A stretch of DNA of 60,922 nucleotides, the filler included, from Dugesia japonica (Eukaryota): the NCBI GenBank assembly GCA_001938525.1. It is 6 parts of 6 records of this genome, joined end to end, with 100 filler letters (N's around TTAATTAATTAA, not from the genome) between each part and the next. Parts side by side here need not be neighbours in the genome. Positions count along the whole stretch, not along the records: positions 30,698 to 41,712 come from MQRL01635238.1; 5 more parts are not named here. One strand, written 5' to 3'. The notes under the pieces were generated by a model. That model saw nothing but the letters and a program-made list of their open reading frames with translations. It was not told the DNA's origin and searched no databases. This document shows, one piece after another, positions 1 to 60,922 of this stretch (positions within the stretch are counted from its first letter, which is position 1; every line of letters begins with the position of its first letter). Both the position numbers and the translations under genes were made by a program.

Positions 1-829
1 AAAAAAGTATATAGTATTTAATAATAATAAAAATTGGATTGAATAAAATTATATTAATTTATGATAATTATAATTAAAAATATTTGTTGAAAAAATTTGA
101 AATATAAAAAAATTAATAAAAAACAACTAATAATTAAACATTTAAAAATTTTCAATCTAATTAAGAATTTTAAGATTAAATTTTAAATAAAATTTATAAT
201 TTAAATAAACCAATAAAATTTTAATAAAATATAAAAAATTTTGTAACAATGTTCTAATATCGATTTAATCTATCAAAAAGTCATCATATTCCTGAAGAAG
301 ACAATTCTCGAAAATTTGAATATCTATAAAACATCAATTTAATGTGATAGAAGCTATATGGTTAAATACAACAATTATTCTCGNNNNNNNNNNNNNNNNN
401 NNNNNNNNNNNNNNNNNNNNNNNNNNNNNNNNNGGGAAGTCTCTGTAAAAAAGTATATAGTATTTAATAATAATAAAAATTGGATTGAATAAAATTATAT
501 TAATTTAAGATAATTATAATTAAAAATATTTGTTGAAAAAATTTGAAATATAAAAAAATTAATAAAAAACAACTAGTAATTAAACATTTAAAAATTTTCA
601 ATCTAATTAAGAATTTTGAGATTAAATTTTAAATAAAATTTATAATTTAAATAAACCAATAAAATTTTAATAAAATATAAAAAATTTGTAACAATGTTCT
701 AATATCGATTTAATCTATCAAAAAGTCATCATATTCCTGAAGAAGACAATTCTCGAAAATTNNNNNNNNNNNNNNNNNNNNNNNNNNNNNNNNNGAAGCT
801 ATATGGTTAAATACAACAATTATTCTCGC
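1..829. repeat. Near-identical direct duplication (1-383 vs 447-829) flanking an N gap; probably allelic or assembly duplication
   Basis: Both copies start AAAAAAGTATATAGTATTT and end ACAATTATTCTCG, with only a few substitutions. Confidence 0.8.
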
Positions 830-1489
830 AATAATTGTAATTATCATACATTTCAGTATTAAATAATTTCTTTAAATAGAAACCTATAAAAATATATTTT
901 ACTATATACACTGTAGTAATTTTTAAAAATAAATAGTAATATAATATAATTTATTAACAAATTATTTAAATTAAATTGAAAAATTTTCTAAGGTATGAAC
1001 TATTTTTTAAAATAGTATTTATCAGAGTACTGACAAAATACAACATATTAAAATAGTGGAATTTTCAACTAAGTGTTTAAAAGTCGTGATCAGATAATAT
1101 GATATAATAATATATTTGAGATTATTTAAAAAGATTAGGCCCTATAAAGAAAGTTTATGAAAAAGCTTTATATGAAAAAATATTTATATGAAATGGCTAT
1201 GAATCATTTATATTGACTAATTTATTCAAATCATGTTATTCGTGTTGGTACACTCGGAATAATGGTTGAATGTTGTGTATCTATTCGCAGGACATTGCAT
1301 TGGAATGTGTTTTTAAAATAAAATTAATTTGAATTTGAGGTTAATAAGAGAATATGTTGATATCATATTATTAAAGCAAAAAAATTTCTATTCTGAATCT
1401 ATTGCAATTTATGATTATAAGGATATTAATTTTAATTCTGTTAATTTTACAAATCATTACTAGCTTATATATATATATATATATATACT

Positions 1490-1935
1490 GGTTTTACACT
1501 CCAAATTCACCCTTTTACGTTTTAAATTCACCCCTTTACATCTCAAATTTACCTTTTTACCTTCCATTCTTGTATCTTTTAACCATAAATTTTAGAAGCA
1601 CATTAAATTCGCGGTAATATTACTTTTATCATGCATGATGTCATAATATTTTGGTTAACTTCTACATGATTACCCTATATTTTATATTATAAGACGCATT
1701 CATTTTAATAATTAATAAATAAAAATAATAATTTTATAAGTTTTTTAGAAGCAAAAGTTTAATGAAGATTAACTATGACTCCCACTAATAATTATACAGT
1801 AATTCATGTACATTAATACTTTTGATTTTCATTTAAGTATTTATAAATTTTTAAAGGGTGAATTTGAAGATGAAAATGGTGAATTTGAAGATGAAAATGG
1901 TGAATTTGAAATGTAAAATAGTGAATTTGAAGTGT
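1490..1935. mobile_element. Foldback/MITE-like element with inverted arms made of ~21-bp subrepeats
   Basis: AAATTCACC...TTTAC units at ~1500-1560 are the reverse complement of GGTGAATTTGAAGATGAAAAT units at ~1857-1935. Confidence 0.6.
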
Positions 1936-2136
1936 ATATATACTTTTTTTTATGGATTATACTTTTTATATCGATTTTTCCAAAAATTTAAAAACAAAGA
2001 AAATTTGTATTTTTCAAATATTTACGAGATAAAATGCTAATATTAATCATTTATAAAATTAAAATTAATTTTATTAAATATTAATTATATATTTAATTTG
2101 TTCTATTATGAATATAATTAATTTTAATATATTTAG

Positions 2137-2481
2137 ATTAATCGAAATCAATCTGGATATACTAGAAATGATAATAATAATAATAATACAACATATACGT
2201 ACGACCCAGGTTTAGGTGTTGCAACAGGAGTTGGTCTTGGAATTGGTTTAGGAGCCGCAATGACTGTTCCAATATGGGCTATGGGTAGTGTGTGGTGCCA
2301 ACCTACAATTATTCATACTGGTGCACCCATGTTGGGAGTGGAAACTGTTACCATGACTAATGATATTTCAGTACTCCCTACCGCGGGTGCTGATTTTACA
2401 ACAACAGTAACGACTACTGATTTTAATACAAATTTTGGTCCCACCTTTGGTAATGATTTTGGACCCGAGTTTGTATTTTAA
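2137..2481 (+). CDS. Probable terminal coding exon of a host gene with a Gly-rich hydrophobic segment (weakly reminiscent of evectin/PLEKHB-type C-termini)
   Basis: TTTAG acceptor ends at 2136. Open frame INRNQSGYTRNDNNNNNTTYTYDPGLGVATGVGLGIGLGAAMTVPIWAMGSVW...FGPTFGNDFGPEFVF*. GC is raised relative to the flanks. Confidence 0.55.
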   Translation: MNRNQSGYTRNDNNNNNTTYTYDPGLGVATGVGLGIGLGAAMTVPIWAMGSVWCQPTIIHTGAPMLGVETVTMTNDISVLPTAGADFTTTVTTTDFNTNFGPTFGNDFGPEFVF

Positions 2482-2631
2482 ATTTTTTAAGCTTATAGTG
2501 AACCTAGTTTTGCTTTCCATTAATAAATATTTTGCCAATCATTTTTGTAAAAAAATGAATTTCTTTTTGACATTTACTTAGGTATTTATTTAATTGAAAT
2601 TTATTTATCATTTCACCAGGATTTGCTTTCG

Positions 2632-2751
2632 TGATAACTAAATATTATGAGAAATTCTGATTCCGAATCCTTGATAACCAAATATTATGAGAAATTCTGA
2701 TTCCGAATCCTTGATAACCGAATATTATGAGAAATTCTGATTCCGAATCCT
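2632..2751 (+). repeat. Minisatellite, 3 x 40 bp
   Basis: TGATAAC(T/C)(A/G)AATATTATGAGAAATTCTGATTCCGAATCCT repeated with a 40-bp period. Confidence 0.9.
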
Positions 2752-3089
2752 TTTGAATCAGTATTCTTTCTAATATTCGTCGAATCCGATTCTTTTAACT
2801 ACAAAATTTTAAACAATACAATTTTTTTAAAATTTTTTGAGGTTTTATAAAGCATTAAAACAGAGAAACTAAAATTTATATTTTATTTTTACTAGGTTAT
2901 TTACTCAAAAACGTGATTTTTTAAAAGACATCATTAAAAAAACAAGATTAAACCAGAAAAAAAACATTATAAACGGAAGCAGATTAAATGTAAAAAAAAA
3001 TTATTTGTATGTTATATTTTCATACAAATAGATGAAAATTTATTTAAAAAAATGAATGGATACAAATTCGGATTGCTTAAATATTGTCC

Positions 3090-4060
3090 TGCCAGTGTAT
3101 TTATTTGGATTAATAAAATGTATTAAAATTTAGAAGTTATAGTAATAAGAATTTTTGGGTAATTTTTGGATAATCTTAGTCAATTATTTCCTCACGAGGA
3201 TTAGTTTTAGGTGAATTTGAGCGATAATTTCCTCGGGTTTTTCAATTTAGGTTGAAATTTTACGGAAATTCATGGAAAAGGTTGAAATTGTTAAAATTTT
3301 TGCGGTAAATTGGTAAAATTAGGTCATCTTTGTTTAAATTTTCAGTTTTTAAAATTTTTTAAATCAAATTTTTTATGGGAATCGGGAACTTCAAAAATTT
3401 CGAAATTTTTTTTTTCATCAATCGATGTAGAATTTGATGGAGATTATTTTTCACACATAAATATTTTTCGAAAAACTTTTTTCTTTTCTTTTCATGAAAT
3501 AATCATGTCTATTAGATAGAAAATCTTTCGCAGATTCCAAATATATAAACCGAAAATCACCAAAGTTTATCCGGTATGAAATAAATGGGGTTTTGTGGTG
3601 AAAAATCTCAAATTTTGAATTTGGTGCTCAATTTTCTTTACGTACACAACTCGTATGGTTTCAAATTTGGTATCATTAAACTCAAGAGTAAAAAGTGACT
3701 GTGCAAAATTAAAATATCATCTCGGCAAAAGTGGTTCCTAACGAAGATATTTAGCTGTCCTCCCGGACTTGGTAACTTTTTTCGAAAATTGAAAAAGTAT
3801 CTCAAAGTTGAATAATGAGATATCTATTCGATAGAGTTTTTCACGGATTCCAAATATATAAACCTAAAATCATCAAACCTTATAGTTAAAAGTTATATTG
3901 AAAAAACATGTACTTACTTTGGGAGTCAGTGAGAACCAATGATATAAGTAGGAAAAAATGAAAAGTATCTCAAATTTGAACATCAAAGTATCTATTAGAT
4001 AAAGTTTCGCTGATTCTTAATATCATTATTTAAAATTGTTAATATTTATTAGAGACTAGT
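3090..4060 (+). repeat. Dispersed non-coding repeat family with internal subrepeats (related inverted copy at ~44150-45650)
   Basis: TTTTACGGAAATTC and TTTTATGGGAATCGGG here match CCCGAATTCCCATAAAA and GAATTTCCGTAAAA near 45030-45090. TCTATT(A/C)GATAG motifs recur. Confidence 0.55.
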
Positions 4061-4299
4061 AAACTCCGAAAAACAAAGTGTAATATAAACTGTCATGAGA
4101 AAAATTTATTTGAATAAACAAAAATATAGAACAGTGATTTTACATACTCCAACCTTTCCTGGAATTGATAAATTTTCCAGTTTGGCCAGAATTAATGCTG
4201 CTTTATAAAAAAAATAAAAACTGTACACTATGCATAACGTTAATGAGACTTAAAGTTCATATCCTCTTTCTTCTTGGTTACCCATCTTATTAATATGGA

Positions 4300-6500
4300 A
4301 TTACCAATTTTTTGAGGACCATTTGATGGATTTGATCATTGTTGTTTTGGTAAAATCATACATTGTACCTTTTTAGATTCAGGTAATTAAGTGCCTTTTC
4401 GTTTTCTTTGCTCCTTGATCCAAGACAGACAATTGAAATTGTGTCCAGGTAAACTGTCCAAGTCATCATATTTTTTCTAATTATGTCAGTTAATGGACTT
4501 TACTTGTGGATATTTCTGTCTCTTGCTGTTTGAATATTTGCTTCTTTGTCACATGGAACTTTCAAATCTACAAGCACAATTCTTTTGATCTTTTTCATTA
4601 TATGTAACTTCACTAGTAGATTACTGTTAGCAAATTCACATGTTTGGTCAACAACTACTTTGTGATATGTTGACTTTTGAATAACTTAAGCTAGCATATC
4701 ATCATGTCTTCTATTCCTGAAATTTGCGTTCGGTAACAGTGACATAAAATATGAGCTTGGGTTTTTTGGATATTTTTTGCATTTCTTAATTAGCGTACCT
4801 GGATGGCAATTAATTGCGTGTTGATTGGTTCGTGCTTTGTGAATAAAATTCTAGTCTTTTATAGAAATCGAACCATCATACAAAATTTTGTTTGAAATAG
4901 ACGAGGATCCAATCTCAGTAGCAACATTTCTTTCAAGCAATTTCCAGATATTCCAATGAGCTTTTTTCATCCATTTATGAATAGGTTTGGTAGCACTGTA
5001 TTTGTCGTTGGGGTGAATCAATATATTTCATTCATCTTCTGGATAGATTATTATGATTGCGAAATTATCATTGTTTAATTTGAAAAGAACCTGAATTTTG
5101 AACTGATTTTGAATATGACAAATGGCATTTTAAACTTTAGACCACCAAAATTTTAATTCAAGTGAGTGGTATTGAGACTGAGTCATGTGAGTGCACCCTG
5201 AAGATAGCAGAATCCAGAAAAGTTTTTGATTTGATGAGATGCTGAGTGAATCAGGTCAATAATTGCAATTGCTTTGACTAGAATGTCACACGAAACAAGC
5301 ATTCGAAAGGCTTGAAATACGTGCTCATCTAGAGTACAGGTTAAACAAACTCCATCAAATTTGAGATTAGCATAGATGTAGTTTGAAGTTAGGAACAGAT
5401 AAGCTAAATTTAAGTTGTTTACGAATCAATCGATCAAGTTCTTTGTATCCAAGAATATTTGATGCATGCTGATATTCACCGGATTGGAATTTTTATGACT
5501 GGAATGTTGAAATATCTGAAAGCAAAAGTGAAACTTGAGTGAATAAAAGTTGCGTAGGCATGGATCTTTTGCCATGGAAAGAGTATATAATTTGCAACCT
5601 GTTCAAGATTACATACAGCTTTATTGAAGAGTTGATAAGATGACTGAAAGTGATCATGACCGAAATCGACTCCAAGATATCTATATGTTTCATTTTAGGC
5701 CAATTTCGATTTTTGCATTATTAATAGATATTTTTGCTTCAACACCATTAATGGAACATGGCATGTACGCACATTTGTCAGGTTTAAAATTCAAAGACGA
5801 TTAAGAAGCAATGAAAGTTGCTTTGTTTATCATTAATTGCAATTTAAATTTTGTAATAGCCAGAAGAAATATTAGCCAGATCATCAGGCAAGATATTCTA
5901 TGACCAGCATTAATAATACCAGCATTTTCAACTTTCCAGCATTCAATATTTATAGAATTTATTTCAATGTTAAAAAGTAATATGAATACAGGACATCCTT
6001 GACAAACACCTATTTTATTAGAAATTAGCTTTGTTGAAGTCGATTCACNGATATAATAACTAGCACAATTTGTGTAGAGACATTTAATCAAATTGGTAGA
6101 AAGGTTTGAAACAACAATTTGATTCAACAGTTCGATAATATGATCAATAGTGATACAACTAAATGCATCAGGAATATTAAGGAATCCAATGTGTAGGAGA
6201 CATTATTCAATACATGTGAACTGCGTTTACGAAAGGATAATTGTTTTGTGATTTAATAACTCGAAGTAACAAAAAATTGAACATATCGCAACTAAGACTT
6301 GGAGAACAAAGATTCCAATCTNNNNNNNNNNNNNNNNNNNNNNNNNNNNNNNNNNNNNNNNNNNNNNNNNNNNNNNNNNNNNNNNNNNNNNNNNNNNNNN
6401 NNATTATCAAATCACAAACTGCTTTGGGGGCGAAGTTATATTTAATACGTAGTTTAACTTCAATTTCAGCACGCTTGATCCCCTTGAAATTTTGAAATTA
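4300..6500 (-). pseudogene. Decayed non-LTR retrotransposon of the restriction-like-endonuclease class (R2/R4/NeSL-like): RT + CCHC + RLE
   Basis: Minus-strand motifs GVCQGCPVFILLFNI (RT), FKPDKC, C..KTQAHILCHC plus RNRRHDD (CCHC/RHD), and RIVLVDLKVPCDKEANIQTARDRN (RLE D-x-K). Many stops and frameshifts. Confidence 0.75.
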
Positions 6501-7059
6501 ATAGTTAATAGCTATGAATATTGCGTAAATTATGAATAAACTTTGTAAACTTCTGTTCAGCTGCATTATAATCTAATCCTTCCAAATCAGCAAGTGTGTA
6601 GCTCAAACAAATCTTTCTTTACTTGTTATTTTATAATACAAATTTGGAGGTTGAAAGACTTTTGAAGATTCATTAATTATTCCCTGTTTCGATCTGATTT
6701 TAGCAGTTTTGATATTATAAACTGAAATACTATTAATAATATTCGAAATGAGGCCACAAACTATTGGACCTCTATCATAATTATTATTAGTTGTAATTTG
6801 CTGATGAGAAGGTACTATTATAAAATTGATATCAGATCGTCTACAGAAAATATTTAAATAAGAAACTAAAGTAAAACCCAGTTTCTCTAAATCATCTAAT
6901 TAATCTGCCATAACTGAATTAATAAAATTTGCAGATTTAGTGATTAAATTGAAGACAAAAAGATTCCAACGTATTTCTTCCAAATTATATGGGCAGAAAA
7001 TGATTTTGATATTTTTAAACATTTTATAGCTAATAAAATCGATAATAAAAGATTCCCCA

Positions 7060-8060
7060 TAATTAGCTCGTTATCCAGAGCTGAAGAATTTTGACCCGCC
7101 TAATCTATCAAGAATCTCTTCCACATTTGGCTTTGGAAATGTTTGTCTTTCTGTAATAGCGTTCAGCTGTCGAAAATCCAGAAAGAGACGAATGTCTTTC
7201 TTTTCTTTTTCCCAGATATATACCAGTGGAGTGTTCCATGTTAAATTGCATTTTCGTATAATTCCCGTAATAGATTACGTACCCCTTCGTTTATCTTTTC
7301 CTCTAAGTTTATAGGTGTCCTTCAGGGCTTAACATTTATAGGTTCTCCTTTTGTTATTATTTTATGCTTGACCAGTTTTGTGCATCCTATGTCCCATTTA
7401 TCTGCCATAAAGATATTGGAATGTTTTCTTATCATCTACTTTTCCAATGTATATATCTCGCTCAAAGGTTTTTGACATCTTTCTTCCCCTCTTTTAATGT
7501 TTCCAAAATGCAGTTCAATATTGTAAATCCAATCTTGATTATATTTTTCTGTTGTATCTATCCAACGTAGTTCTAATCCAAAACTGGTTTGCAACTCGAT
7601 GCCACCAATTATGCTAGGAATTACCTTTTCCACAACTACGAAATTAATCCATCTAGTCGTATTGCCGATCCTCACTTCCACCTCAACTCTTCCTTTGGTA
7701 CATAATGAACTGTCGTTAGCACACCGTAGTCCGCTCTTAGTTGCTAATAACGGGGCATCTTTGAATTTGTTAAACACATCTATACCCATCACATTAATCT
7801 TTGCTCCGCTATGCAGTAGGCATTCAAACTCNATGTTTTGGATTTTNATCGCAATACTCGGTCTAGTCTGCATTATATCACTTCTAATCATTTCTTTCTA
7901 CTGTTTTCTTTCTCCTTGACTTTGTTCTCTGATGCTTTATATCTTTCTTCTAGCTTCGGGTCAATCATCTTGCCGATTACAATTTCTTCTAAATCTTTAG
8001 GAATTTTGGCAGCTTTGAAGAATCTACTAAGTTTGAGCCTGGCGTGGTTGCCATATTAGC
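7060..8060 (-). pseudogene. Ty3/gypsy gag-end/protease/RT N-terminal fragment
   Basis: CLLHSGAKINV (degenerate DSG) ... IIGGIEL; DIRLFLDFRQLNAITERQTFPKPNVEEILDRLGGSKFFS. Confidence 0.8.
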
Positions 8061-8482
8061 AAGAAAAACACAATCATCATCCAAAGTTACTATGAATTGA
8101 AAAACTGACTCAGAAAGGTTTTGATATTCAAACAAATATAGGCAATATTTATTTTAATTATTTTCTTGAAATATTTTAAATTTCAAAAATTCTATGAATA
8201 TTTTAATTGCGCATATAAATTTGAAATTAAACAATTCAAATATAATTCTCACAAAATGAAAAAACTTTGTCCAAATAACCTGTACGCATTAAGACAGTTT
8301 ATTAAGAATACTCTCATTGGTGATTTTTCCCAAAATCGATGAAGCATCTTTATGATCAATAGTCATCTGGTGCTCGAATACAAATTTAATTGTTTCTAAG
8401 TTGGATTTATTTTCGGACTAAAGTTTATTTCAAAAAATAGTGTAACACTCCTCAGGGATTATTGTTGGTTAGTGTTTTATTT

Positions 8483-8582
8483 NNNNNNNNNNNNNNNNNN
8501 NNNNNNNNNNNNNNNNNNNNNNNNNNTTAATTAATTAANNNNNNNNNNNNNNNNNNNNNNNNNNNNNNNNNNNNNNNNNNNN
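8483..8582. other. Artificial contig spacer N44-TTAATTAATTAA-N44
   Basis: Exact 100-bp pattern with stops in all six frames; occurs five times in the window. Confidence 0.97.
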
Positions 8583-8864
8583 CTTTCATTGTATTACTTA
8601 CTTATTTATAAATTACTAAATAAAAATTCATCTGAAATCTATGTTTTTAATATTTGTATTTTAATAATTTGTTTTAATTTGAAAAAAATGTTTATTATAA
8701 TGTGTAAAAAATTATTTGGAAATCAATTATAATTTTTTTAATGGATAATTGATTATATTACAGGAGTTTACAAGTTAATTTAAATATTTACAAACTTAAT
8801 TTAAATAGTTTTATTAAAATTTTTTATTTTGATGTAATTTTCTGTAATATATGCAGTTTTTAAT

Positions 8865-9760
8865 TCTTTGTCGAATGGTATCAAAATATTTAGAAAATAT
8901 TATCATTATTTATAACTATTATCATTGTATATTATCTAGAGAAAAATGCATTTTTTTAATAGTAGTCTTTTAGACAATGTAACGTTTTATTTTGAGTTGA
9001 ATAATATCAAATTCATCATAGTAATAAACATAATGAAAATTGTACTGATTTATAACATTAATATTGCTCGGGGAGTAGCTATAAGTTAATAAATTAATTA
9101 AATTTATTGGGCTTTACAGGGTTTAAATGGGATTGTTTAGGGTTTTAAAAATTTTCTATTAAATTTTATAGGGTGTTATAAAGGTTTCTATGATTTCTAT
9201 GGAACACATCCAGTTTATTCAATATCCATACGGTATTAGGTAATAATTTACTAAAACAAATGATACACGTGTAACATAATAAAAGTTTTGACAAAATATA
9301 CACTATTAAGTAATAATTCCCGGAAAACAGGCATGATTACATAATAACTTTCTAAAACACATGCAGTATTACATCAGTGGGTGGGTGTTCTAGTGCGCTA
9401 CTATCTATCTAGTTTTTAGAAAATTTATAATAGAATTTCATTGACTTTTAGTAAAGTTTTGATAAATCTCTTATACTTCTTTAAAAACTTAAAACAATCC
9501 CATTTAAACCCTGTAAACCCCAATAAATTTAATTAATTTATTAAATTATAGCTACTCCCCGAAAAATATTAATGTTATAAATCAGTATAATTTTCATTAT
9601 GTTTAATAATATGATGAATTTGATACTATTCAACTCAAAATAAAGTTACCTTTACACTGTCTAAAAATTTACTATCGAAAAAATGCTTCCTTTTCGAGAT
9701 AATATATAATGACAATAGTTATATATAATCATAATATTTTGTTACCATTCGACTCAGAAT
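8865..9760. mobile_element. Long inverted-repeat (foldback/MITE) element, ~300-bp arms
   Basis: ~8865-9170 (…CGGGGAGTAGCTATAA…GGGTTTAAATGGGATTG) is the reverse complement of ~9460-9760 (CAATCCCATTTAAACCC…TATAGCTACTCCCCG). Confidence 0.85.
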
Positions 9761-10749
9761 AAAAAGAATAAATATAAATATATATAAGTATGTTTTCAAA
9801 AGCTAGTTGAAATTTTTGTATGATTGGAGATCATTTTTCATAAAATATTTTAATTTTAAAATATTTAAATATTAGATAAAAATTTAAATAACAAATGAGT
9901 ATTTTGTTTTAAATTTTAAATGACGAGTTAATAATAATTTCAATATAAAGTTTCTTTCGAAGAATAGTCAACCACTGAAAATTTTGTCGTTTAGACAATT
10001 CTTCGCATTGGCGACAATTAAAGGTGTTCTGAAGTTTGTTTTGAATTCTTAAACCAAAAAATATTAATTCTCTTCTTCTTAAGAATTTAATAATAAATTT
10101 AATAATAAAGTAAAATTTTTGTTTGAAATTTTGATATTTGAAAAATGATCACCAATTAAAACATGGAATTTTAATTTGTTTGAATAAAGAAATAGTGTTG
10201 GATATAGTTTGGTTTTGTTTAGTTTTGTTTAGTTTTTTTTGCAATCACAGAGAGATTGTTGCCAAAAATATTTTGCAGAGGCGATGATCTAGAGAATTTC
10301 ATTAAACAGTGTGAAATATACTTCGAGGCAAAGAACATCGTTATTAAGAAAGATCAGGAGCGCTTCATAAAATTTGTGCTTGATGAAGATTTAATGGAAG
10401 CATATGTGAAAACATTGAAGTAAGCGGACGGATATCGAGATAGATTGCGATTAGCTTTTGAGAGCAAGAGAGATGTAATAAAAGATTTGCAGAACCTTGT
10501 AAGCTATCGACGTGGTGATACTATAATGAACTTTGAATTGATTCGAAATTGTTTTATACAAATCATTATAAACAATTTAATACATTACTATTTTCGCTTA
10601 CTCGAAAACAAAGAAACCAATGTAAGGAAATTTATTATACAAGATTTTATTTTTTCTACTTTCCACAGTTGCTAAATTTTCAATAAAAATTTTACTATTA
10701 AAAGATGGTTTTGATGATTCATTTTATAAATCTTAATCTGAAGTTACAT

Positions 10750-12153
10750 TTTTAATTTTTTTTCATTTTCTAATATTTTCAAAAGTCTTGCCATAAAAGG
10801 CTTTGTTTAATAATTTGAAATAGTTTGTCACCAAAAATATCTTTATATGCTTTTGCTTCTTTTCTTTTTTCAATATTGTGTAAAATATAACTCTTGAGTC
10901 AATAACTAATTTTCATTATAATTTTAATATGAGCTTTTTTTTTAAATAATTCCTTGTTTAAGATAATAATCTAAATTGCTTCCTAGTAGAATATAATTTT
11001 ATATCCAATTGGTTTAATACAAGCTTTTTATTTTTTGGCTAGTTATTTTACCTAACAGTTGTTTTTAAAAATCAATAAGCATGTCATATGTTGTTTCTTG
11101 TTGATCAACACAAAGTGAATAATATCTAGTTTTTTCTTTTATTGAATCTGGATATTCTAAATCTACTTCATAAATATAGTCAATAAATATTCCATGATCA
11201 ATTTTACCTGATGAGTCTACGAATTCCTGATTAGTAGTTGGAATATAAATCAAATTATTGCATTCAATAAATTCTCCAGTTGATAATATTTTAGTCATAC
11301 AAGCTGCATACAAACTATTTTCATCAAAATCTTTAAATGTATTATTTGGTGAAGATTTTACATAACGATTACCATTGAATCCAGAAAATCCTCATCTTAT
11401 CCCTCGTTCATTTTTTAATAATTTATCATAATCTTCAGATTTTACATAATTTAAATTGTTTTGGCAAATTTCATTCCAGTATTCAAAGTGAAACCTGGAG
11501 CAGATTAGCAATAGAAATGGTCTGTTCCATTTTCAATTAAACATTTATTTCTAAAGATTTCAAAAAAGTCTGCAAGGATAAATACATCTAGTTTCATCTA
11601 ATATTTATTATATTCCCACATGTTGACATGAGATTTGTATTCCTGTAAAAATAATTCATATTCTTTGTCTGTCATTTTCTTTGGTTTTAGTTCATTAAAA
11701 AAAGTCTTTTTAACTAGGAATATTATCACTTGTTAATTTTTGATAAACTGATTTATAATCTAATCCTTTAACATATTTATAGGGAAAAAACCTTTTTAGG
11801 AAAAAAGCCTTGATATTTTAATAATGGATATTTCTTTGCTTTTAAAATATTTTCTCCCATTGATTCTATAGAAATAAATGGACACATTTTAAGGGTATCT
11901 AAAAATTTAATTCGTTACAATATTAAATTACATTTTCTTTGAATTTAATTTGTACAAGCATCATAATGAGAAAGATAAATAAAGTATATTTCAAATTTTT
12001 CACCTGATACTTCAAATACATTTACTAGAAAATTCTTCTTCTTTTCGAATCTCTTTATCTCACAAATTTTCATTGGAAATTCTATTCCTGTAAAATCAAA
12101 ATCATTTTCATGTGATTTATAACTCAAAACATAATGTAAAGAAGGTGTCAAAA
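10750..12153 (-). pseudogene. Decayed protein-primed type-B DNA polymerase (Polinton/Maverick-like)
   Basis: FTGIEFPMKICEIKRFEK..VNVF, KGFFPYKY, LDVFILADFFE, SAPGF, ERGIR.GFS, DFDENSLYAACM..L.TGEF, YIYEVDLEYP. Confidence 0.8.
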
Positions 12154-12544
12154 NNNNNNNNNNNNNNNNNNNNNNNNNNNNNNNNNNNNNNNNNNNNNNN
12201 NNNNNNNNNNNNNNNNNNNNNNNNNNNNNNNNNNNNNNNNNNNNNNNNNNNNNNNNNNNNNNNNNNCTAAATTGCTGGATAAACTGTTTCAAACAAGAAG
12301 ATTGAATGGGTGAAAGAATTAGAAGACGTTTTTAATGGAATGAACGAAGTACTAATGATATCTCCAATATTATGTTTTCTAGATATAAAAAGATAATTTA
12401 CACGGATGCAAGTTTTGACACGATTAGTGCAGTACTATCTCAAAGAGACAACAATCGACAGAAAGAGCAATTACATATGAGTCTCACACAATGACGAGTC
12501 ATGAGAAAGTATATTGTACTACGCGGAAAGAATTACTCGCAATT

Positions 12545-13135
12545 TACTAATTTTGTATTCATTTCAAACATTGCTTATATGGAAAGATATTTATTCTTAA
12601 AACCGATAATAAGGCTATCACTTTTATGCTAAATACCAACAAACCGATAATATCACAGTTTCAAACCTGAATTAATTATTTGAACAGTTTAGATATAAAT
12701 TGGAATATAGAAAAGTATTGCTTCATACAAATACGGATATGTTGTCAAGGAGTAAATGCGATACATGTGCACAATGTCTAATGTCACATGAAGATCCCAA
12801 CAGTGGAAAATTAAAAACAAGGATACAGTTAAATACTGTTAAATACTACTTTTGTATTCATTTCAAACATTACTTATATGAGAAGAGATTTATCCTCATA
12901 ACAGACCATAAAGCTACCAGTTTTATGCTAAATACCAAAAATCCGATCACTTCACAGTTTCAAACCTGGATTAATTATTTGAGCAGTTTAGATATAAAAT
13001 TAAAATATAGAAAAGTATCGCTTCATACAAATTCGGATATGTTGTCAAGGAGTAAATGTGATACATGTGGACAGTGTCTAATGTCACACAAAGATCCCAA
13101 AAGTGGAGAATTAAAAACAAGGATGTTAAATACAG
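12545..13135 (+). repeat. ~300-bp tandem duplication inside the gypsy RNase H
   Basis: YFCIHFKH…KYRKV.LHTN.DMLSRSKCDTC.QCLMSH.DP.SG.LKTR occurs twice. Confidence 0.85.
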
Positions 13136-15181
13136 TAGATATTCACGAAAAACAAGTCAATTTTGGTGAAAATGATGAAGGAANNNNNNNNNNNNNNNNN
13201 NNNNNNNNNNNNNNNNNNNNNNNNNNNNNNNNNNNNNNNNNNNNNNNNNNNNNNNNNNNNNNNNNNNNNNNNNNNNNNNNNNNNNNNNNCAAAGTACAAG
13301 AAATTGTTCGAAGCTGTATAACACTTCAGGAAGCTAAAGTTTTAACAACAAAAACGAAGGAAAAAACAAAAATGACACAACCAGCCGAAATGTTTGAATT
13401 GTTATATTTAGATGTGTGTGGATCACTGCAAGAGGTCGAAAAAGATATGCTCTCGGTATAATGCAGTAAGTATATATCTATGATACTAATGGCAAGACAA
13501 GATGAAGATACCACACGGAAAGCAATAATGGAGAAGTGGATATTAAAGTTCTGGTTTCCGAGAGAAATTCGAGAGAAAAATGAAAGATTTTGCAGCTGAA
13601 CATGGAATTACCCTCAGGCTTTTGAATCCATATTATCCTAATAAAAATGGAAAAATCGAGAGGTAGTTTAGAACTATGCGAAATATGATGAATGTGACAC
13701 TTAAAGAAAAAAATCAAAGATTGGGCTGATGTATTGCCAGAGATAGAATTTACCTTGATTGCTACAAAAAGAAGATCACTGGGAAAAGCCCTGATAAAAT
13801 CGTGTTTGGGAAGAGAATAAAAAGAGAAAAATGGTAAAAAATATATTCTTAAAGAGAGCAAAAAGAACAAGATAAAGAGATATGACCAAAAGACAATTCA
13901 ATGTTGGTGATGAGGTCTTAGTGAAAATTGAAACAAGAAACAAGAACCAAGGTCGTTTTGAATGACCCTATAAAATCAAAGGAAAGGTTCACAACAGACT
14001 TTACATCCTGGAAGATACATGTCAAAATATTCACATTCATCGGAAAAAGTCTCGAAAAAAACGTAGAGAAGATCAAAAAAGTTCTTAAAAAGAGAATGTA
14101 AGTATGTTTTGAAAAGCGAGTTGAAATTTTTGTGGGGTTCGAGATCATTTTTCTTAAAATCTTTTAATTAAAAATAATAATTATTTTGTTTTAAAATTTT
14201 AAATGACGATTTAATAATAAAGTAAAACTTTTGTTTGAAATTTTAGTATTTGAAAAATAATTACCAATTAAAACATATAATTTTAATTTGTTTGAATAAA
14301 CAAAAGTGTTGGGTATAGTTTTGGATTTTTGTGAATAAATCTTTTATGTAATTGAGTTTTGACATTAATGATTCGATGAGTATTTCAAACTCATCTAATA
14401 ATATATATTATATCAAAATCTCAGGTTTGAACCTACTATGCCTCTTCCTCCATACTATCCGGATTTGTTATCACGTGACTTTTTTTATTTATCTGTTAAT
14501 AAATACATTCGTTTTAAACAACAAAAAAATTTTAATTCAAAAAATTATTTAATAAGCAAAGATCAAAATTGCTGTTCTTTTATTTTCAATATTTAAGCAT
14601 AGCCTTCTTCAGGAACTGTTGTTGAAAATATTTTGTACATGGCGGTATTTTTTAAAATTTCTTTTAAAAGCACGGTAGATCCAAAAAATATTAAAATCAA
14701 ATTTGATTTATTTTGAACAATGAAGATAATTGGTAATCCATAATTATTTTTGTAATTTTTTTTCTAAATTTTAATTTTTTTCACCAATAAAAATATAAAA
14801 AGAAGAAAAAAAAGAAATATAAAATATTACTTAGGAAACCATTTTTATACTTTTATTCATAATTTCTGGAAGTAATTAACAAAATTTTTCTTTAAATTTT
14901 CTATTTCTTGGTTATTTATAATNNNNNNNNNNNNNNNNNNNNNNNNNNNNNNNNNNNNNNNNNNNNNNNNNNNNNNNNNNNNNNNNNNNNNNNNAAAAAT
15001 AAGTATAAAAAGCCATATTGATTGTGCTTTGACCTTGTTTATAAATATGAGTGTTGTTTTGTGTTGGATTTAAATATAGTTTCTATGAATTCAAGAGTGT
15101 CAATTTCGTTTAGAAATTCCACTAAAAATAATTTTAGCTTTTATAAATAAAATTATTCATGTAGCAATAATTAATATAGAC

Positions 15182-15470
15182 CAGTGTTTCCCAAACTTTT
15201 TTGACCGAAGCACGGTACGAGCTTTTAAAGTTTTTCCCGATCCACTTTATGAAAAAAACTTAACAATTATATTTATTTAAAATTTTAATAAATGAAGTAA
15301 GCTCTGTTTCCACATATTTTGTCCTTAATGGAAAGAATGATATTGTTTGTTATCACATAACAATTTCAAATTAGGAGATAATGATGTTAACATTATTTTA
15401 GTTTTTACAATTTTTTTTCGAGACCCGGAAAAGTTTTTCTACGATGCGGTGCTGGGTCACGACCCACTTT
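15182..15470 (+). mobile_element. hAT-type MITE remnant
   Basis: Starts CAGTGTTTCCCAAACTTT (typical hAT/Charlie-type TIR) and has GGGTCACGACCCAC near the other end. Confidence 0.5.
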
Positions 15471-17099
15471 TTAACTAAAAGTATAAATAATAATAACTTA
15501 TTTATAATTTAAATAAAGTCAAAAATTTACAATCAATTCTAAATATAAAGGGATTATTTAATTACGACAACTAAAAGAATAAAATGTAATAACAATCATA
15601 TCTAAAATTTACAAAATCCTTGACAATTCAGTTAACAACTAAAAAAATCTATTAATTACAACTTAACAAAAAAATAAATTGCAATTAGAAATGAAAATAC
15701 TAACAAAATATAATTATACAAACTAATCAATTTACGTAACAATTTTTTTTATTCTAAATCTGTTTTACGAAATTACACACTTTAATAACATTTTAAAAAC
15801 TGACAAAAATCTAATATTTAAACAAACTTGAATTTCATTATAATAAACATTTGATTTAATTTAATTCTAAATTTTTTCAATGAACTAAATTAACCAATAA
15901 TATTCTTTTATCAATTCTACCTAAGTGTAATGGATGTAATGTCACACACGTCGAAGAGACTTCCAGTATACTGAATGGATTTTTAGAAAATTGAATAACG
16001 TTTTGCTGTTTTAATTTTGCTAATTAAATTTTGTATATTTGAGTTTGTGTTTAAGACAATTAGTATAAATATTTATTTAATTCATTTTTAACAGTATTAT
16101 CGGTTGGAAAAATATATAATTTTACAAATTATTCTTACAAAGTTGAATTTTGAAAATTTTCGACAGTCAATTTAAATTTTTAACAAACTTTATTTTTCTT
16201 TAGTCAGATATCTGGAAAGCCTTAACGGTTTTATAAAATTTAAATATATTTTCAATTTATTTTATTATGCTCTTTTCGTAATGTGAAATTTTTGAGTTGA
16301 AATAATTAAATTACTGAATTTCCTAAGAACATATTATTTTTGATTGAATAATTTCCTTTTTACATTAGCCGTTCATCAAAGTTTTGTTTACAGAAAAAAT
16401 GGCAGCTCTTAAACGATAAACAACTGAATATTAAAAGTTCAGTTTATCTGGTAACAAAAAACCATTTATAATTTATTGTTTTGAATATGACAAAATTTAG
16501 ATTTTTGAAAATAAATTATATATTAAAAGTATTCTAAATTTAAGCGAAAATTTCACACACACATGTATATATATATATATATATATTAGACATAAATTTG
16601 CAGTATATTTTCATTACCGGTTCTCTGTAAAAAATTCTTTAAATTCTACAAAATACCAATACACAGTTTTAAAATGAAAATGTGTACACTCAATTTTACA
16701 AGACTTGAAAATATTTTCTAAATTTTCATTATTTTCAAGGTAATTTTTATTTGTAATTTATTATATCACATTTAAATGAATCTAGTGTAATTCTTTAACA
16801 TTAGTAAATTTCATAATTATGACTGAATATAAAAGTATGAATAATTGAAACAATAAGAGGTAAACAAAATCAACGTTTGTTATCATAAAAACAATCTACA
16901 TCATTGTTGTGAGTTAAAATGTAATAGTGAGTAAATATAATGTTAATAAAACAGAAAATTATTATTAAATAGATTCTAATAGCATGATTATAATAAATGT
17001 TATATTAAAAAGCATCGGTGCACAACATTTTTTGTTTACTTCATCAGTTAACCTCAAAGTCGCGGACCATGCATGTAAAAACTAAGGGCCACAGGTTGT

Positions 17100-17305
17100 G
17101 CATCACTGATATTACACGTATTATATTATACTACATAACTTAGAAAATTGAATATACCACTGTTAAAGTGTCATTTACAGCTAGCATTTTGGAGGAGAAC
17201 GTTGTGAATCCGTGTAATGATGGTTGCATAGAATTATATTTCAATAGAAATACATTTTATATTTTTCATGGACTTGGGTTTCGAGCCACGAGTTGCCAAT
17301 CACTG
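17100..17305. repeat. Short dispersed element; uninterrupted counterpart of the copy split by an LTR at 47073-49070
   Basis: CACTGTTAAAGTGTCATTT…CATGGACTTGGGT is the reverse complement of 47098-47221, and 17100-17160 matches 48931-48990. Confidence 0.75.
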
Positions 17306-17391
17306 TTATAAAGTATTAAAATGTGTTAATATATAGTCTATTTACAGAGTATATCATTATATATACTAAACATATTAAGGTTAAATAAGGT

Positions 17392-17491
17392 NNNNNNNNN
17401 NNNNNNNNNNNNNNNNNNNNNNNNNNNNNNNNNNNTTAATTAATTAANNNNNNNNNNNNNNNNNNNNNNNNNNNNNNNNNNNNNNNNNNNN
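17392..17491. other. Artificial contig spacer
   Basis: N44-TTAATTAATTAA-N44. Confidence 0.97.
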
Positions 17492-17659
17492 ATACATATA
17501 TAAATATAAATACATATATTATTTAAATTAATTAGTTAATTAATTATATCCCTAATAATATATATAAAACATTATAGAAATATTTATTTAATTATTTGAA
17601 ATGCTTCCAAATAGCTACGTGGTTATTGCTATATTCTTTTAGTTTTTTTAGTCTAGTGT

Positions 17660-18560
17660 CATCTTCCAATTTATGTTTCCTCAACCAACTTTTAACACAA
17701 GGAGTAGCATCCCCAATTTTCAGAGGACGACCAATTAAATTCAAAGTCATCAAATGCGATATGCTTTTCACTGGCTCTTAAATCAGTAATTTTGGTATTC
17801 ATCAATGAATACCCATTTTCAGTCTCAGCCCTGTTAAGAGCAATCGTATTAATGACATTTTTAGCTTAATGAATACTTATTAAGAACCATGATCTTTCGA
17901 TTGTCATTACTTATTATATTTTTGCAAATAATCTCAAAAATCATTTCTATTGATGTCAAAATTGAAAATATTTTAAAATTCATTGAATTTCCCTTCGGTT
18001 TCTATCCATGGAATTAGAATATCATCAACATTCCAACTTTTCGGCTTAAACAAATGTGCAAATTCATAAAATTTTGCAATTATCATTAATTTTTTTACCA
18101 ATATTTGAGCGCATCCATCAATATTAATTTCATATTTTTTATTATGCTGTCAGTAAGAAAATTTCTTCGAAGGCTTTCATAAATTCTGTTTTCAGTTAAC
18201 ATATTTTTTTTTAATTCATCAGACTTTATAACTTCATCCACATTTTTTCATAATTACCACGACGATCCTTTATAATTTGAAAAGCTTTAAGTGTGCTTCA
18301 AATGGATTGATCTTCTCTGGTAACATTTACATTCTAGCTTAAAGCGCAGTTGACAATGAAAAGCATTCATGAAGGATATCAATCATTTAAGTTAAATCTT
18401 TTATGTTAGACGTGAAAATAGAATTAAGCATAACATATATATATATTCTAAACACAAAATGTAACAAATAAATATAGCTTTTGAGGAATCAGTTATGCAA
18501 TAATTTCTGACCACTAAAATCATACGCACATTCAAACAGCCAATCTCGTATTCACCTATT
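17660..18560 (-). pseudogene. Decayed hAT transposase (ZNF862-like C-terminal dimerisation region)
   Basis: AETENGYSLMNTKITDLRA (cf. A.CERGFS.MN.I.T..R) followed by IGRPLKIGDATPCVKSWLRKH. Confidence 0.6.
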
Positions 18561-20559
18561 GTGACATACATATATCAATTTACTTATATAANGGTCAATA
18601 TGAAAATATTATATTATTCTTAGTCATATCTCACATTCTAGATAAAACGTATTATGAAATTTCTTTGTCATTCCAGAGTTCAAAGAAAAGAATGTATACA
18701 ATGAAGGATAGTTTCGTTATACAGCAAGAGCAGTTCTTAAGCTACATAAAACCCATCTTGGTCTTAACACTCTTCCAATTTTAACCACGTCAAAATTAAG
18801 GTCCTGGGAAATATAAATCAGTTCTTTTTGGTTTTTATTAGATTGATGAAAAATATTTTGTTAGGGAGGTTTCGTTTTTGTGATCAACAGCTATCCTTTT
18901 CCTAAAATTTCACCAGAACATCAGATAACATGGAAAACACTAGGAACAGGCTATATTTCCATACTTCACAGGAAATATAGTAATTCACAGGAAAAAAAAT
19001 AATTAACGAATATAATCATAAAATCAATGTAATTTATAAATAAAAAAAATTAAAATTAACCAAGATTAATTCAATAAATAAATTAATTCAATAAAATATT
19101 TCTATTATAAAAATAAATATTGAATAAATCAAAAAGTCAATTTCTGACCAAGACAAAGTCGAGAATTTGAAATACTATTAAAAACAAAAAAATTTGATTA
19201 ACGCTTTTATTTTAATGGAATCTTAAATACGATCAATGGTTATGTCCAACAATTATTCTCACAATAATTGTAATTGTAAAAATATTTTTTAATATTTAAA
19301 TATTGATTTTTTTAAAGATTCAAATGTTCCACTCATTTAAATTGTTTCTATTTCTTTATTCTCAAATTGTTCCCAATAAATATCTATTTTAATTAATTAA
19401 TTTTGAATTATGTATTTATTTATATTTATGTAAATATACTTTATATTTATCAATTCTCGTTATTAAATTGTCGATTAAGAAAATCAGAACCAATAGTATT
19501 AGCGTGATAGCCGGAATTCCAAATTGTTTTTCGGTAGACGGCTTAAAATTTGAAATACTGTTTTTCATAAGGTTGAGATATCTTCGTCCCAATAGTGATT
19601 ATCGTGTTGAATTATACATATATAGTAATTCCTGTTTAAAACTCCGATGGTTCATGTTTCCGTAATTTTTGAAAGGATAAATATTACAACAATAAATTAA
19701 GTATATTTATTAACTAACAAATAAAACCTTGGTAACAGAAAATTTCTTCTCTCAGTTGAATAAGTTTTTCAAACTTGTAAAACTAATGTAAAACTAATGC
19801 ATTAACTGTTGCGTTTCATGAAATTTAGCATTAATTCGATATTTTGTAGACGTTTTAAATGTCTAAAATCGATAAATTAAATAAAAGTATTTTCAAAATA
19901 TTTATATTTCGAAATATATTTTTTTTCTTCATTATATATTTCAACACATTAAAGAATTTAATTTATTTTGATATTAATATTAATNNNNNNNNNNNNNNNN
20001 NNNNNNNNNNNNNNNNNNNNNNNNNNNNNNNNNNNNNNNNNNNNNNNNNNNNNNNNNNNNNNNNNNNNNNNNNNNNNNNNNNNNNNNNNNNNNNNNNNNN
20101 NNNNNNNNNNNNNNNNNNNNNNNNNNNNNNNNNNNNNNNNNNNNNNNNNNNNNNNNNNNNNNNNNNNNNNNNNNNNNNNNNNNNNNNNNNNNNNNNNNNN
20201 NNNNNNNNNNTGTGAAAATTACACTTTGTGTAACTATTCACTTTTATAAATTTTTAACCATTGATCTGTGAATTAAAAAAATTAAATATTTTCCAAATTA
20301 CGAAAATAAACTAATTCGTATATCAAAAACGTTTCAAAAAAATTTTTCTTTTTAAAATTTTTATTTAAGTAACAAAAACGTTTTCATTAAATTATTATTT
20401 TAAAATCTTCTGAACTTTCAAAACAAAATTGACATTNNNNNNNNNNNNNNNNNNNNNNNNNNNNNNNNNNNNNNNNNNNNNNNNNNNNNNNNNNNNNNNN
20501 NNNNNNNNNNNNNNNNNNNNNCAGCCAGAGCACAAAAAAGTTTAACTCGCTTCTAAACT

Positions 20560-21380
20560 ACTCACATTCCCCCTTTTAAGAAATTTTTTAATCTTTACGT
20601 TTCTTTCGAAACTTTTTCCGTTTGTATCTTCCAGGATTTAACGTCTTTCACGAAACCTTTCTCTTGATCTTCTAAAGTCCTTTATAACTATCTTGGTTTC
20701 TATTTCTGGTTTCAGGTTTCATTAAGACCTCATCACCAACCTCGAATTGTCTTTTGGTTAATATTTTTTCCTCTTGTTCTTTCTGCACTCTGAGTATTGG
20801 TTTCATACCATTTTTCTCTGCTGATTTTCTTCCCAAATACGATTTCGGCCGGGCTTTTCCCGATACTTTTCTGTTTTGTAGCGTTTAAAGTAAATTCTAT
20901 CTCTGGCAATAAATCCGCCCAATCTGAGGTTTTCTTTCTTTAAGTGTTGCATTAATCAGATCCCGCATAGTTCTAAACTNTCTCTCGATTTGCCCATTTG
21001 TGCTATAATGATATGGACTCGAAAACCTGAGGGAAATGCTATGTTCAACTACAAAATCTTTCATTGATTTAGACAAAAAAGCTCTTCAACAATCAACTCA
21101 TATTTTTCTTGGACACCTGAACTTAAATATCCACTTCTTCAATATTGCTTTCCGTATAGTATCATCTTGTCTTGTCATTACTATCAAGACTACATACTTA
21201 CTGCATTGGTCTATTATACCGAGAACATATTTTTTCCGACCTCTTGTCTCCGGCAGTGGTCCACACACATCTATAAATAACAGTTCAACATTTCGGCTGG
21301 CTGCGTCTTTGTTGTTTCTTTCTTCCCTTTTGTTGTCAACACTTTACCTTTTTGGATGTTATACAGCTTTGGACAACCTC
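20560..21380 (-). pseudogene. Ty3/gypsy integrase fragment, same family as 13290-14090
   Basis: ELLFIDVCGPLP, FSSPYHYSTNGQIER, DWADLLPEIEFTLNAT..GKSPAEIVFG. Confidence 0.8.
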
Positions 21381-23951
21381 TTATTATTATTATTGTTATT
21401 ATTATTATTACAAAATTAAATAATTATCCTTGTAGATGATTGGCCTTCAATTTTCAGAAGTACTACGAAATTAGGATTGGGAGTCGTTACAATTGGTTTT
21501 AATATAATATTTATTTGGCAACACTTTGTATTGTATAAATATATAGATCCGTGTTTAATAGATAAAATATAAAATAACAAACAATATATCTTGTGTTTAA
21601 TTTTTGATAATAATTTGAGGCTGTTGCGATATTTTTTTTATTATTTTTCATATCAGTTAATATAATAATCTCCAATATTTGTTATTCTTATTCATAGTAT
21701 AACAGCGGTATTTTCATTTTGCTAATTATTAGTAATACCGTTATCNNNNNNNNNNNNNNNNNNNNNNNNNNNNNNNNNNNNNNNNNNNNNNNNNNNNNNN
21801 NNNNNNNNNNNNNNNNNNNNNATTTATTTTTGGGTATATTATCTTTGAGATGATTATATAATCGTCCTGCATTTCTAATATGAGTAAACTATGTTTGATT
21901 GCATGAATGTATGTTATACATTATCATGACAGTCACCATTCTGGTGAAAATTATTGACATAATAATGAGCCTTAAATAACGGTATCCCCAGATATCATAT
22001 TTTGTGTGATATATGGCGATTTTGTTAGGTTCATCATTATGTCCCAAAGAATAATGACTTTCAGGATTATACATATATATATATATATATATCCTTATAT
22101 TTAAATTTTCTTACTAAGTGATATAACTGCAAAACGTGTCATGGATATTATTTTTGTTAAAAATTGACAGTTCTAGTATTGTGTAAAATGATCCGAGGAT
22201 TCTAAGACCACATTATTTCTAGAATATTGCAAAACTAGGGATCCGATTTATTTGACAAACAATTATATTTAATATACTCTTTTTAAATGCAAATGTGAAC
22301 TAAAACCATTTTAAAATTATAAATTCTTTTTAACATTAGTATAGAGCAGGGTGTAGTTCAAATTTTGATTCTGTAAAGAATACTTAAACCTCTTAATGTA
22401 ATTCAAAAAGTCTAGCTAAAGCTTTACCCATGATAACCTCCTCCTATCATTTCCCCTTTAATGATGTTTTTTGAACTGTTTTGTTTTTCCGTGATGCTGA
22501 AACTCTACATTCCTTCCATTCGTTAGATTAGCTCAATTTTTTATTACTGACAAACAATCCGTCATATTTCATTTGAAATCGGTTTTATTGTTTCGAATTC
22601 CATCAGATCAATAAATGGTTAGTGGTGTTTGCCTGATTACTGAAATTCTTGGGTACACGCTACTCCAAAGTTTGTAAACCTTCAATTGCCTCTAATTCGG
22701 ATGACCTGGTGTCACTGGTTTTTGTTTCTTCTCTTATTTTCTTTAGAAAAATACGTGGTTAACACATTTTTTCTATTCGTCTTTGAAATATAAAAATTAA
22801 ATTACGTTGAAATAATGATATTGTAGATAATTAAAATTGAACTAACCTTTTACCAGTCATTTTAGAAATCTACACTTTTTATTAATGCAAATCAGTGTGT
22901 TTTAATTTATTCTAAAATAAAAATATAAATAAAGATAATCAAGATAGGTTCAAGAAAAATTTAAATTAAAATTTTGTTGGGGTTTCAAACACCAAGCTTG
23001 TTTATCTCTCAAATATTTAGGTTGAAAGACTCAGATTTCTCTGACTCCTATATCAGATAAAAGTCCGTCTCAGAAAGAAAACTAACTATAAAATAAAAGT
23101 TACCCGGTAATTCTTGAAATCAAACACAAATTTTCAACTTCAATTCCTTTATTAATTAAAACAATCTTCACAAATTCTTTATACAATGTTTTATTATTAT
23201 TTTTTTCAAAATGAGTTATTTATACAAGTGCGATTATTGCTAGAATAATTGACCTTTTTCAAGTTAATTCCTGAAGAAGACAAAGTCAAAATATCGAATT
23301 GTTATCAAATACCCATTAGAAAAACAAAAACTTTGATCGAAGCTTTTATTTTAAATGAGTTGTTTATATATCACAATTGTTACACACTCATTACCAGTTT
23401 CACACCAAAGGGTAAAGAAAATTTATAATACAATACTTTAACAAATAAGAATGATTTTTGTTGCAACTCTCAATTTCCAATCAGTATCGTTCAATCATTT
23501 AAGGTTTCATTCGTCACACATCCACTTCCCACATTTTAAAATTCCCACTTCAATGATAAGAACAGCAACTATATTGGTCACACATCACATTTTGTTAATT
23601 TATTCTTACTAGGGAGGGTCTCGATTTAATCAAATCTATTTGTAACGATTTTATTTTCTTAAATTTATTCTCGATCCCTTTATTTTCAGCCATCAAATTT
23701 TTATGTATTTTAATTTATTATTTCATTTGCTTTTATTATTTTTTTCTACAATGTGTTTCATCACTGACTCATTTATAAAAATGATTTCACATAATTAGAA
23801 ATAATCAGTGGTATCATATGTTCATAATTTTTATATTATTGCTTTAATTTATTATATTGCAGTATCATATTTATTATTTTACAATAATATGATTTATTGT
23901 AAATTTGATTTATTATAACTCATTTTTCATATTTTTCCCGATTTATAATAT

Positions 23952-26334
23952 TGTTGGGGTTCCACCTGAGTCGAATGATGATAAAAGTGTGGCTGGGGAA
24001 AAACAGCCCTCAGGGCAACCCGTTCAAGAATTTAACCTACCGCCCCCTATTAACATGGATAACACAATAGCTAAGAACGAGGAACTTGCACACCCTTATC
24101 CATCATGAGAGGAGACAAGGGTATGAGTTCCTTTAGTTTTAGTATGTCGTTTACTAGTTTATTCTCTCGGTCATGGCAGGACCGGATAATATCTGCCAGA
24201 GAACTCAACTGGTTTTTCCAGGCTCTCTCCTGTTGGTATGAAGCTTCGGCTTCGGCTTTGAAAGAAAAGCATTTTGTTTTATAGCGCTTAACCTTAGCCT
24301 CCGCATTAGCGACATCGGCCTCCCAGCGCCTTTTGGCTAGACTATAAAGGTCCCATGTGAGATCAAGGTCTTCATTTGTCTCTCGCAACTTTCATTATTA
24401 CGGCCATGTATTTTTAACCCGATGATGTCCATAAGAATCCGGTTACCATGTAGGGAATAATAATAGAATTGATAGCAAAAATAAAGCTGGTAGCTACCTC
24501 GCTTATCCTACGGACTTGGTCATAATATATTCAGTTATGCCGCTAATTGTCCTAATAACCCAGAAAGAAAGGATTAAAGCGCTAGATTGACTCTACTGAT
24601 ACCAACCCTCTGGCAATGGCCATATTAACCATTACGTTCATAATGGTAGACAGTATGGTCAAACTATAATAATATTAATAAGGTGTTGAATAATAGTGAC
24701 AATGATATCAATAATATTATCAATGATCATAATAATAATCCTTTGGTGATATTAATAATACCGGTTTCGTCCACACGAATATCATCAATGATGAATATAG
24801 CGTTGATCAGATTTATAATCCCCCATAAACCAATTATGATGATAAAGTATTTGTTAATATCAAATGGTGCACGAAATTATATGTTAATAAATGTAGAAAT
24901 CTTTTTTAATTCAGAAAGATATATATTTTTTTAATTTGCCTGAAGGTCATGATTTAAATAACTGCGGGGATAGGTTGCTTAGCAACACCAACTACTTCCA
25001 AGGATCATATTACACACAGATTTTAACTACTTGTAGGTGTGTAAACCAAAATGAACATTGGATTTTGCTAACCGTAGTCGATTTCACATGGGTTACCTTA
25101 GGGAAACGATTCATTGGGACAAATTAAGCTAAAATCTGAATGGTGAGTGATCGTTATTATGTTGAATTTGGGGACGTTATTAACGGTTATCGTTCAAATT
25201 AATCATATGGTGTAGTAGATCCGATGGTTGAAAATCCAGATAGCCGCAAAAATCAAATAACTAACCCAATTTATCTATTAATAAAATGTTTGAAAAAAAA
25301 AATTAATTTGAGTTCAATATTCATTTAATCCACATTAAAATTTTATTACATTAAACATAACATACAAAATACTTACTATTAAATAATCGGTACAAGTTCT
25401 GCAACAGAATAATAATTACCGGGGAATGAGCTGTATATTTTTCTTCCTTCTTCTTTACTTGATACCAACAGTTTAACTTTGACTGTGTTGATAAAATTGA
25501 AAATCAGTAATGCTTAATGAATAATTAATTAGGTGCGCGATAACGAGTTACGTAGTTTTCCGTTTGTGAATATTATAATAAAATTCCTGCTGAGAGTTTC
25601 GTAATAATTGAGAAGATATCTAATACGGTTTTTGTCACAAAACGTTAATGAAAATATCGTTATTTTTTTGTAGTTATTTGTTCTAACTTCATGCTTCCTT
25701 ATATATGGCTTTTCCTCGTACCCCAACTTTGTTCATATTCGTTGGTTATTTTTAGTTTGAAATAATCCATTTATATTGGCGCTGATGCTAGTTTTTAGAG
25801 TTTTTTTTCAGATGTTTTGGAATTCTATTGGTGCCCATTTCTGGAATGGCACATGATAATGATGCCTTTGTTTCATTTATATTTTTTAGGTTTCTTATAT
25901 GTCCGATCTTGGAAACCTTGCAGTAACCTTCTGTATGGTGGTGAGTTTTTTCTTCCGAGCAAGTTCAATGCTTCTTGTTGTTTTCTCTCCGTATTTTCTT
26001 GCCCGGATTTCCTCCGACTTTCCTGACCAGAGTTATTTGCATAAAACCGATTTTGTCTCAATTTTAATTAATTTTTCCGTTTAAATTAACTGCTATTTTT
26101 TGTATTTATTTCTTCTTTTGTTATTTATTTTCTTTAATAATTTTATTAATTTTGCGGTTATTGTTATTAATCACGTTTAATTTGATCTTCCGAGTTTTCC
26201 ATTTTTACTCAATATTATTGTCCGGATTTTCCATATTTGCTTTTCTTACCATGTTCCTTCTTGTACTTTTTATTTTGACATTGGGCTATTCATGACCCCT
26301 TGATTTTCATTCCTCTGGGTGTTTCGCCCCAACA
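23952..26334 (-). mobile_element. Long (2383-bp) solo LTR related to the giant element's LTR, with 4-bp TSD
   Basis: Termini TGTTGGGG (23952) and GTGTTTCGCCCCAACA (ends 26334), flanked by ATAT/ATAT. Minus-strand CCAAT-GGGGT-TATATAA promoter module around 25699-25780. Confidence 0.85.
24071..24388 (-). CDS. Small predicted coiled-coil ORF inside the solo LTR
   Basis: 105-aa stop-free, locally GC-rich frame with heptad-like A/L/K/E pattern; TTG start only. Confidence 0.4.
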   Translation of the reverse strand: MRETNEDLDLTWDLYSLAKRRWEADVANAEAKVKRYKTKCFSFKAEAEASYQQERAWKNQLSSLADIIRSCHDRENKLVNDILKLKELIPLSPLMMDKGVQVPRS

Positions 26335-27379
26335 ATATTTATTGCTATATTAGTCATTTATGGTCTGGAAATTTTTTGTTTACATTTTTGTAAAACTTTA
26401 CAATTTCATTATACATCTATTGAGCATTTAATTAATTGAGTCATTTTATTTTGAAAGTATCTTCATTATATTTCTATTTATAATTTCTTTTTGTACATTT
26501 ATTTTATTATAATATGAATTCTACCCATTTAAATTTAAACATTTTCGTAAAAATGGGATTTATTAAAAATAATTATAACAATAATACTAATAATAACAAT
26601 AATACTAATAATAAAAACAATTATAATTATATGTGTTTAAGGTATATTATTAATAATTTTGTTATTTATTTTTTTACATTTATTTTACTATAATAACAAT
26701 TTGAAGAAAATTTCTTTCAAAAAAAGTATAAAAAAATATAAATATAGAGCAATTCGAAAGTATTTTATTTCCATTATAAGCCGGTTCACACAAACCGGTC
26801 GGAAAGCAGCACTGTTTATGCTGCACCCTCCTTCTGTACATATTCTTCGATAATCAAAAGAGACCATTTGAAGTGTACACACAAGACTGAATAATTTAAT
26901 TTCAACATAAATTACCGAATATTTTATAAATTACATATTCTCATCTAATCATCTCTCTGTTAAAATAAATATCCTTAAAAATCGAAAAATGTGTGGAATA
27001 AAAAAATACTTTAATCATTAAATAAAGGCCATGTAAATACAAAGTCTTCAACCTGGTTATCTTCAATTAAAAATTCATCGTTTGCTTGGTCATTGTGTTT
27101 GCGTTTAAACACTTATAAAATAGACACTATAAACCTCGAAAATATTACAAAAAGTAATTAAGAATAAATTGCCACAAATAAATCAAATAAATTATAATTA
27201 CATCATCAAATCAATAAGTAGTTTAAATTAAAGTAGTATTTCACAGAATGGGTGAAATCATAACAAGTGTAATTAATAAATAAATAAAATAGAAAATAAA
27301 ATAATTTTTTTATCAAGATCAAAAATATAATAATAAGCATTATTTGAAAATTAAATTAAACTTTGTTTATTCTTGAAAT

Positions 27380-28240
27380 TATAACTTTTGAACAAAAAGT
27401 TGTAGAAATTTTAAATTTCCTCAAATTCCGACAAATTTAACGCTGAAAACCTCCGAAATTTCATCAATTGCTCCAATCACTTGAAGTAGTACTCATAATT
27501 TTACTGGAGAGCTCTTTATTAAATATTCTTTAAATTATCATGCTAACAATGGAATGGCTGCAGAGATATTTTCTAAATATTTAACATATTTTTGATAGAA
27601 ATATAAACGATATTCCCACTAAATTTGTTTTTTGTTTGAAATTCAGTACATCGATAAAATAGTTTTCTATTTTTCAACGAATTTTTCGGTGGCTTTTGTT
27701 TTTCGATAATTTCGAAAATCTTATAATAAACACTATTCTAGCTCGTAAATACATATACAGATATGTTTCTTGCATTAATTAATAAAAATAAATAATAAAT
27801 ATTTTAAAAAATGTTTTAAAATAAGACTGTAAATCAGCAAATTACATCTAAATAATAATTGATTGGTTATGTTTGTTGATAATCATTTCATTGAAGGAAG
27901 GATATTTTAGCATAATTTCAGAAGTAACAAATGATAAGAATTTCATATTTTCAATATATTGAAGCGTTTCTTTGACCAATGTATAAATATAAGTGGCAAA
28001 CATTTAATGTTATTTATCACAAATACAGACTAATTCGGTTCTAAAATAAAATAATGCGATAACAGTGATTTCACTTCATTAGTCAATTCACCAAAATTTG
28101 ACTATACAAATACGATACTACTACATAAATATAACAAGTTCAGGTATTAAGTACGAGACAATTATCAAGCCAGATAAAATGAATTTAATTAAATAAGCAC
28201 TTGCATGTGCTGCTAGAAAATCATTTGTAGTTAAGCATAT
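27380..28240 (-). pseudogene. Possible very decayed P-element/THAP9-like transposase
   Basis: Fragments KATEKFVEK…FIDVLN and LAAHASAYLIK weakly recall P-element motifs; many stops. Confidence 0.25.
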
Positions 28241-28783
28241 CCGAGTTTAGGAACAAAGATATAGTGGATTTTTTTCGTAGTGGCATCTCTAAACAAGAGT
28301 CATGTTTTGGTTAGAGATAATTAATACAAAAATTATATTTCTTTATATATATAAAATATAAAAATAAATATATAAAATAGCAATCCAGTAAATTTCATTA
28401 ATAAAGTATTTCAACAATCATTTTATCAAGACTTTGAACCGTTAAATCTAAATGCCCATTATTGCTATATAAAACAAGGAATTTTATTTTCTTTGTATAT
28501 TTTAATTATAGTACGTTTTGAAATGAGTTCAGTCCTTCTGCAACTCTGTGGGAATGTTGTTCTAAGCAAAATTTTGACATTAGTGAAGAATTTTTTAAAT
28601 ATTTAAAATTTTAATTTTAATAATTTATATTATAAATATTTCTCAATTTTAGTAGTTATTTGTTTATGTACATCAATTTCAATAATTAATCAAGAAATCA
28701 TAATAATTTATATCAGCTGAATTTTTAATTTATTGATAAACTTTAAGTTTAAATTGATAAATTAGAAAAATCAAGTTTTGATA

Positions 28784-29648
28784 ATGGCAGTCAACGGGAA
28801 AGCTGATTGTATATTAGTTAATGGTAATCATGCATATGATGATCAAAATATGGATATAGCCACTACACCATCTGGTGAAAGTGATAATAAATTAACTTCG
28901 TCAATCAGACAAACTGAAATTTTAAGATGTTTTGCTCAGTATTTGTTAGAAAAAAATTATAAGTAATATATTTTATATTTAATGTTTTTTATAATTTTAA
29001 TTTTTTTAATAGGGAAACTTATGATAAATTAGTTTCAGAATCTGGAGTTGTTTTGGAAAATCATAATGTAGCTAAGTTAAGAGAATCAGTTTTATCTGGA
29101 GATTGGGTTGAGGTAAATATTTTTTGTAATTATCCAATACTGAAAATTTAAAAGGCAGAAGATGCTTTATCTAATTTGAAATTTGAGGTTAATTCTGAAG
29201 AACACTTAAGACAAATGCAATTTCTTATTTTGGAACAAAGAATTTTGGAGGCCATGGAAGACAAAAATTTTTTACACGGTGTTGAATTACTCAGAGAAAG
29301 ATTAACACCGATGAATTTAAACAGAGACAGAGTTCATCATTTAGCAACGTATTTATATAACTCCTTTGTATATTATTAAAAAATACAATTACTGTTTAGA
29401 TGTCTCATGTATAAAGAAATCTCAGAGTTGCATAATATGGCCAGTTGGAAAGGTAAAAATGGCGGCAGCAGAGAAATCTTAGTGGATAAGTTACAAGGTT
29501 TTATACCTGCTCAAGTTATGTTACCTCCGAAGCGCCTTGAAACACTTTTTAATATGGCTATTGAATATCAAATTTCCAAATGTCCATTTCATAATTCAGG
29601 AATTAATCTCATGGACCAATCGTTATTACAGAATCATGAATGCGGACG
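28784..29648 (+). CDS. WDR26: WD repeat-containing protein 26 (GID7/CTLH complex subunit), 5' four exons: 28784-28962, 29013-29112, 29155-29348, 29400-29648; WD40 exons not in this segment
   Basis: Spliced product …EILRCFAQYLLEKNYKETYDKLVSESGVVLENHNVAKLRESVLSGDWVEAE…MQFLILEQR…LRERLTP…RVHHLATCLM…SREILVDKLQGFIPAQVMLPPKRLETL…C.FHN…SLLQNHEC matches the WDR26 LisH/CTLH region. Three GT-AG introns of 50, 42 and 51 nt preserve the frame. Confidence 0.92.
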
Positions 29649-29899
29649 GTGAGATTTGGACTTTTATATTTATTATTAATTACAAATTTTGTTATTTTTT
29701 CATATAAATATTATAAAATATCAGAAAAAATAATTTTTAATTAATATTTAATTTTAGTGTTTTTCATGATTTCATTGTATTGTTAGATTTTTTTAGAAAT
29801 ATTCATCAGGATCTACGCCTTATAAATAAATTAAATCTAATACATTCATTATATATTACAATTTATATTACATTATATATATTACATATAAACAAAAAC

Positions 29900-30597
29900 C
29901 CCCAATAAATGACAATTTTTCGAAAAAATAAAATTTTATACAAAATATTGTACCAAAAAATTTTAATTATTGGAAAAAATTTAAAATTAAACTAAATAAA
30001 TTGAAATTATACCAAAAAAATTAAATTTATACGAAACAAAATAAAAGTATACCAAAAAAATTGAAATTATTGGAAAAAATTAAAATTAAACCAAAAAAAG
30101 ATTATCTAAAAAAATTAAAATTAAACCAAAAAATTAAAATTGTACAANNNNNNNNNNNNNNNNNNNNNNNNNNNNNNNNNNNNNNNNNNNNNNNNNNATT
30201 AAAATTAAACCAAAAAATTAAAATTGTACAAAAAAATAAATATTTACCAAGAAAATTAAAATTAAACCAAACAAAAATTAAAATTAAACCAAAAAAAATT
30301 AAAATTATATCAAAAAAAAATATAAATTATACCAATAAAATTAAAATTATACCCAAAAAAATTAAAATTAAACCAAAAAAAAATTAAAATTAAACCAAAA
30401 AAAAATTAAAATTATAGAAAAAATTTAAATGATGATACCCAAACAAAATAAAATTAAACCAAAAAATTAAAATTGTACAAAAAAATAAAATTATACCAAA
30501 TAAATTGAAATTATTGGAAAAAATTAAAATTAAACCAAAAAAAGATTATCTAAAAAAATTAAAATTAAAAAAAAGATTCTACCAAAAAATTAAAATT
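29900..30597 (+). repeat. Low-complexity satellite (AAAATTAAAATTA(A/T)ACCAAAA-like units) in WDR26 intron
   Basis: Visible ~20-bp tandem units. Confidence 0.85.
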
Positions 30598-30697
30598 NNN
30601 NNNNNNNNNNNNNNNNNNNNNNNNNNNNNNNNNNNNNNNNNTTAATTAATTAANNNNNNNNNNNNNNNNNNNNNNNNNNNNNNNNNNNNNNNNNNNN
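30598..30697. other. Artificial contig spacer
   Basis: N44-TTAATTAATTAA-N44. Confidence 0.97.
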
Positions 30698-31666
30698 CCC
30701 GAAGGAGACAAAATCACAATTAAAATACCAGTTTATTATACAGTAAAGCATATACGGGAAAAATTGCCGTTTAAGCCACCATATAAACTTTTGGACGAAG
30801 AAGGAATAGTGGAGGACACCACCCCAATTGGACTAATAAAGATCGACTTAGTTAAACCTAATATACTGTGGATTTTTCCNNNNNNNNNNNNNNNNNNNNN
30901 NNNAAAAGACGCAGATCCTTATAAAGCAGCGGATAAGACCAGACCGATAATGGGTGAGACCTCCGGTATGTTAAAGGAATATAAACATCGAACACAACTT
31001 GCAGCTAGCCAAATATTGCGGCCAACAACAAACCAATCAGGAAGTACTGAAGCATCTCGGGAAACTAAAGGAACCCCTAAAACCAGCCAGAATGGGGAAC
31101 GCGAAATATTCGGATCCCCATCAGCAGATAAATCAGCCAAAGACGAAGATGAGGTACAAATTACAAAATATTCCCCTCCCACTGGGAAAAGTAAGGAAAT
31201 AAAGAAAACCGACACCGCACTAAAGAAGAAATATGACCCTACCAAAGTTGACTTGGATGAAGAAGATATATTGNNNNNNNNNNNNNNNNNNNNNNNNNNN
31301 NNNNNNNNNNNNNNNNNNNNNNNAAGACCAACCATTATCACCAATATTGAGTAGAATAGCGAAAGAATTACTATCTTCGGTAATGAATGATTTGATCGAC
31401 GCAAATCATCCGTTAGAGATAGAAAATCCAATAGAAATAGAAGAGAAAGAGGCACCACCAAAACCAGTACGCACCCGAGTAGACGCAGAAACAACCACGG
31501 AACCGCGTAATCGGAGTAGACCAAGAACGAAACCCCCAGGAAATCCGGAAGAAGAAGAAGCAATGAAACAAAGACGATTAGCAACCTCAATAAACCATCA
31601 AACCAAGAGATTAGCAACGGTAGATAGTAGCAAGAAAGATACCACGAAAAATCAACGGATGATGAC
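30698..31666 (+). pseudogene. Polyprotein upstream region: possible ubiquitin-like domain (30698-30880) followed by charged/disordered linker
   Basis: PEGDKITIKIPVYYTVKHIREKL…YKLL…IVEDTTPIG…ILWIF aligns by eye with ubiquitin GKTITLEV…TIENVKAKI…QRLI…LEDGRTLS…TLHLV. Confidence 0.4.
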
Positions 31667-32137
31667 ATGCCCACGGAGGTCGTAATACGACAATTATTGC
31701 TAATGCTATATCCAGAACTAAAGATATGGATTNNNNNNNNNNNNNNNNNNNNNNNNNNNNNNNNNNNNNNNNNNNNNNNNNNTCCAGAACTAAAGATATG
31801 GATTGGTAAATTTCAATTATCCGATACCCTCAGACCATTAGCAAAAGAAATAGAAGTAGCCATCAGGAAATTTCCTGCTACTAAAGGAAATAGTCATGGT
31901 ACTAGAGACAATCTAGAAGGGGTGATGGATGAACTGTTACAGGATTCACCCACAAACGGAAGAGTAGTAGTATCAATAGCACACTTAATCAATNAGACAC
32001 ACTTATCAATTGCTAGAAGTAAGCCGTCAAAAAACTTCATTCTCAGTAAGTTGCCGATAGTGGATCTAATGCAAAACAAAATAGTACCATTGATAAAGCA
32101 ACAAGGTGGATGGAAAAAGTTTATTGAGACCATTTGT
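31667..32137 (+). CDS. Bcl-2 family domain within the retroelement polyprotein
   Basis: BH4-like TEVVIRQLLLMLY, BH3-like LSDTLRPLAKEIE, BH1-like LEGVMDELLQDSPTNGRVVVSI and BH2-like KIVPLIKQQGGWKKFIE, in canonical order and spacing. Confidence 0.8.
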
Positions 32138-32245
32138 CCTAAGCCTCAACCATCACATGAAAATGCAACTAGAGTGATAAGAGTCGTTCGGGATCAGTTA
32201 AATGAAATCGAGAATGGATGGACACGTGGACCACATGGAAATTCA

Positions 32246-34446
32246 TGGCAAGCGTTAGCAACCACGATACTCGTATTGTTCTTAATGATGGGCAGAAGCG
32301 AAGCCATATTGGCATATGACTGTGACGGAATGCAAGTTGGAAAGGAAGTCTTTTCGCTGGTAGATACGGAAGAATGCCCAGATGCAAACCCTGAAAAAAT
32401 CTCACTCCGTAACAATTCTGTCTATCATCTCTATCAGGAGTCGGATTATTATAAAGCCCAGGTACGCGAGTGTGCNNNNNNNNNNNNNNNNNNNNNNNNN
32501 NATTGCGGGTACCATAGTTATACGTCAATAATCGACCCAGGAACGGTGAGGCATCCTGTACATCTAACCGGACAGCAATGCGATGAAGGATTTGCTACAG
32601 GAAAAATTACCATCAAACATGGTACTCAGGTTGTTGCCAAGAAAGAACATGTAATCGACCAACCTATAGAAGCAGCAGGAAGTATATCCACCCATAAGNN
32701 NNNNNNNNNNNNNNNNNNNNNNNNNNNNNNNNNNNNNNNNNNNNNNNNGTATGGCAATATGCAATAGCAATCGAAACCTACACGGTAGAACTCAAGGAAT
32801 ATGAAGCATATTTCGATGCCCAAGATTTGACGATGAAGGGAAGATCATACTGCAAGGCAGCCGATGGGGCATGCAATACAGGCACATCAACATTGACATA
32901 CAAAGTAGATCACCAGGACTGTAAGTTGGCATATCTAAAAGAAGCCGTGTTTAATGAATACCAAGGACAACGTGCAATAACACCTACTTATCAAGCACCC
33001 CCAGCAGGTAATCTAAAAGAGGTAATAGATAATTTCAAGGAAACCATAAAGACAGGCCCAAAATCCTATGACCAACAATGGCACGCAACGCCGACGGTAT
33101 TAATGTCTTCGGAACAAGACGAGACTATCCGGTTAATCAAGGGAAATTCCATTTCAAAATGCGGGCAAATATTATTTAAAACAAACTATAAAGGAATATT
33201 CGTGTCCGAACATCGAATAAGAATAGCGAAAGCCGCAGTAATGTCACAAGACATCAAATTACATCTCTTCACCAATAATAAACTGGACAATATATTTCAT
33301 CGAATGCAAGATACCATCGGACAAATGTACCACGACCTCGTTCAAAATGACTGCACGTTAAACAAAGAAATATTAAAAACAAAATTAGCGATGGCAGTTA
33401 CGAACCCTGACAGTGTCACTCCATTACTTTCATTGGAAAAGGGACAATTCAGCCGAATAGTAGGAGAAGTAATGTACTTATACAAATGCAAGGCCATTGA
33501 TGCCGAATTCTCGTCTAATCCAAAACACTGCTACAACGAAATAGAAATTATTCACAACAAGGAGAAAAGATATTTACAACCCATTACTCGAATAATATCG
33601 CCGTTGGGTTATAGACCAAATATCATAAACTGTTCTAATGTATTTGGGCCACAATACGTAATGACAGACGGGTCATGGATAAGATTTCCTCAACGAATGG
33701 CAGTAGGAGTCGAACCACGAAAGTTTTCAATGTTACGGCTAAATGGGGGCATGCAATTTACCCCAATCGATATAAATAAAGGAGGAATCTACAGCAGAGA
33801 AGATTTAGAAAAAGCCAGAGAATATATGTTGTTTCCAGTCCGAAGGATGCAAATTCTCTCCAATATAGTACAATTAACCAGTGGAACCAACATCAACGGG
33901 CGAGTAAATTATGACGCACTATTACCAGCTGATCACTTCCAAAAAGCCACCGAAAATGTTATGAAAAAAATGTGGGGAAGATTCATAATATTTGGCCAAG
34001 CAATGGCAGGATTGTTGGGAGTTATGTTAATAATTTCAGTGACACGAGTAGTAATCACTCAATTATTCGCATGTTTCGATATATACAAAAGAGAGAAAAA
34101 AGTGAACTGGAAAATGGTAACAGGAATTTTTCCATTCTTAGCTAAAACCATGGTGCTTAATAGTCACTCCAAGGACATCGACAGAGTAAAGAGATTCATC
34201 CGAAAGCTCGGACAAATACGAGGATCAGACAAGGAAGTCATAATACAATTCCGACTATTGTGCGAAGAAATGAGCAATGCTAAGAAGAAAATATCATATT
34301 TCAATCAATTCAAAGAAAGGTTTAAAAATAAGGACGCAAGTAGTAGCAGTAGCAACGATGATAGAGGAGAAAACAGTGGAATACCACATGTACCCAGTTA
34401 TAAAACCGCTATGGAATATGATGCAGAATTCAAGAGACAACAATAA
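32246..34446 (+). CDS. Envelope glycoprotein, chuvirus(Jingchuvirales)-G-like, with internal signal (32246-32305) and C-terminal TM (~33982-34077)
   Basis: Signal-like WQALATTILVLFLMMGRSEA, then LAYDC…SLVDTEECP…YQ…C…CGYHSY.S…C…C….G.C…KC…L.KTNY…NNKL…C…GEV.YLYKC…CYNE…YLQPITRII…C…P.Y…GSW…GIYS. Frame continues from 32749 after an N gap. Confidence 0.85.
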
Positions 34447-34794
34447 GAAAAGATCAGCAAGATGCAACGACTAAAGAACGCGTTCAAGTTCGGAGGTGGA
34501 GAAAGCATACCAGCACCCGCACAAATGTATTATAACGCTTATCCGCAACAGGGTTGGCAACCCATGAGCCAACCACCACAACCAGTATGGGCACCAGGCA
34601 CGATGTACAACAACCCGTATATGAGCCCACCACAAGCCCCGAATATGGTCATGTTAACCGAAAATAATGTATCCACTATGTACCGAAGAATAATTGAACC
34701 AAATTTACGAGCTCCGAATAATCAAATCACAGAGGATGATAAGTTAGAGACACAAACGGTTTGTATGATGATTTCTCAGAAAGCAAAATTATTA

Positions 34795-35070
34795 CAGAAA
34801 AGGATAAAAATCGACGGAAGATGGATAATAGCTATTATCGATACAGGAGCAAGTGCGACGTTAGTTCATAAAAGGATATTGGAAGATTATCGTCTACTCA
34901 GAATAACAATTAAATAAGGTGTTATTATCACGGCCTCTGGAGAAAAAATCTCGCCCATTGGGGAAGCAATATGTGCAATAGAAAGCGATGGAACTCGATT
35001 CTGGCATAAATTGCAGATAATGAACGAAGTAGCATTCGATTGCGTATTAGGATTAGACCTGTTGCCACGA
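34795..35070 (+). pseudogene. Retropepsin domain 1 (in-frame TAA at 34915)
   Basis: IKIDGRWIIAIIDTGASATLV (DTG at 34840) … *GVIITASGEKISPIG … DCVLGLDLL. Confidence 0.88.
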
Positions 35071-35394
35071 CTCTGTCCAGATGGACTATTGGATTTGAGC
35101 AAACTAACCATCCGTGAAAACTATAATCAGGAATATGCACCAATAGGTTATTATAAAACGAGAATTATAACACAACCAAAACGACCACCACAATGGACTC
35201 AGCAAAGCTCAAGTAGCCGAAAGGAACAAGGCAACTCCAATCAGAACCATCGAAATATCACCAATACAGCCACCATGATAAAGGATGACTGGATACGGTT
35301 CCAAGAACGGGAACCCAGATGGAAAAGCAAACCACAATTAAACGCCATTAATAACCCATCAGATGTAGTATGCACGAGTCTCAATGGTGGGCCA

Positions 35395-35670
35395 GTATTA
35401 ACTATTATAGTTAGAATCAACGGTCGATCTATAACCGCTCTAGTGGACACCGGAGCAACCATATCATTACTATCTATCGACGAAATTGCGATAACAGAAT
35501 ATAAAAACATAGTACCCACAAATACTACCGCAGATGTAGCGAATGGCAGTAGTCTGAAAATTTTTGGAGAATTGGCCTGTGAAGTCGAGTACCAAGATAA
35601 TAAAATTAAGCACAATATGATTATAGTAGAAATGATGGGACAGTACATTCTAGGGACGGACATTCTTCCC
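35395..35670 (+). CDS. Retropepsin domain 2
   Basis: VRINGRSITALVDTGATISLL (DTG at 35446) … VANGSSLKIFG … YILGTDIL. Confidence 0.92.
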
Positions 35671-36059
35671 ATTCTGATGAAAAATGGAATATTGAATTTC
35701 TCAACATTACGGTTACAATCATTGGAGGGCTATACCCATGTAAAGGATCACGAAGTATTTACCACGCAGGAAATTTTGGTGCCCAGTAGATGCCAAATAT
35801 ACTGTGTAGTCANNNNNNNNNNNNNNNNNNNNNNNNNNNNNNNNNNNNNNNNNNNNNNNNNNNNNNNNNNNNNNNNNNNNNNNNNTACGGCAGGAGGAAT
35901 AACCACCGTAAATAAAAGCGGAGAAATACCAGTCAGCTTGATTAATTTCACGGAAAAAGACATCAAAATCAAGCCAAACTTCAGGATGGGTACATTAACA
36001 CCCATCGAACTAGAACCTACCATAATAGACGAAGTAGCCACCGAACCAGAAATCAACCG

Positions 36060-36597
36060 AACATTTAAAGTAGAAACAGAGACTTTGACGGAGGATCAAA
36101 AACAAGCAATACTGCAATTACTAGAGGAGTTTCGAGACATTGTTGCATGGACCGATGAGGAATTAGGTATGTGCACCGCGACAATGCATACCATTCCACT
36201 AACAGATGAAACNNNNNNNNNNNNNNNNNNNNNNNNNNNNNNNNNNNNNNNNAAAGAATTCGCAAATAAAGAAACAGCCAAATTAGTGAAAATAGGCGTA
36301 ATAGAACCTAGCTGCTCACCATGGCAGTCACCAGTGGTGTTGGTAGATAAAAAAGATGGCACACTGAGATTTTGCATTGATTACAGAAGATTAAATGCCC
36401 AAACTAAGTAGGATACATATCCATTACCAGATATCAATGAACTGTTGCAACTACTGTGTAATGCTAAAATATTCACCATATTAGATCTGCGAAGCGGTTA
36501 CTGGCAAATAAAGATCAAACCCGAAGATAGGGAGAAAACCGCCTTCTCTACAGGCAAAGACTTGTATCAGTTTATCCGTATGCCATTCGGGCTTACT
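36060..36597 (+). pseudogene. Reverse transcriptase, N-terminal half only (TAG at 36409; YxDD region deleted)
   Basis: [40 protein letters not shown]…LDLRSGYWQI…KTAF…MPFGLT, joined directly to QQSFETLRDKLLTAPIL. Confidence 0.93.
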
Positions 36598-36599
36598 AA

Positions 36600-37040
36600 A
36601 TGCAACAATCATTTGAAACATTACGTGATAAATTATTAACCGCACCAATTCTAGTACATCCAGATTTTAAAAAGCCATTTATATTAGCCACCGACGCTAG
36701 TGGATACGCGATGGGGGCGGTGTTAAGTCAATTGGATGAACAAGGGAGAGAAAGAGTAATAGCGTATTTTAGCAAGAAATTCCAAGGAGCATAATTAAAT
36801 TACAGTACCACGGAACGAGAGATAATGGCAATCGTGAAGGCTACCAAGCACTTCAGGTCATTGATACATGGACATGCAGTATTAATCTATACGGATCACT
36901 TACCAATCACTTTCATGGCCCAGAAACCACTGCGATGGAATAGGATGGCCAAGTGGCAATTGGCAATGCAAGACTATTGTCCACTGTTAAAATTTAAAAC
37001 AGGTAAGGCAAACTCCAATGCCGACTGCCTGTCCAGAATC
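36600..37040 (+). pseudogene. RNase H (TAA at 36792)
   Basis: PFILATDASGYAMGAVLSQ…IAYFS…NYSTTEREIMAI…YTDH…NSNADCLSR. Confidence 0.93.
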
Positions 37041-37339
37041 GGTGGACCAGAAGCTACAGAAAACACACCAGAAAATACAGAAACGTTTACCTTACGAGAA
37101 TTATTGGAGAAGAAAGTGGGCATGGTATATTTTATTTTAGCCGAAGATAGAAATTTCGACGGATTGAAACAAGCACAAACAGACGATGAAGAAATAAAGA
37201 TCATCACAAANNNNNNNNNNNNNNNNNNNNNNNNNNNNNNNNNNNNNNNNNNNNNNNNNNNNNNNNNNNNNNNNNNNNNNNNNNNNNNNNNNNNNNNNNN
37301 NNNNNNNNNNTTGACAGCTCAGGATGGAGAAAACACCGT

Positions 37340-38315
37340 ATTAGTTATTCCTAAAGTACGACGAGCTGCGTTACTAGAGCAGTACCACAATGGGGTACTC
37401 GGGGACATATGTCCCATAAGAAAACTGAGTCCAAGCTGAGACAGAAATATTACTGGCCACAGATGACGGAATCGGTAAAGGAATGGATTGCTAAATGCCA
37501 AATATGTGCAGCCAGAAGAGGAACAGGAAAGAGAGTAAAAGCATTACTAAAATCCATTGCGGTACCAGCAGCACCAATGGAAATAATTGCCATGGATGTA
37601 GTAGGACCACTACCACCTACTTTAAGCGGGAATATTTACATCCTCACCATATCGGATTATTTATCTAAATTCCCGGAGGCATTCCCTATGAAAAATCAAA
37701 AAGCAACCACCATCGCAGATATCCTGGTACGTAAGGTTTTCAGTCGTTATGGGACGCCAAAGAAAATATTGACGGATCAAGGGAAGAACTTTATGAGTAA
37801 CGTCTTGGCAGAAATATCGAGTTTCCTGAAAATTCACCAATTACGAACTTCACCATACCACCCACAAACGGATGGGTTAACGGAACGATTTAACAAAACC
37901 TTGATCAATATGCTGTCCAGTTATGCTCAAAAGAAACAAAATAATTGGGATAAACATATTCAACTTTGCTTATTCGCGTATCGGATGAGTGTACATCGGC
38001 AACGAAATACACGAAATTCGGTCTTATGTATGGTAGGGAGTGCAACATGCCGATTGACTTAGAATTCCAACCACCAATAACGCAATATCAAGACGAAACG
38101 GATTTTGCAGCAAATTTCAAAGAAACTATGCAGAAAATCTGGAAACAGGCAAAGGAGAATGTAGGTTTCTACCAGGAGAGCTACAAGGATCTACATGATA
38201 AATCAGCAATGCAACATTCCTTTAAAAAAGGTGTCATGGTATTGATCAATCTACCGGACATTTGTGTCGGTACAACATCGAAATTAAAAAGACCATGGCA
38301 AGGACCGTATGAAGT
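37340..38315 (+). pseudogene. Integrase (HHCC, DDE core, GPY/F), two frameshifts
   Basis: YH…GH…YYWPQM…CQIC; AMDVVGPLP; ISDYLSKF; LTDQGKNF; SPYHPQTDGLTERFN; WQGPYEV. Confidence 0.95.
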
Positions 38316-38624
38316 TAAACGGTCTCAGCGAGGACGCTGAGTTTAAAGAAAACGGGGAAGGATTAATATCGGGAGAAGAGAGTCTAGTAAAACCAGAAAC
38401 GGGTCTACCTACCGCAAATTCGGAAAGTACAGAATCAGAATCGCAAAAGATAAAGGGAGTATTAAGGACTGATAATTTTAAACACACCACCAACATAGAA
38501 AAGGCTGAGGAAAGTAGTACAATCATAACCACTTTACCAAATATTTCAGTGTAGGAGCAAGGAAGTAAATTATGTAAAATCAAATATGCATTAAGTAATA
38601 CCTTGTAATTATAAAGAAAATGTT

Positions 38625-40144
38625 ATGAAACAAAAAACTAAAACAATACCTTTCAATTCAGGTAGCCAAATGCGCCGACCACTTATAATAGAAGTCATGA
38701 GCGCCACCACACTCTACCCAATCATATACCAAGGAATCCAAACGCCGGAAACAGAGGAGAATTGTGCTCATATCATAAAGATAACGTGCCCACTTTCAAT
38801 AACACAACTGGAAGGAAGCTGTGCGCAATGTATAAAGAAAGCGCAAATCATACTAAAAACTACATGGAGGGTTATTCATGAGCAAAAGGCATGGTTATCA
38901 AGACGAGAGAATTGGTTCAAAAAAGATTGTGAAGGGTCACGAATCAAACTACCAATTGAAGCACCTATCCGGCAATCTACCGTAAAAAAGTCATGTTAGT
39001 CCTGCACCAAAATATACAGCGAAAAGTTGTTAACAGCCATTCATTTATTTCACCTTACGCTAGTACAATGGAATTGGATTAGAGTATACGAACCACAAAA
39101 AATTCTATTGCCAGGAAGTATGAGTGGACCACCAATCAAAAGATATCTAACCTGGGAAAAATCGAAATCGAATAATATCGTAAAGCCCGTAAAAGAAGGC
39201 AAAATCCAAGGGGAAGCAACAAAAGAAAAATTGCAAGAACAAGAAGANNNAATGGAAGAAAGAGAAAAGCAATTAGTCCGAACAACGCACAGAAGGACAA
39301 AGAAAAGGAAAATGATCGAGACACCGGAGGAGGCGGAACAAATGAAACCAAGTGAACCAAAAAAGAAATTATTACAAGAAAGTAAACAGAAGAATACCTT
39401 GGGAATGATAATTAGGTCATTCTTGATGTTATGGGTAATNNNNNNNNNNNNNNNNNNNNNNNNNNNNNNNNNNNNNNNNNNNNNNNNNNNNNNNNNNNNN
39501 NNNNNNNNNNNNNNNNNNNNNNNNNNNNNNNNNNNNNNNNNNNNNNNNNNNNNNNNNNNNNNNNTCTGCCAACACTGGCAATTCAGCAAATACCGATTCC
39601 AGATCAGAATCGAATGTTTAATGAACAAATAATACTCATAATCTTAGTAATAGTGACAAAGGGGATTAAATGCCAGGATTGCTGGACTAATGAGATAATA
39701 TTAACGGAACATAGAATCCATATTTATGACCATAAAACTACCATTCGAACCATGAGTAACGACGGGAGAAAGCGCGAAATAAAAGTTTTCGAAAGTTATG
39801 AACAGGTATCGGTACTATTAAAACCAGCCATCGATGGATCTAAGGGGAGCCGAATGCTACTATCCTGGTATGCGTGGAAAGCAAGTTTATGGTACAAAGG
39901 TGATGTACCGATAGACGGGCAAGCAATGCACTTCAACGAGAAGGACTGGTGGATGCATTCAGCACAGGAAATTCAAGGGGAACAAAAAAGAAGAGGTAGC
40001 CAGATACACAGTAGAACCTCGATATGGACCCATAACCAATTCAAAAGAAACCTGTCTCAGTCAATCGTGACAGAAATATTACGAAAATACGGTTCCGAAC
40101 TCCGAACTGGCGTCCCGAGCAGTATAATGGAAGAAGTCGATTAG
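38625..40144 (+). pseudogene. Additional 3' ORF(s) of unknown function between integrase and LTR
   Basis: 38625-38999 and 39027-39440 are in the same frame, split by one TAG. Cys-containing N-part, charged middle, hydrophobic stretches (LGMIIRSFLMLWV; IILIILVIV), then ~190 further open codons. Confidence 0.55.
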
Positions 40145-40414
40145 AACAAGCGAAGCCCGGTGTAAATAAACTGTAATTAAAATTAAACTATAGTGACTAT
40201 CTGATCATAGTAAATAAATGAACTATAAATGTATCAATGTATACCGTAGTAAATGTATAATATAGAAAATTTATGTATGTGTTATGAGACTAGCATGTAA
40301 TGACCTTAGAATTTGCCTTGATCTGTCAATTTTAATAGGGTCAAAGGATTTTCTGCAGCGGGGACGGGCAATGACAAATTCCGGGACGGAATTTAAACAA
40401 GACGGAGAGCGATT

Positions 40415-41712
40415 TGTTGGGGTGAAACACTCACTAAAGTAGAGAATAGTCAATATCAGAATTTACAAGGAAAGAAATAAAGCACAAAAGCAACATGAAA
40501 AGGAAATGAAGTTAAAATAAAGAAAATGCGGGGAAAATAGAAGCCACTTATGATCATTAATTAAGAAAAATTAATAAATGAAAAGAATTAACAAGAAAAA
40601 ATATTATGGAAAATAATTAATTAATATGGAAAAATTAATTAATTTCAAACGAAAAATAAACAAAATTAGATAAAAATGTTTTTTACCATTTACTCCGGCC
40701 CAGGACGTCAGAAAAAGTTCAAACAAGAAAAATTGAATAGAAAACAAGTCGGTGCAATTAGAATNNNNNNNNNNNNNNNNNNNNNNNNNNNNNNNNNNNN
40801 NNNNNNNNNNNNNNNNNNNNNNNNNNNNNNNNNNNNNNNNNNNNNNNNNNNNNNNNNNNNNNNNNNNNNNNNNNNNNNNNNNNNNNNNNTTGCCAATCAT
40901 GGCACCAAAATTCAAATAAAATCATAGAAAAATGGAACGAGAACCAATAGCAGCAGAAAAACGTGGATCCAGAAATACCCACAAACCAAGAGCGAGTCGG
41001 GGTGTCGTGAAAATCGTATATAAGGATTTTCAAATTTAACAGAAAAAACCATTAATTGTAATTTATCAACCGAAGTTAGAAAAACTACATTTAACTCATA
41101 TTTCTTACTTGGATATTCGGAACTATTATCTAGCCACTTATATCTTCGTAAATATCACCTATCAGTGTTCTCCGATTTACTCATAGCGTATTTTGCGAAG
41201 TTGTTTAAGAATTTTGAATCAGTTATAATTTTTAAGAAATTCAAGAAGCCGCGGAAATTTCAGTTTGTCAGGATCAACACAGGATTGGTGCAGTGTTAAC
41301 AAAAACCCCGTTACGGAAATCAATACTTTTACTCAGCAAAAATCGAATTCAAGTAACAACTTTTCTTTCTGATAATTATATGTGATGTAAAATTTTGTTT
41401 TCCTTAAATTATCGTTAATAAACTTGATCATAAAAAATTTTCTTTTTGTTAATATTAGTATTTATCATTTAATTCGACAATTTAAGTTGATCTAAAGTTT
41501 CTAATAAATAATATAAAGGTGATCCGTTAACACATNNNNNNNNNNNNNNNNNNNNNNNNNNNNNNNNNNNNNNNTATAAAACTAATACGGTTATGTTCTT
41601 ATGTTTCCATCTGTTATTCCGTACCTTGCGTATTCACTAAAATTGTTATAGCATCAAATTCTTAAGTAACATTATCAGTTAAAATAATTTAAAGGAGTTA
41701 AAAAAGCGTTTA
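40415..41712 (+). repeat. 3' LTR (right end not determined) with CCAAT (40944), GGGGTGT and TATATAA (41017)
   Basis: TG start after purine-rich AAACAAGACGGAGAGCGA. The same terminal 16-mer occurs at 47220, and a 1-mismatch reverse copy ends at 26334. Confidence 0.8.
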
Positions 41713-41812
41713 NNNNNNNNNNNNNNNNNNNNNNNNNNNNNNNNNNNNNNNNNNNNTTAATTAATTAANNNNNNNNNNNNNNNNNNNNNNNNNNNNNNNN
41801 NNNNNNNNNNNN
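41713..41812. other. Artificial contig spacer
   Basis: N44-TTAATTAATTAA-N44. Confidence 0.97.
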
Positions 41813-42287
41813 TTTTTTTTGTTTTGTTTGAATTGCGTTGACGAGGGTTAACCCGAATTGAGGATCATTGAACTAAAGTTATTTAATCCACATTGTAAAT
41901 TATTTATTTATTATTATTAAAACTTTCATTTCGACTTATAAATTATTTATTCATTATGATTAAAATACTTACCCAGTTATGTTATTGATTCTAGTATTAA
42001 TAATTATTTAATTTTATGTCATATTTAAGTTGTTCGTTTCAATATCCAGAGTAAGTGTTTTGAAACCAGTGTGGAAATCTTAACAGAGTTTGTCGATAAC
42101 GGGAACGAGGAAAGATAATTGTTTCTAGCGGATATCTTCCCTGGTTCGTGATATGAAACGGTGGAAACAATTGATAGGCCTCAGGCCGAAGAAATCGTTT
42201 AGATAGTTTTATTTTTTTTAATATTATTATTAATTATCAAGATATTTATGTTATTTTAATCAATCTTAAATGTTGGATCGTTATTAG

Positions 42288-42629
42288 ATGGCAAAAAGTT
42301 ATAGGCGAAACCTCAAGAGGTCCCGATATATCTGGCCATACATCGACAGTGACGGAACCTACTACATTGAGTGGTCCGAAGTGCAGGAGATGGTCCGTCA
42401 GGAGAAAAAATTCCGTATTGAAGCGACTTCTGGCCTCAGCGCTGATTTGGATATTGCGAACTTACGAATCTCTATCCTGGAGACGAATAATCGGCTGTTG
42501 ACATCTCAGCGAGATCGACTGATGACGGTCCTCGAGAAGACCGATTCGACCGCTGCAAGCGGGGACGTTCAAGCACCGGAGATAGATCCAAGCGGGGACG
42601 AGTTTGAAGAAGGAGAACTGGATTCGTAA
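42288..42629 (+). CDS. Small coiled-coil/acidic-tail ORF, possibly LTR-borne
   Basis: 113-aa intact GC-rich ORF. ATG is directly preceded by TTATTAG (acceptor-like). LTR-type end CCCAACA at 43552-43558. Confidence 0.5.
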   Translation: MAKSYRRNLKRSRYIWPYIDSDGTYYIEWSEVQEMVRQEKKFRIEATSGLSADLDIANLRISILETNNRLLTSQRDRLMTVLEKTDSTAASGDVQAPEIDPSGDEFEEGELDS

Positions 42630-44149
42630 GCCGAGCAAGAAGAGGGCGAAGTGATGCGAAGCTTGCTGGGCCTGAGCGGTGCTGGCACGGCTTCAGATGT
42701 AATGAACAATAAAATTTGTTAAACGTATTAAAAAATTAGCTGTTGATTTTTTATTTGTTTTTGAGTTATAACAAATCGATGAAAGTGTGATATGTACGTC
42801 ATGATAATCTACAGAGGCAGAATTAAATCAGTTGTGTTTTATTTTAATTTTATTTCGTTTGTTCTGGAGCTCGCAGAGAATGCCGTATCTGAGAACAGGG
42901 AAAGTTATGAAATCCGAAAAATATGAAATCTAGTGATTACAAGGTAATTATTTCAGAAATGATGACCAGATATTACAGGGGAGTGGCAAAAGATCATTCC
43001 AAGATCAGTTTGAATGATTGGAACGTTTCCGATAAAATTAAATAAGTGTCGAATTATTTATTATTTACTGGATAAAAGTATTTATTTTAATTCATTAGAA
43101 AAGTTAATTTTAGATCGCGTAATCTCACATTTTTGTCGGTAGAAGCATATTATTTATATGTTACAATAATTTTAGTTTTTTGAAAGATATTGGCATCAAG
43201 GAGTTTCAATTTTATCATTCTCCATTGTGCATGTTAATATTTAGAATTGATGGTGAAATCCGAGTATGGTGTAAGGGATATTGAAAAACGATATGATCAA
43301 TTTAAATTTTATTGATAACGAGTAATGAGTAAATGAGTGTGCTGGTAATTGTGATTCCTGAGAAAGAAACGTAAGACGCGATACCACAAAGTCGCGCTGA
43401 ACCCGCAGAAAGATGGGCATGTCACAGAGGTGACTAAATGCTTGAGGTTTTTAGGTATGTCCCTAGACGAAAATATATCGGAATTATTTAGTTGCGGAAA
43501 TAATCGGATATGAAGAGTGCAGATATTGAACCAGATCCAAAATCCTAAAAACCCAACAACTGTAAATTATAAGTTTTACTTCTTATAATTAATTTTGACT
43601 TTTAAAAGATTAAATTTTACTAAGTACAATCAATAACAAGTATCTATTTATGTAAAATCTTAAATTTTCACTTCTTATTTAAAAAATTGTAAAGTTATTT
43701 ATTTTACACTTAAAATTAAAGTTTTTATTAAATTATTAAAATTATTAAATCTATAATACATAATTTATTCAATCAATTATATGTGTTATTTTAAATGAAT
43801 AGTTACAAATTATTTCAAATTTTTTCAATACTTAATAAAAATTTGTATTATAATTTAAATTTACTCACAATAGTAACTTATATTCAATATATTTAAAACT
43901 TTGTCTAAAATTATTTTATTTTCAATTAAATACAAGTTTTATGTACTTTTTCTGATAATTATTTGAAAATGATTAAATTCATAATACTTAAAATATTCAA
44001 TCATATTAAATATTACAAACATTAATTAGTAAAATTTTATTAAGTTTTCAAGAATTTTTAGGAATTAAATAATTAAAGTTTAATGTTATGAATTTCAATT
44101 TTCATATGATGATTTACAACTTTAAGTGTTGACTTTGAATTTGTATGTT

Positions 44150-45650
44150 TTCCAGGGTTAAGTTTCTAATATTAAGTACTTATTTTCGATTTATTTCATT
44201 TGGGATAATGATTGACGATTTTTAACCAAGTATTTCTTACTCAGCATAATTTCTCTATCAAATAGGTACTTTGATGATCAAACTTTTTATTTTTTCAAAA
44301 ATTAATAGTTTCTCGGTGATACTCCAATTATCCAGGAAAGTAACGCATAGTAAGTACTTGTTTTTCAATTTATTTCCTCATGGATAAAGTTTGATGATTT
44401 GAGGTGATGTTAATCTTAATCAGCAAAACATTCTCTATCGAATAGATTGCTTAATTATAAATTCTGAGATACTTTTTATTTTAATAATTATCATTTTTGA
44501 AATTTTAATTAATTATTAAGAAGTAAAAAATGTAAGGTTCTTTCAAAGTAATTTGGTTTAACAATTTTTACCGTACATATTCTTGATTAGTGAAGCATTC
44601 TCTATCAAATAGTACATAGATCATTAAATTTGGATGAAAATTATGAAAAATGAATTTTTATTTTTGTCGGTTGGGATTTTTAACACAGCTTTTTCGAATT
44701 TTCTCTGTCGAAATTAATTTCAGTGATTTTAAGTGATGTTTTTCTTGATCAGTGAAAATTTGTTTATATAATAATGTATGTTTCGCTACGATTAAAGAAG
44801 AAAACTTTCAAAAATTATCGAAAAATCATGTTTTTCTAATTTTACTCAGCACCCAACAGAATTTGGTAATTTTTAACTAGNNNNNNNNNNNNNNNNNNNN
44901 NNNNNNNNNNNNNNNNNNNNAATTTATAATTACATTTGAGTAGAAAATAATTTTCGAAAATTTTTTTAGCTAGAAATGATCGATTGATAGTCTCGATAAA
45001 AAAATTTTCAAAATTTGGATTGATCACCCGAATTCCCATAAAAATTTGAATTATTTAAACAAATTCGACTATTTCCCACGAATTTCCGTAAAATATTCAA
45101 TCCAAACTGACGAGACCGAACAAATTATCCCTTAACGGACCAAGATTGCCCATATTCGACCTCGCCCAGAAAATAATCAACAAAGTTAACCTTAAACCAC
45201 CCAAAAATTGATCCAATTAATCTCATCGAGGAAATTATCACACAAATTGTTTGACGATTTTAGGTCAATCATCGTAAAATTCTCTATAGAATAGATATTT
45301 TGTTGACCAATTTTGAGAATAAAAATTTTTTTCGAAAAATTATATGTAAAATATTGGAAAAACCAAAAACTATCCCCGTAAAATTCTCAGCAGTTTGATA
45401 TCAAAAATTTTGAAAACTGCGAATAAAAAATTTATTCAACAAATTTTAAAAATTTGGGCTGTTCACCCGGATTCTCATAAAAATTTTATTTAAAATATTT
45501 TTAATTTTTAAACAAATTTGGCTTTCCCCCCGAATTTCAGTGAAAAATGCCATAAAAAATTTTTGCCAACTATAAAAACAGAAAAATTCTGAAACACTTA
45601 ATCCAATTGCATAATATTACTTAAAATTATTTCCTCCAATCAAATACATA
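44150..45650 (-). repeat. Dispersed repeat family with internal subrepeats, related to 3090-4060
   Basis: Recurrent TTCTCTATC(A/G)AATAG units; reverse-complement matches to 3230-3480. Confidence 0.55.
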
Positions 45651-47219
45651 GGAAAATATTTAAAACCCTTACGTAAGTATTATTGCGTAATATTGCCTAA
45701 TATGATATCATAAAAAAGTCACAACTAAAACCACAGGAACTAAGTTAATCCTCTTTCGTCTGTGTTACATAGCTGTTTTCCAGTGCGCTCATATCTATGT
45801 ACTCTATTTTTATTAAAAATCTATTATATATTTATTTTGTAATAAAGTGTATGCATGACCTAAGTGGTTCACTAGTATAAATTATTCTGTATTATTCTGT
45901 ATTGCTTTGATCTTTTGTTTATTAAAGATTGTGCAATCTAAATTAATAACCTTTATAATTATCAACAGATATTTAATAAACACTTTTGTTGAGATAATTT
46001 GGAGATTGTAACCAAAATAAATCAACAATGCGTGAGTTAAATTTAATAATCGAAACAATCCAAATATATTACCATTATATGTTGATATCTATAGACATCT
46101 ATGTATATATATATATATANNNNNNNNNNNNNNNNNNNNNNNNNNNNNNNNNNNNNNNNNNNNNNNNNNTATATATATATATGTCTGTGTGTGTGTGTGT
46201 TGATATCTATAAACATATTATCGATAATTTGTTTAGTATAAATATAATAATATTTATAGATATAGTATATAGTAGTCCTTATTATAACGAATGGAAAATT
46301 TACTTTTTAAATAAATAAACTTTATTACAATATAACAAATGCAGAATTGTTCAATTTTATGAATTTTAATATTTTTCCTTCAGTTGTATATCTCAGAAGA
46401 TATAGACTATTGAACAGGATTTTTATGGGTGCTTTCTTCTAAAATTCATAGTATTTATACTGGTTTATTAGGATGTGTGTACATCCTTTACATGAAAATA
46501 AAGTAATTAAATTGTCAATAAATTTAAAATAAACCAATTAAAAAGAAATAGAGTAATTAAAATTGTGGATATTTACATAAAATTGAAATAGATTCATAAT
46601 ATTTACATGAAAGCAATTACATAAAATATCCGGCTATTTAAAAGGGAATTGATAATAATCAATATCGTTCATAAAGAGAAATTTATCAATTCCTTCATAA
46701 ATTATAATAAGATAAAATAAAAAAAAATTTCAAAAAGATAAAATAATGTCAATAGAATAAAATTATAATAAGATAAAATAATCTCAATATCATAATGTCA
46801 ATAGAATAATGTCAAAAGAAAAATTTAGTAATTGACACAATAATATTCATCATAATATATTTGTTGAATTGAGTGATCGAACTTCTTGAATTGTTAGTTT
46901 TTGATTTGTTTGAGTGATGGGCTCGAATATTGGTTTGAATGTTTGCTTATTGTATGTCATTGTTATGTGTGTAATGAATGCATGCTTGTGTGTTTGATTA
47001 AAGTTGGATTGTGTTTTCCCCAACACTTTTAAAGTAATTGTTCTATTTCATAACATAAGGAATACTTTATACCAGGGTGCACCACATACAGCCAGCGACC
47101 CAAGTCCATGAAAAATTCAAAATGTATTTTTTATAGAAATATAATTCTATACAAAAAATGTTTCACAGATTCCAAACAATCTCCTCCAAAATACTAGCTG
47201 CAAAATGACACTTTAACAG

Positions 47220-48930
47220 TGTTGGGGTGAAACACGTGATTAAAGCAAATCAAATGGCGTAAGTAAACAAGAAATTCGAAAAAATTACATAAGAAAAGAA
47301 AATGAAGAATTTGGACCCAAGAAGGGCATAACCTAGTTAGAGAGAAGAATGACGAAAGCCGAAATGGGATTAGAAGGCCAAAACTCGTGTGAAGGAGGAA
47401 AGAACTAGAACTTCAGCAGGAGATAACGATGAAATAAAAAAGCCAACAAAGTAAAGAAGCGGTAATCCGAACAGCGAAAATAATAAACGATGGCCAAGGA
47501 ACTGATTCATTAATTGAAAAGAAGGAAATAATGAAAAGGAAAATCCAAATTGGTAATCAAAACCAACGAAATAGCCGAAATCACAGCAAGAAACAATTCA
47601 GAAATAAGTAAACCAAAGAAGAAAAGGTAATAGAAGCTGTGACAGGACGACAAAACACTAATGATTAACCATCAATTCATTTGGCAAAATCAAGAAAATC
47701 ACATTGAATTATAGTGGAAGAAAGAAAGAATTAATTAAATAAATTAATTAATAGAAGAAAAGCAATAACACTAAATTAAATAAATCGGAAAGAACAAAGA
47801 AATGAGCACTTAATTAAGATGTACAACGAAAATAAAATAAATANNNNNNNNNNNNNNNNNNNNNNNNNNNNNNNNNNNNNNNNNNNNNNNNNNNNNNNNN
47901 NNNNNNNNNNNNNNNNNNNNNNNNNNNNNNNNNNNNNNNNNNNNNNNNNNNNNNNNNNNNNNNNNNNNNNNNNNNNNNNNNNNNNNNNNNNNNNNNNNNN
48001 NNNNNNNNNNNNNNNNNNNNNNNNNNNNNNNNNNNNNNNNNNNNNNNNNNNNNNNNNNNNNNNNNNNNNNNNNNNNAAGTCCAAAAATAACCGCCAATGA
48101 AAAGAAATCATGTGACCATCTGGCCAATAAAAGTGTCGAGAATTTATATCAACCAATAAAATAAACAGGGGTGTAGAAAAAACCGGTATAAATACCGATG
48201 AAAATTTCACAAAATATAACCCTTTTAGCCAAACAATATATCGAGTTGACCGGAAAAATTCTATTATCACAAAGGTGATTATTTTTATTCGTTAATTCAT
48301 GGTGCAACGATTTCNNNNNNNNNNNNNNNNNNNNNNNNNNNNNNNNNNNNNNNNNNNNNNNNTTTGGACGAATGGATGTTATGCTCTTGTGCTTGCTCCA
48401 AATCGGTATCCAGATCACGTTAGTGTTGTTATTTTTCCGAATTATTAATTTATGAATAACAAGTGAAGATTTGGATAATCGAATATATTTTTCACTTGTT
48501 AAATTTTTGTGTTCTTNATAACTTTAAAACTTAAGGTATTGATTTTTATATTAAAGTAGTAATTAAAGGAATTCAGCTAAATATGCATAATAAATTATTT
48601 TTTTTTATTTAGGATTCAACTGACTGATAAAAAAAAATTTCAATAAAATCCGTTATAAACTAAAGTCGAATAAAACAATGATTAATAAGTAGGATTTAAA
48701 TCAGGTGAGTATCATGTGAAACGAACCCGAACCAAAGGAGTGCGAGTCTGTACTCAGATTTCGAGTCAACGGCTCCATTCTGAAGATCTGGATTTTTTGG
48801 GGACACCAGATTCNAATTCATCGCGGGGTTTTACCAGGTCAATTACCCGTGACTTAATTTAATACATAAAATTCGACCCCCTAGATTTAGTTATATAAGA
48901 AATTAACCGACCTAGGGTAAGATCTCAACG
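47220..48930 (+). mobile_element. Solo LTR (~1.7 kb including gaps) related to the giant element's LTR, inserted in a short dispersed repeat
   Basis: TGTTGGGGTGAAACAC … ATCTCAACG termini; ACAG/CCAG imperfect TSD; CCAAT-GGGGTGT-TATAAATA at 48153-48194; flanks rejoin to match 17100-17290. Confidence 0.8.
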
Positions 48931-50470
48931 CCAGTATTATATTAAATTTTCTAAGTTATATAGTATAGTATAGTACCTATAATATCGGCCCGGAATGTTT
49001 GCATCCATGGCCCTCGAAATTGATTTAAATTGATAATGCGGCTCATCCAGAAAATAGATTGCGCCCNTACTTAATACCATACATATAATTTGATATTTAA
49101 TATCTATATTAAATATGGTAACTTAATCTATAGGAAAACTCTATATAATTTTCATAACTTAAACTCATGTAACTGTTGACTTCGGTTGCTAAAAAATCAG
49201 CAAACCATCTCAGCATTATAATCAATCGAATATGTTTTCTTAAATTTTATTCTTTGCATTTCGTCATTTTCAATAATTATTAATGTAAAGGTTTATTCAA
49301 TTTTTCTTTTTAGTTTTAAGTTCACTTTTCTCAATTTAATACATGTGTGAAGCCATATTTTATGTCCTTGTTTAAAATTGCCCTAGAAAAATATTTTCTC
49401 GTTCTAGCCCAACAGTAATAATGGGAGTTGATCGCTCATGACTCTAGTAATCTTGTAAATAATGTATATACACTAAGGAATGTAAAAAAATCGACAAAAC
49501 AAATTGCCCCATGATTATGCAAAATATTTATACTTCCATATGTTTACAATAGCTCTGATTTTATTGATTCAGATATCAAATCATTTTAATAAAACGAACA
49601 AAATAATTCCCCTATAATAAATGTTTAACTTAAAAATACAATTCTAAATTTGATAATCAACACATTATTCCCAACTCGTTAAACAACAACCAGTTGGATT
49701 ACTGCGTGTGAATTGCTGTCAACTGAACAGCTCAAATAATTCTTAGTGTTCTTGTTTTAATACAGAATACAACATAGACAGTAAACAATAGAATATTCCT
49801 TGATAGCACATTAAAATTTAATGTGCCAATTAATATGAATAAAGAAACAACAAACTATATCGTAATTATTCAATAATGACAAATAATGAATTTTCTATAA
49901 CCTTAAAGCACCTTAAATTGACATTTTTTCTCATTGAAAAAATCATTNNNNNNNNNNNNNNNNNNNNNNNNNNNCCATGACTGATTTGCTATCATTAACC
50001 AATTCGATAATTTATAGAAAATTTAATTATAATAGATCGACTAAAACGTATCAAATCAAATCACAAAAGGCATATTTATTGGTTTATAAAATAAATGATA
50101 AAATATTTATAAAAATTTAACAATTCAACCAAAGCTACAACACTAAAAGTATTGAGAGAGAGAGAGAAAAAACACAAGATAAAAGGACAAACATATACAG
50201 AAAATACGAGAGAAATTATTAATTTTGAACATTATACAAAGAATAAAAACTGAAGTTTTTAAAAATCAAATTTACAGAATTTAGATTCACGAATTTATCT
50301 TTTACCCATTAAATTTCTCAGATAACATTGTTGTTTTCTTTTCAATAACAATTCAGTATAAATCTATTAATTTTTATACAACATGTGGCGCTATGATATA
50401 TAATTGAAATTCGCTTTTTATGTACAATAGAATAAAAATAAAATACGATGTGAATAAAAACCTCAAAACA

Positions 50471-50722
50471 TCAATTTATCGAAGCAAACTGTACAAAAAT
50501 CGCTCTATTTTCATCTGGTAGATTATCAACAGTTGGCTGCTCTACTTTTGTTGAATTGTGTTTTGATAAAGAATTTGTTACGGATAATTTTGCGCATTCT
50601 AGCATTGCAGTTTTCAATAATTTGATTTCTGTTGTTAAACCATCAATATCTTTACGGAGCTTACGATTTTCATTGATGACAATTTCCGATACTTCACGAC
50701 GAATATGAAGTCGCGTTTTCAA
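50471..50722 (-). CDS. Possible coding exon/remnant with coiled-coil; unassigned
   Basis: ENRKLRKDIDGLTTEIKLLKTAM heptad pattern in an 83-codon open frame. Confidence 0.3.
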   Translation of the reverse strand: MKTRLHIRREVSEIVINENRKLRKDIDGLTTEIKLLKTAMLECAKLSVTNSLSKHNSTKVEQPTVDNLPDENRAIFVQFASIN

Positions 50723-51377
50723 ATTTAAATGATTACGAAACGCATTGAAATGACAAATGCTGTCATTTTGAAAATCGGATTTGGTTGCTAAATGAAATCA
50801 AAATGTTAAAAAAAATTAAAGTAGTAGTAGTAGTAGTANNNNNNNNNNNNNNNNNNNNNNNNNNNNNNNNNNNNNNNNNNNNNNNNNNNNNNNNNNNNNN
50901 NNNNNNNNNNNNNNNNNNNNNNNNNNNNNNNNNNNNNNNNNNNNNNNNNNNNNNNNNNNNNNNNNNNNNNNNNNNNNNNNNNNNNNNNNNNNNNNNNNNN
51001 NNNNNNNNNNNNNNNNNNNNNNNNNNNNNNNNNNNNNNNNNNNNNNNNNNNTGTATATTATTGAATAATTAATATTTATTTTCTGTGTAAAAAACAGCTG
51101 TTTTAATAATATAGTTTATGAAACAATTTTGTGGAAGATTTGAAAACAGTTCATTGTTAATTCTATTTCGTAAAAGTTGTTTAAGTATATTTTGTAAATT
51201 TTTATAATCTAAATTATATTTTTGTCTATTTTTAGACAATATATTTTTTGTAATTTTATATTATTTATAACCTTGTAGAAATTGTATTTTTGATAGGTTA
51301 ANNNNNNNNNNNNNNNNNNNNNNNNNNNNNNNNNNNNNNNNNNNNNNNNNNNNNNNNNNNNNNNNNNNNNNNNNNNN

Positions 51378-51494
51378 AAAATTCAACTCCATAAAATTTA
51401 TTTCAAAATAAAAACTATGATTAACACTATTTGTTTATTCAAACAAATTAAAATCCCGTGTTTTCATTGGTGATCATTTTTTAAAATTAATTTA
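51378..51494 (-). repeat. Fragment of the LTR-like repeat at 10100-10215/14220-14360
   Basis: Reverse complement GATCACCAATGAAAACACGGGATTTTAATTTGTTTGAATAAACAAATAGTGTT. Confidence 0.7.
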
Positions 51495-51594
51495 NNNNNN
51501 NNNNNNNNNNNNNNNNNNNNNNNNNNNNNNNNNNNNNNTTAATTAATTAANNNNNNNNNNNNNNNNNNNNNNNNNNNNNNNNNNNNNNNNNNNN
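51495..51594. other. Artificial contig spacer
   Basis: N44-TTAATTAATTAA-N44. Confidence 0.97.

Positions 51595-60922: not shown

Follow-up and report, generated by a model that had tools for sequence, protein, structure and literature searches.

Results

The window, i.e. the whole stretch of 60,922 nucleotides analysed here, contains at 30698-41712 an 11-kb scaffold (MQRL01635238.1), a whole record lying between two 100-base scaffold linkers (30598-30697 and 41713-41812). On its plus strand are found, in this order, a Bcl-2 fold, a signal helix, an envelope protein (Env) of the chuvirus/gB type, two proteases (PR), a dUTPase-like domain, reverse transcriptase (RT), RNase H (RH) and integrase (IN). 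The Pol order PR-RT-RH-IN and the Ty3/gypsy-type integrase place the element among Ty3/gypsy elements (Metaviridae). The element is cut at the first linker; hence, gag and any 5' LTR lie outside the window. Comparison of 16 translated pieces of the scaffold with Pfam gave no gag and no MATH, BIR, ankyrin or Smc-like domain, the region upstream of the scaffold being out of view, and there is no LTR pair in the scaffold, which is cut at both ends. The coding span up to the inferred terminal stop exceeds 3,100 codons. Cut at both ends and interrupted by 11 N gaps of at least 20 bases, across which pieces of different copies may be joined, the scaffold gives no measure of the 'giant' size in the original prediction.

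The scaffold opens with the end of a small domain (30698-30879) comparable to what precedes Env in P0004 (35% identity over 51 aa, E 2.4e-06), one of the relatives that we took from metagenome assemblies (L001, L002 and the P-numbered records) and scanned against Pfam. It is ubiquitin-like by position only, with no Pfam match and hhalign at 3.5%. Weak ubiquitin/SUMO-like matches occur in the relatives L002 (PF11976, E 0.034) and P0008. A charged low-complexity linker of no Pfam family (30904-31630), with frame shifts near an N gap and near 31625, leads to the Bcl-2-fold domain (31652-32140), inside which a gap of 50 Ns has a 22-base duplication at its sides. Here BH2 is kept and BH1 is degenerate, since the window retains the GR of the NWGR motif and has replaced its W, and most relatives keep just one basic residue. 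The Pfam match (E 0.0084) is under Pfam's cut-off, as it is in all five relatives matching this family. Yet a profile built from the relatives recognises the domain with E 1.8e-10, and a fold search with its predicted model (pLDDT 67.7) returned Bcl-2 folds in all of the top 31 VIA rows (best Z 12.4, rmsd 2.9 over 133 residues). The domain is undetected in L002 and absent from P0001, P0004, P0007, P0012, P0014, P0015, P0029, P0063 and P0108.

By its hydropathy, the hydrophobic helix at 32246-32305 would act as an internal signal sequence of Env and also as anchor of the upstream Bcl-2 part. A hydrophobic core occupies that position in 21 out of 21 element-type Envs and in both stand-alone glycoproteins examined. 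The Env ectodomain (32306-33984), in which N gaps occur at 32476-32501 and 32699-32748, is of class III (gB-like) and of chuvirus/mononegavirus type. Its two halves match PF24664 (E 8.9e-19 and 3.5e-61), and a fold search gave 40 matches at E <=0.001, mostly glycoproteins of chu-like and other negative-strand viruses and herpesvirus gB, the best being that of Tacheng tick virus 4 (E 2.5e-17). Against the PDB, herpesvirus gB rows lead with a best E of 1.5e-03, none reaching 0.001. A transmembrane helix (33985-34077) closes the ectodomain, followed by the Env tail and a Pro/Gln-rich linker (34078-34790) with a stop at 34444; relatives have no stop between Env and protease. The Envs of relatives have conserved cysteines. 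According to hydropathy, the interval from Env to RT has one strong membrane helix in the window, L002, P0002, P0015 and P0029, an additional helix pair in L001 and one strong extra helix in P0108, its partner being too weak for the threshold. Two hydrophobic helices precede Env in P0063, and in P0012 the Env helix is followed by another, weak one.

In an unrooted Env tree of 33 rows (32 of the 42 matches plus the window), the window groups with Envs that are mostly element-borne (17 rows in all, support 88/87, under the starred bar). The original prediction derived Env from a negative-strand RNA virus lineage. The chuvirus/mononegavirus gB-like type agrees with this, while the tree, being unrooted, does not fix the direction of capture.

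Two aspartic proteases follow, both with a DTG. The first (34795-35075, E 0.0038, N-terminal part only) is broken by the stop at 34915 and the second (35400-35680, PF13975, E 4.3e-08) is open. Between protease 2 and RT lies a dUTPase-like domain (35740-36015, Pfam E 0.075) with an N gap inside, overlooked in the original prediction. The signal is weak but specific: a three-row profile found dUTPases in seven out of seven PDB matches (best E 0.004). Only the N-terminal half of RT is left (36253-36600, E 6.2e-08), with a stop at 36409; compared with relatives, some 130-140 codons of the catalytic half, including the YxDD motif, have been lost. What remains is 54-70% identical to nine relatives, the closest being P0002 (70%). 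RNase H (36603-37040, E 8.8e-15, stop at 36792) lies in another frame, and the integrase (37311-38316, E 2.9e-14), composed of zinc finger, core and C-terminal GPY part, uses three frames, with shifts near 37403 and 37997. The best PDB match of the integrase is Ty3 Gag-Pol (E 1.5e-23). The window's position lacks resolution in a nine-row integrase tree made of the window and relatives without any Burro sequence.

All the domains that had been named at this locus thus exist, judging from the Pfam E-values and, for Bcl-2, from the model and the relatives' profile. It had also been claimed that Env, both proteases and RT share a frame interrupted only by single stops, two of them inside conserved domains. 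From 32749 to 36636 this is what we found: a single frame with three stops in 1296 codons (34444, 34915 and 36409), the second in protease 1 and the third in RT, and 40-120 stops in each of the other five frames. Past this point the claim fails, as the frame stops in the middle of RT, and RNase H and integrase are in other frames. Similarly, the Bcl-2 domain is in frame with the N-terminus of Env, and no multi-base gap separates BH1/BH2 from the Env start. A single frame with the whole of Env is a different matter, because the Env halves differ in frame across a 50-N gap and their frame relation is absent from the sequence.

Beyond the integrase, an extension in pieces (38317-40144), also overlooked before, adds about 600 codons. 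It includes a signal-like hydrophobic core around 39629-39667 and then some 160 residues of no known family. In this part of the window we found no anchor helix, no homology to the relatives' counterparts and no credible Pfam family; hydropathy gives a signal and an anchor after the integrase in six of the seven relatives that reach it. To the eye, a domain repeated in this part of the relatives looks fibronectin-III-like; Pfam gave no confirmation. We infer that the terminal stop is at 40142-40144 because an AATAAA-core motif, a candidate 3'-end processing signal, follows at 40161-40176. Its distance from the terminal stop is 16-18 bases in the window as well as in the two related loci (L001, L002). 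The pattern, picked after viewing its three occurrences, has one match in the window (0.02 expected) and one in each of these loci. In the non-coding 3' region (40145-41001), still repeated in the genome by depth, no LTR or polypurine tract was recognised. Rfam had no match in 38300-41712, and the RNA fold of 40320-40460 is insignificant (z -1.46).

The single polyprotein that the original prediction postulated finds support in the relatives: in 13 of them Env and protease share one frame, and in seven the frame extends from Env through integrase. L001 has an unbroken ORF of 3426 aa with Bcl-2-like domain, Env, three PR, RT, RH and IN. In L002 an unbroken ORF of 3703 aa holds Gag zinc knuckles, a ubiquitin/SUMO-like domain, Env, two PR, RT, RH and IN, and the unbroken ORF of P0108 (4844 aa) carries ankyrin repeats. 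Gag was found in P0001, P0008 and L002, the number of protease copies ranges from one to seven across the clade, and 7 of 103 library matches align over both Bcl-2 and Env. A word-index search of proteins of 2269-5000 aa passed none of 2323 candidates and also missed relatives of that length; locus scans confirmed no relative in metagenomes searched with the single Env (0 of 28 stretches), in viral contigs (0 of 31 in one scan) or in genomes of prokaryotes (0 of 11). The relatives show a Bcl-2/Env/Pol polyprotein that recurs while some of its modules are optional, namely Bcl-2, ubiquitin-like, extra proteases and a post-integrase surface protein.

The scaffold itself holds one dead copy, truncated at its 5' end, of a Ty3/gypsy family that is very abundant. 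In one DNA run, 47,525 contigs map to it, of which 22,679 are 90-95% alike, with differences that are mainly transitions and with high depth across all coding domains. From two oligo-dT RNA runs labelled as the same species came 83 and 6 reads, of which none was 95% alike. The WDR26-like gene that flanks the element has one homologue among the records compared, with 139 of 148 exon residues identical.

Discussion

The layout of this element is not new. Planarian Burro elements are described as encoding BCL2, an Env with mononegavirus matches, PR, dUTPase-like, RT, RH and IN in one ORF of about 4,900-5,100 aa, within elements of more than 30 kb with LTRs (PMC6431247), and elements of GAG-ENV-POL order have been published from flatworms, nematodes and bryozoans (PMC13524379). 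The relation to Burro that had been suggested is supported by the same order of domains: a BCL2-like domain lies upstream of Env, Env is in frame between BCL2 and PR (at the Bcl-2/Env-start and Env-end/PR junctions in the window, over the whole order in L001), and a class III gB-like Env precedes Pol, as in GAG-ENV-POL errantiviruses of the HSV/gB type. Hence, the scaffold is very probably a dead, fragmentary copy of a Burro-type Ty3/gypsy element, i.e. of a GAG-ENV-POL errantivirus, very abundant in what is most likely the genome of a planarian or another flatworm.

One might think instead of the same architecture in a separate GAG-ENV-POL lineage of a non-planarian invertebrate, with Burro just a cousin. 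The relatives do come from metagenome assemblies and are 36-46% identical in Env, elements of the GAG-ENV-POL kind are not monophyletic (PMC13524379), and two proteases go unmentioned in the Burro text of PMC6431247. But when six short Env motifs were compared with the Env alignment of PMC13524379, all seven matches came from rows of S. mediterranea, and the window is unlike the 18 nematode Env rows compared. The great abundance also fits the thousands of copies in dugesiid planarians, and the decaying fragments in one planarian species, that are described for Burro (PMC6431247), so we consider a separate lineage unlikely. A one-off nested insertion or misassembly, by which a gypsy pol acquired a viral glycoprotein and a fragment of host bcl-2 as neighbours, is extremely improbable. 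In its favour are the draft state of the scaffold, its 11 larger gaps and, around one of these, a 22-base duplication; no contig among the matches listed spans it. Yet the stretches from Bcl-2 to the Env start and from Env to protease 2 are each without multi-base gaps, depth is high over all coding domains, and the same junctions recur in independent records. Other copies lacking Bcl-2 and Env beside the protease would have spoken for such an accident; L001, P0005, P0006 and P0008 have the junctions, which effectively refutes it, and a nested insertion is excluded by L001 and, from Gag onwards, L002, in which a single unbroken frame encodes the order.

The stop at 34444 raises another question. 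Gammaretroviruses make Pol by occasional read-through, and this stop might be an original boundary of the same kind, with Gag-Bcl-2-Env as one product. Its position is where the Env tail ends, not within any domain, and P0001, P0006, P0007 and P0014 end past the proteases, so breaks of the ORF occur in this region of the clade. We hold this to be quite improbable, since no stop separates Env from protease in P0002, whose RT half is the most similar (70% identity), or in 12 further relatives, and the copy carries many other lesions. A last alternative concerns function and is compatible with the Burro-type identification: spread may have been intracellular only, Env and Bcl-2 being passengers or active just in the producing cell, with no particle crossing between cells or animals. 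The degenerate BH1 and the lack of Bcl-2 in many relatives go in this direction, but cysteines, signal and anchor of Env are kept across relatives just 35-45% identical, which indicates long selection on the membrane fusion fold and makes this alternative rather doubtful.

How would a live Burro-type element work? One long mRNA would give one polyprotein beginning in the cytosol with Gag, ubiquitin-like and Bcl-2 parts. The hydrophobic helix after Bcl-2 would, from its hydropathy, direct Env to the ER lumen. Cellular Bcl-2 proteins are tail-anchored, and cleavage by signal peptidase could leave the Bcl-2 part anchored in this way. The Env transmembrane helix would bring the chain back to the cytosol, leaving proteases, dUTPase-like domain, RT, RNase H and integrase attached to the tail of Env, from which the element's own proteases may free the Pol domains. 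A second signal after the integrase might export another product. Gag cores would putatively serve RNA copying and integration, as in other Ty3/gypsy elements, Env might allow budding and spread from cell to cell, and the Bcl-2 fold could have death or immune proteins of the host as its binding partners in the producing cell.

One might speculate further that the elements described as Burro are the tip of a broad clade of retroelement polyproteins threaded through the membrane, with Pol on the Env tail, an Env signal doubling as Bcl-2 tail anchor, one to seven proteases and, after the integrase, a fast-changing second surface protein as attachment partner of the gB-type fusogen. We see this as possible rather than probable. 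If true, it would mean that a Ty3/gypsy virus entered by means of two glycoproteins, and that this family was once infectious. With its headline layout known and the copy dead, the locus alone adds little. Its value is comparative, as it yields a testable topology for making Gag, Env and Pol from one chain. Tinkering with host death is a possibility without confirmation for Burro (PMC6431247), and shorter relatives with unbroken Bcl-2-like domains should ease testing it at the level of domains.

In the literature searched, with subscription journals and Repbase outside its scope, PMC6431247 alone gives a domain-level description of Burro, and nothing was found on tandem proteases or on Bcl-2-like domains with signal peptides in retrotransposon polyproteins; 'Burro', 'Bcl', 'apoptosis' and 'in-frame' do not occur in the main text of PMC13524379. 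The one to seven proteases, the topology with Pol on the Env tail (hydropathy), the signal-led module after the integrase and the motif past the final stop were not found there.

Among known systems, Burro/GYPSM1 is the nearest: as described, it shares the BCL2-like domain before an in-frame Env, PR, dUTPase-like, RT, RH and IN, and a very high copy number. Its accessory domains are a Ubi2/SUMO-like one upstream of BCL2, MATH, BIR, ankyrin and Smc-like (PMC6431247), of which the ubiquitin/SUMO-like one is matched in L002 and the ankyrin repeats in P0108. Burro1 is reported to lose its repression in planarians depleted of piwi (PMC8532177). In contrast, the scaffold has two proteases and its relatives a signal-led module after the integrase, the latter likewise unmentioned in the Burro text of that paper. 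The scaffold is also without MATH, BIR, ankyrin, gag or LTR, and is likened to Burro by the described domain order, no Burro sequence being in the trees. The HSV/gB-type errantiviruses of Platyhelminthes in group C1a (Smed_errantivirus_1-6; PMC13524379) also have a gB-type Env before Pol, and Smed_errantivirus_5 is identical to the window Env at 34 of 66 residues compared by eye, including a 13-residue identical run. These elements are listed as intact, whereas this copy is dead and identical to none over the stretch compared. Glycoproteins of Chuviridae/Monjiviricetes share PF24664 at just ~13-25% identity, but here Env lies inside a Ty3/gypsy polyprotein; the Anakin elements described as carrying such glycoproteins are BEL/Pao (PMC13524379, PMC12440569). 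Finally, cellular and viral Bcl-2 proteins (Bcl-xL, Hydra Bcl-2-4, BHRF1, poxvirus Bcl-2-fold) have the same helical bundle, BH2 and a hydrophobic helix C-terminal to the domain. They differ by an identity of ~10-20%, by the embedding of the element's domain in a polyprotein, and by a BH1 tryptophan that is replaced in the window, in a motif eroded further in the relatives.

The scaffold copy and its reading frames

The coordinates given for the element (30698-41712) span one entire scaffold of the draft assembly, which has 100-base linkers on both sides and 11 N gaps of at least 20 bases. The element's coding part has a GC content of 36-39%; the rest of the window ranges from 13 to 39% and is mostly at 20-30%. 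Neither an LTR pair nor gag was found in the scaffold, and the element is thus cut at its 5' side. Between 32749 and 36636 a single frame holds 3 stops in 1296 codons (34444, 34915 and 36409), against 40 to 120 in the other five frames. The original prediction was therefore right that Env, proteases and RT share a frame interrupted by these stops, that two of them lie inside conserved domains (34915 in protease 1, 36409 in RT), and that the Bcl-2-like domain is in frame with the start of Env. Yet the continuity that it described, while sound for 32749-36636, was overstated at a 50-N gap inside Env and beyond mid-RT. The two halves of Env are in different frames either side of this gap, whose 50 letters need not be its true length; at another 50-N gap of the scaffold, family contigs span with far fewer letters. 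The shared frame stops in mid-RT, where the related proteins P0012 and P0015 have some 130-140 residues that this copy lacks, the YxDD motif among them, and RNase H and integrase follow 3' of RT in other frames, with one more stop. This copy of the element is dead.

A single polyprotein in the relatives

The main inference drawn earlier, that the ancestral element made one polyprotein, is correct and the feature is real. Searching 1.84 billion representatives with the Bcl-2 domain and the start of Env gave 103 matches, 7 of them aligned over both domains. Relatives were scanned with Pfam in successive sets (2, then 22 of the 103 matches, then 6, then 6 proteins or loci); in 13 of these a single frame leads from Env into protease, and in 7 one frame covers Env through integrase. 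Two of the 27 stretches from a metagenome search are loci with unbroken ORFs. The first, L001 (3426 aa, 5' end open), encodes a Bcl-2-like domain (E 1.3e-13), Env, three proteases, RT, RNase H and integrase; the second, L002 (3703 aa), encodes Gag zinc knuckles, two weak ubiquitin/SUMO-like matches, Env, two proteases, RT, RNase H and integrase. The Bcl-2-like stretch of L002 is undetected by the Bcl-2 profile and nine other long relatives are without the domain, which is thus optional. Protease counts range from one in P0002, the closest relative by RT (70%), to seven stretches in P0108, a 4844-aa protein with ankyrin repeats. In P0108, P0015 and P0007 the proteases are scattered along the polyprotein, some of them 3' of integrase, with up to seven Pfam stretches per ORF. 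The Env-Pol polyprotein P0012 (2627 aa) is assigned to a Flavobacteriaceae metagenome bin, probably through eukaryotic contamination of the bin.

Env matches the Pfam family PF24664 (Monjiviricetes fusion; E 8.9e-19 and 3.5e-61). The best structural match of a model covering its C-terminal 451 residues (pLDDT 75.5, pTM 0.52) is the Tacheng tick virus 4 glycoprotein (E 2.5e-17), and the 40 matches at E ≤0.001 are mostly glycoproteins of chu-like and other negative-strand viruses, with some herpesvirus gB. Against the PDB the top matches are herpesvirus gB, none of which reaches 0.001. The Bcl-2 domain is weak by sequence (Pfam E 0.0084). The first 31 of 48,161 chains compared with its model (pLDDT 67.7) all have the Bcl-2 fold, the best at Z 12.4 (rmsd 2.9 over 133 residues), in a range that the comparison tool grades as unsure for helical bundles; the Foldseek matches listed all agree, at E 0.007 and weaker. 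A profile built from six relatives had a sole match among 1310 pieces of the window, the element's own Bcl-2 ORF (E 1.8e-10). Of the motifs that we take to be BH1 and BH2, the window copy retains BH2 and has a BH1 without its tryptophan, and BH1 is more eroded in relatives. The domain list of the original prediction missed a dUTPase-like domain between protease 2 and RT, for which all seven PDB matches are dUTPases (best E 0.004). The top PDB match of the integrase is Ty3.

Proposed membrane topology

By hydropathy, a hydrophobic core lies just N-terminal of Env in all 21 element-type proteins examined, 53-88 residues from BH2, and the same position is the signal peptide site in both stand-alone glycoproteins. 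Env ends in one strong membrane helix, and six of the seven relatives reaching integrase have a signal-like helix and an anchor after it. From hydropathy we infer a model in which the chain would begin in the cytosol and be directed into the ER by the helix that follows Bcl-2; this helix could remain as a Bcl-2 tail anchor. The chain would re-enter the cytosol at the Env anchor, Pol would hang from the Env tail until released by the element's own proteases, and the chain's end would export a second surface product. The signal-domain-anchor pair inserted between proteases in L001 would leave RT on the same side. Against this model, P0108 has one clear extra helix whose partner is below threshold, the relative P0063 carries two helices before Env, and the post-integrase part of the window has a signal-like core without an anchor and no homology to that of other relatives.

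The 3' end and accessory ORFs

A pattern of 15 bases built around AATAAA, selected after inspecting the three sites, has one match in the window, where 0.02 would be expected, and one each in L001 and L002, each time 16-18 bases past the last stop. This common position suggests that the polyprotein originally ended at 40142, some 600 codons past integrase. Behind signal-like helices lies a repeated domain some 80 residues long (L001:4814-5251, L001:9104-9967, L002:10069-10866, also in P0012, P0015 and P0108), with one copy inserted between proteases; it is fibronectin-III-like by eye, with pairwise E down to 6e-07, and has no Pfam match. Downstream of the polyprotein, L001 and L002 each have a small coiled-coil ORF, and a DEDDh/RNase T exonuclease domain is encoded in an ORF of its own (L001:10617-12107, E 1.4e-05; L002:12085-13473, E 0.0011); the window scaffold has no exonuclease ORF. 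The first downstream ORF starts at an ATG right after a pyrimidine-rich AG (L001:10610-10620, L002:11365-11378), and looks as if made from spliced RNA.

Abundance and expression of the family

The element belongs to a repeated family. In one DNA run 47,525 contigs align to the scaffold (4,419 at ≥99% identity, 12,216 at 95-99, 22,679 at 90-95 and 8,211 below 90), their changes being mostly transitions, and a further run, which carries the label of a second organism, adds 9,496. Summed depth, which is not copy number, is 34,000-167,000 over 30698-38425 against 85-280 beyond 41002. It drops to 775 at 39530-39897, making the post-integrase domain the least shared coding part. Two oligo-dT RNA runs carry the same species label; the quarter or so of each that was covered yielded 83 and 6 reads, with none as much as 95% alike, so no expression of the family was seen in these portions. 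The match to RNA reads from a more distant family is confined to a short non-coding stretch (40369-40430), on both sides of which the reads are unlike the scaffold; this stretch has no match in Rfam and does not fold significantly.

Other features of the window

A spliced host gene at 28788-29649, WDR26-like with a CTLH domain and introns of about 40-50 bases, is identical to its homologue P0107 at 139 of 148 exon residues. The adjoining scaffold ends in an AT-rich tandem array of 20-22-base units (29935-30597). Fragments of a different gypsy family with protease-like, RT, RNase H and integrase matches (7077-7897 on the minus strand, 12292-13607 on the plus, 20654-21343 on the minus) include an inverted pair (~81%) and have no Env match beside them. 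Two minus-strand pieces, at 11068-11391 and 5479-6202, which by eye we take to be Polinton-type DNA polymerase-like and LINE-type RT-like, had no Pfam match when scanned. Short coiled-coil-like ORFs lie at 24074-24391 (minus), 42288-42626 (plus) and 50474-50797 (minus), two of them within GC-richer islands; the two tested do not match the accessory ORFs of L001 and L002.

Comparison with Burro and errantiviruses

According to PMC6431247, the Burro/GYPSM1 elements of planarians have one ORF of about 4,900-5,100 aa, ordered Gag, Ubi2/SUMO-like, BCL2, Env, PR, dUTPase-like, RT, RH and IN, with Env in frame and matching mononegavirus fusion proteins; they exist in thousands of copies, with decaying fragments in one species. 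The architecture, proposed as possibly novel, is hence already in print. The parts seen of PMC8532177, PMC13238120 and PMC12440569 add no domain-level detail. Interest remains in the repeated proteases, the topology model, the post-integrase module and the terminal motif, none found in the literature searched, though the figures or supplements of earlier papers may show the proteases or the post-integrase module.

PMC13524379 describes GAG-ENV-POL elements of gB type from nematodes, bryozoans and flatworms; S. mediterranea has six of them. Its Env sheet was searched with six short Env motifs, of which five came from the window and one from relatives: all seven matches fell in S. mediterranea rows, and three motifs matched nothing. 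The Env of Smed_errantivirus_5 is identical by eye at 34 of 66 residues to a stretch of the window; the 18 nematode Env rows compared from that sheet are unlike it. The match in layout, together with the likeness of its Env to the S. mediterranea rows, indicates that the element works like Burro and very probably belongs to the Burro group.

What the first reader, a model, noticed from the sequence alone, without database searches (positions are those of the whole stretch)
31667..32137. Bcl-2-family domain carried by a retrotransposon
Seen: motifs in canonical order, namely BH4-like helix, LSDTLRPLAKEIE (BH3-like), GVMDELLQDSPTNGRVVVSI (cf. Bcl-2 VVEELFRDGVNWGRIVAF) and LIKQQGGWKKF (cf. WIQDNGGWDAF). 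The BH1 Gly-Arg is kept but NWGR is TNGR, and the BH3 GD is AK. The 22 bp duplicated on both sides of the N gap at 31733-31782 suggest no sequence is actually missing there. Established: Bcl-2 mimics are typical of large DNA viruses (herpes-, pox-, adenoviruses), not of retroelements. Inference: it may keep host cells alive through integration-induced DNA damage or fusogen expression.
Basis: partly seen in the sequence, partly recalled or inferred. Interest (0 to 1): 0.9.

Follow-up and report, generated by a model that had tools for sequence, protein, structure and literature searches.

The report
Bcl-2-like leader on retroelement envelope gene
A decayed copy of an envelope-carrying retrotransposon encodes, just in front of its membrane-fusion protein, a ~190-residue helical domain that resembles cell-survival proteins of the Bcl-2 family at a suggestive but not conclusive level; no such domain has been reported in a retroelement.

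Summary
The 22-bp duplication around the N gap is exact and is read in the same frame on both sides. The only relative found has that motif once and then runs on collinearly, so probably nothing is missing.

The domain belongs to the element. Its ORF continues through a hydrophobic segment into a PF24664 fusion glycoprotein, followed by a decayed protease-RT-RNase H-integrase. This is the known GAG-ENV-POL order.

The Bcl-2 likeness is real but weak:
- Pfam Bcl-2 scores 17.2 bits, below its 31.4 cut-off, and the integrase ORF scores 15.8.
- The relative (metagenome contig L001) carries a homologous domain at the same place, 22% identical with identical motif spacing.
- A two-sequence profile hits only Bcl-xL/Bcl-2 among solved structures (E 1e-4).
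- About 21 of those 25.6 bits come from the BH2-like block; without it no Bcl-2 hit remains.
- Structure prediction failed (pLDDT 38-44).

I put Bcl-2 homology at about 0.6. A pro-survival role is inference. Verdict: partly supported, and apparently unreported.

The parts
30698..31685 (+). Lys/Glu-rich coding region upstream of the domain. It is probably the tail of the gag-side polyprotein and is cut by the piece's edge. It contains two N gaps.
   Evidence: ORFs. tblastn places L001 ORF residues 938-987 on 30698-30847 (E 7e-4). No Pfam family.
31667..32245 (+). Bcl-2-like domain, residues 1-193 of the ORF. It starts at the first ATG after a stop in this frame.
   Evidence: Pfam PF00452 on residues 67-149, 17.2 bits, E 0.008, below cut-off. 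PDB hits to Bcl-xL/Bcl-2: E 0.7 alone, E 1e-4 as a two-sequence profile. Homologous domain in L001.
31733..31782 (.). Assembly gap of 50 N, flanked by an exact 22-bp duplicate (31711-31732 and 31783-31804).
   Evidence: Both copies are read in the same frame. The relative has the motif once.
31817..31855 (+). BH3-like stretch (LSDTLRPLAKEIE).
   Evidence: Aligned to the BH3 region of Bcl-xL. The G-D pair is absent. It gives no independent signal.
31919..31978 (+). BH1-like stretch (G-R kept).
   Evidence: Alignments. It adds only about 4 bits to the profile score (searches compared). The relative has N-N-T-K here.
32090..32122 (+). BH2-like stretch (GGW..F). This is the best-conserved block between the two copies.
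   Evidence: About 21 bits, E about 0.002 against the Bcl-2 family on its own.
32246..32305 (+). The only strongly hydrophobic segment, ending in a small-x-small motif. It is the signal or anchor sequence of the glycoprotein and possibly the membrane anchor of the domain.
   Evidence: Hydropathy maxima at the same place in both copies, about 45 residues after GGW. The Pfam glycoprotein match starts at residue 197.
32306..34446 (+). Envelope-like fusion glycoprotein (Pfam PF24664 Monjiviricetes_fusion) with a C-terminal transmembrane segment. It lies in two ORF pieces on either side of the N gap at 32699-32748, and the frame relation across that gap is unknown.
   Evidence: E 8e-19 and 3e-60. 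41-43% identity to P0001/L001.
34462..38340 (+). pol: two protease-like domains, an RT fragment, an RNase H C-terminal part and integrase. The gene is broken.
   Evidence: Pfam. Counts of breaks.

Best explanation
The region is the N-terminal, cytosolic part of the envelope precursor of a Ty3/gypsy-type, envelope-carrying LTR retroelement with the order GAG-ENV-POL. It is most likely a very divergent Bcl-2-family helical domain.

Shown:
- The domain is coding.
- It is homologous between two distant copies.
- It sits directly upstream of the hydrophobic segment that starts the fusion glycoprotein.
- Its best-conserved block is BH2-like.

Inferred:
- The hydrophobic segment acts as an internal signal/anchor. 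It sends the glycoprotein ectodomain into the ER while the Bcl-2-like domain stays in the cytosol.
- Signal-peptidase cleavage after the small-x-small motif would leave the domain tail-anchored, the topology of cellular Bcl-2 proteins.
- The domain would then hold off the host's mitochondrial cell-death pathway in cells that express the element.

My estimates are about 0.6 for Bcl-2 homology and about 0.65-0.7 for a pro-survival role given homology.
For: - Pfam Bcl-2 covers 80% of the model on residues 67-149 (E 0.008).
- 33 of the 35 solved-structure sequences listed at E up to 10 are Bcl-xL constructs, aligned collinearly over BH3, BH1 and BH2.
- The relative's domain on its own also has Bcl-xL/Bcl-2 as best hits (E 0.18).
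- Profiles of the two copies give E 1e-4, 25.6 and 24.8 bits, with all 60 listed hits Bcl-xL/Bcl-2 and no composition bias.
- The two copies are 22% identical with identical spacing from PEL to GGW. None of 20000 shuffles reached the observed similarity, and shifted registers lose it.
- Each copy keeps a different subset of family hallmarks. The window keeps G-R of BH1. The relative keeps the N of BH1, and its BH2 matches Bcl-xL at more positions, including the tryptophan four residues before GGW.
- A hydrophobic segment follows about 45 residues after BH2 in both copies.
- The ORF is continuous with the glycoprotein.
Against: - Pfam's gathering score is not met, and the integrase ORF of the same element scores nearly as high (15.8 bits).
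- The relative's domain gives no Pfam Bcl-2 hit.
- The N-terminal 99 profile positions alone find no Bcl-2 protein. About 21 of the 25.6 bits come from 20 BH2-like residues.
- A GGW..F motif also occurs in an unrelated HNH-repeat protein.
- The BH3 G-D pair is missing in both copies, and the BH1 G-R is not conserved between them.
- AlphaFold2 without an alignment gave pLDDT 37.8 and 43.8. Foldseek matches to Bcl-2 proteins had E above 2 and TM about 0.19, so they echo sequence, not fold.
- No other relatives exist in 1.8 billion representatives, so selection could not be measured.
- The window copy is decayed.
Confidence: 0.42

Rival explanations
1. The domain is a lineage-specific helical leader or linker of the envelope precursor with no Bcl-2 ancestry. 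The resemblance would be a conserved short GGW..F motif plus generic amphipathic helices. Its role would be local, such as membrane insertion, trafficking or contact with Gag.
For: Pfam is below threshold and a similar score falls on the integrase. There is no Bcl-2 signal without the BH2-like block. The relative has no Pfam hit. The motif recurs in an HNH-repeat protein. Two-sequence profiles can give spurious low E-values through short motifs, as with the LRR proteins. No structural support was obtained. The finding was picked by eye for its likeness.
Against: E is 1e-4 with one single stretch, no bias, and only Bcl-2-family hits among the 60 listed. BH3-, BH1- and BH2-like blocks are collinear with the spacing of loop-deleted Bcl-xL constructs. 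The relative, which was not chosen for any likeness, matches BH2 better than the window does.
Confidence: 0.37
2. The domain has a Bcl-2 fold but does not regulate cell death. Some poxvirus Bcl-2-fold proteins block innate immune signalling (own knowledge). The cytosolic leader peptide of foamy-virus Env contacts the capsid during budding (own knowledge). Either kind of role is possible here.
For: The groove hallmarks are poorly kept: no BH3 G-D, and the BH1 G-R is not shared by the two copies. The domain diverges fast, at 22% identity against 41-43% for the glycoprotein. In L001 it is fused in frame to a gag-side polyprotein.
Against: BH2, which lines the groove, is the best-conserved block. 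The best matches are pro-survival members, though these dominate the PDB.
Confidence: 0.18
3. The domain is a host gene fragment or an assembly chimera next to the element, not part of it.
For: The scaffold is gap-rich, with 13 N runs in 11 kb.
Against: The same domain-to-glycoprotein junction is read without any N in an independent metagenome contig. One ORF spans domain, hydrophobic segment and glycoprotein N-terminus.
Confidence: 0.03

Closest known systems
Cellular Bcl-2 / Bcl-xL family (Pfam PF00452)
   Same: The BH3-, BH1- and BH2-like blocks are collinear with similar spacing. BH2 is well matched. The domain has the size of a loop-less family member. A hydrophobic segment follows the domain.
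   Different: It scores below Pfam's threshold. The BH3 G-D pair is absent. The NWGR motif is only partly kept, and differently in the two copies. The hydrophobic segment is also the start of a viral-type glycoprotein. The fold is not confirmed.
Bcl-2 homologues of large DNA viruses (herpes-, pox-, adeno-, asfar- and iridoviruses; own knowledge; one herpesvirus homologue appeared as a weak hit)
   Same: It would be a very divergent Bcl-2-like protein carried by a mobile or viral genome.
   Different: Those are separate genes of DNA viruses. Here the domain is the N-terminal part of the envelope reading frame of a reverse-transcribing element. I found no report of this.
GAG-ENV-POL Ty3/gypsy 'errantiviruses' of Nematoda, Bryozoa and Platyhelminthes (PMC13524379; Sacco et al. 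2022 as cited there)
   Same: The envelope gene lies between gag and pol. The fusogen is of the gB/chuvirus-like kind. pol runs PR-RT-RH-IN. That paper notes some envelope ectodomains are flanked by two transmembrane segments instead of a signal peptide.
   Different: That paper does not mention any Bcl-2-like part ('Bcl' occurs 0 times). No LTRs lie inside this piece.
Mosquito BEL/Pao elements with a chuvirus-like glycoprotein (PMC7642597)
   Same: A retroelement that carries a glycoprotein of the Monjiviricetes kind.
   Different: The pol superfamily and gene order differ, and no N-terminal Bcl-2-like extension is described.
Long functional Env leader or signal peptides (foamy-virus leader peptide, arenavirus stable signal peptide; own knowledge)
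   Same: The proposed logic is the same: the part of the envelope precursor before the signal/anchor stays as a membrane-anchored cytosolic product with its own function.
   Different: Those have no Bcl-2 likeness. Cleavage and topology here are inferred only.

Membership tests
Bcl-2 family (PF00452) | Match to the family profile at or above the curated score | tested here: not met
   17.2 bits against a 31.4 cut-off for the window. No hit for the relative's domain.
Bcl-2 family (PF00452) | Significant sequence match to family members of known structure | tested here: met
   Two-sequence profiles give E 1e-4, and all 60 listed hits are Bcl-xL/Bcl-2. About 21 of the 25.6 bits come from BH2.
Bcl-2 family (PF00452) | BH2 motif (W...GGW..F) | tested here: met
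   GGW..F is present in both copies at the same position. The upstream W is present in the relative only.
Bcl-2 family (PF00452) | BH1 motif with conserved G-R | tested here: inconclusive
   The window has T-N-G-R and the relative has N-N-T-K at the aligned place.
Bcl-2 family (PF00452) | BH3 motif with L...G-D | tested here: not met
   A-K replaces G-D in the window and the relative has no G-D. This motif is weak in many pro-survival members (own knowledge).
Bcl-2 family (PF00452) | Helical bundle around a central hydrophobic hairpin | tested here: inconclusive
   AlphaFold2 gave pLDDT 37.8 and 43.8. Foldseek gave E above 2 and TM about 0.19.
Bcl-2 family (PF00452) | C-terminal membrane anchor | tested here: met
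   The only hydrophobic segment lies about 45 residues after BH2 in both copies. It is also the glycoprotein's signal/anchor.
Bcl-2 family (PF00452) | Binding of BH3 ligands and control of cell death | not testable with these tools
   No functional data.
GAG-ENV-POL Ty3/gypsy envelope-carrying retroelements | pol with PR-RT-RNase H-IN order | tested here: met
   Pfam hits in that order. The gene is decayed.
GAG-ENV-POL Ty3/gypsy envelope-carrying retroelements | Fusion glycoprotein gene between gag and pol | tested here: met
   In the window the glycoprotein is directly followed by pol. In L001, gag with CCHC knuckles lies upstream of the same glycoprotein.
GAG-ENV-POL Ty3/gypsy envelope-carrying retroelements | Long terminal repeats | tested here: inconclusive
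   No long direct repeat lies in the 11-kb piece. The 5' end is cut by the piece's edge.

The most novel reading that the evidence does not exclude
A reverse-transcribing element encodes a true Bcl-2 homologue as the cytosolic leader of its envelope precursor. One hydrophobic segment serves both as the signal for the fusogen and as the tail anchor of the Bcl-2-like product. The arrangement is conserved in at least two lineages whose glycoproteins are only about 40% identical. This would be the first Bcl-2 homologue in a retroelement.
Probability: 0.4. Interest if true: 0.8.

Novelty: new variant of a known kind. Interest (0 to 1): 0.6.

Why it matters
Capture of cell-death regulators is a hallmark of large DNA viruses. 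Finding one in a retrotransposon would show that germline-invading retroelements of invertebrates also manipulate host cell survival. It would also add an accessory function to the recently recognised GAG-ENV-POL errantivirus-like elements. And it would give a compact example of one membrane segment serving two proteins. If the likeness is only a motif, the region is still a conserved, unannotated N-terminal extension of a retroelement envelope protein.

Tried and rejected
- Word-indexed protein searches with the window domain and with the relative's domain in its long ORF found nothing.
- The exhaustive HMMER search of 1.8 billion representatives with the window domain gave two hits, both spurious. 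One is a bacterial repeat adhesin. The other is an HNH-repeat protein.
- BLASTP of the two domains alone was not significant. Their homology shows only when anchored by the flanks and tested in register.
- AlphaFold2 on one sequence, at two lengths, gave low confidence.
- Foldseek on the poor model gave Bcl-2 names but at chance level.
- The glycoprotein has no sequence relative among solved structures.
- There are no tRNA genes, no LTR pair and no informative tandem repeats in the piece.
- The ORFs at 38625-40144 have no Pfam family.
- dN/dS was not attempted. Only two copies are known, at 22% identity, which is saturated.
- The chimera or host-gene reading was rejected because of L001.

Full report
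**What is in the sequence**

The piece (30698-41712) is A-rich coding DNA on the + strand with 13 N runs. In this frame several stops lie just upstream, and the ATG at 31667 is the first after the last stop. An upstream Lys/Glu-rich ORF in another frame ends a few bases inside it.

**The gap**

- The 22-mer TCCAGAACTAAAGATATGGATT flanks the 50 N exactly.
- No other gap in the piece has such an overlap.
- Both copies are read as PELKIWI.
- Gap plus duplicate is 72 bases, so the frame is kept whether the gap is empty or not.
- The single relative has this motif once. Its following residues align with the window's post-gap residues.

I conclude that the two sides are continuous and in frame, and that probably nothing is missing. 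I looked up and filled in no letters.

**Context**

- Residues 197-342 of the same ORF match the start of Pfam PF24664 (Monjiviricetes_fusion, E 8e-19).
- The next ORF, 32827-34446, matches the rest of that family (E 3e-60).
- The two pieces lie in different frames on either side of the N gap at 32699-32748. This cannot be called a break.
- Sixteen bases after the glycoprotein stop, pol begins: two protease-like domains, an RT fragment, the end of RNase H, and integrase.

pol is decayed in the following ways:
- Two stops lie in the frame that carries the proteases and the RT start.
- The recognisable pieces lie in three frames.
- The RT catalytic motif is absent from every + frame of the interval, and only part of the RT profile is matched.

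That makes at least two stops, at least two frame changes outside N gaps, and one internal loss. No LTR pair lies in the piece.

The order envelope-then-pol is the GAG-ENV-POL order described for Ty3/gypsy envelope-carrying elements of nematodes, bryozoans and flatworms (PMC13524379). That paper notes that some such envelope ectodomains are flanked by two transmembrane segments rather than a signal peptide. It never mentions Bcl-2.

**The only relative**

The glycoprotein search returned one protein, P0001, at 41% identity. Its contig L001 is a 5.9-kb metagenome scaffold with no N. L001 carries an ORF of 1451 codons with these parts in order:
- CCHC zinc knuckles;
- about 950 residues with no family match;
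- a stretch homologous to the window's domain;
- a hydrophobic segment;
- the glycoprotein N-terminus.

P0001 continues in the same frame after one in-frame stop.

tblastn aligns L001 residues 1244-1443 with window 31784-32392 (E 3e-13), and residues 938-987 with 30698-30847. Within the domain proper:
- The copies are 22% identical (32 of 146 positions).
- PEL to GGW is 107 residues in both.
- 27 identities in 140 columns compare with 8.7 ± 2.8 in shuffles, and none of 20000 shuffles reached the observed value.
- The similarity vanishes in shifted registers.

So the domain is a real, conserved but fast-evolving part of this element family. It is not a chimera.

**Is it Bcl-2-like?**

*For:*
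- Pfam Bcl-2 covers model positions 21-100 on residues 67-149 (E 0.008).
- Against solved structures, 33 of the 35 listed sequences are Bcl-xL constructs, aligned collinearly from BH3 through BH2 (E 0.7).
- The relative's domain alone also ranks Bcl-xL/Bcl-2 first (E 0.18, BH2 region only).
- Profiles of the two copies reach E 1e-4 (25.6 and 24.8 bits). Every one of the 60 listed hits is Bcl-xL or Bcl-2, each with one stretch and no bias.
- The two copies keep complementary hallmarks. The window keeps G-R of BH1. The relative keeps the N of BH1, and its BH2 matches Bcl-xL at more positions, including the tryptophan four residues before GGW.

*Against:*
- Pfam's threshold is missed.
- The element's own integrase scores 15.8 bits on the same model, over a stretch that even shares a 19-nt near-repeat with the BH1-like DNA. 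That sets the noise level.
- The relative has no Pfam hit.
- Dissection shows that the first 99 profile positions find no Bcl-2 protein. The last 66 find the family at about 21 bits over 20 residues. These hits include a nematode BCL-2 (named) and a herpesvirus homologue.
- The same small profile also 'found' leucine-rich-repeat proteins through a short motif. This is a warning about two-sequence profiles.
- The window domain's only hits in 1.8 billion representatives were spurious.
- Structure prediction failed. The Foldseek list of Bcl-2 names had E above 2 and TM about 0.19, so it repeats the sequence signal.

I put homology at about 0.6 and do not file the domain as a confirmed family member.

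**How it may work (inferred)**

The only hydrophobic segment (32246-32305) lies about 45 residues after BH2 in both copies. It ends in a small-x-small motif just before the conserved start of the ectodomain. As an internal signal/anchor it would put the ectodomain into the ER lumen and leave the upstream domain in the cytosol. Cleavage by signal peptidase would then yield a tail-anchored Bcl-2-like product, with the topology of cellular Bcl-2 proteins (own knowledge).

In the window the ORF begins with its own ATG at the start of the domain, and the relative has a methionine at nearly the same place. In the relative the domain is also in frame with the gag side. A pro-survival role is the simplest reading. 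A non-apoptotic role for a Bcl-2 fold, or no Bcl-2 ancestry at all, remain live rivals.

**Novelty**

Literature searches found no Bcl-2 homologue in a retroelement. The element type is known. The domain on its envelope gene appears to be new.

- L001 was fetched by look-up of a protein that the search with the finding's own glycoprotein returned. It carries a relative of an envelope-bearing retroelement of an animal. After re-reading the bar I made no further fetch and scanned no viral or metagenome collection.
- While working out the counts for pol I reasoned about where its ORF pieces abut. No places are given here, in my notes or in script output.
- The alignment tools printed consensus lines of their own.
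- The source organism is unknown. The scaffold name of L001 (BUSI22-1) might point to a bryozoan sample, which is a guess.

Noticed in passing
window 34462-35700: Two aspartic-protease-like domains stand in tandem ahead of RT, each with a D-T-G-A motif. The first is split by a stop.
   Followed up: partly
L001 1601-3658: About 690-950 residues between the gag zinc knuckles and the Bcl-2-like domain have no Pfam family. This is a very long, unexplained part of the gag-side polyprotein.
   Followed up: partly
window 37892-38050 and 31947-31965 / 37859-37877: The integrase ORF gives a sub-threshold Pfam Bcl-2 hit (15.8 bits). A 19-nt near-repeat links it to the BH1-like DNA. I judge this to be chance, and it is useful as a noise marker.
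   Followed up: yes
L001 about 4140-4190: The linker after BH2 in the relative carries a leucine-rich-repeat-like motif. It makes a small profile hit Leptospira LRR proteins at E 3e-7, which is spurious.
   Followed up: partly
window 38341-41712: Downstream of integrase there are + strand ORFs (38625-40144) with no family match. After them comes a very AT-rich stretch (24-28% GC) with two 125-N gaps. It is unclear whether this is element tail, LTR or host flank.
   Followed up: partly
window 31667-31685: The upstream Lys/Glu-rich ORF and the Bcl-2-like ORF overlap by 19 bases in different frames. In L001 the two regions are in one frame. This could be a gene boundary, a frameshift site or decay, and it remains undecided.
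   Followed up: partly
L001 (record name): The scaffold name BUSI22-1 of a host-associated metagenome may point to a bryozoan source. That would fit the reported GAG-ENV-POL elements of Bryozoa. It is a guess only.
   Followed up: no

Follow-up and report, generated by a model that had tools for sequence, protein, structure and literature searches.

The source on the giant planarian Ty3/gypsy element Burro/GYPSM1 is reportedly Grohme 2018, as cited by Arkhipova and Yushenova 2019. ORF1 of Burro is described as carrying Gag, a Ubi2/SUMO-like domain, BCL2, an in-frame mononegavirus-like Env, PR, a dUTPase-like domain and RT, while signals and topology are not discussed in the Burro section of the same source (PMC6431247). 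BURRO1 RNA appears on smedwi-2 RNAi (PMC8532177). Errantiviruses of the GAG-ENV-POL order with an HSV/gB-type Env are known from Platyhelminthes, Nematoda and Bryozoa, and their ectodomains lie either between a signal and a TM or between two TMs (Chary and Hayashi, PMC13524379). 'Bcl' does not occur in the text of that work or in seven supplements, and the parts covered here contain no internal-signal cleavage model. Gene order and Env type are shared between these errantiviruses and the element described below.

The capsid anchor of flaviviruses is a further point of comparison, the capsid-side protein ending in a segment that acts as signal of the glycoprotein behind it. For HCV core-E1, core is reported to be anchored to the ER by the E1 signal after signal peptidase cleavage and then to be freed by SPP (PMC5402940). 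The likeness to our locus would consist in an upstream capsid-side piece left anchored at the ER, with a possible second cut; the sequences, however, are unrelated, Gag-UBL-Bcl-2 makes up the upstream piece here, and the Env anchor is succeeded by Pol.

The element and its state in the window

The window, i.e., the whole stretch of 60,922 nucleotides from Dugesia japonica (GCA_001938525.1) that was analyzed, has a GC content of about 0.25 and contains a GC-richer island at 30.7-40.8 kb (about 0.36-0.39 over 31-39 kb). Pfam searches of 12 segments and tblastn with relatives revealed there the Ty3/gypsy order of ubiquitin-like, Bcl-2-like, helix, Env, TM, PR, PR, dUTPase-like (weak), RT, RNase H and integrase (Table 1). 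As in Burro/GYPSM1, ubiquitin-like, BCL2-like, Env and PR follow each other in this order, Env is of the mononegavirus/gB type and many copies exist. Differences from Burro are that BIR, MATH and ankyrin gave no Pfam match in the 31 segments scanned, the 5' part of the element being absent, and that relatives of 2100-2900 aa found here often have no Bcl-2. The Bcl-2-Env fusion is not new, because the order has been published for planarian Burro elements. An accident of the window copy, an explanation that the initial annotation had also argued against, was rejected, since the fusion is in frame in seven relatives as well as published for Burro (PMC6431247). We regard the element as a broken Burro-like gag-env-pol Ty3/gypsy copy. 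The processing model presented below, which is well supported, was not found in print; literature searches returned no account of an internal signal for Burro-like elements, and Grohme 2018, Sacco 2022 or supplements may already treat topology.

Table 1. Features of the Burro-like element (positions along the window).
Feature	Position	Strand	Remarks
Ubiquitin-like segment	30698..30877	+	Matches P0004 aa 50-99, E 6.6e-7; first visible part of the element
Bcl-2-like domain	31673..32140	+	Core 31817-32140; first helix interrupted by N run 31733-31782
Variable linker	32141..32251	+	BH2 Trp to h-region 47 aa; 25-57 in relatives; unconserved in alignment
Predicted internal signal	32252..32305	+	14-residue h-region 32252-32293, c-region RSEA; cleavage predicted behind 32305
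Env ectodomain (class III fusogen of gB / mononegavirus type)	32306..33981	+	PF24664 E 8.9e-19 and 2.4e-61
Env transmembrane anchor	33982..34044	+	21 uncharged residues
Short apolar segment	34108..34146	+	10 residues, with Pro, between basic residues; conserved
Aspartic protease 1	34804..35073	+	Pfam and tblastn; in-frame stop 34915-34917
Aspartic protease 2	35404..35667	+	PF13975 E 4.3e-8
dUTPase-like segment (weak)	35890..35991	+	PF00692 E 0.075; lies between PR and RT, as expected
RT N-part and RNase H	36250..37049	+	PF17917; stop 36409-36411
Integrase (zinc finger and core)	37403..38316	+	PF00665 E 2.9e-14, PF17921; frame changes
Candidate second signal-like helix	39617..39673	+	Hydropathy; region shared by few copies, unrelated sequence behind
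High-depth non-coding stretch	40086..40807	.	Possibly 3' LTR; occurs only once in the window

The element starts at an N gap, and no tblastn match to gag was obtained in the window. The ubiquitin-like segment alone gave no Pfam match and was not significant against a UBL profile from five relatives (E 0.63), whereas its pairwise match to P0004 was; at the corresponding place P0011 has a weak Pfam ubiquitin match (E 0.031). The window copy is dead: stops occur at 34444, 34915 and 36409, pol shows frame changes, and about 130 RT codons, including the catalytic region, are missing at 36597-36615, where tblastn with P0016 skips from aa 1491 to 1620 without intervening DNA. The frame also differs across the N run 32699-32748, N runs resembling scaffold gaps in which the frame is undefined. 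Owing to these breaks, the window copy does not yield a continuous polyprotein.

The family is high-copy, 2.8 kb of the element being matched by 14,901 contig pieces from a single DNA run, and other copies differ from the window copy at some of its breaks. Raw RNA reads aligned only in part, none of them being 99% alike, and amounted to 0, 13 and 0 over 2.8 kb and to 37 over 10.8 kb. Depth over the possible 3' LTR was strongest in a read run guessed to be RNA, and no LTR pair was found within the window. Elsewhere in the window, the remains of further gypsy-type RT, RNase H and integrase sequences lie at 7077-7435 (-), 12292-13086 (+) and 20930-21304 (-). An A-rich array with units of 19-22 nt (29900-30600) is located directly upstream of the element, an N gap lying between them. 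At 51950-52325, a TAT/ATA microsatellite flanks an N run on both sides; it was scored as a 188-nt inverted repeat and is probably an assembly feature.

The Bcl-2-like domain and the helix that follows it

The Bcl-2-like domain is likely homologous to the Bcl-2 family. Its match to Pfam PF00452 is below the cut-off (E 0.0084; 17.1 bits versus a gathering threshold of 31.4, with 16.5-23.6 bits in relatives). The single sequence reached only E 0.87 against the PDB, all 29 rows being Bcl-xL, while a family profile of nine sequences retrieved Bcl-xL at E 1.7e-5, then A179L and Bfl-1. The AF2 model (pLDDT 64.7) had no Foldseek match at 0.001, all listed rows belonging to the Bcl-2 family (E 0.02-0.07), and its best structural match among 48,161 chains was BAK (Z 8.7, rmsd 3.4, 106 aligned), a modest value for a helical bundle. 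For P0003 the model was poor (pLDDT 54), with a Foldseek match to Bcl-xL at E 0.021, and ESM Atlas returned unnamed clusters below 0.9 and no Bcl-2 for its aa 10-152. Known Bcl-2 proteins, both cellular and viral (Bcl-xL, Bak, ASFV A179L), share with this domain the helical fold, the BH2 GGW (kept, at 32105), the BH1 position (TNGR at 31952) and a downstream hydrophobic helix. However, the domain here lies inside a polyprotein, its BH3 position (LRPLAKEIE) is without Gly-Asp, and the downstream helix would be a signal rather than a post-translationally inserted tail. Furthermore, the BH1 Gly has been lost in most relatives, and because it is retained in the window alone (one of seven aligned carriers), BH3 binding is uncertain.

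The initial annotation had proposed that a single hydrophobic helix, about 35 aa after BH2, serves both as tail anchor of Bcl-2 and as signal of Env. Such a helix is present, its start lying 36 aa beyond the BH2 helix, which ends ..GGWKKFIETIC, and 45 aa beyond the BH2 Trp: positions 32246-32305 translate to WQALATTILVLFLMMGRSEA, with ILAYDC next in frame (the junction spans 32246-32323). In the hydropathy scan it forms the sole peak with KD19 of at least 1.5 in its 378-aa ORF, and the match to Pfam PF24664 (viral fusion glycoprotein) starts at it (ORF aa 209-354, E 8.9e-19). Signal peptidase has been described as restricted to h-regions of fewer than 18 residues and as binding a 5-residue c-region (PMC13385932). 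The features of a cleavable signal, namely an h-region below 18, a short polar c-region and small P1 and P3, are found here as 14 residues, RSEA, Ala and Ser, in agreement with the S-E-A site suggested previously.

Signal and TM features were scored by hand-coded rules, the loose signal rule being also positive on the Env TM and some protease strands. A [YF]DC anchor could be placed in 28 of 30 sequences (P0002 is without the region and the pattern did not pick up P0024); of these 28, two that begin at the motif were excluded, leaving 26 to be scored for the (-3,-1) pattern. Small residues occupy -1 and -3 of the predicted site in 24/26 (background 0.114), compared with 17/26 and 12/26 at the next-best offsets, and the exceptions to the -1 rule at the predicted offset are P0007 and P0012. 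Together with the sole hydropathy peak, this pattern makes the helix more than a chance occurrence. The counts express conservation rather than 26 independent tests, because of the relatedness of the sequences and because a query containing the site retrieved most of them; the query contained the helix for all relatives except P0001 and P0002. The apolar run, 14 residues long in the window copy, is below 18 in 24 of the 26 sequences. No basic C-segment of the kind seen in C-terminal tail anchors comes after the 14-residue h-region; it is followed by RSEA, with one basic and one acidic residue, and then by Env in frame. In view of these features, the helix is likely a cleavable internal signal of Env common to the family.

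Bcl-2 and the helix among relatives

A search with the Bcl-2-helix-Env start against 1.84 billion representatives yielded 27 proteins at E of 0.001 or below, to which the Env C-part added two more. When the Bcl-2-helix region was used in word-based searches for homologues, one search gave none among 709 candidates and another only P0022, and a metagenome locus scan produced 28 pattern matches and no relative. A visual comparison placed the window Env closest to Smed_errantivirus_5/6 (shared IETYTVELKEYEA), while P0013/P0019 almost match Smed_errantivirus_1. P0013 and P0019 are chimeric gene calls, in which the Env start is joined to the C-terminus of an FAD oxidase and to MRP-L47, both host genes.

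A profile of the Bcl-2 part was positive in 7/29 relatives (P0003, P0005, P0006, P0007, P0011, P0012 and P0022), i.e., in those with the in-frame fusion. In a leave-one-out analysis all seven profile members (six relatives and the window) were recovered at E of 4.7e-11 or lower, and non-carriers scored no better than 0.23. The helix is present and Bcl-2 absent in seven other relatives (P0001, P0004, P0016, P0020, P0023, P0027 and P0028), each with at least 120 aa upstream, though only 141-161 aa are visible ahead of the helix in P0023, P0027 and P0028; this count excludes the chimeric P0019, and P0025 is ambiguous. In Env trees, the sister pairs P0001/P0007 (99/97) and P0004/window (98/95) are discordant for Bcl-2, and the resolved branches force at least three Bcl-2 changes in the 14-row tree and two in the 22-row tree, most other branches being unresolved. 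Helix length is similar in carriers and non-carriers (12.3 vs. 13.1, p 0.56), and KD11 is 2.68 with Bcl-2 vs. 3.03 without (p 0.04, for samples that are not independent); eight sequences were compared with eight, the Bcl-2-less group including P0019. It appears from these relatives that the helix tracks Env, not Bcl-2, and that Bcl-2 is to be regarded as a dispensable accessory of the element. Since Bcl-2-less relatives keep the same helix, tethering of Bcl-2 would be a side effect only.

Of the dual role proposed initially, the Env signal is supported, while the Bcl-2 tail anchor is not supported as stated, in view of the seven Bcl-2-less relatives, the signal-like length and the missing basic C-segment. 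We lean toward a reading in which the helix is a family-wide internal Env signal and the Bcl-2 piece is tethered to the ER only via the retained stub, transiently or incidentally. Any tethering of Bcl-2 would be co-translational and at the ER. The Bcl-2-like domain is always the last one before the helix (8/8 carriers), so that after cleavage it would sit on an ER stub; in P0011 it forms the terminal part of a Gag-UBL-Bcl-2 piece and is not a free protein. In all carriers Bcl-2 lies at a distance of 42-77 aa from the cut (48-77 aa for the BH2 Trp, in 8/8), which counts against our reading, as it fits a use for the tether.

The stub might instead be a lasting ER anchor needed for an anti-death role of Bcl-2, one helix then having two selected jobs. 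The constant position of Bcl-2 mirrors the domain-then-anchor order of cellular proteins, and Burro also has BIR domains (PMC6431247). However, carrier helices are neither longer nor more hydrophobic than the others, KD11 being in fact lower, and RSEA offers a single basic residue, compared with the at least two described as required in the mitochondrial tails of Bak and Bcl-xL (PMC3307716). In addition, Bcl-2 was gained or lost at least two to three times while the helix remained constant, and the BH1 Gly has mostly disappeared. We thus consider a lasting anchor unlikely, yet not negligible.

Membrane topology and processing

Env contains N runs at 32476-32501 and 32699-32748 in the window copy. 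Its ectodomain has 14 Cys in 7/7 natural relatives and only 1-2 sequons, too few to indicate topology, and no sequence match of the Env C-part to solved fusogens was obtained. An Env TM had previously been placed at about 33982-34077, and a run of 21 uncharged residues was indeed located there, a length conserved in seven of eight sequences (18 in one). Behind it, the short apolar run has 10 residues in 8/8 sequences, and the best KD19 in the following 60 aa does not exceed 1.5. The segment is too short for a TM and likely lies near the membrane on its cytosolic face; a further true TM downstream of Env was rejected, the runs there having only 10 residues. Across the Env TM the charges are only weakly biased, with a net charge of +3 to +5 in the 40 aa after it and +1 to +3 in about 20 before.

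Helix-Env-TM-PR-RT-RH-IN constitute one ORF in P0016 and P0023, and Gag-zinc knuckle-UBL-Bcl-2-helix-Env in P0011; Gag to Env is continuous in one ORF in P0001, P0011 and P0020. Continuity of gag-env-pol is hence seen only across the overlapping natural relatives P0001, P0011, P0016, P0020 and P0023. Just four segments with KD19 of at least 1.5 exist in the 2627 aa of P0016, and from the Env TM up to the integrase end there is none. There is likely one membrane anchor between Env and Pol, and because the single-ORF relatives show one, Pol is likely back in the cytosol. The proposed return of PR-RT-IN by the Env TM is supported by this count in P0016 and P0023. Several aspartic proteases in series were observed in relatives (P0007, P0020, P0023 and P0028), and P0023 has another after integrase.

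According to the model that we favor, Gag, UBL and Bcl-2 would initially be synthesised in the cytosol. Subsequently, the helix would engage SRP/Sec61 and Env would be threaded into the lumen, where signal peptidase would very probably cut after SEA. The lumenal Env suggested by the initial annotation is supported by the (-3,-1) conservation and the signal-like length. The 21-residue TM would then very probably halt transfer, PR-RT-RH-IN emerging in the cytosol, and Gag-UBL-Bcl-2 would remain on the stub until its release. This might take place through the element's own protease cutting the 25-57 aa linker, or through signal peptide peptidase clipping the stub, as with HCV core. Release of Bcl-2 is a guess, given that the linker revealed no protease site.

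In errantiviruses of the gag-pol-env order a spliced or internally started Env message is usual. If Env were likewise made here mainly from such a message, the helix would be an ordinary N-terminal signal and the long ORF would serve for Gag-Pol only, and some relatives (P0003, P0005 and P0022) do have a Met just ahead of the h-region. However, no Met occurs before the h-region (30 aa before the cut) in the window, P0001, P0004, P0016 and P0023, and in the single-ORF relatives Pol can be reached only via the helix and the Env TM, which makes such a message improbable. An uncleaved signal-anchor, with Env held at both ends and joined to Gag-Bcl-2 until the viral protease acts, appears very improbable, since the flanking of some gB-type ectodomains by two predicted TMs (PMC13524379) and the broken -1 rule of P0007 and P0012 are set against a (-3,-1) site kept in 24/26 sequences and an h-region that is short relative to the 21-residue anchor.

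P0016 (aa 2253-2568) and P0023 (aa 2484-2742) carry after integrase a second signal-like helix, a domain of 210-250 aa and a TM. The two domains share CNxLxPDTxYxI, and that of P0016 retrieved fn3 clusters at 0.89-0.91 in ESM Atlas, with low recognition; an Fn3-like nature is at present a lead. In the window, the candidate second helix falls where read depth drops about 100-fold (39364-39724), and no blastp match to the tails of P0016 or P0023 was found for 39566-40141. A broader and rather doubtful extension is that these elements are built in a flavivirus-like and not a retrovirus-like manner, as an ER-threaded polyprotein crossing the membrane up to four times. The stub would anchor Gag, together with a death regulator captured as Bcl-2, in place of myristoylation, the Env TM would tether Pol, and the post-integrase signal would export an Fn3-like surface protein. 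If this is true, Gag, Env and Pol would be present at a fixed 1:1:1 ratio on one membrane.

How Env enters the ER and Pol returns from a single gag-env-pol ORF is unaddressed in the literature found. The dispensable capture of Bcl-2 tempers the idea of a dual use of the helix, while the conserved site permits an exact prediction of the Env N-terminus. The model may thus offer a simple assembly scheme for the envelope-bearing retrotransposons of a model animal group.
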